DNA of 32,000 nt from Hyperthermus butylicus DSM 5456 (GCF_000015145.1 NC_008818.1:1530001-1562000); one strand, 5' to 3'; counted from the first letter of the stretch, positions 1-32,000 are shown. The notes: a model not told the origin generated them from the letters alone. Made by a program: numbers and translations.

Positions 1-266
1 TCGCCGGAAACCCGTAGCCTGCCACGCCTCACAAGGCTCCAGTAAATGGGGAGTGTCAGCACTGGATGCAGACGCGCCATGTCCCCGGCCCCTAAAACAT
101 CGGACACGCAAGACGGGGTATCTGGTTTACTAGCTTGTCTAGCCTGCTCTCCTCTTAGCCCAATCATCTGCCCTAGACTGGCACCTTCTCTAAAATACTC
201 GTCCCGGCAGGACGGATCCTGAAGCCATACTCCATCCCACGGAGCGACCCAGCTCAGCCTAAACAT
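1..266 (-). CDS. hypothetical protein, partial (3' end runs off the left edge of the window)
   Basis: My own minus-strand translation: ATG at 266..264, then an unbroken frame to position 1 (MFRLSWVAPWDGVWLQDPSCRDEYFREG...). It is absent from the ORF track because no stop lies inside the window. No recognisable motif. Confidence 0.3.
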   Translation of the reverse strand, partial: MFRLSWVAPWDGVWLQDPSCRDEYFREGASLGQMIGLRGEQARQASKPDTPSCVSDVLGAGDMARLHPVLTLPIYWSLVRRGRLRVSG

Positions 267-379
267 CCTCGTCGATTGATACTTTGTAGACGTAATACTC
301 TCGCCAACGTGGCAGACTCAATAGCCTACCTATTATGGCCGCCGAGTGTAATGCCCAGCACTGATAGCATTGGATGCAT

Positions 380-1102
380 TCAAGCACAGCGGAATGGTAT
401 AGTGCCGCTAAACATTATCCTCAATTTGTCGCCAGCTCTTTCAGCGCTAAATCTGAGCCCACGCACCGCAACCCCAGCCTCTAGGGCGATGCATAGGCTA
501 CGGGCTAGCAGGGGGTCTGCACGGCCATTCGGAGCTATAGCCTCCACGTCGCCCCTCAGTGCAAGAATTGCCAGCTCAGCCTCAAAGCCTTGGAGCCGTA
601 GCATCCGGAGAGTCTCGACATGTTTTAGCCCGCGTTTGCTAGGAGCGTCAGGCCAGAGGGCTATGGGGCCAACAGCATAGTTTGTAGCTTTTACCTCTAC
701 GATCCTAACGGAGTTGCCGACGGATACTATGAAGTCGAACCTGGAGCCGAGAATCTGCCTTTCCCTCTCATAGCTGGCACCACCATAGATTAGCGGTATA
801 ACTTTCTCGAACAGCTTGTTCGGCAGCCTTGTGTCCTCGAGTACTAGCATGTCATTATCGTAGAAGGCTACGAGGTCGCAGCTCGTCCTTCGGCCTGGCC
901 TCCAAGCTCGCTTGTAGAGCACACGCGTCCCAGGACGTAATGCCGGGATCCTACCCGGATCATGTATGTGGCATGTGAACTCTCTTCCCGCAGCTTCTAG
1001 CACAGCTGTAAACCTGTTGGGCCTGGCTAGCAGGGTGGCCTCCTCTACACCGCTAATCTCCAGAACCAGCCTGCTCGTTGATGAGGCGTTGGAGCTTCTC
1101 AT
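380..1102 (-). CDS. sfsA: SfsA family protein (sugar fermentation stimulation protein homolog, nuclease-like fold)
   Basis: 240 aa. N-terminal ARPNRF...HIHDPGR pattern and central RFDF...VEVK, then PDAPSKRGLKH, colinear with my recollection of E. coli SfsA (RYKRFLADV..HCPNTG, RIDF..IEVK, PDAVTERGQKH). The start overlaps the panB stop by 50 nt, so the true start may lie further downstream. Confidence 0.8.
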   Translation of the reverse strand: MRSSNASSTSRLVLEISGVEEATLLARPNRFTAVLEAAGREFTCHIHDPGRIPALRPGTRVLYKRAWRPGRRTSCDLVAFYDNDMLVLEDTRLPNKLFEKVIPLIYGGASYERERQILGSRFDFIVSVGNSVRIVEVKATNYAVGPIALWPDAPSKRGLKHVETLRMLRLQGFEAELAILALRGDVEAIAPNGRADPLLARSLCIALEAGVAVRGLRFSAERAGDKLRIMFSGTIPFRCA

Positions 1103-1985
1103 ACTCGCCCCTCTTCATCCCCCAGTACATGCCTTCGCCGGGGAACCTGCCATTGCGTACATCCGAGGCATACTCGCTGACGGCTCTCCGAATAATTGCG
1201 GCAAGGTCAACATATTTCTTGGCGAACGGTGGCGGGGTCGGGGTTAGGCCGAGGAGATCATGGATTACCAGTACCTGGCCGTCACAGTAGGGACCACTAC
1301 CGATACATATAGTTGGTATTGAGAGTTTCCTCGTTATCTCCCTCGCTACTTCCCACGCCGTAAACTCTATGACTACAGCAAAGGCGCCAGCCTCCTCTGC
1401 ACCTATAGCCTCCCGGATAACCTCCATGGCTTCGCTGGCCGTTTTGCCTGCCAGGCGGTAGCCACCGAGCAGCTTGTAGCGTTGCGGGGTAAGCCCCACA
1501 TGGGCCACGACTGGTATACCCGCCCTCACCAATGCTCTTATGGTGTCGCTGTAGCTGGCCCCGCCCTCTATCTTCACTGCATCAGCCCCGGCTGCAATTA
1601 GCCTGCCAGCATTCAGTACCGCGTCCCGGGTTGAGGCCTCGTAGCTCATAAACGGCATATCGGCGACGATTAGGGCTCGGGGCTGGGCTCTTGCAACAGC
1701 TGCTGTATGCCTCTCCATGTCCTCAAGGGTGACCTGGTGAGTAGAAGGGAGACCTAGAACAACCATGCCGAGAGAGTCTCCCACAAGAATCATATCTACG
1801 CCGGCTTCGTCGACGAGCTTTGCTGTTATGTAGTCGTAAGCCGTAACCATTACTATGCGCTCTCCGCGCTGCTTAGCACGAACTATATCTCGCACGGTAA
1901 CCTTCTCCCGGCCAGCCATCGCTCTAGCAACCTCACAGCTCTCCACATAGCTTCGTTGAATGGTGCCCTTAGCCCGAGCCTCCAA
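1053..1985 (-). CDS. panB: 3-methyl-2-oxobutanoate hydroxymethyltransferase (ketopantoate hydroxymethyltransferase)
   Basis: IVMVTAYDY..., GVDMILVGDSLGMVVLG and VKIEGG motifs typical of PanB. The likely true start is the internal ATG at 1919 (MAGREKVTVRDI...), which reduces the overlap with panE to 37 nt. Confidence 0.9.
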   Translation of the reverse strand: MEARAKGTIQRSYVESCEVARAMAGREKVTVRDIVRAKQRGERIVMVTAYDYITAKLVDEAGVDMILVGDSLGMVVLGLPSTHQVTLEDMERHTAAVARAQPRALIVADMPFMSYEASTRDAVLNAGRLIAAGADAVKIEGGASYSDTIRALVRAGIPVVAHVGLTPQRYKLLGGYRLAGKTASEAMEVIREAIGAEEAGAFAVVIEFTAWEVAREITRKLSIPTICIGSGPYCDGQVLVIHDLLGLTPTPPPFAKKYVDLAAIIRRAVSEYASDVRNGRFPGEGMYWGMKRGEYEKLQRLINEQAGSGD

Positions 1986-2827
1986 GCCTCACGGGCTACC
2001 GAGCCATTGATATAGTCTACCTCGCTACGTCCCCTCCTCGCCACGTCCTGGAGCATTGAGGAGCAGTTGTCTCCCGTAGCCCTAGCCACCCGGAAAACCT
2101 CCTCGACGGGATCACCCGGTAGCTCGACTCCCCGCCTCCAAGCTACTAGGGCAACCTCGCGGGCCAGCTGTGCTGCTAGCTTCCCCGCATCGGGGTTCTC
2201 CAGGATGACCTTGTTTCTCGACCAGGCTAGCACAGTCACCGGGTTTATCGCCGCATTGACAGCCAGCTTTAGCCAGCGATAAGGCTCCACGTCGCCCACA
2301 TGGCTCGAGGGGAGGCCCCCCGCCGTCAGTGCCTCTGCAAGCTGGTGGGACCAGAAGCTGCAGCTACCACCGCGCGCCCAGCAACCCAGCAGCAGCCCTC
2401 CCCTCCCGAGGAGCCTGGCGCGGCACGGTGCAACGCCTACAGCTCCAAAGTAGACCACGCCGCCTATAGCGCGGTCTACACCGTAGGTTTTTGAGAGGAG
2501 TTCGAGGCTGCCCAAACCGTTCTGGAGAGAGACCACCGCCTCGGGGTTCCAGCCTGCCTGGAGAGAATCCTCCACAGCACTTGTCAAATCGTACGCCTTA
2601 ACAGCGTAGACTACGAGCCTCGGGCGGAGCCTCGCTGCACCCGTCCATCCGCAAACGAGCAGCTCGCCGAAGCCCAACCCCTCGACGAGAACCATATCCC
2701 AGCGGCACCCGTCAGTGCCGCTCCTCGTAACCGCTGCCACCTGCACACCCGCCCTCGCCAAGGCCAGAGCTACCGTGCTCCCAACAGCCCCGCAACCCAC
2801 AACAACCACATCTATGTTGAGGGACAC
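1883..2827 (-). CDS. panE: 2-dehydropantoate 2-reductase (ketopantoate reductase)
   Basis: N-terminal Rossmann VVVVGCGAVGS, LQNGLG, LKLAVNAAINP and SSMLQDV..GR.SEVDYING motifs characteristic of the ApbA/PanE family. Lies directly upstream of panB on the same strand. Confidence 0.8.
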   Translation of the reverse strand: MSLNIDVVVVGCGAVGSTVALALARAGVQVAAVTRSGTDGCRWDMVLVEGLGFGELLVCGWTGAARLRPRLVVYAVKAYDLTSAVEDSLQAGWNPEAVVSLQNGLGSLELLSKTYGVDRAIGGVVYFGAVGVAPCRARLLGRGGLLLGCWARGGSCSFWSHQLAEALTAGGLPSSHVGDVEPYRWLKLAVNAAINPVTVLAWSRNKVILENPDAGKLAAQLAREVALVAWRRGVELPGDPVEEVFRVARATGDNCSSMLQDVARRGRSEVDYINGSVAREAWRLGLRAPFNEAMWRAVRLLERWLAGRRLPCEI

Positions 2828-2936
2828 AGTCTAGCGCCACCCCAGCCCCAAGCAACCCGGCATGGAAGAGAAAAAGAAGCAGGGAATGAGGAATCATGAC
2901 ACAAGTCTTGTTGAATGCCTTCGGATCAGATAGGGC

Positions 2937-3188
2937 TTACCCTGCATGCTCTAACGTGTCCGCAGCTTGCTCGAGTAGACTCCACTCCAGACAACCCCGT
3001 GAACGTATAACGTCTGCAGCTACGCGGAGCAGCTCTGCAGCCTGCTCCAAGACCGTCTCGTCGCCGCCATAGGAGAGGTATTCCTCGATTATTAGTAGGG
3101 CTTCGTCTAGCTCTGGCGTAGTACCGCAGGACACTTGAACCGCCTTAGCCATCGAGTACGCTTCATAGATCATCCTCGCGTAGGCCAT
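2937..3188 (-). CDS. small acidic helical hypothetical protein (83 aa)
   Basis: Only an ORF downstream of, and co-directional with, the wHTH gene, 21 nt after its stop. No motif recognised. Confidence 0.4.
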   Translation of the reverse strand: MAYARMIYEAYSMAKAVQVSCGTTPELDEALLIIEEYLSYGGDETVLEQAAELLRVAADVIRSRGCLEWSLLEQAADTLEHAG

Positions 3189-3209
3189 GCTGAATCACAT
3201 CCCCGCGCC

Positions 3210-3800
3210 CTAGGCTATGAACCCATCGTAGTCAGCGTCGAAACCCGCATCAACATCTACGCCCGTGTCTCCGCCCTCGTAGTCGCCATATTCACCGCCC
3301 TCATAGTCCTCGTATCCCTCAACACCGACATGCTCTTCGTGGTCCTGCTCTTCGCTGGAGAGAAGCTGCGATAACAACACGGCTTCTCCAAGGCCTATGA
3401 GGCCTAGTGTCTGCAACATGGGCAACACAAACAAGAGATCCATCAATGCTAGACCTGGCGCTAGGTAGCCGGTACGGCTTGCCGGCTGGAGCACTGCTTC
3501 GGAGCTGTGCACCTCGGAGAGCTGGCTTGCAATCCTCCTTGCAGCCTCTGCTGCATGTTCTAGTAAGCGCATAGCCTCGGGGACCGCATTGAGACCATGC
3601 TCTGTTAGCCTGATCCTCCTCCTCTTGATTATAAAACCTGTAGTATATTCTTCAACGAGCCCCCGGCTCTTCAGCTTCTCAATGATGGATTCTACTGTCT
3701 CGCGGCTGGTGTTGAGCAGTCTGGCTATCGATTCTACAGTGTCGAAGCCTCGGTGCACAGCTAGGAGTACTGCTGCCTCAGCTGCTGTTAGACCCTCCAC
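3210..3800 (-). CDS. winged-helix (MarR/TrmB-like) transcriptional regulator with a hydrophobic segment and an acidic Tyr/Gly-rich C-terminal tail
   Basis: N-terminal AVLLAVHRGFDTVESIARLLNTSRETVESIIEKLKSRGLVEE is a typical wHTH. A hydrophobic stretch follows (LALMDLLFVLPMLQTLGLIGLGEAVLL), then the tail EGYEDYEGGEYGDYEGGDTGVDVDAGFDADYDGFIA. Confidence 0.6.
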   Translation of the reverse strand: MEGLTAAEAAVLLAVHRGFDTVESIARLLNTSRETVESIIEKLKSRGLVEEYTTGFIIKRRRIRLTEHGLNAVPEAMRLLEHAAEAARRIASQLSEVHSSEAVLQPASRTGYLAPGLALMDLLFVLPMLQTLGLIGLGEAVLLSQLLSSEEQDHEEHVGVEGYEDYEGGEYGDYEGGDTGVDVDAGFDADYDGFIA

Positions 3801-4156
3801 TCTCTACTCCTCCCCCAAGCTTTTCACGAAGAAACTCGAGTATCAGCTTATACCGCTTCATCCTGTGTCTCGGTTTAACCCTAACGTTATGGCCGTACCT
3901 CCCGGAAGCAGCCAGGCAGCTCTCCTTGCTGTGATGCCCCGGTGCTACGTGGAACACCACTGACCGGTCCACGAAGCAGTGGTAATCCTCCATGCCGTGG
4001 ATTATGGGGGACAAGCGTCTGGACCCGGCCCATATAGTTTACCGGGTCTTGCCCCTCACAATCCTCCCTATCACGCCATGACGCGCCACGTATCTGGTCG
4101 GGGTCGAACCAGTAGCCGACATTAGCCGACTCGCTCGCGTCGAAGCCGACCTCCAA
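3778..4156 (-). pseudogene. possible frame-disrupted small gene (two overlapping minus-strand ORFs, 3887..4156 and 3778..4014, in different frames)
   Basis: The upstream ORF reads plausibly as far as ...DPVNYMG. The downstream frame is open from 4038 and reads ...SPIIHGMEDYHCFVDRSVVFHVAPGHH..., ending 23 nt inside the wHTH gene start. Without this gene there would be a roughly 530 nt divergent gap. No family recognised. Confidence 0.25.
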
Positions 4157-4329
4157 TCGCTAACACCATGGCCAGGCAACCCGAGGCTTGGGGAACCAGC
4201 CAGCTAGGGGTAGCTCTCCACATTTTTCTCGGCGATAGTCGAATAGTACTCTAGGCAGTTGTTGTAGAGGGAGGCTTCTTTTAGCTATGCAGCTGCCTCG
4301 TACCCGAGCAACTGGCAGCGTGAAGCGGC

Positions 4330-5385
4330 ATGCCGCGTGGAAGCGGCATAGTTGGCTGGGGCGGCTACGTGCCCCGTTACAGGATCAAGGCTGCGGAGAT
4401 TGTAAGGGTTTGGGGCTGGGAGCCTAGCGTTCCCGCAGGGCTCGGGGTGAAGGAGAAGGCTGTGGAGAATGTTGACGAGGATTCAGTCACAATGGGTTAT
4501 GAGGCTGCGCGGAACGCAATAGCACGAGCCAACGTAGACCCCAGGGAGATAAAGGCCGTGTTCTTCGGCACCGAGTCCAAGCCATACGCTGTCAAGCCCT
4601 CTGCCACAATTATCGCCGAGGCTCTCGGTATAACACCAGAGACCATGGCGTCGGACCTGGAGTTTGCATGCCGCGCTGCCAGCGAGGGGCTCCGAGCGAG
4701 CCTTGCACTAGTAGAGGCTGGCTACATGAAGTACGCACTGGTAGTAGCTTCCGATACTGCGCAAGCAAACCCGGGCGACGTGCTAGAATTTACTGCTGCC
4801 AGCGGCGCAGCAGCCTTTGTTGTCGGCCCTGCATCGGAAAGCGTTGCCGTGCTCGAAGGGGTCTACACCTACGTCACTGACACACCGGACTTCTGGAGGG
4901 GCCAGCACAGCCGCTACCCAATGCACGGCGAGGCATTCACCGGCGAGCCAGCATACTTCCACCACATAGAGAGCGCAGTCAAGGGCTTAATGGAGAAGCT
5001 CGGGCTAAAACCCGAGGACTTTGACTACGCCGTCTTCCATCAGCCTAACGGTAAGTTCCCCCTAAGGGTTGGAGCAAGACTCGGCTTCCCCAAGGAGAAG
5101 ATTCTGCCAGGCCTCCTCACACCAATAATCGGCAACACATACAATGCCAGTGCCCTACTAGGCTTCGCAAGGATACTCGATCAGGCAAAGCCTGGCCAGC
5201 GAATACTCGTAGCACCATTCGGCAGTGGCGCGGGTAGCGACGCATATAGCTTCATCGTAACCGATCGCATCGAGGAGGCTAGGAATCGTGCACCAAAGGT
5301 TGACGACTACGTGAACTGGAAGCGCTATATAGACTATGCTATGCACGCACGCATGCGCAAGCTCTATGACAGAAGACCCGTCTAG
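4330..5385 (+). CDS. hydroxymethylglutaryl-CoA synthase (archaeal type)
   Basis: 351 aa. Thiolase-fold condensing enzyme with the catalytic-Cys context [12 protein letters not shown] and the typical archaeal HMGS N-terminus [14 protein letters not shown]. First gene of the conserved HMGS/thiolase/DUF35 trio. Confidence 0.9.
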
Positions 5386-5404
5386 TCGTGGCGGGGTGAT
5401 GATT

Positions 5405-6559
5405 ATGCCTCGAGTCTACGTAGCCGGAGTCGGGATGACAAAGATCGACCGTCACTACGACAAGGGTATCCTGGACCTAGCAGCCGAGGCCGCCTTTAGA
5501 GCCATAGACGACGCAGGAATCAAACCCGATGCTGTGATTGTTACGAGCATGCTTGCGAGCAAGCTACAGGAGCAGGACAATCTTGGCGCCTACGTAGCTG
5601 CTGGACTGGGGCTGCGCTACAGACCCGCACTACATGTTGAAGCTGCCTGCGGCAGCGGAGGCGCTGGCGTTTACACGGGGTTTGCCTTGATACGTTCGGG
5701 GCTCGTAGATTCTGTGCTGGTTGTTGGCGTTGAGAAGATGACTGATTACCCGACAGCCATTGTCACCGCTGGCTTGGCGCAGGCTGCCGACGCAGAGTAC
5801 GAACTCTATTACGGGGCCACGTTTACCGGACTCAACGCACTCATGATGAGGTATTATATGGAGAAGTACGGGGTTACAAGGGACGAGATGAGCGAGTGGC
5901 CAGTAATGATGCACGAGAACGCCCTCAGCAACCCATACGCACAGATAAGGAGGAGGATAACGAGGGAGGACGTGGCTCGCAGCCAGGTGATAGCTGATCC
6001 GATAAGACTGCTTGACAGCAGCCCCATAGGTGATGGCGCTGCAGCCGTCCTACTAGTCTCGGAGGATGCCGCGAAGAGGCTGCCCGAGAAACCCATCGTC
6101 GAGATAGCCGGTGCTGGACTGGCCGTGGACACCGTGGAGCTTAGCAATAGGGAGATTCTCGACGGCATGCCTGCCGCTAGGAAGGCTGCCGAGCAGGCTT
6201 ACCGTATGGCAGGGGTGGAGCCAAGCAAGATAGACGTCATGGAGATCCATGACGCGTTCACGATAAACGCGATACTGCTATTGGAGGAGCTAGGCTTTGC
6301 GGAGAAGGGCAGGGCGGCTAAGCTAGTAGCTGAGGGCCGCTTCCACCCAGGCGATAGGCCGACGGCAAACCCGAGCGGAGGCCTCAAGGCCCGCGGCCAC
6401 CCAGTAGGCGCAACCGGTGTCTACCAGGTAGCAGAGGTGACGATGCAGCTGCGCGGCGACTTCCCCGGCGTAAAGGTCGATGGCGCCGAGGTAGGCTTAG
6501 CAGTTAACGTTGGTGGCGACGGCTCGACGGTTTCAGCCCTAGTCCTCAGACGCGCCTAG
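5405..6559 (+). CDS. acetyl-CoA C-acetyltransferase (acetoacetyl-CoA thiolase, archaeal type)
   Basis: VYVAGVGMTK..., active-site Cys context VEAACGSGGAG and C-terminal GHPVGATG. The ORF track starts at 5336. I prefer the ATG at 5405 because a GGTGAT Shine-Dalgarno-like element sits at 5393-5398, 6 nt upstream. An ATG at 5399 is also possible. Confidence 0.9.
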   Translation: MPRVYVAGVGMTKIDRHYDKGILDLAAEAAFRAIDDAGIKPDAVIVTSMLASKLQEQDNLGAYVAAGLGLRYRPALHVEAACGSGGAGVYTGFALIRSGLVDSVLVVGVEKMTDYPTAIVTAGLAQAADAEYELYYGATFTGLNALMMRYYMEKYGVTRDEMSEWPVMMHENALSNPYAQIRRRITREDVARSQVIADPIRLLDSSPIGDGAAAVLLVSEDAAKRLPEKPIVEIAGAGLAVDTVELSNREILDGMPAARKAAEQAYRMAGVEPSKIDVMEIHDAFTINAILLLEELGFAEKGRAAKLVAEGRFHPGDRPTANPSGGLKARGHPVGATGVYQVAEVTMQLRGDFPGVKVDGAEVGLAVNVGGDGSTVSALVLRRA

Positions 6560-6587
6560 CCCATATCACTGTGAAGGGTGTATATCC

Positions 6588-7013
6588 ATGACCATAAGCA
6601 TGCACATATCCCCGGCTAGGATATGGCGTGAGCGAATCTACAGGTACAGACTTGTTGGCAGGAAGTGCCTCAAGTGCGGCCGTACACACTATCCACCAAG
6701 GCCAGCATGCCCTCACTGCGGCTCTCGCGACCTGAAAGAGGTTGAACTACCGAGGACCGGCGTACTGGAGACCTATACGGTGATATACACTGTTATGGAT
6801 GGGTTTAGAGAGAAGGCACCCCTAGTGATAGGCATAGTCAGGCTAGACGATGGCACCCGTGTGCTCGCACCGATAACAGATGTCGAGCCCTCCGAGGTTA
6901 AGACTGGCATGCGTGTCGAAGCGGTGCTAAGGAGGATAAGAAAAGACGGAGAGGACGGCTTGATAGGCTACGGTACTGCTTTCCGCCCAGTACTCTCCGC
7001 GAAAACCAGCTAG
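6588..7013 (+). CDS. DUF35 zinc-ribbon/OB-fold protein (scaffold subunit of the archaeal thiolase/HMG-CoA synthase complex)
   Basis: 141 aa. Four-Cys zinc ribbon CLKCGRTHYPPRPACPHCGS followed by an OB-fold-like region. Sits immediately after the thiolase, as in the described archaeal complex. Confidence 0.85.
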   Translation: MTISMHISPARIWRERIYRYRLVGRKCLKCGRTHYPPRPACPHCGSRDLKEVELPRTGVLETYTVIYTVMDGFREKAPLVIGIVRLDDGTRVLAPITDVEPSEVKTGMRVEAVLRRIRKDGEDGLIGYGTAFRPVLSAKTS

Positions 7014-7056
7014 CAGCCACCATACCGTCTTGTTTTTACCTCTCCCAGGTCCCATC

Positions 7057-7368
7057 CTACCCCTCGCCTAGCAGTTCCTCGGCCTCCTTTGCGCCCTCCT
7101 CCAGCTCCCGCACCTGCTCCGGATCCAGCCTCCTAAGAAGCTCTAGAAGCTCGCCTACGTGAGTCTTCTCTTCGCGGGCTATCTCCTCGAATAGCTTTCT
7201 CGCCTTCTCGTCGCGGACACACCTAGCTATCTGGAGGTAGAGGTTTATTGCGTCGAGCTCACCGATTATTGCGAGCCTTACAGCTTCTGCTAGTGTGAGC
7301 TTGTCAAGACCGCCGTTACACTTGGCTAGAAGAGGGTGTTGCGAGAGCATACATGTACCCCTCCACAC
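7057..7368 (-). CDS. short ferritin-like / rubrerythrin-family diiron-carboxylate domain protein
   Basis: About 100 aa, helical, with one Glu...Tyr helix (IGELDAINLY) and one E-x-x-H helix (EEKTHVGE). GTG start at 7368, alternative ATG at 7350. Confidence 0.55.
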   Translation of the reverse strand: MWRGTCMLSQHPLLAKCNGGLDKLTLAEAVRLAIIGELDAINLYLQIARCVRDEKARKLFEEIAREEKTHVGELLELLRRLDPEQVRELEEGAKEAEELLGEG

Positions 7369-7396
7369 TACCAGTAAGGTAGGCCATGACTTTCCC

Positions 7397-7404
7397 TTTT
7401 ATAG
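7397..7404. promoter_or_regulatory. TATA-like element (TTTTATAG / CTATAAAA) between divergent genes
   Basis: Centred about 34 nt from the GTG start of the HMG-CoA reductase gene (7435) and about 33 nt from the GTG start of the ferritin-like gene (7368). No Shine-Dalgarno-like sequence precedes either start, which is consistent with leaderless archaeal transcripts. Confidence 0.4.
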
Positions 7405-7434
7405 TAGTCGGGGCTGCTCGTTCTGCATATCATT

Positions 7435-8793
7435 GTGCTGCGGGCCGGGGTACTGAATAACGCGGCCCGGGACTACGTTGCTGTCTGCGGGAGGTGTCTC
7501 GGGGGCTTGCAGGAGAGTGAACGCTCAAAGCTTGAAGAGGTTGTACGGGGGATTATCGAGGGCCGCATAAAGCTTCATGAAGCCGACAAGATTCTCGGCA
7601 ATGCCAATGCAGGTGCTCTTGCTCGGAGGCTTGCGCTTGAAAAGATGCTTGGCGTTAGCCTTTCAAGTATTGGGAGCACCATACTGGACTTCGAGGAGCT
7701 TGTTGGCAGGAACATCGAGAACCCGATTGGCGCGGTTCAGATCCCGGTCGGCATTGTTGGCCCGTTGAGGGTTAGGGGCGACTATGCTAACGGCGATTAC
7801 TACGTGCCAATGGCTACTACCGAGGGGGCCCTTGTTGCAAGCGTGAATCGTGGCGCTAAGGCGATAACTCTTAGCGGTGGTGCTAGGGCCAAGGTGCTCC
7901 GGGACGGCATGGCGAGGGCTCCCGTGTTCTGGACGCCCGGCATTGAGGAGGCTGCACGCTTCGTTGAATGGGTACGCGAGCACATGGACGAGGTTAGGAG
8001 GGAGGCAGAATCCACAACAAGGCATGGCAAGCTGTTGGAGGTTCAGCCCTTCATTACGGGTAACCTTGTCTGGCTGCGTTTCGTCTATGAGACCGGTGAC
8101 GCCATGGGAATGAACATGGCTACTATAGCTACTGACAAGGCTGCTGAATGGATACTGGCAAACTATCCGGGCACTGTCCGGCTCATAGCGCTCAGCGGTA
8201 ACATGTGTACGGACAAGAAGCCAGCACTGCTAAACATGCTCTTCGGTAGGGGGAAGACAGTTGTAGCCGAGGCGGTTATCAAAAGGGATGTCGCGCTAAA
8301 GGTTTTGAAGGCTCGGCCAGAGGAGATAGACTTCGTAAACCGTGTCAAGAACTTGCTTGGCACAGCCAGGGCTGGATCGTTCAGCCTCAACGCTCACTTC
8401 GCAAACATCATAGCAGCAATATTCATCGCGACCGGGCAGGACGTAGCACAGGTCGTCGAGAGCAGCATGGGCTACACGTGGACAGAGGTGCGTAACGGAG
8501 ACCTCTACATCTCGGTAACACTTCCAAGCCTAGAGGTGGGCACCGTCGGGGGAGGCACCCGGCTCCCCACACAGCGGGAAGCACTAGCCCTCATGGGTGT
8601 AGCAGGCGGCGGAGACCCGCCAGGGAGCAACGCCAGGAAGTTCGCCGAGATAGTAGCAGCAACAGTGCTTGCAGGCGAGCTAAACCTGCTAGCCGCGCTA
8701 GCCGCAAACGAGCTAGCCAGAGCTCACAAGCTACTAGGCAGGGGCGAAGCCAGAAAAGAGAAAAACACGGCAAACAGCAAACCCACCAATTAG
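7435..8793 (+). CDS. hmgA: hydroxymethylglutaryl-CoA reductase, class I (archaeal)
   Basis: [24 protein letters not shown] and GTVGGGT motifs of class I HMGR. GTG start supported by the upstream TATA spacing. Confidence 0.9.
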
Positions 8794-8841
8794 CAAACAA
8801 CACCACACACAAGCAACAAGACACCAACAACAAGAAAAACC
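8794..8841. repeat. A/C-only low-complexity tract (no T in 48 nt on the + strand)
   Basis: Direct reading: caaacaacaccacacacaagcaacaagacaccaacaacaagaaaaacc, immediately after the hmgA stop. Confidence 0.6.
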
Positions 8842-8923
8842 TACTAGCAGGCTCCTTTCTTAGTTCCATTCGCTCACTTATATATTTTGGTTAGATACCC
8901 CTACTTGCAGACCCAGAGCTCGA

Positions 8924-8946
8924 TTTTTTTTTTTTTTTAAAAAAAA
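8924..8946. repeat. T15 followed by A8 homopolymer pair; probable oligo-T terminator for hmgA and AT-rich promoter region for the next gene
   Basis: Direct count: T at 8924-8938 and A at 8939-8946. TTTAAAT at 8965-8971 and AGGTGA (Shine-Dalgarno-like) at 8993-8998, 6 nt before the ATG at 9005. Confidence 0.6.
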
Positions 8947-9004
8947 CAATTAGAAAAAACAATGTTTAAATGGAAATAAGAATAAGAATGCAAGGTGAAC
9001 AAAC

Positions 9005-10249
9005 ATGGGAGGCAAGGTATTTTTGGTATCAGCACCGCTCCTACTTGCCGCCATGACTGCGTATATGCTTTTCGTAGCAAACTATGTGCAGCATGCCCCA
9101 CAGTGCTCCGTTACTGACAATGTAGTAAAGCTCTGTGTCAAACCAGTAAATGGTTCATCACTTACAAGAGGATGGGGGACAAGGATAGCCACCAACTATA
9201 TCGACGACAAACGATATGATGCAAATATATTTGTGATATGGTCGCCAAACCCCTGGTATCGCGTCGATGATGCACTGAGATACCTTAGGTCTAAGGGCTA
9301 CAACGTAACCACCGAAGATATTAATAAGCTCACAGTCCTCTTCGCCATAGAGGTAAAAGTGTTTAAGCCAGTAAAAACTACTCTGCCCTTCACGCTAAAT
9401 GACACCGCCACGCAGGGTCCCACTATAGTTTATGGGGAAGAGAGAAATTATGCGCTTGACGAGAAGGTGCTTGTTCTCGGCAATCCCGCGAAGGGCGTAT
9501 TCTACGCGCTGAAACTGAGAAACAACAGGATAATTGACGCTGCCAAGCTCTACCCCGTACTCGTAAACTACACTGTTCAAAGAGAAGTAGACAACTCTTC
9601 GTGTATCTCACTGGAGGAGTTTGTCAGGAAGTACCATGTTAACCATACTGTCGAGGAGCTTAGAGCCCTCGGTGTACCGGAGAAACTCTGCAACGAAGGA
9701 ATAACCATCATTGCCCGCTATAAGCTACGTCCCGCAGATGCTAACCCGGATGTATCGCGGATCTACGTGGATTTACTCGGCAAGGATGTAAACGTCCTCG
9801 ACTACTTTTACTATACGACCTATAGCGAGACAGCAAGCATAATGTCTGGTGCAGCTAAGAGCGTGGCAAAGATGACCGTATGGTGGGCAGGCACTGTCCC
9901 TGTCTACGTACGCGACGAGAGCTACTGTAAGATAGAATGGTGGGCCTACTTGCTAGGCATATGGAAGAATACAGAGTGTGACCACGCAGCCTTTATAGCA
10001 CCCTATAATGGCATTGATACTGCGCATGTTGAATGCCTCGGAAAGTTCTACTATATAGGGCCATTAGCCATAGCAACGTTCTGCGGATCAGCTAAAATAG
10101 ACGTTAACGCATACTCCGAAGAGCCCTGCCACAAGGTTTGCTCTTGTGGCGAGCTCTGCCCGTGTTCTGCAGTTAATAGCTGTCCATGTCGTTACGCGTG
10201 CGACCCCTGCCTTGGATGCACAAGATGTACACTGCTATCACACAGCTAG
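9005..10249 (+). CDS. secreted or membrane-anchored hypothetical glycoprotein with a cysteine-rich (CxC-repeat) C-terminus
   Basis: 414 aa. N-terminal hydrophobic anchor VFLVSAPLLLAAMTAYMLFVANYV, six N-x-S/T sequons, and 11 Cys in the last 40 residues (CHKVCSCGELCPCSAVNSCPCRYACDPCLGCTRC). Shine-Dalgarno-like AGGTGA upstream. Noticeably AT-richer codon usage than the flanking genes. Confidence 0.65.
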   Translation: MGGKVFLVSAPLLLAAMTAYMLFVANYVQHAPQCSVTDNVVKLCVKPVNGSSLTRGWGTRIATNYIDDKRYDANIFVIWSPNPWYRVDDALRYLRSKGYNVTTEDINKLTVLFAIEVKVFKPVKTTLPFTLNDTATQGPTIVYGEERNYALDEKVLVLGNPAKGVFYALKLRNNRIIDAAKLYPVLVNYTVQREVDNSSCISLEEFVRKYHVNHTVEELRALGVPEKLCNEGITIIARYKLRPADANPDVSRIYVDLLGKDVNVLDYFYYTTYSETASIMSGAAKSVAKMTVWWAGTVPVYVRDESYCKIEWWAYLLGIWKNTECDHAAFIAPYNGIDTAHVECLGKFYYIGPLAIATFCGSAKIDVNAYSEEPCHKVCSCGELCPCSAVNSCPCRYACDPCLGCTRCTLLSHS

Positions 10250-10706
10250 ATCTTAGTAATACGTTCACTACTAGATTCAATAGAACTCTTAACTCATATC
10301 GATATCATTAATACTTTTATTTATTTAACAACATTTTAATAGCAAGTATAGGACTAGAGTTAATAATGTTCGTCACTAAAGACACATATTATATGACTTA
10401 ATTCACTACGGTTAGTATGCATACCTCCTTACTGCATAAATGTTCTCGAGCTACTAGGCAGAAGCAAAACAAAAGAAGCCAACAAGCAGTATGAAACTAT
10501 TAACTAAGCTGCATTTGTGACCCAAGATCCTTGCAACTGACAGGCTAGCCTAGTCCGTGAAGGGGGCTACTCCAGAGTTCGCGGTTTCTTGGCGTGTATT
10601 GCCTGGGTTTACTCGCCATAATGACTTCAGCTTGTTTAGGACCTTGCTCTATTAATTTTACATCGCTGTAAAATAGCCAGAGTATGGCAGCTGCGGAGGC
10701 TACATC

Positions 10707-11003
10707 TCAGAGCCTCATGTTGAGTGTTGCTACGTAGTTGTATCCGGGGAGCGTATAGTAGGCCTTCTTTTCGACTCCCGAGAACTTGTCGTAGCCAAGG
10801 TGGATTGTTATTACGCTGCGCCCATCCGGTAGAAGTCTTGTTACGTGTATTCGCTCGTAGAGGTTGTTGAAGAGTATTCTTGGAAGTATGTCACGCTGCT
10901 CTACAAGGAATACTCGAATCTCTCACGTGCCCTCTCCTCACGTGGATCTTCAAAACCAGACCGACGTCACGTAGAAGCTTTCAAGCATTTCTCCAGTAGA
11001 CAT
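10707..11003 (-). pseudogene. decayed ORF remnant (99 codons in one frame, interrupted by three in-frame TGA codons)
   Basis: My translation: MSTGEMLESFYVTSVWF*RST*GEGT*EIRVFLVEQRDILPRILFNNLYERIHVTRLLPDGRSVITIHLGYDKFSGVEKKAYYTLPGYNYVATLNMRL*. The TGAs lie at 10950-52, 10938-40 and 10923-25. The 72-codon stop-free tail lies in a very AT-rich region, where a run that long is unlikely by chance. No family recognised. Confidence 0.3.
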
Positions 11004-11186
11004 GTACCTAGCACACCAAGCATAAAACCACCACAATGACGGTTGAGTATTAAGATTTCATGCCTAGAGGACAATCAAGCATTTACAATGCTTCCTCATG
11101 CGTAGACACCGCTCATGCCCACTCTAAGATTTTGCTCAGGACTAAGCCTAATAGCGTGGGAAATCCCACCTTATAGTGGCGGGATA

Positions 11187-11444
11187 GTGGAGATTATAGC
11201 TAGGGTTGACAAGAAGGGCAGAGTATTGATACCGAGCGAGATACGATTCCAACTCGGCATAAGAAATGCCGTTAAAATACGTGTTGAAAACAATAAGCTG
11301 ATTATAGAGCCTGTAAAGGATCCTATAGAGGCACCAGCATCAACAGTGCCTAAGGGCACCCATGACGTTGAGGCAGAGATAAACGAACTTAGACAAACTG
11401 CTGCAAGAGAGGCCATGCAGAGGCTGAGAGAACGATGGTTCTAA
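11187..11444 (+). CDS. vapB: AbrB/SpoVT-type antitoxin (VapB-like)
   Basis: ARVDKKGRVLIPSEIRFQLGIRNAVKIRVENNKLIIEPV is a typical swapped-hairpin AbrB/SpoVT domain. The likely start is the GTG at 11187 rather than the track's 11115. Its stop overlaps the ATG of the PIN gene (ATGGTTCTAA). Confidence 0.75.
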   Translation: MEIIARVDKKGRVLIPSEIRFQLGIRNAVKIRVENNKLIIEPVKDPIEAPASTVPKGTHDVEAEINELRQTAAREAMQRLRERWF

Positions 11445-11859
11445 TAGAGACAGATCTTCTGCTAGCGTTGGCCTCGATAAGCATCATAATGAGGCGGCTG
11501 AGATTGTTAGGAGAATAAGGCCTCTCCGTCTAACACCATACGCGCTGGTAAAGCTTGATCTACTGCTTCTATCCGGGCGAATAGAAGCTAAGCTGCAGGA
11601 ATTCTATGAGAGCCTCGAGGAACTACTAGCATTCTACAACATAGATATTGCTGTCCCTAAGCCAGCCCACATAGCGTTGGCCTGGAAGCTCCGCGAGACA
11701 TATGGGCTATCGTACTTTGATAGTCTCCACGCAGTAACAGCAATAGTTGAAAATGAGGCCCTAGCAAGCTATGATAAGGTGTACGCTCGTGTAAGGGAGT
11801 TAAAATACCTTCATCCCAGAAGCCTCCTAGCAGCAGATAGCAAGCATACGTTAAGCTAG
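11435..11859 (+). pseudogene. vapC: PIN-domain toxin (VapC-like) disrupted by a single-nucleotide frame change near 11476
   Basis: From the ATG at 11435 the frame gives MVLIETDLLLALAS and stops at 11518. One frame over, from 11476, it reads DKHHNEAAEIVRRIRPLRLTPYALVKLDLLLLSGR...GLSYFDSLHAVTAIVENEALASYD... through to 11859. Joined, the two pieces give a normal PIN domain of about 140 aa with an N-terminal Asp (ETD) and the FDSLH Asp. Confidence 0.65.
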
Positions 11860-12080
11860 ATTAAGCGTAGAAGGTATACGACGTAATCCGACTTATGTAG
11901 CAGCATCAACTCATATGTGCATCCAGCACATAACCTACAAGTAGCCATTAGGGAAGTTCAGTTACTAATACATCACCTGAGGCTAGCACTACTTAGTTAT
12001 GTGTAACCTAGCGGTAGGAACGCTAACAAGTAGCCTTACTATGCAGCCTCTGCCTCGTCTGCGATGGTAGCGTCTCCGTG

Positions 12081-13124
12081 TCACCATACATGTGCTGCCA
12101 GGCTGCCGTAGAGTAGTATTGAGCCTGCTACTGCGAGGCCGCGGGCGAGGCCGTAGATGCCGTAGCCTGTAGCGCCACTCTTTACCATTGCTCTTGCTAC
12201 GGTCTCGAAGCCTGCCTCTGCGACGCCGCTTGCTGCTGCAGCTGCATAGGCTAGTAGTGGTAGCGTGGGCGATGTTACTGCTAGGATGCCTCCGGCTAGG
12301 CCTACCACTGCTGGGAGGGCTACTGCGAGGCGCGGATTTGCGTCATATAGGAGGCCTATGGGTATTGCTATGAGCGCGTCTGAGAGCATAGCTATGGCAT
12401 AGATTATGAATGCTCCTTTCTCATCCACTACGCCGAGCATCTTAGCTACATGCTCTATTGCCAGTGGGCTGGCTGCAAGGGTGCCTGCTACAAGTACGTA
12501 GGCTACGCTGTGCCAGGTGCCTCGGAGGGTCTCAGCCAGATCCACGTGCCTGGGTTTCGGCACCACGCTGCGGGGATAGAGCTTCATCGCAGCCACTATG
12601 ACTGGTATTGTTAGCGCACCAGGTATGGCTAGTATCCAGAACTTTCCGAGGGACACTACTATCATTGCTATGAAGGGGCCTAGGACGGCGCCGAACTGGT
12701 CTAGGAACTCGTGCACCCCAAATACGAGACCACGTCTTTTCCCTGCTATACTGGAGAGTAGTGCATCGCGTGCTGGGGCACGTACCGCCTTGCCTATACG
12801 CTCAAGGGAGTAGCCGAGAGCCAGCATGGGGCCTCCTAGGCCAGCAACGAGTATGCCTAGCGGTATGAGCCCGTAGCCTAGGAGTATGAAGCCCCAGTAT
12901 GCCCCCAGTCTCTCAACGACCAGGCCCGTGAGGGGTCGTAGACCCCATGCTAGAACCTCGCCGACGCCTGCAACACCGCCCAGCTCCACAGTGCCAGGTA
13001 TGAGTACGGGTAGCGAGCTACGGAAACCCTCATAGCTAGCATCGCCTAGCATGCTTACGAGCCCGAATAGCGCGACAACAACAAGTATGGCGCGCAGTCC
13101 TCCACGCCGCACCGCCGTGCTCAC
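12081..13124 (-). CDS. polytopic membrane transporter, MFS-like
   Basis: 347 aa, about 10 hydrophobic segments, with a loop after the second segment (GLVVERLGAYWG) resembling the MFS D-R-x-G-R-like motif. No closer assignment is possible. Confidence 0.55.
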   Translation of the reverse strand: MSTAVRRGGLRAILVVVALFGLVSMLGDASYEGFRSSLPVLIPGTVELGGVAGVGEVLAWGLRPLTGLVVERLGAYWGFILLGYGLIPLGILVAGLGGPMLALGYSLERIGKAVRAPARDALLSSIAGKRRGLVFGVHEFLDQFGAVLGPFIAMIVVSLGKFWILAIPGALTIPVIVAAMKLYPRSVVPKPRHVDLAETLRGTWHSVAYVLVAGTLAASPLAIEHVAKMLGVVDEKGAFIIYAIAMLSDALIAIPIGLLYDANPRLAVALPAVVGLAGGILAVTSPTLPLLAYAAAAASGVAEAGFETVARAMVKSGATGYGIYGLARGLAVAGSILLYGSLAAHVW

Positions 13125-13246
13125 CTAAGAGTCTCCAAGACCAAGACCGCGCTGTCATGGGGCAGAGTTATTATATTTGAGGGAGGCCCGCGACAACTCC
13201 GGCTGGGTGCGCTCCATAGTAGTCCCGGGCGTGGAGGAGGTAGACC

Positions 13247-14236
13247 ATGCCTCCAATACTTGAGGTCCGCAACCTATATGTGCACTACTACACACTCAGA
13301 GGCATCGTCAAGGCTGTCGAGAATGTGAGCTTTACCTTGGAGCCCGGCGAGGTTCTAGGCATCGCCGGTGAGAGCGGCTGCGGCAAATCCACCCTCGCCT
13401 GGTCACTTCTACGCCTTGTGCCCCCGCCGGGCAGGATCGTGAAGGGCAGCATAATAATTGATGGCCAAGACATAGTGAATATGAGCGAGGACGAGGTAAG
13501 GGCTAGGATAAGGTGGCAGAAGATAAGCATGGTGTTTCAAGGCGCCATGAACGCTCTAAATCCGATGTACAAGGTCTGGGAGCAAATAGCAGAGCCACTC
13601 ATAGTCCACAGGGGTATGACGAAGGAGCAGGCTTACCGCCGCGCAGTTGAGGTACTAAAGCTGGTCGGCCTAGGCGAGGACATTGCTAATAGGTATCCGC
13701 ATGAGCTGAGTGGCGGGCAAAAGCAGCGCGTAGTAATAGCCATGGCCCTCGTGCTCGATCCCCCAATACTCATAGCCGATGAGCCCACCACAGCCCTTGA
13801 CACAATCATCCAGGCCCAGATACTAAACCTGCTCAAGCAGCTTAAGAACGAGCTAAACATGAGCATAATATTCATCACTCACGATCTGAGCGTCATTGCG
13901 GAGATGGCTGACAAGATCGCAATAATGTATGCTGGCCAGATAGTGGAGTATGGCCCGAGCGAGGAGATATTCAACAACCCACAGCATCCATACACGAGGG
14001 CACTCCTAAGAGCAATACCCAGGCTGAGAGGGCCAAAGGAGAAGCTACACTACATACCAGGCCAGCCACCAGACCTTCGCACACCACCGCCGGGCTGTCG
14101 CTTCGCGCCACGCTGCAGCGAGGTAATGCCAATCTGCAGGGAGCAGGAGCCACCATACTTCCAGGTCAACGAGGGCCACTTCGCAAAGTGCTGGCTACAC
14201 CGTGGCAAGCCGCAGAAGGACAGCATTGTAGACTAG
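13247..14236 (+). CDS. oligopeptide/dipeptide-type ABC transporter ATP-binding protein (OppD/DppD-like)
   Basis: Walker A GESGCGKS, signature LSGGQKQR, Walker B ILIADEPTTALD, and the C-terminal oligopeptide-type extension (NPQHPYTRALL...GCRFAPRC). GGAGGAGG Shine-Dalgarno-like element 8 nt upstream. Confidence 0.85.
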   Translation: MPPILEVRNLYVHYYTLRGIVKAVENVSFTLEPGEVLGIAGESGCGKSTLAWSLLRLVPPPGRIVKGSIIIDGQDIVNMSEDEVRARIRWQKISMVFQGAMNALNPMYKVWEQIAEPLIVHRGMTKEQAYRRAVEVLKLVGLGEDIANRYPHELSGGQKQRVVIAMALVLDPPILIADEPTTALDTIIQAQILNLLKQLKNELNMSIIFITHDLSVIAEMADKIAIMYAGQIVEYGPSEEIFNNPQHPYTRALLRAIPRLRGPKEKLHYIPGQPPDLRTPPPGCRFAPRCSEVMPICREQEPPYFQVNEGHFAKCWLHRGKPQKDSIVD

Positions 14237-15450
14237 CGGCTCGGCATTTGCTCCCCTGCCCATCCCCGCCCCCGCCGCGGGGCGGGTCGCCAAGGCCAAT
14301 CCTCCACATCGCCACCTCATTCTTTTCCTCACACCCAGCAGCGCCAACACCCATTCTCTCTGTCACGGTTTTAACGCTGAAGAGAGGTGGGAGGGTTTGG
14401 CCGCGGCCCCTAGCCGGCCCCAGGGTCATAGAGCCGCCTCCTCGGCGGCCTCACCCCGGGTGTCGGCCGAGGCCCCAAGACTCGTAGATGTAGTACATAG
14501 CGCGGGGCGGAATTAACAGCTATCCCCATGCTTCGCTAGCACCAATATAGCGTGCCACAAGGGCTATCAACACCGTGCTCCAAGCCTCCCGGCCATACCC
14601 CTCCACCGTAACGACGTGACGGGAACAGCTCATGAGCTTGGAGGTTGCTCCGAGGCTATATTGACTGCATTATTGTCCGCAGCGCTAGGCAAGGACCTGG
14701 CAACAGGAGGTGACAATACACGTCACATCGCCAGCAAGCTAGGAAGAGAGTTCAGCATCAACAAAGTCCACCCCCACGGGACCTGGTAGACTATGTGCTC
14801 ATGTCTTGCGGGGGAAGCATTAACCCCACCCGCCCAGGGCTGTCTACATGAAGCCCCGCGGGCGAAGCCGCCGCAAGCGGCGGGTTGTGAGCCCGCGGTC
14901 TGGGGGCGCCCGTAGAATCCCACTTACTCTGCCACAGTAACCTTAGCCTCGTAGTTTTTGGTGACAGATGCGACAACGGTCCACGGGGCTGCAAGACATC
15001 GCTTCACGTGTATCTCCAAAACATCGTTGACATGGGCTTCTGGAACATACTATGCGCTAAACGCCTTGCCCAGTGTTTTATAATCTTGATCATCTAGCTG
15101 TGCGGCACCTAGCGCTCGTAGAAGTAGCTAAAGCCCCGGAATATGTTTCGAGGAGCTTTATGGAGCCGGGTATGCTGTAGAATGGTTAGACTGTTTTCGG
15201 GTCAGCCTCGAGGTGTACGGCCTGGCCCCGGGCTGAGGCTGGAGCGACGCTGGAACAATTATCCCGATACATGGTAGGCATCTATGATGTAGTTTATGCT
15301 CGTCTGACAGAGGAGCTTGACACAAACCTATACACTGCTAACGATGCACAGCCTGAGAAGCTAAGGGGGGGCGTAGGACTGAACTACACATAGCAGATAA
15401 CGGAGTACGACAAGCCGTAGTATAACAGTGCAGACACCATACCAGCTTAG
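14237..15450. other. 1.2 kb region without credible ORFs; the GC-rich left part (about 14240-15000) carries multiple strong hairpins; candidate structured RNA(s) or decayed genes
   Basis: The only ORFs here translate to Pro/Arg/Gly-rich nonsense. Hairpins I can read directly: CCCGCC-GCGG-GGCGGG (14271-14286), GCCGCC-UCCUC-GGCGGC (14433-14449), GGGG-9 nt-CCCC (14811-14827), and the long hairpin at 14854-14903. Confidence 0.4.
14854..14903. other. 50-nt extended hairpin with an asymmetric purine-rich internal loop
   Basis: Outer stem of 8 bp, CCGCGGGC (14856-14863) with GCCCGCGG (14891-14898). Internal loop GAAG versus GUUGUGA. Inner stem of 6 bp, CCGCCG (14868-14873) with CGGCGG (14878-14883), capped by CAAG. 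Two further C-G pairs lie beyond a UCU bulge. Confidence 0.5.
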
Positions 15451-16371
15451 GTGCTTGAGGTTGACCACAGCTTGGCCCGGGTAGTCTACGTCACTGGCGA
15501 GGGGCGCCTTGCAAACCTCTCCTCAGCCGCCTCGGTCGTCGTAACCGTTTTGCTCGCAGCTGCTCTCTCCGGCTCGCTACGCGCTACGCTGTATATCCTC
15601 CTCATGTTCACCGTGCTCACACTGATATTGTATATGGCACGAAGACTCTTTACTAGAGGCGTCGAAGCAAAGCTGAAGGAGATCATAGCAAGTATGAGCA
15701 GTTCGACACTCACCTTCGCAGAGATCATCGAGGCCGAGATAGGGAAGCTAGTTTCGCGCGGCTTCTGGGCCAGACTAAGCGGCTACCAGCGCACCGTCGA
15801 GTTCCACCCAGAGCAGAAGACAAGGCTCGACAAGCTGGTGCTCGAGCAGAAGCAATTCCTGACAGTAATTGGCAGCGACGGCTCCGGCGTGCTCCAGCTC
15901 CCCGCAGTGAAGCTCCGAAAGAGGGGCTACGAGGATGTCATAGTAGCCTACGCTGCACCGGGACTCTTCCGCGTCGAGCCAGACAGCTTCAACGTGCTAA
16001 CCGGCGACGATTACGTAGAGGTAAGCTTTGAGAGGGAAGCCCGGCACCTAAGTGGAACCGTAACAGCCCTCCTCACAAAGGCTAGGAAGGTCACCGTGGA
16101 GCTGGTGTACGAGAGTGGGAAACAGCACCGTGTCAAGCTGTTCTCGGGCCGCGAGAGCCGCAGAATAGAGTACATGGGGCTTACCGAACCACTAGTCATC
16201 ATAGGCCCCGTGAAAGCTGTAACACCACTAGTACTCAAGGAGAAGCTCAAGCTGAAAAATACGCTACTAGCAGGCTACGGCGAGTTCAAGCTGAGAATAG
16301 TACTCCACATGCCCCGTGGCCGCCGCATAACAAAAGCCTTTACACTTCGCCTTAAACCCCTGCAACGCTAG
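15451..16371 (+). CDS. hypothetical membrane-anchored protein
   Basis: 306 aa, GTG start. Two N-terminal hydrophobic segments (VVVTVLLAAALSG, LYILLMFTVLTLILYM) are followed by a beta-rich soluble region. No motif recognised. Confidence 0.5.
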   Translation: MLEVDHSLARVVYVTGEGRLANLSSAASVVVTVLLAAALSGSLRATLYILLMFTVLTLILYMARRLFTRGVEAKLKEIIASMSSSTLTFAEIIEAEIGKLVSRGFWARLSGYQRTVEFHPEQKTRLDKLVLEQKQFLTVIGSDGSGVLQLPAVKLRKRGYEDVIVAYAAPGLFRVEPDSFNVLTGDDYVEVSFEREARHLSGTVTALLTKARKVTVELVYESGKQHRVKLFSGRESRRIEYMGLTEPLVIIGPVKAVTPLVLKEKLKLKNTLLAGYGEFKLRIVLHMPRGRRITKAFTLRLKPLQR

Positions 16372-16513
16372 AAGACAGTACCAGGGGATGCGGAAACCGC
16401 TGGGAGCACCCTCGGCGCAGACCCGGGGGAGGAGACCCGGGGCTGATGACTGGAGGGGATTACCGAGCCCCAAGATCCTCACAGCATACTAGCCCCTCCC
16501 TCAAGGCCATTCG

Positions 16514-17092
16514 TTACTTCTTGCCCAGCTGGCGTATGCCCTGGGCTAGTCTCTGGATCACCGTGGCCCATGAGGCTGCCGCAAGTATCGCGTAGAGCTT
16601 CTCGGCTATGTCTAGTCCTGTGAACCCATGCACTATGAGGACCAATGCTTGTGCCGCGACTCTATCGCTTCTTTCAAGGAGGCCTATACCCTCCATGGAT
16701 TTCCCGGTGAGGCTTTCGTAGCGTGCTCTCGTGTAGCTTGTTACCAGTGCTCCGGAGAGGAATGCAAGAACAAATAGGGGGTTGTAGCCCAGTAGGAGGA
16801 AGCCAAGCGCGTAGACCGTGTCGGTTATCCTGTCGAGAACGCTATCTAGGAAAGCTCCGCGGGGGCCTGCTTCGCCACGTAGCCTTGCTACTGCACCGTC
16901 GAGAGCATCTAGGAGCCCACTAGCGGCGAGCATTACGGCTGCTGCTATGGGCTTGCCGCTACTGCATGGTGCGAGGTAGGCTAGGGCTGCGGCGAGGCCC
17001 AGGACCGTGTATACGTCGGCTGGTAGCAGTGCAAGGGGCTTGGCTGCTCTCGCGAATAGGCCTGCTACCTGGCGGCGGAGTTTTCCCAGCAT
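16514..17092 (-). CDS. CDP-alcohol phosphatidyltransferase family enzyme (archaeal polar-lipid head-group synthase, e.g. archaetidylinositol-phosphate synthase-like)
   Basis: Exact family motif D-x2-D-G-x2-A-R-x8-G-x3-D-x3-D in LDALDGAVARLRGEAGPRGAFLDSVLDRITD. 192 aa polytopic membrane protein. Starts 5 nt after the stop of the NurA-like gene. Confidence 0.8.
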   Translation of the reverse strand: MLGKLRRQVAGLFARAAKPLALLPADVYTVLGLAAALAYLAPCSSGKPIAAAVMLAASGLLDALDGAVARLRGEAGPRGAFLDSVLDRITDTVYALGFLLLGYNPLFVLAFLSGALVTSYTRARYESLTGKSMEGIGLLERSDRVAAQALVLIVHGFTGLDIAEKLYAILAAASWATVIQRLAQGIRQLGKK

Positions 17093-17097
17093 GCCGG

Positions 17098-18303
17098 CTA
17101 TTCCTCCAGGGCTGCAAGCGCCTTTAACACGTCTATAACCGGGTTGCGCTCGGGCACCGTGGCCCTCGCTATTATCTCACGGTAGACTAGCCTTGCTAGG
17201 CTACGGCGTATCTGCACCTTTTCATGCGCCAGTACCACTGGTAGTGGCAGCCGGTAGCCGGGAAGCGTTAGCTCGTGAGCTACTGCTACGGCCTCTGCCG
17301 TCCAGGCATTGGGGTCTTCGCCGCGAGGTACTGGCACGTCTAGCCTGTATGGCCGTAGGGTGTTACCGGGTAGAACGTAGGTCGACACAATCTCTATGCC
17401 CGCTGAGCGGTAGGCGTTGCAGAGCCTCTGGGATAGCTGGCTGCACAATGGAACGGGTTCTGTGTAGGCTGAACCCACGCCAGCAGCCCTAGCTGCAGCT
17501 GCGAGAGCCAGTGCTAGGTCCTCGTCGCCTAGGCTTCCTGGTACTTCTAAACCAGCACTACGTGCCAGGCTTGTGAGGATGCTTAGTCCTGCAATACGTT
17601 TTACCACACCAATAACCCGAACGCCTTCAGAGAGCTTCGAAGCGAGAATTGTTGCCCGCAGATTGTGGTAGCGCGGAGCAAGCCTTAGAGCTTCAGGCTC
17701 AGCCAGTCCGAGCACCTTCATGTACGCTACCGCCATTGCCGCCGCGTCGGGGTCGTGTGGAGGATCCGCTATGGGACCGTCGAGGAGTATGTAGCTACCC
17801 CTGGGGGGCTCTACCGTGTCTAGAGCTGCTGTTTCAAGGAGGAGCATTGCATACTCGGAGACGAGTTCTACCATGGAGCCCGCCGGGTCTACCAGCTCGA
17901 AAACCTCCACTGCTGGATAGGAGACCCTGGCCCTGCCGTCTCGGTACTCCACCACTGCGGAGGCGGCGAAGACGTAGTAGCGGCCGAGCCTGCCACCGAC
18001 ATACTGGCGCGAACCGTCAACACCGTAGAAGGTGTTTGCACGTACTTTCCCCGGTATACCGTGTAGGAGGCCTCGCTCCTCTAGAGCTGCGAGGAGCTTC
18101 TCGCTGAGCCCCGCTAGCCTGGCATAGTCTTGGCTCTGGGCCCGGGCTAGGGCGCGGCGGAGGAGCTTCTCTACAAGCTCACCGTCGCTAGCTATCTCCG
18201 ATGCTAGCGCTGCTAGTTTCTCTCTAACCCTTTCCACCAGCTCCCTCTCCAACACCATACACCCGGCGTAGGCTCTCCACAAGCCGTGTTCTGCCCATCG
18301 CAT
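17098..18303 (-). CDS. NurA-like nuclease-domain protein (paralog type, partner of the HerA-like ATPase)
   Basis: Two acidic motifs in NurA-like order: FYGVDGSRQYVGG, then YILLDGPIADP. About 390-400 aa. The probable start is the ATG at 18258 (MVLERELVE...), overlapping the upstream ATPase gene by 35 nt. Confidence 0.6.
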   Translation of the reverse strand: MRWAEHGLWRAYAGCMVLERELVERVREKLAALASEIASDGELVEKLLRRALARAQSQDYARLAGLSEKLLAALEERGLLHGIPGKVRANTFYGVDGSRQYVGGRLGRYYVFAASAVVEYRDGRARVSYPAVEVFELVDPAGSMVELVSEYAMLLLETAALDTVEPPRGSYILLDGPIADPPHDPDAAAMAVAYMKVLGLAEPEALRLAPRYHNLRATILASKLSEGVRVIGVVKRIAGLSILTSLARSAGLEVPGSLGDEDLALALAAAARAAGVGSAYTEPVPLCSQLSQRLCNAYRSAGIEIVSTYVLPGNTLRPYRLDVPVPRGEDPNAWTAEAVAVAHELTLPGYRLPLPVVLAHEKVQIRRSLARLVYREIIARATVPERNPVIDVLKALAALEE

Positions 18304-19897
18304 GGCTTACCCTGCGGCGGCCGGTGCGTACGAGTGCCGGGAAGCCGAGCATGTTCATCTGCCCAGTTACCACTGCTATGCCGCGCGGTAGACGAGTAAG
18401 CCTCCTTTCGAGGCTTCTCGGCAGACCACCGCTAAGCTTGGAGACATACGGGATATCCTCTACCGCGAGCCTATAGATTATCCACGTGTTAACCATCGAT
18501 AGAACAACAGGATCCACGAAGGCTGGCCTCTGGCTCACGAGTACAAGGCATAGCCCGAACTTGCGGCCCTGCGTAGCTATCAGCGCGAGGTAGTCCCTGG
18601 CTAGGCTCCATGCCACTGGGTATGTGCGGGGGTTGGGTGCGTAGTTCTGGGCCTCCTCGATCACCAGCGCGAGGTAGCGCTCCTCACCCCTCACCTTGTA
18701 CTCTGTAAACACCTTGTAGAGGAGCCGGGCCAGGTAGGCTACAACGAGCTGGCGGACGGGCAGCGGTATCCCTGGGGCGCCCTCGGCTGAGAAGTCGATT
18801 ATCGCGAGGCTGGGTTGCGCCGTCAGCTCATCGATAAACCCCTTGTCTATGCTGGGCTTCCTCGATATAACACCGTAGCCCTCAACTATGTCGCCGACAA
18901 ACTTGTCCACCGCAGAGCGTACCGCACGGGCTGTCTGGGGGTGTATCGGCGCCCCGCGCCCAGTGCTTAGCTCGGAGAGCAGCTCGTAGAGCTCCGAGAC
19001 CCTCCTCGTGAATATCTCTGTGTAGCTTTGGTACTCCTCTCCCAGCTCCCTCAAAACCCTCTCAAGAGCTGCCACCTGCAGCTCGTTAACGTCTACGCCT
19101 CCAGACTTGTAGGTGACTATGAACTCTGCAAGCTCGCGAGCAGTAAACACGTCGAGGTCTATCGTGACGGTTCTGGTGTACGGCTCGAAGCGCGCCGGGC
19201 TCCGCGGGAAGACGAGCCTGTATACAGCATGGTACTCTCCAAGCCGGTGCCCTGAGGCGAAGGCTTCGTGGTAGTCTAGATAGTCGCCATTAGCATCCAC
19301 CACCACTGCCGGTAATGCACCATACCGGCCATCGCCGAGGGGTATTCTCGATAGCAGCTCTAGCATGTAGCCAACACCGTAGCTTTTCCCGCTACCTGTC
19401 TCCCCGAAGACACCAACATGCATAGTGATGTTCTCGATGTCGAGCGGCAGTCCGAGACCCTCATAGCCAAGCAGCTCACCGTACCAGACGACGCCAGGAG
19501 CATCACGTTCTACTCCGAGGAGCTTCTCGAGCTCGCCAGACCCCAGCATTCTAACACGGTCACCAGGCTTTGGTGGCCGGTCGGGCTCCTCCAGCCCTCT
19601 CCTGCCAGCTTTGCCCAGTATTGCTGCCTCTGCAAGCGTGTAGCGGCGAGCAACCTCCTCAGCTAGGGGTGGCAGGAGTCCACGCCGCCTGGCTTCACTC
19701 CAAGGGTCGCCTTCGACGAAGAACTCGTTTACTGGCACAATCCTCTCGATACGGGCTAGCAGGAGTTCCGAGCCACGGTTAGACTCTATGATTACTAGTT
19801 GGCCTTCCCTCAGCCGCTCCTCGCCAGCCTCCGTCAGCTGAATCTTAGCCTCATCGCTTGTCGAGCCACTAAGCACAAAACCTACGAGCAGTGTCAA
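18224..19897 (-). CDS. HerA-like (FtsK/HerA superfamily, DUF87-type) ATPase
   Basis: 557 aa. The N-terminal region (LVGFVLSGSTSDEAKIQL...LVIIESNRGSELLLARIERIVP) resembles a HAS barrel. Walker A GETGSGKS, Walker B LALVIEEAQNY, then GRKFGLCLVLVSQRP, typical of HerA-family helicases/translocases. Confidence 0.8.
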   Translation of the reverse strand: MTLLVGFVLSGSTSDEAKIQLTEAGEERLREGQLVIIESNRGSELLLARIERIVPVNEFFVEGDPWSEARRRGLLPPLAEEVARRYTLAEAAILGKAGRRGLEEPDRPPKPGDRVRMLGSGELEKLLGVERDAPGVVWYGELLGYEGLGLPLDIENITMHVGVFGETGSGKSYGVGYMLELLSRIPLGDGRYGALPAVVVDANGDYLDYHEAFASGHRLGEYHAVYRLVFPRSPARFEPYTRTVTIDLDVFTARELAEFIVTYKSGGVDVNELQVAALERVLRELGEEYQSYTEIFTRRVSELYELLSELSTGRGAPIHPQTARAVRSAVDKFVGDIVEGYGVISRKPSIDKGFIDELTAQPSLAIIDFSAEGAPGIPLPVRQLVVAYLARLLYKVFTEYKVRGEERYLALVIEEAQNYAPNPRTYPVAWSLARDYLALIATQGRKFGLCLVLVSQRPAFVDPVVLSMVNTWIIYRLAVEDIPYVSKLSGGLPRSLERRLTRLPRGIAVVTGQMNMLGFPALVRTGRRRVSHAMGRTRLVESLRRVYGVGEGAGGKG

Positions 19898-19985
19898 AGT
19901 ATCCGGTGCCCCGCTCCTATTCCCTCGCCGGGGTTGAGTAGTGAAAGGGCTGCGGGTTCATCAGAGGGTCTAAAATCTCCTGGTT

Positions 19986-21212
19986 TTGCTTAATCTTCCG
20001 GAGGCGGCTGGATTGGCTCGTGCGAGAACTGTTAAGCTTTATGATAACCTCTACCTTATACGTGTCGAGGACGATGAAACAGGGTTCTTCGAGGCTCTCT
20101 GGGAGATACCAGAAGGAGTAACCTACAACTCCTACCTAATCCTAGGCCAAAAGCGTACAGTTCTGCTTGACACTGTTAAGAAGCCCTTTACACTTGACTA
20201 TCTGGAAGCTCTTAGCAGTATTACTGAGCTGCGCGATATAGATGTCATTGTGGTCCACCACTCTGAGCCAGACCACTCTGGCGCCTTGCCTGAGCTGTTA
20301 AAGCGTGTAGGTAACGTTGAAGTCTATGGTCATCCAATGGCGAAGACTATTATTGAGAGCCACTATGGTGTAAAGCTGAACTCGTTCAAGCCTGTGCGGG
20401 AGGGCGCCAGACTAGACCTCGGTGGCGATGAGTATCTAGTGTTCTATCAGACTCCATGGGTTCATTGGCCCGATACAGTTATGAGCTTCTATGAGGCTCG
20501 GGGCGTCCTATTTTCCGGTGATGTGTTCGGCTCCTACTCTATACCTTCAAGCGTGACTGACGAGCATGTGGAGGATTTTACCACATATATCCGGTTCATG
20601 AGGAAGTACTTGGCTACTGTTGCTGGGAGGTATAGGAGCTGGATATTGAAGACGCTGGACAAGCTGGAAAATGCTGGCGTTAAACCTAAGACAATAGCGC
20701 CGCTTCACGGCCTAGTACTGCGACGCTACATCGGAGACTTCTTGAGGCTTTATCGTAGCTGGGTGAGCGGCGACCTAGACAAGAGTAGGGCTGTTGTGAT
20801 CTACGGTAGTATGTACGGTGCTGTGGAGTATGCAGCACACATCGTGGCCGACATGTTACGGGAGAAGGGGCTTCACGTAGCTATCTACGGTTTCAACGAT
20901 AAGAGCCGGGCCCTCATAGCCGACGCTATCGGCGATGCGTTTGACGCAGGCTACATCGTACTAGGGGTTCCGACATATGAGGCTGAGGCCTTCCCCCTAA
21001 TGACCTATGTTGCTGAGCAGCTCTGCGCTAAGGCTGCTGCTGGGCAGAGAGTGATGCTGTTATCCTCCTATGGTTGGGGTCCTGCTGCCATAAAGAAGCT
21101 GGAGCCTTTGCTGACAAATTGTGGGTTCAAAATTGCTGCTCGAGTCGAGGTCCGCGGTGTAGAGTATGGTGACAAGCTGCGCGAGGCCGTAGAGAAGCTG
21201 CTAGCTGGCTAG
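19986..21212 (+). CDS. flavodiiron protein (metallo-beta-lactamase-like domain plus flavodoxin-like domain)
   Basis: H-x-E-x-D-H diiron motif in VVHHSEPDHSG, and a C-terminal flavodoxin-like segment (AVVIYGSMYGAVE...). About 400 aa as expected for class A FDPs. The TTG start is uncertain. Confidence 0.8.
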   Translation: MLNLPEAAGLARARTVKLYDNLYLIRVEDDETGFFEALWEIPEGVTYNSYLILGQKRTVLLDTVKKPFTLDYLEALSSITELRDIDVIVVHHSEPDHSGALPELLKRVGNVEVYGHPMAKTIIESHYGVKLNSFKPVREGARLDLGGDEYLVFYQTPWVHWPDTVMSFYEARGVLFSGDVFGSYSIPSSVTDEHVEDFTTYIRFMRKYLATVAGRYRSWILKTLDKLENAGVKPKTIAPLHGLVLRRYIGDFLRLYRSWVSGDLDKSRAVVIYGSMYGAVEYAAHIVADMLREKGLHVAIYGFNDKSRALIADAIGDAFDAGYIVLGVPTYEAEAFPLMTYVAEQLCAKAAAGQRVMLLSSYGWGPAAIKKLEPLLTNCGFKIAARVEVRGVEYGDKLREAVEKLLAG

Positions 21213-21253
21213 GATAGTGATAAACCGCTATACAGCTGGAGGCTCTGCCCCGG

Positions 21254-22624
21254 GTGCAGCTAGGATCCATGGGCGGGCTTGGGGGGCTGCTAAAGGCGTT
21301 AGAGAGGGTTGGCTGGCTGCTAGATCGTAACGTTCCAGTGCTAGGCTGTAGGCTTGGATCTCGCAGCTGCTGGAATGTGAGAGGCGACTACTGGCTAGCG
21401 GGTGGGTTTGAGAAGAGCATTGTCAGCCAGCTCTTCCACTCTACTTTCGGGGTTAGAGTATCCTTTGATGAGAGGCTTGTGGTTTTTCACCGTATACCAG
21501 CACCTCAGAGCGAGTATGCCATCGAGGTTTTTGCTGAAGCGCTAAGACTCAGCGCAATAGAGTATGTGGCTGGGCGTGGCTGGGTTCTCCACCCTAGTGG
21601 TGCAGCTGCAAGTCTTGCAGCAAGCCTTGGCGCTCCAACCATCGGCGTTTCAGGGCCGCGGGGAAGGCGGCTTAAGGGTAAACGTGTAAGGCTCCCAGAG
21701 TGTAGCATTGGGAGCCGCAACTGGGTCTTGGTATCCGTTGATGGCTGGGTAGGCCCTGCGAGGGTTGTTGGAGAGTGTACTGTGAAGGTTAAGGACTTGG
21801 CTCCAAAGGGTATGAGGCTCCTAGATCCCGGCAGCATGGAGGAGGCAGTGGAAGTTAACGCGGAGGTAGTAGGCGGCCTAGCCTCTGAGGCTAGGGAGTT
21901 TATCAGACGCGTCTACGCGAGGTACCAGGCTAGCAGGGGCAGGCTATACGTAGCCTTTAGCGGTGGCTCCGACTCCGCCACAGTCCTCAGCCTCGCGAGG
22001 GAGGCTGTTGGCCCCGAGAACGTGGTAGCAGTATACGTTGACACCGGCATGGAGTTTCCGGAGACACGAAGGTATGTTGAGAAGGTTACTAGCATCCTGG
22101 GTGTAGACCTAGAGGTTGTTGAAGCTGAAGCTGAACCCATCGAGGAGATTAGGAGAAGAGGGCTCATGACGAGGGATGACAGGTGGTGTACCCGGCTACT
22201 AAAGCTCAAGCCGTTGCGGCGCTTCTACCGGTCACGCGGCGTAAGGCTCATACTCGACGGGGCTCGCCGCTGGGAAAGCACGACGAGAGCCTCGACACCT
22301 AGGATTGGCGAGAATCCCCTCATACCTGGCGTCGTGAGGGCACTACCCATACATCACTGGCCACGGCTGGCTGTGCAGCTCTACCTCTACGAGAGGGGCA
22401 TACCATTCAACCACCTTTACAGCAAGGGGCTCACACGCATAGGCTGCATATCATGCCCCGCAATGCATCTCTACGAGCTACACATAGCATACCATCTACA
22501 CCCCTGGTGGTTTGAGAAGCTAGCTGAGGCCGTAGCAGAGCACTACGGGCTCTCACAGCGCGAAGCCCTGCGGTTGCTATTAGTCGGCTCCTGGAGGAAG
22601 GCTGGAGGCCGAAAGGCGTCTTAG
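21254..22624 (+). CDS. PP-loop ATP pyrophosphatase / PAPS-reductase-like family protein with an N-terminal extension of about 200 aa
   Basis: PP-loop LYVAFSGGSDSATVL, then VYVDTGMEFPET and a C-terminal GCISCP. The N-terminal half is unassigned. Alternative ATG start at 21269. Confidence 0.7.
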   Translation: MQLGSMGGLGGLLKALERVGWLLDRNVPVLGCRLGSRSCWNVRGDYWLAGGFEKSIVSQLFHSTFGVRVSFDERLVVFHRIPAPQSEYAIEVFAEALRLSAIEYVAGRGWVLHPSGAAASLAASLGAPTIGVSGPRGRRLKGKRVRLPECSIGSRNWVLVSVDGWVGPARVVGECTVKVKDLAPKGMRLLDPGSMEEAVEVNAEVVGGLASEAREFIRRVYARYQASRGRLYVAFSGGSDSATVLSLAREAVGPENVVAVYVDTGMEFPETRRYVEKVTSILGVDLEVVEAEAEPIEEIRRRGLMTRDDRWCTRLLKLKPLRRFYRSRGVRLILDGARRWESTTRASTPRIGENPLIPGVVRALPIHHWPRLAVQLYLYERGIPFNHLYSKGLTRIGCISCPAMHLYELHIAYHLHPWWFEKLAEAVAEHYGLSQREALRLLLVGSWRKAGGRKAS

Positions 22625-22888
22625 AAGCTGGGCTGCCTCGCGCAGCTCAGCTCCCGCCTTTGCAGCACCACGCAGCTCTAGGGTGTTTGCTATCGCTTCA
22701 AGCCTATCAGCTAGAGCCTCCACAGCTACGAGATACCTTGGAGCCATTGATAGTTCGTACTCTCGAGCCTCGTCGAGCGCAACTACAAGTATGTCCTCAA
22801 GCTCCTCACATAGGTCTCGCGCGGCGGACTCGCTGCATGCACTACGTATCCGGGACAGTGCCTCTACAATTATCTCCCCCGGCTCCAT
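22580..22888 (-). CDS. small helical hypothetical protein (about 102 aa from the ATG at 22888)
   Basis: ORF only. I trimmed the track ORF (22580..22996) to the first ATG, MEPGEIIVEALSR.... Convergent with the PP-loop gene and overlapping its 3' end by 45 nt. Confidence 0.35.
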   Translation of the reverse strand: MEPGEIIVEALSRIRSACSESAARDLCEELEDILVVALDEAREYELSMAPRYLVAVEALADRLEAIANTLELRGAAKAGAELREAAQLLRRLSASSLPPGAD

Positions 22889-23032
22889 GTTATTCAACCC
22901 CCAACCTCTCGGGGCTGATGAATTCCAGGCCCCAAGACCCGAGAGGGCAGGGGGTGACGAGGGGATTAGCCGCCTGACCCTCCCCTCTTGACTCACTGGT
23001 AGGGGCTTAGCCGATAAGGTATTACCTCGGTT

Positions 23033-24391
23033 ATGGTTTCCCCTGGGGCTCCGTGGTTGAGGCCAGGCGACTGGTTCATAGACATGTTTACTAGCGAGGC
23101 TGAGAAGCTCCTGGAGTCCCTGAAGGCGCGGCAGGCTGGAAGGAGTCTTCAGAGCGTTGATACGTACTGGTGGGTTCCAGGCCTTCCCGAGGATGGGGAT
23201 GCTGATCGCCCAGTTGCAGCCGTGGATGGAGGCGGCGGATTCCAGCCTCTTGCTATGGGGTGGAGCCTCTACATAGCCAGGGCGTACGGCTACGTTGAGG
23301 GTGGGGAGCCCGAGAGGGGGCTGGAGCTTCGCCTCTATCCTGTCCGCGATACCCGTGTCCTCGACTCGCTAAGATCCTGGCTTGAGCACAGGATTGCTGT
23401 GAGGCTCGTGCACCGGCTCCCACCGGGCAGCATACTCCTAATGGATGGCAGTTTGTGGACCACAATCACGTCGGCTTTCCGCTCCATAGCCAGACTTGCA
23501 TCTAGTTCGATAAGCGGTATCGGAGGGGTCTACACGGCGCTCCACAGCAGCTACCTACTCGCCGAGGTAGCTACACTCTGTAGAACTGCTGCTGAGCGGG
23601 GGGTTAGGCTTGCCTATGTATCGAAGGATCACGGGTTTAGGGCTTTAAAGGAGAAGGTTTTACTTGAAATGGTTGCCTCGAAGGCCAAGCCGCTGGCCCA
23701 GCTGGTTTCAAGGGCTCTGGATTACTACCCGCTAGCGATGAGGGAGCAGCTGCTATCCGCTCGAAGGCTCGTCCCGAGAGAGCTGAGAGGCCTCTATGAC
23801 GCTGCACTAGACCCGAGCTACCGAGATCCAGCATTCCTAGCTGACACCGCGGGCTTCAGTGTTGGCTACACGTGGCCGCTAAGGCTGCCACCGCCGCACC
23901 AGCTGCACAGCAGGCTAAGACGTGGCGGGCTACGCGGTCTCCTCGAGGCTGCAGCTGAGAAGGCCTATGTACTCCTCGGAGACGAGCCGGAGGCTAGCGA
24001 ATTCCGCTCCCTCGCAGAGAGGCTGCCAGAGCTTCTAGACCAGCTACCCGGCGTAAGCATGGTCTATGTTAGGCTTGCTCCTGGCGACCAGCCTCTCCTC
24101 GTCGAGATACCCGGGCCTTCAGGCAGCTACTATTCGACGGGAAGGGTGCTCGTAGAGCCCGACGCCGCCGTGGAGGAGGTGCTCGCTGCTCTTCGCAGAG
24201 GCTACGGGGATCCCGATTACTACAATATACCGCTCATAGCTGCCCACTTGAACGCTACGATCACAGGGAGGCAGATGGAGGAGTACATGGGGCTCCTTGA
24301 GAGCCTAGCACTGGCCCAGGGTGTAGGGCTGCGGTTTACAAGACGCTACAGTATATCTCGAAGGTTTAGGAGGAGATTTGGAAGACTGTAA
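23033..24391 (+). CDS. second NurA-like nuclease-domain protein (divergent paralog)
   Basis: 452 aa. Motifs PVAAVDGGGGF and ILLMDGSLWTT occur in the same order and at similar spacing as the DGS / LLDG motifs of the 17098..18303 product and of NurA nucleases. Confidence 0.55.
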   Translation: MVSPGAPWLRPGDWFIDMFTSEAEKLLESLKARQAGRSLQSVDTYWWVPGLPEDGDADRPVAAVDGGGGFQPLAMGWSLYIARAYGYVEGGEPERGLELRLYPVRDTRVLDSLRSWLEHRIAVRLVHRLPPGSILLMDGSLWTTITSAFRSIARLASSSISGIGGVYTALHSSYLLAEVATLCRTAAERGVRLAYVSKDHGFRALKEKVLLEMVASKAKPLAQLVSRALDYYPLAMREQLLSARRLVPRELRGLYDAALDPSYRDPAFLADTAGFSVGYTWPLRLPPPHQLHSRLRRGGLRGLLEAAAEKAYVLLGDEPEASEFRSLAERLPELLDQLPGVSMVYVRLAPGDQPLLVEIPGPSGSYYSTGRVLVEPDAAVEEVLAALRRGYGDPDYYNIPLIAAHLNATITGRQMEEYMGLLESLALAQGVGLRFTRRYSISRRFRRRFGRL

Positions 24392-24428
24392 AACTCCTTA
24401 ACCCTTGTAGACACTCGTTACTACATGG

Positions 24429-25058
24429 GTGGGTTTGATGGCATCTAGACGGCATACCACTCTTCTAGCAGTACTTCTGGCAGGTATCATTGCAGCTACT
24501 GTTATCGCCATTTATGCTCGTGGCAGGAGCGGTGCTGCCAGTGTTAGCCCGGTAAGCCTTGACAAGCTGCCGTGGCCACGGCTTGTCAAGGTTTCGACTC
24601 CTGCCATAGGTTCTAATGGCGTGTTTGAACACGCATATACTTGCGATGGTTCCGATACATCACCAATGCTGACCATAGAGCTTACTGGTAACGCTGCGAA
24701 AGCCAAGTCACTGTTAATAGTAATGTTTGATCCTGATGCTCCCCGTGGAGTGTTTATCCACTGGCTCGTCTACAACATACCTGTAAACTCCACTGTAGTC
24801 GTTGTACCCGATAGTTTACCCAGACAAGCTGTAGTGGACGGCTTTTACCAAGGTGTTAACGACTTCGGCTGGATCGGCTACGGTGGGCCCTGTCCACCTC
24901 CGGGCGACCAGCCACATAGATACTACATACGTGTATTCGCCCTAGACTCTATGATCTCCTTGAGGCCGGGGCTACGGCTCGATGATGTGTGGAACGTCGC
25001 TAAGAGCCACATTATAGCGTATGGCGAGGCTGTCGGAACGTATAGCAGGGCTGGCTAA
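24429..25058 (+). CDS. PEBP (phosphatidylethanolamine-binding / YbhB-YbcL) family protein with an N-terminal membrane anchor or signal
   Basis: FDPDAPRG.FIHWLVYNIP and GYGGPCPPPGDQPHRYYIRVFALD are the two PEBP signature blocks. N-terminal hydrophobic LLAVLLAGIIAATVIAIY. Alternative ATG at 24438. Confidence 0.8.
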   Translation: MGLMASRRHTTLLAVLLAGIIAATVIAIYARGRSGAASVSPVSLDKLPWPRLVKVSTPAIGSNGVFEHAYTCDGSDTSPMLTIELTGNAAKAKSLLIVMFDPDAPRGVFIHWLVYNIPVNSTVVVVPDSLPRQAVVDGFYQGVNDFGWIGYGGPCPPPGDQPHRYYIRVFALDSMISLRPGLRLDDVWNVAKSHIIAYGEAVGTYSRAG

Positions 25059-25180
25059 GGCATCTTAGACTTGTGGAGCTACAGGGGAGGATTCGGGAGA
25101 AGTGTAGTGAGGAGGAGTGCCTTGGCCGCGTACCACATACCTATCATGGTCCCGATTAGGGCCAAGGTTGTGCGTATTCC

Positions 25181-27111
25181 GTGTTCCCAAGGGTTGGCTC
25201 TCGATGGCTTGGAGGAGTAATAGTTGAGCTTGAGACTGGCGCGCGTGTAGACATGCTAATGCCCGGCTCTATTGCGCGGTGGCTCCAGCCTGGAGAGCAC
25301 GTAGAGGCGTTATTCACGGAGGAGCCCGAGGCCATTAATGGCGCCTATGTCGCGCCAAAGGATAGCTATAGGCTTTGGCGGCTATGGAGTGACGGCAGCC
25401 GGGTCGAAAAGATACCGGTTTGGCCGCCGTGGAAAAAGGAGGTAAGACTGGAGAGGGAGAGCGTCTTCGGAAGGAAATTGTACGAGTACAGGATTGTTGC
25501 CAGGGAGGCTGTCTCGGAGGATGACTACAAGGAGATTGTGAGCCTGGAACAGTACCATTATGCAAGCAAGGAGGAAATAGTGGCTATTTGGCGCTGCCCG
25601 CTCTGTGGCAGGTACGCTGAAGCCAATGTACAGCCGGAATGTCCAATGTGCGGTGTACCTATGAAGCTACAAGAGATAAGGGGTAGTCTTCCTTCGAGCC
25701 GGTTTATGGTTCTAGAACTTGTCTCTAGGGAGCCCTATGAGCCCAGGATAGTGGGCTATGTACGTGTCGACACGCCGATACCCCTAATGCATCGGCGCAT
25801 AGTAACTGAGGACGGCAGGGTAATAGTCGAGAAGATGATTAGAGAAAAGGTGTTTCCAAGGGACTGGTTCCACCCAACCTTCTGGCCCCTTGCCATTCAG
25901 AGGAGAAGGCAGATACTTGAGAGGTTTAGGGAGTTAGCAGACCTCTATGGCTCGAAAAGAATTGCACGTGCAGCCGTGGGCGAAGAGATAGCTGAAGAGG
26001 CTCTACGTAGGGCTAACACCGCCGCTGCCCGCATTGCCCGCGTAGTAGTACACCCTGACTACCGTGGCGACGGTCTTGGCGTGTTAGCTGTAAAGCTTGC
26101 CGTGGAGTGGATAAAAGGAGCGGCGAATACCAGAGATGAAGCGCGCCAAACACGTCGTTGAGACCATAGCTCAGATGGCTAGGTATAACCCGTTCTTTGA
26201 AAAGGCGGGCTTCTACTACATGTGGGATACTGCGAGCAGCCGCCCAGTCCTCATGTACCCGCTAACCGAGGAGGCTTAGGAGGAGGATACTCGAGTTCCT
26301 ACAACGCGACCCCCAAGCGAGGAGGCATGGAGGCAAGCTGTTCCAGCCAAGGTATGGCAGGGTTGAGCCATTAGCTGGACCTATAAGGTTGGTAAACCTC
26401 ACGAAGATGTATAGGAGCCAACTAGACGTCTCTAGGCTCCCGCCAGATCTCCAAGACGTGCTCAAGGCTTTCGGCGCTGAGAGGAGGCTAGTAGAGAGAT
26501 ACGTACTCAGGGACGTAAACATAGAGGTCAAGCCAGGGGAGGTTGTGGCCGTCGTCGGCGCTAGCGGTGCCGGCAAGACAACCCTTCTGAGGATGGTTAT
26601 CGGAGCAGCACTCGGCATTGACAATGAAAACTACAGGACAACAAGTGGCAGGGTCGAGTTGCCAAGCAACGTTAGACTTGCCGCATTATTGCCGGGAGAG
26701 ATTGAGCCCGAGTTTGGCGATGAGACCTTGCTGGAGCACGTTTCGAGAAAGACTGGCGACCCTGCTGTGAGCGTGGAGATACTCAACGCTGTAGGCCTCA
26801 GCGACGCGATATTCTACAGGGCAAGATTTAGCGAGCTATCTACTGGGCAGAAGGAGAGAGCCAAGCTTGCCAGCCTCCTAGCCGAGAAGCCAAACCTGCT
26901 GATAATAGACGAGTTTACCGCCCACCTGGACCGACTCACAGCGCAGAGGGTTGCAAGGAAACTCGGCAAGCTTGCAAGGGCAGCGGGTATAACCGCTATA
27001 GCCTCGACTAACCGTCCCGAGGTGCTCGAAGCACTAGCGCCAGACAAGATCATACTAGTGGGCTACGGCTCTGCCACGGTGGTCTCCAAGGAGGAGCTAG
27101 GCCTTGGCTAG
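25181..27111 (+). pseudogene. GNAT acetyltransferase - ABC ATPase fusion gene (COG2401-like architecture) interrupted by two +1 frame changes
   Basis: Segment 1 (25181..26161) has a Zn ribbon CPLCGRYAEANVQPECPMCG and the GNAT motif VVHPDYRGDGLG. Segment 2 (open 26115..26279, next frame) reads ERRIPEMKRAKHVVETIAQMARYNPFFEKAGFYYMWD. Segment 3 (open 26266..27111, next frame) reads ...LEFLQRDPQ...GPIRLVNLTKMY, then Walker A GASGAGKT, signature LSTGQKERA and Walker B LLIIDEFTAHLD. Together they give one protein of about 640 aa. Confidence 0.6.
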
Positions 27112-28328
27112 GCCTCAACACCCGCCTCTTTCCTAGTCATGGATGGAGCTGCCTGGCTGGCTAACGGCTGAGACTGCTGCCATCCAGCGTACATGGAGAC
27201 TGACTGCTGAGTAAGGGGTCGCTGTGCCGCTAGCTGCATGTAGGGTGTTTGGATCTGCTGGATAGGCGGCTGAGGAGACGCCATGACGGGGTATGGTGCT
27301 GGCTGCAGCATTGGTTGGGCCTGCTGGGCTGGCAACTGTTGCGCCATGGGGAGCTGCGGCGGCTGGACTGGCGGAACCACGGCCTGCTGCAGGTACGGCT
27401 GGGCTGCCGGTGGTGCCATGGGCTGAGAGAACGCTTGCTGGTATAGGCGGCGTATATCCTCGTTTACGAGGTGTAGGTACACCTGGGTAACCTTGATGTC
27501 CTTATGGCCGAGGAGCCTCTGCACCGCAGGCAGTGGTAGACCCCTACGTAGAGCCTCTGTTGCGAATGTATGGCGTAGCACGTGGGGCCTAACCTTTCTC
27601 GGATCGAGACCTGCCCGCTTCGCCAGCGTCTTTAGCCTCTTATAGAGCCCACTATAGCTTATCCCAAGCAGCTTATCGTCTGGCTTCATGTCTGGATGCA
27701 GCTGGAGCCAGATCTGCATCGCATACTCAGTCAACGGGCCATAGAGGACTATCCTCTCCTCCCCGTACTTGGCGCCTCTTACTCTTATCTCGCGGCGCTG
27801 GAAGTCTATATCGCCGAGCCTGAGTTCTACAGCTTCCTGGGCTCGTAGCCCTGTCTCAAAGAGAAGCGCGACTATGAGGAGGTCTAGGGGGTCCCGGGCT
27901 GCCGCGAGTAGCTTCTCAACCTCCTCCCTACTCAGGGCTTCGACGCGTGCGCCGCGGGGCTTCTTTACCACCGGCACCTTTACATCTAGGCCTAGCCATG
28001 CTAGGAAGCCCCGGAGGAACAATGTGTAGTAGTGCATTGTTGCCTGGCGGCTGCGGGCGTCGAGGAGATTATTGCCGCTGCTCCTTGGCCTTCGCACACC
28101 CTTGGAGAGCCTCTCGTATATCCATGCGGAGACATCGCTGCTGTCTATCTGGAAGATGTGTTTGTCGCCTATGAAGTCTAGGAAGTCGCGTAGTGCTGCA
28201 CGGTAGGCCTTCACAGTCTTTGGGCTTGCACCAGCTGCGGCTAGGGCTGCAAGGAAAGCCTCAACTATCTCCTCGTTGCTCTTCGATTCTATTCCGGGCG
28301 GCGGCGGTGGCAGGTCGAATTTCGTCAA
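27108..28328 (-). CDS. xerA: XerA/XerC-type tyrosine recombinase with a 106-residue Gln/Pro-rich C-terminal extension
   Basis: N-terminal SAM-like core-binding region (EEIVEAFLAALAAAGASPKTVKAYRAALRDFLDF). Catalytic region GLRAQE...HVLRHTFAT...LLGHKDIKVTQVYLH, carrying the R...HxxR...H...Y residues. The tail occupies 27111-27428. Confidence 0.8.
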   Translation of the reverse strand: MTKFDLPPPPPGIESKSNEEIVEAFLAALAAAGASPKTVKAYRAALRDFLDFIGDKHIFQIDSSDVSAWIYERLSKGVRRPRSSGNNLLDARSRQATMHYYTLFLRGFLAWLGLDVKVPVVKKPRGARVEALSREEVEKLLAAARDPLDLLIVALLFETGLRAQEAVELRLGDIDFQRREIRVRGAKYGEERIVLYGPLTEYAMQIWLQLHPDMKPDDKLLGISYSGLYKRLKTLAKRAGLDPRKVRPHVLRHTFATEALRRGLPLPAVQRLLGHKDIKVTQVYLHLVNEDIRRLYQQAFSQPMAPPAAQPYLQQAVVPPVQPPQLPMAQQLPAQQAQPMLQPAPYPVMASPQPPIQQIQTPYMQLAAQRPLTQQSVSMYAGWQQSQPLASQAAPSMTRKEAGVEA

Positions 28329-28342
28329 GCAGCGTCCCTATC

Positions 28343-29635
28343 CTAGGTATTCCAGGCCCTTGCTGGGGCTTGGGGCTGCGGCTCCGTGTATAGCGGGGTG
28401 TTACCCTCCCGGAGCCTAGCATGGATTCCCAAGGCTATGTCCTCAATATTTTGCTCTTCTACAACAACCAAGTATGAATCATCGCTTGCTGGTAGTGCTG
28501 CTGTAGCCTTAAGCCCGAGCTGCTCGGGGCTGGCTTTGACACCGGCTAGGAGGAGCAAGGTCGCCCTGGCAGCCTCTACCACTCTGGTTTTGGAGGAGCA
28601 GAACGGCCGCGAGCCTAGCTCCTGTACCACAACAGTCTTCCCGCCTAGCACCTCGACCCTCGCTATCTCGCAGTACTCTTCGCCGCTAGGCGCCGGCCGC
28701 CCAATAATAGCCGGTACTATGCCTACTGCTCCCCCGCCACCCACAGGCGTGACATGCGTAGCTTGACCCGTAAAGCCCATGTATACGAGTTTAACCTCCA
28801 TAACCATGTTTCTGCCAGCCTTAGGCGTGAGCCTTAGTAAGCCAAGTCTAGCCAGGAGGACTGCCTGGCCCACACCTATCGCTCTAAGAGGCTCGGCACC
28901 AGGCTGGGGAGGCTCAACCGGGTATATGCCGGGTGGCTCTCTCAACACTCTAACCTCTCTCGCTCCCAGCAAGTTGCCGAGCACTAGGCCGGTGAGCACC
29001 TCTCCCGCCCAGCCAAGCATCATTATCCGGCCCGTGGAGCTTCCAGCCACGCCACCAGCTACGACGGGCACGACACCATGCTCGAGTAGTATGCTTATCT
29101 TTGCCTTCACGGACGCACTCGAAGCCGCGTAGTCCGGATCTGCGTTGAGGGGCTTACCTACAGCGATTATTCCGGCTTCCCTGCCGCTAAGCCATACAGC
29201 CTCGATACCCCTGCTTCGCAGTGCTGCCGCTGTAAGGGCTGCTGAGAGTTTTGACCCGTAGGAGAGGAGTAGGGCTGCTGCTTGCTCCCAGGACTCGCCG
29301 GCAACAGCCATGGTCCAGGCGATACGGGCCATGTCGTCGGAGAGACGAGAGTACTCGCCGCGGAGTATCTCTAGCTCCCTCTCACTAGTAACAGCGCCAC
29401 GAGCCATCGAGGCATACCTCGACATGACTGTTTTGACTATGCGCTCCCAGCTGTAACGGTGAGGTGAAATAGTAAACCTCCACAACTCCTCCTCAACATT
29501 GTACGCCGGACCGGCTACCAGCACCAGGCTATACTTATCCATAAGACCTTCAACAGTGTTTACTAGCGATATGAGTCGTGAAGAGTCCCGGAGAACCGAG
29601 GGCGTCACAACAACTACCAACGGCTCACCATGCAA
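28343..29635 (-). CDS. amino-acid-kinase fold protein, aspartokinase-like with degenerate catalytic motifs
   Basis: GSKLSAALTAAALRSRGIEAVWLSGREAGI and VVPVVAGGVAGSSTGRIMMLGWAGEV...REVRVLREPPGIYPVEP are colinear with the aspartokinase blocks (SGE..SA.LLA..L...G..A..L....AGI; VVAGFQG...TTLGRGGSD...EI.TDV.GV.TADP). The N-terminal KFGGTS is replaced by VVVTPSV and GRGGSD by GWAGEV. Confidence 0.5.
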   Translation of the reverse strand: MHGEPLVVVVTPSVLRDSSRLISLVNTVEGLMDKYSLVLVAGPAYNVEEELWRFTISPHRYSWERIVKTVMSRYASMARGAVTSERELEILRGEYSRLSDDMARIAWTMAVAGESWEQAAALLLSYGSKLSAALTAAALRSRGIEAVWLSGREAGIIAVGKPLNADPDYAASSASVKAKISILLEHGVVPVVAGGVAGSSTGRIMMLGWAGEVLTGLVLGNLLGAREVRVLREPPGIYPVEPPQPGAEPLRAIGVGQAVLLARLGLLRLTPKAGRNMVMEVKLVYMGFTGQATHVTPVGGGGAVGIVPAIIGRPAPSGEEYCEIARVEVLGGKTVVVQELGSRPFCSSKTRVVEAARATLLLLAGVKASPEQLGLKATAALPASDDSYLVVVEEQNIEDIALGIHARLREGNTPLYTEPQPQAPARAWNT

Positions 29636-29674
29636 CCAGGCCGGCCCCGGATAGGGTAGAAGGCTGGGAGGGGG

Positions 29675-30400
29675 TCAAGAGGTGCTATGTGCCTCCTCCC
29701 TCGCCACCCCTCCCGTCTTGGAGTGGCGTAGCAAACCTTGCAACACGCTTATGAACTTAGGTGGATCTATTGATATTACGCCCAGAGCCTCCGCAAACCT
29801 CCTCACACCCTCGTCATTGCTCACAAGGACTCCCCTAACCTCCAGTGCTAGGAGCACAGCGTCTAGATCCTCAACACTGTCCAGCATACCATGCCTTGTT
29901 GCCTCGCGGTAGCGCTCCCGTAGCCCCCGAATTATCGCGCCAAGCTTCTCTCTCCTAGCCTCCCTACTCGCCGTCTCTGCCGCATAGAGGCCACCGGCTT
30001 CGAAGGCTCTACGCACGTGCTCCTCTGCTACACGAAGCCCCCTTGCCAGCCTAGCACGAACCTCCTCCACGTAGTCCCTCACTATGCTTGCTGGTATCCT
30101 TATTTCATGCCTCGTTGGGGGCTTAATGGTTATCCATGCAGCTAGGGCCTCGAATGACTGTACTGTGACTCCATTGGAGAGGAGGAAACGGCGAGCCTCC
30201 TCGTACACCGTTGGCGGCATGTATACCTCCACGCCATAGGCTATCCTTACCGACGCTATGAGCTCAGCAAACCTTCTCACAGCTTCGTCCAAGCTTCCAC
30301 TCCCGAGGAGGCTTCTCAGCCTTGTATCGGTTAGCGCGCTCGTATCCAGCACATAGACCCTCAGCAGCCGCTGCAGCCTAGCCTCAGCCATGGCTGTCAC
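29675..30400 (-). CDS. PIN-domain RNA ligase partner protein (MJ_0950 / UPF0278-like)
   Basis: N-terminal VYVLDTSALTD and C-terminal LLALEVRGVLVSNDEGV acidic PIN motifs with a long helical insert. The size (241 aa) and proximity to an Rnl3-type RNA ligase gene match the family as I recall it. Confidence 0.6.
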   Translation of the reverse strand: MTAMAEARLQRLLRVYVLDTSALTDTRLRSLLGSGSLDEAVRRFAELIASVRIAYGVEVYMPPTVYEEARRFLLSNGVTVQSFEALAAWITIKPPTRHEIRIPASIVRDYVEEVRARLARGLRVAEEHVRRAFEAGGLYAAETASREARREKLGAIIRGLRERYREATRHGMLDSVEDLDAVLLALEVRGVLVSNDEGVRRFAEALGVISIDPPKFISVLQGLLRHSKTGGVAREEAHSTS

Positions 30401-30430
30401 CTCTAGCCCGCATCCTCGCCTCCCTGCTGT

Positions 30431-31156
30431 ATGCCTTGTAGCCTAGCCTACTCTAACTGTGTCTACGTCGCTACATGCGAAGGGTTTTATACTAATCAGC
30501 TCTGGGGCCTACACTGCATAGGGGCTAGCTTGGCTGAGAAATGCCGGCTCCCCGTAGCGCTCATAGCTGTAACGAGCTTCTTATCAATCCTCATACTATT
30601 CCTCCTCATAGCCAGTGACTTGGCCATCCTAGATCTCGTTGTAACCTATCTCGTCGCGGCAAGCCTAGCTAGCGGGATAGCCACATATCTTCTTGCTAGG
30701 AGGCTCGCAGCCACAGTGTATAGGGCTGCCGAGCTGCTACGACAGAACCTGGAGCAGCAAGCCTGTGTTGAGCCGAGGGTCCTCACAAGCTACGCATTGC
30801 TCCTCCACTCTGCAGCTGGCTTCGAGCAGGTAGGAGCTATGTGGCCCCTCGTAACTGCATCAGCCGGGATAGCCGGCATATACATTCTCGTCACATCATA
30901 CTACCTTCTATGGAGAAGCATAGCTGCCTTCAGAGAGGCCTGCAACGCAGATAACATGGCAAGCTATCCGAGTGTCGCAGCTATCGCTGCCGCCCTGCTT
31001 GCAAGCCTCGGACTAGCTGGCGTGTTACTAGCACCACTCTATAGTAGGGCTTGCCGCCTACTCGATAGCTGCGGGGTACAGCATGACGGACAAATGCAAG
31101 ATGAAGCAAATACTAGTACTCCTAGCATTAATAGCATACCTTTACGGCCTAGCTAA
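30431..31156 (+). CDS. hypothetical polytopic membrane protein
   Basis: ORF with at least five hydrophobic segments. No motif recognised and the start is uncertain. Confidence 0.4.
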   Translation: MPCSLAYSNCVYVATCEGFYTNQLWGLHCIGASLAEKCRLPVALIAVTSFLSILILFLLIASDLAILDLVVTYLVAASLASGIATYLLARRLAATVYRAAELLRQNLEQQACVEPRVLTSYALLLHSAAGFEQVGAMWPLVTASAGIAGIYILVTSYYLLWRSIAAFREACNADNMASYPSVAAIAAALLASLGLAGVLLAPLYSRACRLLDSCGVQHDGQMQDEANTSTPSINSIPLRPS

Positions 31157-31295
31157 CCCCCACCTATACATGTACGTCGTACGGGCTAGCCTCGCACTAC
31201 TCGCCATTACGGCCACCTACATCCTCCTCTCCTACATCTCAACCAGCTGCAGAGAGCCCAAGGCGCCGCCCAGGGGAAAGGCTGAGAGAAATTAA
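31083..31295 (+). CDS. small hypothetical membrane protein
   Basis: 70-aa ORF with two hydrophobic segments (ILVLLALIAYLYGL, LALLAITATYILLSYI). Overlaps the preceding ORF by 74 nt in a different frame. Weak support. Confidence 0.25.
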   Translation: MTDKCKMKQILVLLALIAYLYGLANPHLYMYVVRASLALLAITATYILLSYISTSCREPKAPPRGKAERN

Positions 31296-31310
31296 GGAGA
31301 CATCTGTGGG

Positions 31311-32000
31311 CTAGTCTACCGGCGACAGACCAGTATCTAGCACTTTGCGCAGTTGTATCCACGTATCCTTTATCTTCCTCATCCTGGCCCGGAGGCCCTC
31401 ATCCTCCCTAGACGTTGAAACCACAACTATATCAACACCAAGCTCGGCCATGTAGCTTGTAAACTCTTCTAGCTCAACCTCATCGGCGAATACCAGTTCG
31501 AACTCCTCATAGAGCATATCACCCATTGCAACCTTCCTTATAGACTCCAGCGCTGGCTCTGTGGCTGCTCTGCCAAACTCTAGAGCAAGCTTCTCGAGCT
31601 GGGCATCGCCAAACCCCTCCTCATAGGCTCTAAAGAGTTCTCTTAGCAGCCTCGAGAAGAGGAAGGAGCGACCCTCCTCCATGAAGAATCTCATCCCATA
31701 CCTTACATCGCCTATGTTTACCGCCGAGGTGGTGTATTTTAGCGGTGGCACCCTGTACTCGGGATCCTTAGCGACTACGCCCTCACGCCCCTCCCTATCG
31801 AGTTCTGCAACTATCTGCTTAAACATCTCAACATCATTCTTGTCTATTACTCCGAGGAGCCGAACATGCTTTAACCCGTACTTTTCCAGCAGCTCGTTAC
31901 GCTCAAGCGGCGGCAACGGCTTCAACTCATGAAATAGGTCGAAGACGAAGTAGTCGAAGCGTGGAGCCTCCGGGTAGAAGTACCTCGTGTAGGGGTTTTC
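31311..32000 (-). CDS. ATP-dependent RNA ligase, Rnl3 / Pab1020-like (C-terminal part; the 5' end lies beyond the window)
   Basis: LERNELLEKYGLKHVRLLG...EGREGVVAKDPEYRVPPLKYTTSAVNIGDVRYGMRFF... is colinear with my recollection of Pyrococcus abyssi Pab1020 (VEERLKLAEEYGIPSVEVFG...KREGIVMKSPDMKKIVKYVTPYANINDIKIGARIFF). The track's TTG start at 31925 is an artefact: I translated the frame as open up to position 32000 (ENPYTRYFYPEAPRFDYFVFDLFHELKPLPP...). Confidence 0.75.
   Translation of the reverse strand, partial: ENPYTRYFYPEAPRFDYFVFDLFHELKPLPPLERNELLEKYGLKHVRLLGVIDKNDVEMFKQIVAELDREGREGVVAKDPEYRVPPLKYTTSAVNIGDVRYGMRFFMEEGRSFLFSRLLRELFRAYEEGFGDAQLEKLALEFGRAATEPALESIRKVAMGDMLYEEFELVFADEVELEEFTSYMAELGVDIVVVSTSREDEGLRARMRKIKDTWIQLRKVLDTGLSPVD

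What the first reader, a model, noticed from the sequence alone, without database searches (positions are those of the whole stretch)
17098..19897. Stand-alone HerA-like ATPase plus NurA-like nuclease pair with no mre11/rad50, transcriptionally joined to a lipid head-group synthase
The 557-aa product has a HAS-barrel-like N-terminus, Walker A GETGSGKS and Walker B VIEEAQNY, which fits HerA/FtsK-type. The overlapping downstream 401-aa product carries NurA-like DGS and LLDG acidic motifs. In the well-characterised archaeal DNA end-resection operon, herA and nurA are linked to mre11 and rad50, and neither gene is present anywhere in this 32 kb window. The two-gene module ends 5 nt before a CDP-alcohol phosphatidyltransferase gene on the same strand, which is an odd functional juxtaposition. 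Translocase plus nuclease pairs of this fold are also a recurring architecture in prokaryotic defence systems. This could therefore be a paralogous nucleic-acid processing or defence-type module of unknown role rather than the canonical repair machine.
Basis: partly seen in the sequence, partly recalled or inferred. Interest (0 to 1): 0.7.

Follow-up and report, generated by a model that had tools for sequence, protein, structure and literature searches.

The report
Non-canonical HerA–NurA translocase–nuclease pair
This Hyperthermus butylicus locus encodes a real DNA-pumping ATPase (HerA-like) and nuclease (NurA-like) pair that is not the classical break-repair machine but a stripped-down member of a family that elsewhere is wired to DNA-base-modification genes, which suggests a restriction-like defence origin.

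Summary
18224..19897(-) encodes a full-length HerA-fold ATPase. 17098..18303(-) encodes a NurA-fold nuclease with the D-E-D-H catalytic set. The two genes overlap, the next gene (a CDP-alcohol phosphatidyltransferase, probably archaetidylinositol-phosphate synthase) starts 5 nt downstream, and no mre11 or rad50 lies in the 32 kb window. The source is Hyperthermus butylicus.

The HerA-like protein is not a canonical HerA orthologue: it scores 65-71 bits against equivalog cut-offs of 800-970. It belongs to a discrete, patchily distributed family. In 74 related loci the usual arrangement is NurA, HerA, a ~1400-aa Orc/Cdc6/STAND-like AAA+ protein with a coiled coil, an ArcS-core (DUF5591) protein, and a short TGT/DpdA-like transglycosylase. 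That looks like a 7-deazaguanine restriction-modification-type system.

The Hyperthermus/Pyrodictium/Pyrolobus clade is nested inside this family and has lost the extra genes, leaving a two-gene module under purifying selection. The lipid-gene adjacency is confined to the closest relatives and is probably incidental.

Multiple HerA-NurA paralogue pairs in Crenarchaeota were already known, so the window feature is a new member of a known kind. I found no published description of the wider system. Whether H. butylicus also has the canonical operon could not be tested.

The parts
18224..19897 (-). HerA-like hexameric-translocase ATPase, 557 aa. It has an N-terminal beta-barrel (aa ~4-117) and a RecA-like core with Walker A at aa 165-172 and Walker B at aa 412-419.
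   Evidence: Pfam DUF87 E=4e-21. The AF2 model has pLDDT 86.9. The best Foldseek match is S. solfataricus HerA 4d2i at E=1.8e-29, TM 0.65/0.77 over 535 columns. It is 100% identical to the H. butylicus 'ATP-binding protein' P0001. Motifs were mapped.
17098..18303 (-). NurA-like RNase H-fold nuclease. The maximal ORF is 401 aa; the likely true start is at 18258 or 18252. Catalytic candidates are D96, E157, D175 and H360.
   Evidence: Pfam NurA E=3.9e-16. The family profile A2 hits solved NurA 2ygk at E=1.7e-6 and 3tai at E=5.8e-4, with the motifs aligned. The AF2 model has pLDDT 71.2. The top 8 Foldseek PDB hits are all NurA, with the best at E=6e-9. D96, E157 and D175 are invariant in 53 partners; H360 sits in the conserved LAHEK motif next to near-invariant A359.
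18224..18303 (-). Overlap between the HerA 3' end and the NurA 5' end (29-80 nt depending on the start codon), consistent with translational coupling.
   Evidence: Sequence read. In related loci, 48 of 54 adjacent same-strand HerA/NurA pairs overlap or are 20 nt or less apart.
16514..17092 (-). CDP-alcohol phosphatidyltransferase, probably archaetidylinositol-phosphate synthase, 192 aa. It is a downstream neighbour and probably not part of the module.
   Evidence: Pfam CDP-OH_P_transf E=1.3e-12. NCBIfam archin_ph_syn scores 168.3 bits against a cut-off of 180. The signature DGxxARx8Gx3Dx3D is present. Adjacency is conserved only in L001 and L004.
19898..19985 (.). An 88-nt divergent intergenic region between the HerA-like gene and the flavodiiron-type gene at 19986..21212(+). 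It is the presumed promoter region and contains an A/T-rich ATTTTAG element.
   Evidence: Sequence read. The promoter role is inference only; no archaeal promoter model was available, and the sigma-70 scan does not apply to archaea.

Best explanation
The two genes encode a non-canonical HerA-NurA machine. By analogy with solved complexes, this is a hexameric FtsK/HerA-clade ATPase ring that pumps double-stranded DNA into a NurA dimer docked on its barrel face, where the strands are separated and digested. The pair belongs to a discrete family whose typical, and probably ancestral, form is a 4-5 gene system: NurA, HerA, a ~1400-aa Orc/Cdc6/STAND-like AAA+ protein with a long coiled coil, an ArcS-core (DUF5591) or DUF6884 protein, and a short TGT/DpdA-like transglycosylase. 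The last two genes are the kind that put 7-deazaguanine bases into DNA, so the whole system reads as a restriction-modification-like defence system with HerA-NurA as its destructive arm. In the Hyperthermus/Pyrodictium/Pyrolobus lineage the sensor and modification genes are no longer linked, and only the motor-nuclease pair remains, intact and under purifying selection. I infer that in H. butylicus it acts as an ATP-driven exonuclease on DNA with free ends, such as invading linear DNA or broken or unprotected DNA. The adjacency to the lipid head-group synthase is a lineage-specific accident of gene packing, although the genes may still be co-transcribed. SHOWN: the folds, the motifs, non-orthology to canonical HerA, the family gene neighbourhoods, the nested position of the 2-gene form, and the selection signal. 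INFERRED: complex formation, the DNA substrate, the defence role, and 7-deazaguanine modification in the full system.
For: Folds and motifs. Not canonical: NCBIfam HerA_Thermprot scores 71 bits against a cut-off of 800, and helicase_HerA scores 65 against 970. The family profile separates about 30 full-length representatives at 418-810 bits from all other HerA proteins at about 234 bits or less. The Thermococcus member P0038 matches solved T. kodakarensis HerA (9x1l) only at E=9e-17 over 90 aa. Neighbourhoods: NurA-like is present in 57 of 78 loci, the giant protein in 44, TGT in 23 and DUF5591 in 19. Among the 19 loci with long flanks, 18 have NurA, 13 the giant protein, and 10 have TGT plus ArcS-like or DUF6884. 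Partner identities: TGT E=1.6e-21, DpdA model E=1.8e-14, ArcS alpha E=1.9e-14, and the giant protein hits AAA_22, nSTAND and AAA_16 with invariant Walker A and B. DUF5591 is the ArcS catalytic core that viruses use together with DpdA on DNA (PMC10516641). The 2-gene loci are nested within a Pyrodictiaceae/Desulfurococcales clade that also contains giant-bearing loci L005, L006, L011 and L010. dN/dS is 0.11-0.16 for HerA-like and 0.24-0.39 for NurA-like, against 0.15-0.24 for the lipid gene. T. kodakarensis HerA-NurA degrades both strands exonucleolytically, and its authors propose an antiviral role (PMC12977600).
Against: No defence function has been tested for any member of this family. In H. 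butylicus the modification and AAA+ partner genes are absent from the whole window, with no remnants, so self/non-self discrimination is unexplained. The pair may have been domesticated for a housekeeping DNA-processing role. GC content is not atypical, and the pair is vertically conserved across Pyrodictiaceae genera, which is more like a core gene than a mobile defence island. PADLOC matches HerA only at domain level and does not match the NurA-like protein. The tree is a simple midpoint-rooted NJ tree, gene calls in the loci are my own crude ORF calls, dS is saturated, and the NurA model rests on a 5-sequence alignment.
Confidence: 0.6

Rival explanations
1. Domesticated housekeeping module. 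After losing its partner genes, the pair was kept in Pyrodictiaceae for a cellular DNA-processing job such as back-up end resection, stalled-fork processing, or chromosome clearance at division, and not for defence.
For: The pair is conserved vertically in Hyperthermus, Pyrodictium, Pyrofollis and Pyrolobus at 57-75% HerA identity. Purifying selection on it is as strong as on the neighbouring essential lipid gene. GC content is unremarkable. In Pyrolobus the pair lies next to cdvB/cdvC. The canonical HerA-NurA is essential in Sulfolobus (PMC4351679).
Against: Most of the family sits with modification and AAA+ sensor-type genes and is scattered patchily across archaeal phyla and a few bacterial MAGs, which is typical of accessory systems. 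The NurA partner evolves fast, at 45% identity against 75% for HerA. The cdv genes are on the opposite strand and are not found near the pair in the window.
Confidence: 0.25
2. It is the canonical DNA double-strand-break resection machine, with mre11 and rad50 simply relocated elsewhere in the genome.
For: NCBI names the NurA-like protein 'DNA double-strand break repair nuclease NurA'. The presence of another HerA in H. butylicus could not be checked.
Against: Canonical HerA equivalog models score 65-71 bits against cut-offs of 800-970. The match to S. solfataricus HerA by sequence covers only the C-terminal ATPase core. The same family co-exists as an extra copy in lineages known to have canonical HerA-NurA: Thermococcus and Sulfolobaceae (L064, L069, L070). 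Thermoproteales are documented to carry three or more nurA-herA pairs (PMC3396285).
Confidence: 0.06
3. It is a CRISPR-associated Cas-HerA/Cas-NurA pair of the kind described in Thermoproteales and Desulfurococcales.
For: CRISPR-linked nurA-(csm6)-herA pairs exist in Crenarchaeota, including the Desulfurococcales member Tagg_0814/0815 (PMC3396285 and PMC3973734).
Against: The window has no CRISPR array, no cas gene and no csm6. Only 2 of 78 family loci have an array-like repeat within 10 kb.
Confidence: 0.03
4. It is functionally coupled to membrane-lipid synthesis, for example as a membrane-associated DNA pump co-regulated with archaetidylinositol-phosphate synthase.
For: There is a 5-nt gap and an SD-like GGAGG upstream of the lipid gene. 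The same order is found in Pyrodictium occultum and MAG L004.
Against: The lipid gene is absent from the neighbourhood in Pyrolobus, Thermococcus and nearly all other family loci, and lies on the opposite strand in L010. Neither protein has a transmembrane or lipid-binding domain hit.
Confidence: 0.03
5. It is a decaying, non-functional remnant of the larger system.
For: The partner genes are missing, with no traces in the window.
Against: Both ORFs are intact and all catalytic motifs are retained. dN/dS is well below 1. The 2-gene form persists across several genera.
Confidence: 0.03

Closest known systems
Canonical archaeal HerA-NurA end-resection complex (S. solfataricus 4d2i/2ygk; T. kodakarensis 9x1l/9x1m)
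   Same: Both proteins have the same two folds over their full length, the same Walker A/B and NurA D-E-D-H residues, and adjacent, overlapping genes.
   Different: It is not an orthologue: 65-71 bits against equivalog cut-offs of 800-970. It has no mre11/rad50 linkage. The family's usual partners are an AAA+ giant protein and TGT/ArcS-like genes instead.
Extra nurA-herA paralogue pairs of Thermoproteales, including the CRISPR-associated nurA-csm6-herA (Bernick 2012, PMC3396285; Vestergaard 2014, PMC3973734)
   Same: It is a crenarchaeal HerA-NurA pair additional to the repair machine, with weak similarity to SSO2251-type HerA and a weak Pfam NurA score.
   Different: There is no csm6, cas gene or CRISPR array.
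Bacterial stand-alone HerA-NurA (Deinococcus radiodurans 7f6d/7wrx)
   Same: It is a two-gene HerA-NurA without mre11/rad50, and the structures match.
   Different: It is a different family by sequence and is archaeal. Most relatives carry additional conserved partners.
HerA-based anti-phage systems (SIR2-HerA, HerA-DUF4297, TdpAB)
   Same: A HerA hexamer is coupled to an effector encoded next to it. PADLOC HerA models match at up to 106 bits, and Foldseek matches are E~1e-21 to 1e-25.
   Different: The effector here is NurA, not SIR2, DUF4297 or TdpB. No defence phenotype is known.
Dpd 7-deazaguanine restriction-modification system and viral DpdA+ArcS DNA modification
   Same: In the full form of this family, a short TGT/DpdA-like protein without a PUA domain and an ArcS-core protein sit in the operon (PMC10516641).
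   Different: No DpdB, DpdC or DpdD-K genes were identified among the conserved partner families. The TGT scores below both the DpdA and arcTGT cut-offs. None of these genes is present in the H. butylicus window.
HerA/FtsK 'capture' systems with Orc/Cdc6 AAA+ ATPases, and the BREX-related capture (BRC) system with HerA + TGT (PMC10853773, PMC12839542)
   Same: The theme is the same: a HerA translocase, an Orc/Cdc6/STAND-type AAA+ protein, a nuclease and, in BRC, a TGT.
   Different: Those systems use REase or PglZ effectors and DUF6079/DUF4007. NurA is not mentioned in either paper (0 occurrences), and no C2 member hit DUF6079.

Membership tests
HerA clade of the FtsK/HerA ATPase superfamily | Central DUF87/HerA P-loop domain above the Pfam gathering score | tested here: met
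   PF01935 E=4e-21, 76.6 bits against a gathering score of 23.2.
HerA clade of the FtsK/HerA ATPase superfamily | Walker A lysine and Walker B acidic pair conserved | tested here: met
   GETGSGKS (K171) and VIEEAQNY (E414, E415) are invariant in 16 family members.
HerA clade of the FtsK/HerA ATPase superfamily | N-terminal HAS-type beta-barrel plus RecA-like core, matching solved HerA over the full length | tested here: met
   The AF2 model has pLDDT 86.9 with beta strands at aa 4-57 and 85-117. Foldseek matches 4d2i over 535 columns at E=1.8e-29, TM 0.77 on the target.
HerA clade of the FtsK/HerA ATPase superfamily | Hexameric ring that translocates dsDNA | not testable with these tools
   No multimer prediction or experiment was available.
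Canonical DSB-repair HerA (NCBIfam equivalogs NF040937 and NF040819) | Whole-protein score above the curated equivalog cut-off | tested here: not met
   71 bits against 800, and 65.2 bits against 970.
Canonical herA-mre11-rad50-nurA operon | mre11 and rad50 genes linked to the pair | tested here: not met
   No Metallophos/Mre11 or Rad50-type ORF in the 32 kb window.
Canonical herA-mre11-rad50-nurA operon | It is the only herA/nurA set in the genome | not testable with these tools
   The rest of the H. butylicus genome could not be fetched. A second NurA-domain gene exists at 23033..24391.
NurA nuclease family | Pfam NurA domain above the gathering score, full-length | tested here: met
   PF09376 E=3.9e-16, 59.7 bits against a gathering score of 21, model positions 2-254 of 254.
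NurA nuclease family | RNase H-like fold closest to solved NurA structures | tested here: met
   The top 8 Foldseek PDB hits are NurA (2ygk E=6e-9; 3tal; 9x1m_G), followed by EndoV and PIWI. The model is moderate: pLDDT 71.2 from a 5-sequence alignment.
NurA nuclease family | Catalytic Asp-Glu-Asp-His metal site | tested here: met
   D96, E157 and D175 are invariant and the LAHEK motif (with H360) is conserved in 53 partners. They align with the DGS, E, DG and AH motifs of 2ygk and 3tai.
NurA nuclease family | Dimer that docks on HerA and is activated by it | not testable with these tools
   The only support is gene overlap and co-occurrence: 54 adjacent pairs, 48 of them 20 nt or less apart.
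CRISPR-associated Cas-HerA/Cas-NurA | Located next to a CRISPR array, cas genes or csm6 | tested here: not met
   No array in the window, no cas families, and arrays near only 2 of 78 family loci.
Dpd-like 7-deazaguanine restriction-modification system | TGT/DpdA paralogue in the same locus | tested here: not met
   Absent from the window, including as remnants. Present in 23 related loci, and in 10 of the 19 loci with long flanks.
Known HerA anti-phage systems (SIR2-HerA, DUF4297-HerA) | SIR2 or DUF4297 effector encoded next to HerA | tested here: not met
   The neighbour is NurA. PADLOC gives no hit for it, and the HerA models match only partially.
Archaetidylinositol-phosphate synthase (neighbour 16514..17092) | CDP-alcohol phosphatidyltransferase motif and the equivalog score | tested here: inconclusive
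   Pfam E=1.3e-12 and the DGxxAR..G..D..D motif is present. NF040950 scores 168.3 bits, just below its cut-off of 180.

The most novel reading that the evidence does not exclude
The HerA-like family in this window defines an undescribed prokaryotic defence system, mostly archaeal. In it, a HerA-NurA motor-nuclease is the restriction arm, a giant Orc/Cdc6/STAND-like AAA+ coiled-coil protein is the sensor or loader, and a DpdA-like transglycosylase plus an ArcS-core (or DUF6884) enzyme marks self DNA with an archaeosine-type 7-deazaguanine. H. butylicus and its relatives retain an 'orphan' restriction arm that has been repurposed.
Probability: 0.4. Interest if true: 0.75.

Novelty: new member of a known kind. 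Interest (0 to 1): 0.45.

Why it matters
The window feature itself is a further example of the extra HerA-NurA pairs already known in Crenarchaeota. It still matters for annotation, because NCBI labels the nuclease as the DSB-repair NurA, and the evidence here says it is not.

The more useful result is the family context. The conserved operon (NurA, HerA, AAA+ giant, ArcS-like, TGT-like) recurs across at least ten archaeal lineages and a few bacterial MAGs. If confirmed, it would be the first link between HerA-NurA and 7-deazaguanine DNA modification. It would give an experimentally tractable test of the recent proposal that HerA-NurA machines are antiviral. It would also predict archaeosine-type bases in archaeal genomic DNA.

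Tried and rejected
1. Exact look-ups of the H. butylicus HerA-like protein found nothing on record, so the source genome could not be walked.

2. Several routes to test for a canonical herA-mre11-rad50-nurA operon in H. butylicus failed: literature searches for the species or 'Hbut' together with Rad50, Mre11 or HerA, and names of ~500-aa HerA representatives.

3. Word-indexed homologue searches for the NurA-like protein returned only 3-4 hits, even with a 53-sequence profile. The AF2 alignment was therefore shallow.

4. phmmer of either NurA-domain protein against the PDB found nothing meaningful. Only the family profile and the fold search worked.

6. The sigma-70 promoter and terminator scan does not apply to an archaeon, and I disregarded it.

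7. I rejected the idea that the giant C2 protein is a Rad50 or SMC analogue. Its Walker A and B motifs lie ~100 aa apart at the N-terminus, which is the AAA+/STAND arrangement, and only its coiled coil matches SMC proteins.

8. The P. occultum gene at the position syntenic to the second NurA turned out to be an AAA_22/wHTH protein, not a NurA.

9. Viral contigs hold no close relative; the best match is 24% identical.

10. Iyer et al. 2004 (PMC521647) is not held in the library.
Full report
**Observation.** Pfam assigns the first to DUF87/HerA central domain (E=4e-21) and the second to NurA (E=3.9e-16, covering the whole model). The gene 5 nt downstream, 16514..17092(-), is a CDP-alcohol phosphatidyltransferase. 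It is closest to archaetidylinositol-phosphate synthase, at 168 bits against a cut-off of 180, and it has the family signature motif. The HerA 3' end overlaps the NurA 5' end by 29-80 nt, depending on the start codon used. The lipid gene has a GGAGG 10 nt upstream of its ATG, inside the NurA 3' end. I scanned every other ORF of 100 aa or more that is not nested inside a longer assigned gene. None is Mre11-like or Rad50-like, and none is long enough to be Rad50.

**Source and fold checks.** The HerA-like protein is 100% identical to an 'ATP-binding protein' of Hyperthermus butylicus on a 1.67-Mb contig. An AlphaFold2 model built from 16 family members (pLDDT 86.9) aligns over its full length with solved HerA subunits, including the N-terminal beta-barrel. 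The matches include S. solfataricus 4d2i (E=1.8e-29), T. kodakarensis, D. radiodurans, and the anti-phage HerA proteins of the SIR2-HerA, HerA-DUF4297 and TdpAB systems.

The NurA-like protein has no direct sequence match in the PDB. A profile of 53 partner proteins does hit S. solfataricus NurA (2ygk, E=1.7e-6) and P. furiosus NurA (3tai, E=5.8e-4), with the catalytic motifs in register. D96, E157 and D175 are invariant across the family, and the LAHEK motif that holds H360 is conserved. A moderate AF2 model (pLDDT 71.2, from only a 5-sequence alignment) returns NurA structures as its top eight Foldseek hits (best E=6e-9). Endonuclease V and PIWI come next, as expected for this branch of the RNase H fold.

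**Not the canonical machine.** The curated equivalog models for canonical HerA score 71 and 65 bits against cut-offs of 800 and 970. The anti-phage HerA and CedD models score no better. A profile of the family searched against 1.84 billion representative proteins gives about 30 full-length members at 418-810 bits, then a drop to about 234 bits or less for every other HerA. The family is discrete and fairly small.

The Thermococcus member (P0038, 56% identical to the window protein) matches the solved T. kodakarensis HerA only at E=9e-17 over 90 residues (entry identity). It is therefore an extra copy in a genus where the characterised canonical HerA belongs to a different family. The family also occurs in Sulfolobaceae, where the canonical pair is essential (PMC4351679, listed). 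Thermoproteales are already known to carry three or more nurA-herA pairs: one canonical, one CRISPR-linked with csm6, and one of unknown role (PMC3396285; PMC3973734).

I could not test directly whether H. butylicus has a canonical operon elsewhere. The window does hold a second NurA-domain gene at 23033..24391(+). It has no detectable similarity to the first beyond motifs.

**What the family looks like elsewhere.** A scan of one genome per species returned 74 loci. They come from Pyrodictiaceae, other Desulfurococcales, Bathyarchaeia, Aenigmatarchaeota, Njordarchaeota, Nitrososphaerota, Thermoplasmata, Methanobacteriaceae, Archaeoglobales, Methanodesulfokora, Hydrothermarchaeum and Sulfolobaceae, plus a few bacterial MAGs. 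I called ORFs and clustered the neighbours. Besides HerA-like (77 loci), the recurrent neighbours were:
- a NurA-like protein of ~370 aa, in 57 loci
- a ~1400-aa protein (C2), in 44 loci
- a ~345-aa TGT protein (C3), in 23 loci
- a ~255-aa DUF5591 protein (C4), in 19 loci
- a DUF6884 protein (C7), in 6 loci

The typical order is NurA, HerA, C2, DUF5591, TGT (for example L029 8850..17845). Of 54 directly adjacent same-strand HerA/NurA pairs, 48 overlap or lie 20 nt or less apart.

The TGT protein matches arcTGT (95.9 bits, cut-off 350) and DpdA (53 bits, cut-off 200; PADLOC DpdA E=1.8e-14), passes neither cut-off, and is too short to carry the tRNA-binding domains. DUF5591 is the catalytic core of archaeosine synthase ArcS, which some viruses pair with DpdA to make 7-deazaguanine DNA (PMC10516641; NCBIfam ArcS alpha E=1.9e-14). 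C2 has an invariant N-terminal Walker A (GEWGEGKT) and Walker B (DEFEE) about 100 residues apart. It matches AAA_22, nSTAND_NTPase5 and AAA_16, gives scattered winged-helix hits, and has a ~300-residue C-terminal coiled coil. This is an Orc/Cdc6/STAND-type AAA+ protein, not a Rad50.

**Position of the window locus.** In a midpoint-rooted NJ tree of the HerA-like proteins, loci with the full gene set fill most of the tree. The Pyrodictiaceae/Desulfurococcales sequences form a nested clade with three kinds of locus:
- the giant gene divergently upstream (L005, L006, L011)
- the giant gene 4.7 kb downstream (L010)
- no giant gene at all (the window, Pyrodictium occultum L001, L004, Pyrolobus L002, L015, L009, L046)

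Among the 19 loci with at least 7 kb and 9 kb of flank, 18 have NurA, 13 have the giant protein, and 10 have TGT plus ArcS-like or DUF6884. All six two-gene loci belong to that clade. A tblastn search of all C2, C3, C4 and C7 proteins against the window finds no remnants.

The two-gene form is thus most simply a derived, reduced form. It is not decaying. Against Pyrodictium and L004, dN/dS is 0.11-0.16 for HerA-like and 0.24-0.39 for NurA-like, compared with 0.15-0.24 for the adjacent lipid gene. dS is saturated, so these values are rough.

**The lipid gene.** The CDP-alcohol transferase follows the pair on the same strand only in the window, L001 and L004. In L010 it is nearby on the opposite strand. 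In Pyrolobus, cdvC/cdvB lie there instead, and in Thermococcus and the other lineages the system genes do. Co-transcription in H. butylicus is plausible from the 5-nt spacing and the SD-like motif, but it is untested. A functional link is unlikely.

**Other rivals.** CRISPR association is not supported: the window has no array or cas genes, and only 2 of 78 loci have an array-like repeat. The family is not viral.

**Mechanism.** By homology with the solved S. solfataricus, D. radiodurans and T. kodakarensis complexes, the most likely working model is a HerA hexamer that feeds dsDNA into a NurA dimer. The T. kodakarensis complex degrades both strands exonucleolytically whatever the end structure, and its authors suggest an antiviral role (PMC12977600).

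For the full system I infer a restriction-modification-like logic. TGT-like plus ArcS-like would mark self DNA with a 7-deazaguanine, the AAA+ coiled-coil protein would sense or load, and HerA-NurA would destroy unmarked DNA. For H. butylicus, which lacks the marking and sensing genes nearby, I infer an end-dependent DNA-degrading or DNA-processing role. Whether that role is defensive or domesticated stays open: I put 0.6 on the overall reading given above and 0.25 on domestication.

**Comparison with known systems and novelty.** The general themes are published. HerA combined with Orc/Cdc6 AAA+ proteins and nucleases forms the 'capture systems' of PMC10853773. HerA with TGT occurs in the BREX-related capture system of PMC12839542. 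Neither paper mentions NurA. No paper in the searchable library contains both 'NurA' and 'archaeosine', and none links DpdA with HerA-NurA. That library holds open-access papers only, so absence there is not proof of novelty.

I classify the window feature as a new member of a known kind (extra crenarchaeal HerA-NurA pairs). The wider operon is a probable new variant of Dpd-like or HerA-capture defence systems.

**Limits.** Gene calls in the related loci are simple longest-ORF calls. The clusters are single-linkage BLAST clusters. The tree is NJ with midpoint rooting. Many contigs are short, so absences in them mean little. The NurA model rests on five sequences. No function in this family has been tested experimentally.

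Noticed in passing
window 23033..24391 (+): A second NurA-domain protein of 452 aa (Pfam NurA E=1.8e-10), ~3 kb from the pair, with no HerA next to it. It shows no significant similarity to the first NurA-like protein beyond motifs. Homologues lie near the pair in L004 (59% identity, 6.3 kb away) and in Pyrolobus L002 (a 401-aa NurA next to a PEBP gene, as in the window). Its role is unknown.
   Followed up: partly
L029 8850..17845; also L003 8001..17360, L027, L033-L036, L038, L050, L060, L064, L076: A conserved operon of NurA, HerA, a ~1400-aa Orc/Cdc6/STAND-like AAA+ coiled-coil protein, an ArcS-core (DUF5591) protein and a short TGT/DpdA-like protein, found across many archaeal phyla. I found no description of it in the searchable literature. 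It is a candidate 7-deazaguanine restriction-modification-type system.
   Followed up: partly
L031 7655..16322; L032, L039, L049, L071, L072: The bacterial MAGs (Chloroflexota, Bacillota, Bacteroidota, Calditrichaceae, Cyanobacteria) and a Methanobacteriaceae MAG carry the same system with a DUF6884 protein in place of the ArcS-like gene. Thermococcus L003 has both.
   Followed up: no
window 21254..22624 (+): A PAPS-reductase/PP-loop protein of 456 aa with a ~230-aa unassigned N-terminal region. It lies close to the HerA-like gene in the window, Pyrodictium occultum (L001), L004 and L016, and is directly adjacent in L016. It could be a tRNA or DNA thiolation-type enzyme. The DndC model gives only a very weak hit (E=0.0018).
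   Followed up: no
L002 10793..13071 (Pyrolobus fumarii): In Pyrolobus, and apparently in L015, the HerA-NurA pair is immediately followed on the opposite strand by the cell-division genes cdvC (Vps4-like) and cdvB.
   Followed up: no
window 9000..12000: A low-GC patch (0.44-0.48 against ~0.56 for the window). It contains a 414-aa ORF with no family hit (9005..10249) and a MazE/AbrB-type antitoxin-like ORF (11115..11444). It may be a small horizontally acquired insert.
   Followed up: no
window 27108..28328 (-) and 26389..27111 (+): A tyrosine recombinase with an N-terminal SAM-like domain (XerA-like or an integrase) sits next to an ABC-type ATPase that has weak nSTAND hits.
   Followed up: no
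L017 7863..10077: In one Desulfurococcales MAG, an AAA_21/AAA_15 (AbiEii/OLD-like) ATPase and a 319-aa protein are inserted between the NurA gene and the giant gene. This suggests a defence-island-like context.
   Followed up: no
L009 1676..3823 and L046: Some Pyrodictiaceae MAGs have an additional 715-aa HerA-like paralogue ~5.5 kb upstream of the family member.
   Followed up: no
L063 9499..13814; L023, L073: A sub-branch of the family has no NurA neighbour. Instead it is flanked by an Lrp/AsnC regulator, a 154-aa protein, a metallophosphoesterase and a 203-aa protein.
   Followed up: no
window 4330..8793: An archaeal mevalonate-pathway cluster: HMG-CoA synthase, thiolase, an OB-fold DUF35-type protein and HMG-CoA reductase. 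It is ordinary housekeeping, but together with the AIP synthase it makes this a lipid-rich neighbourhood.
   Followed up: no
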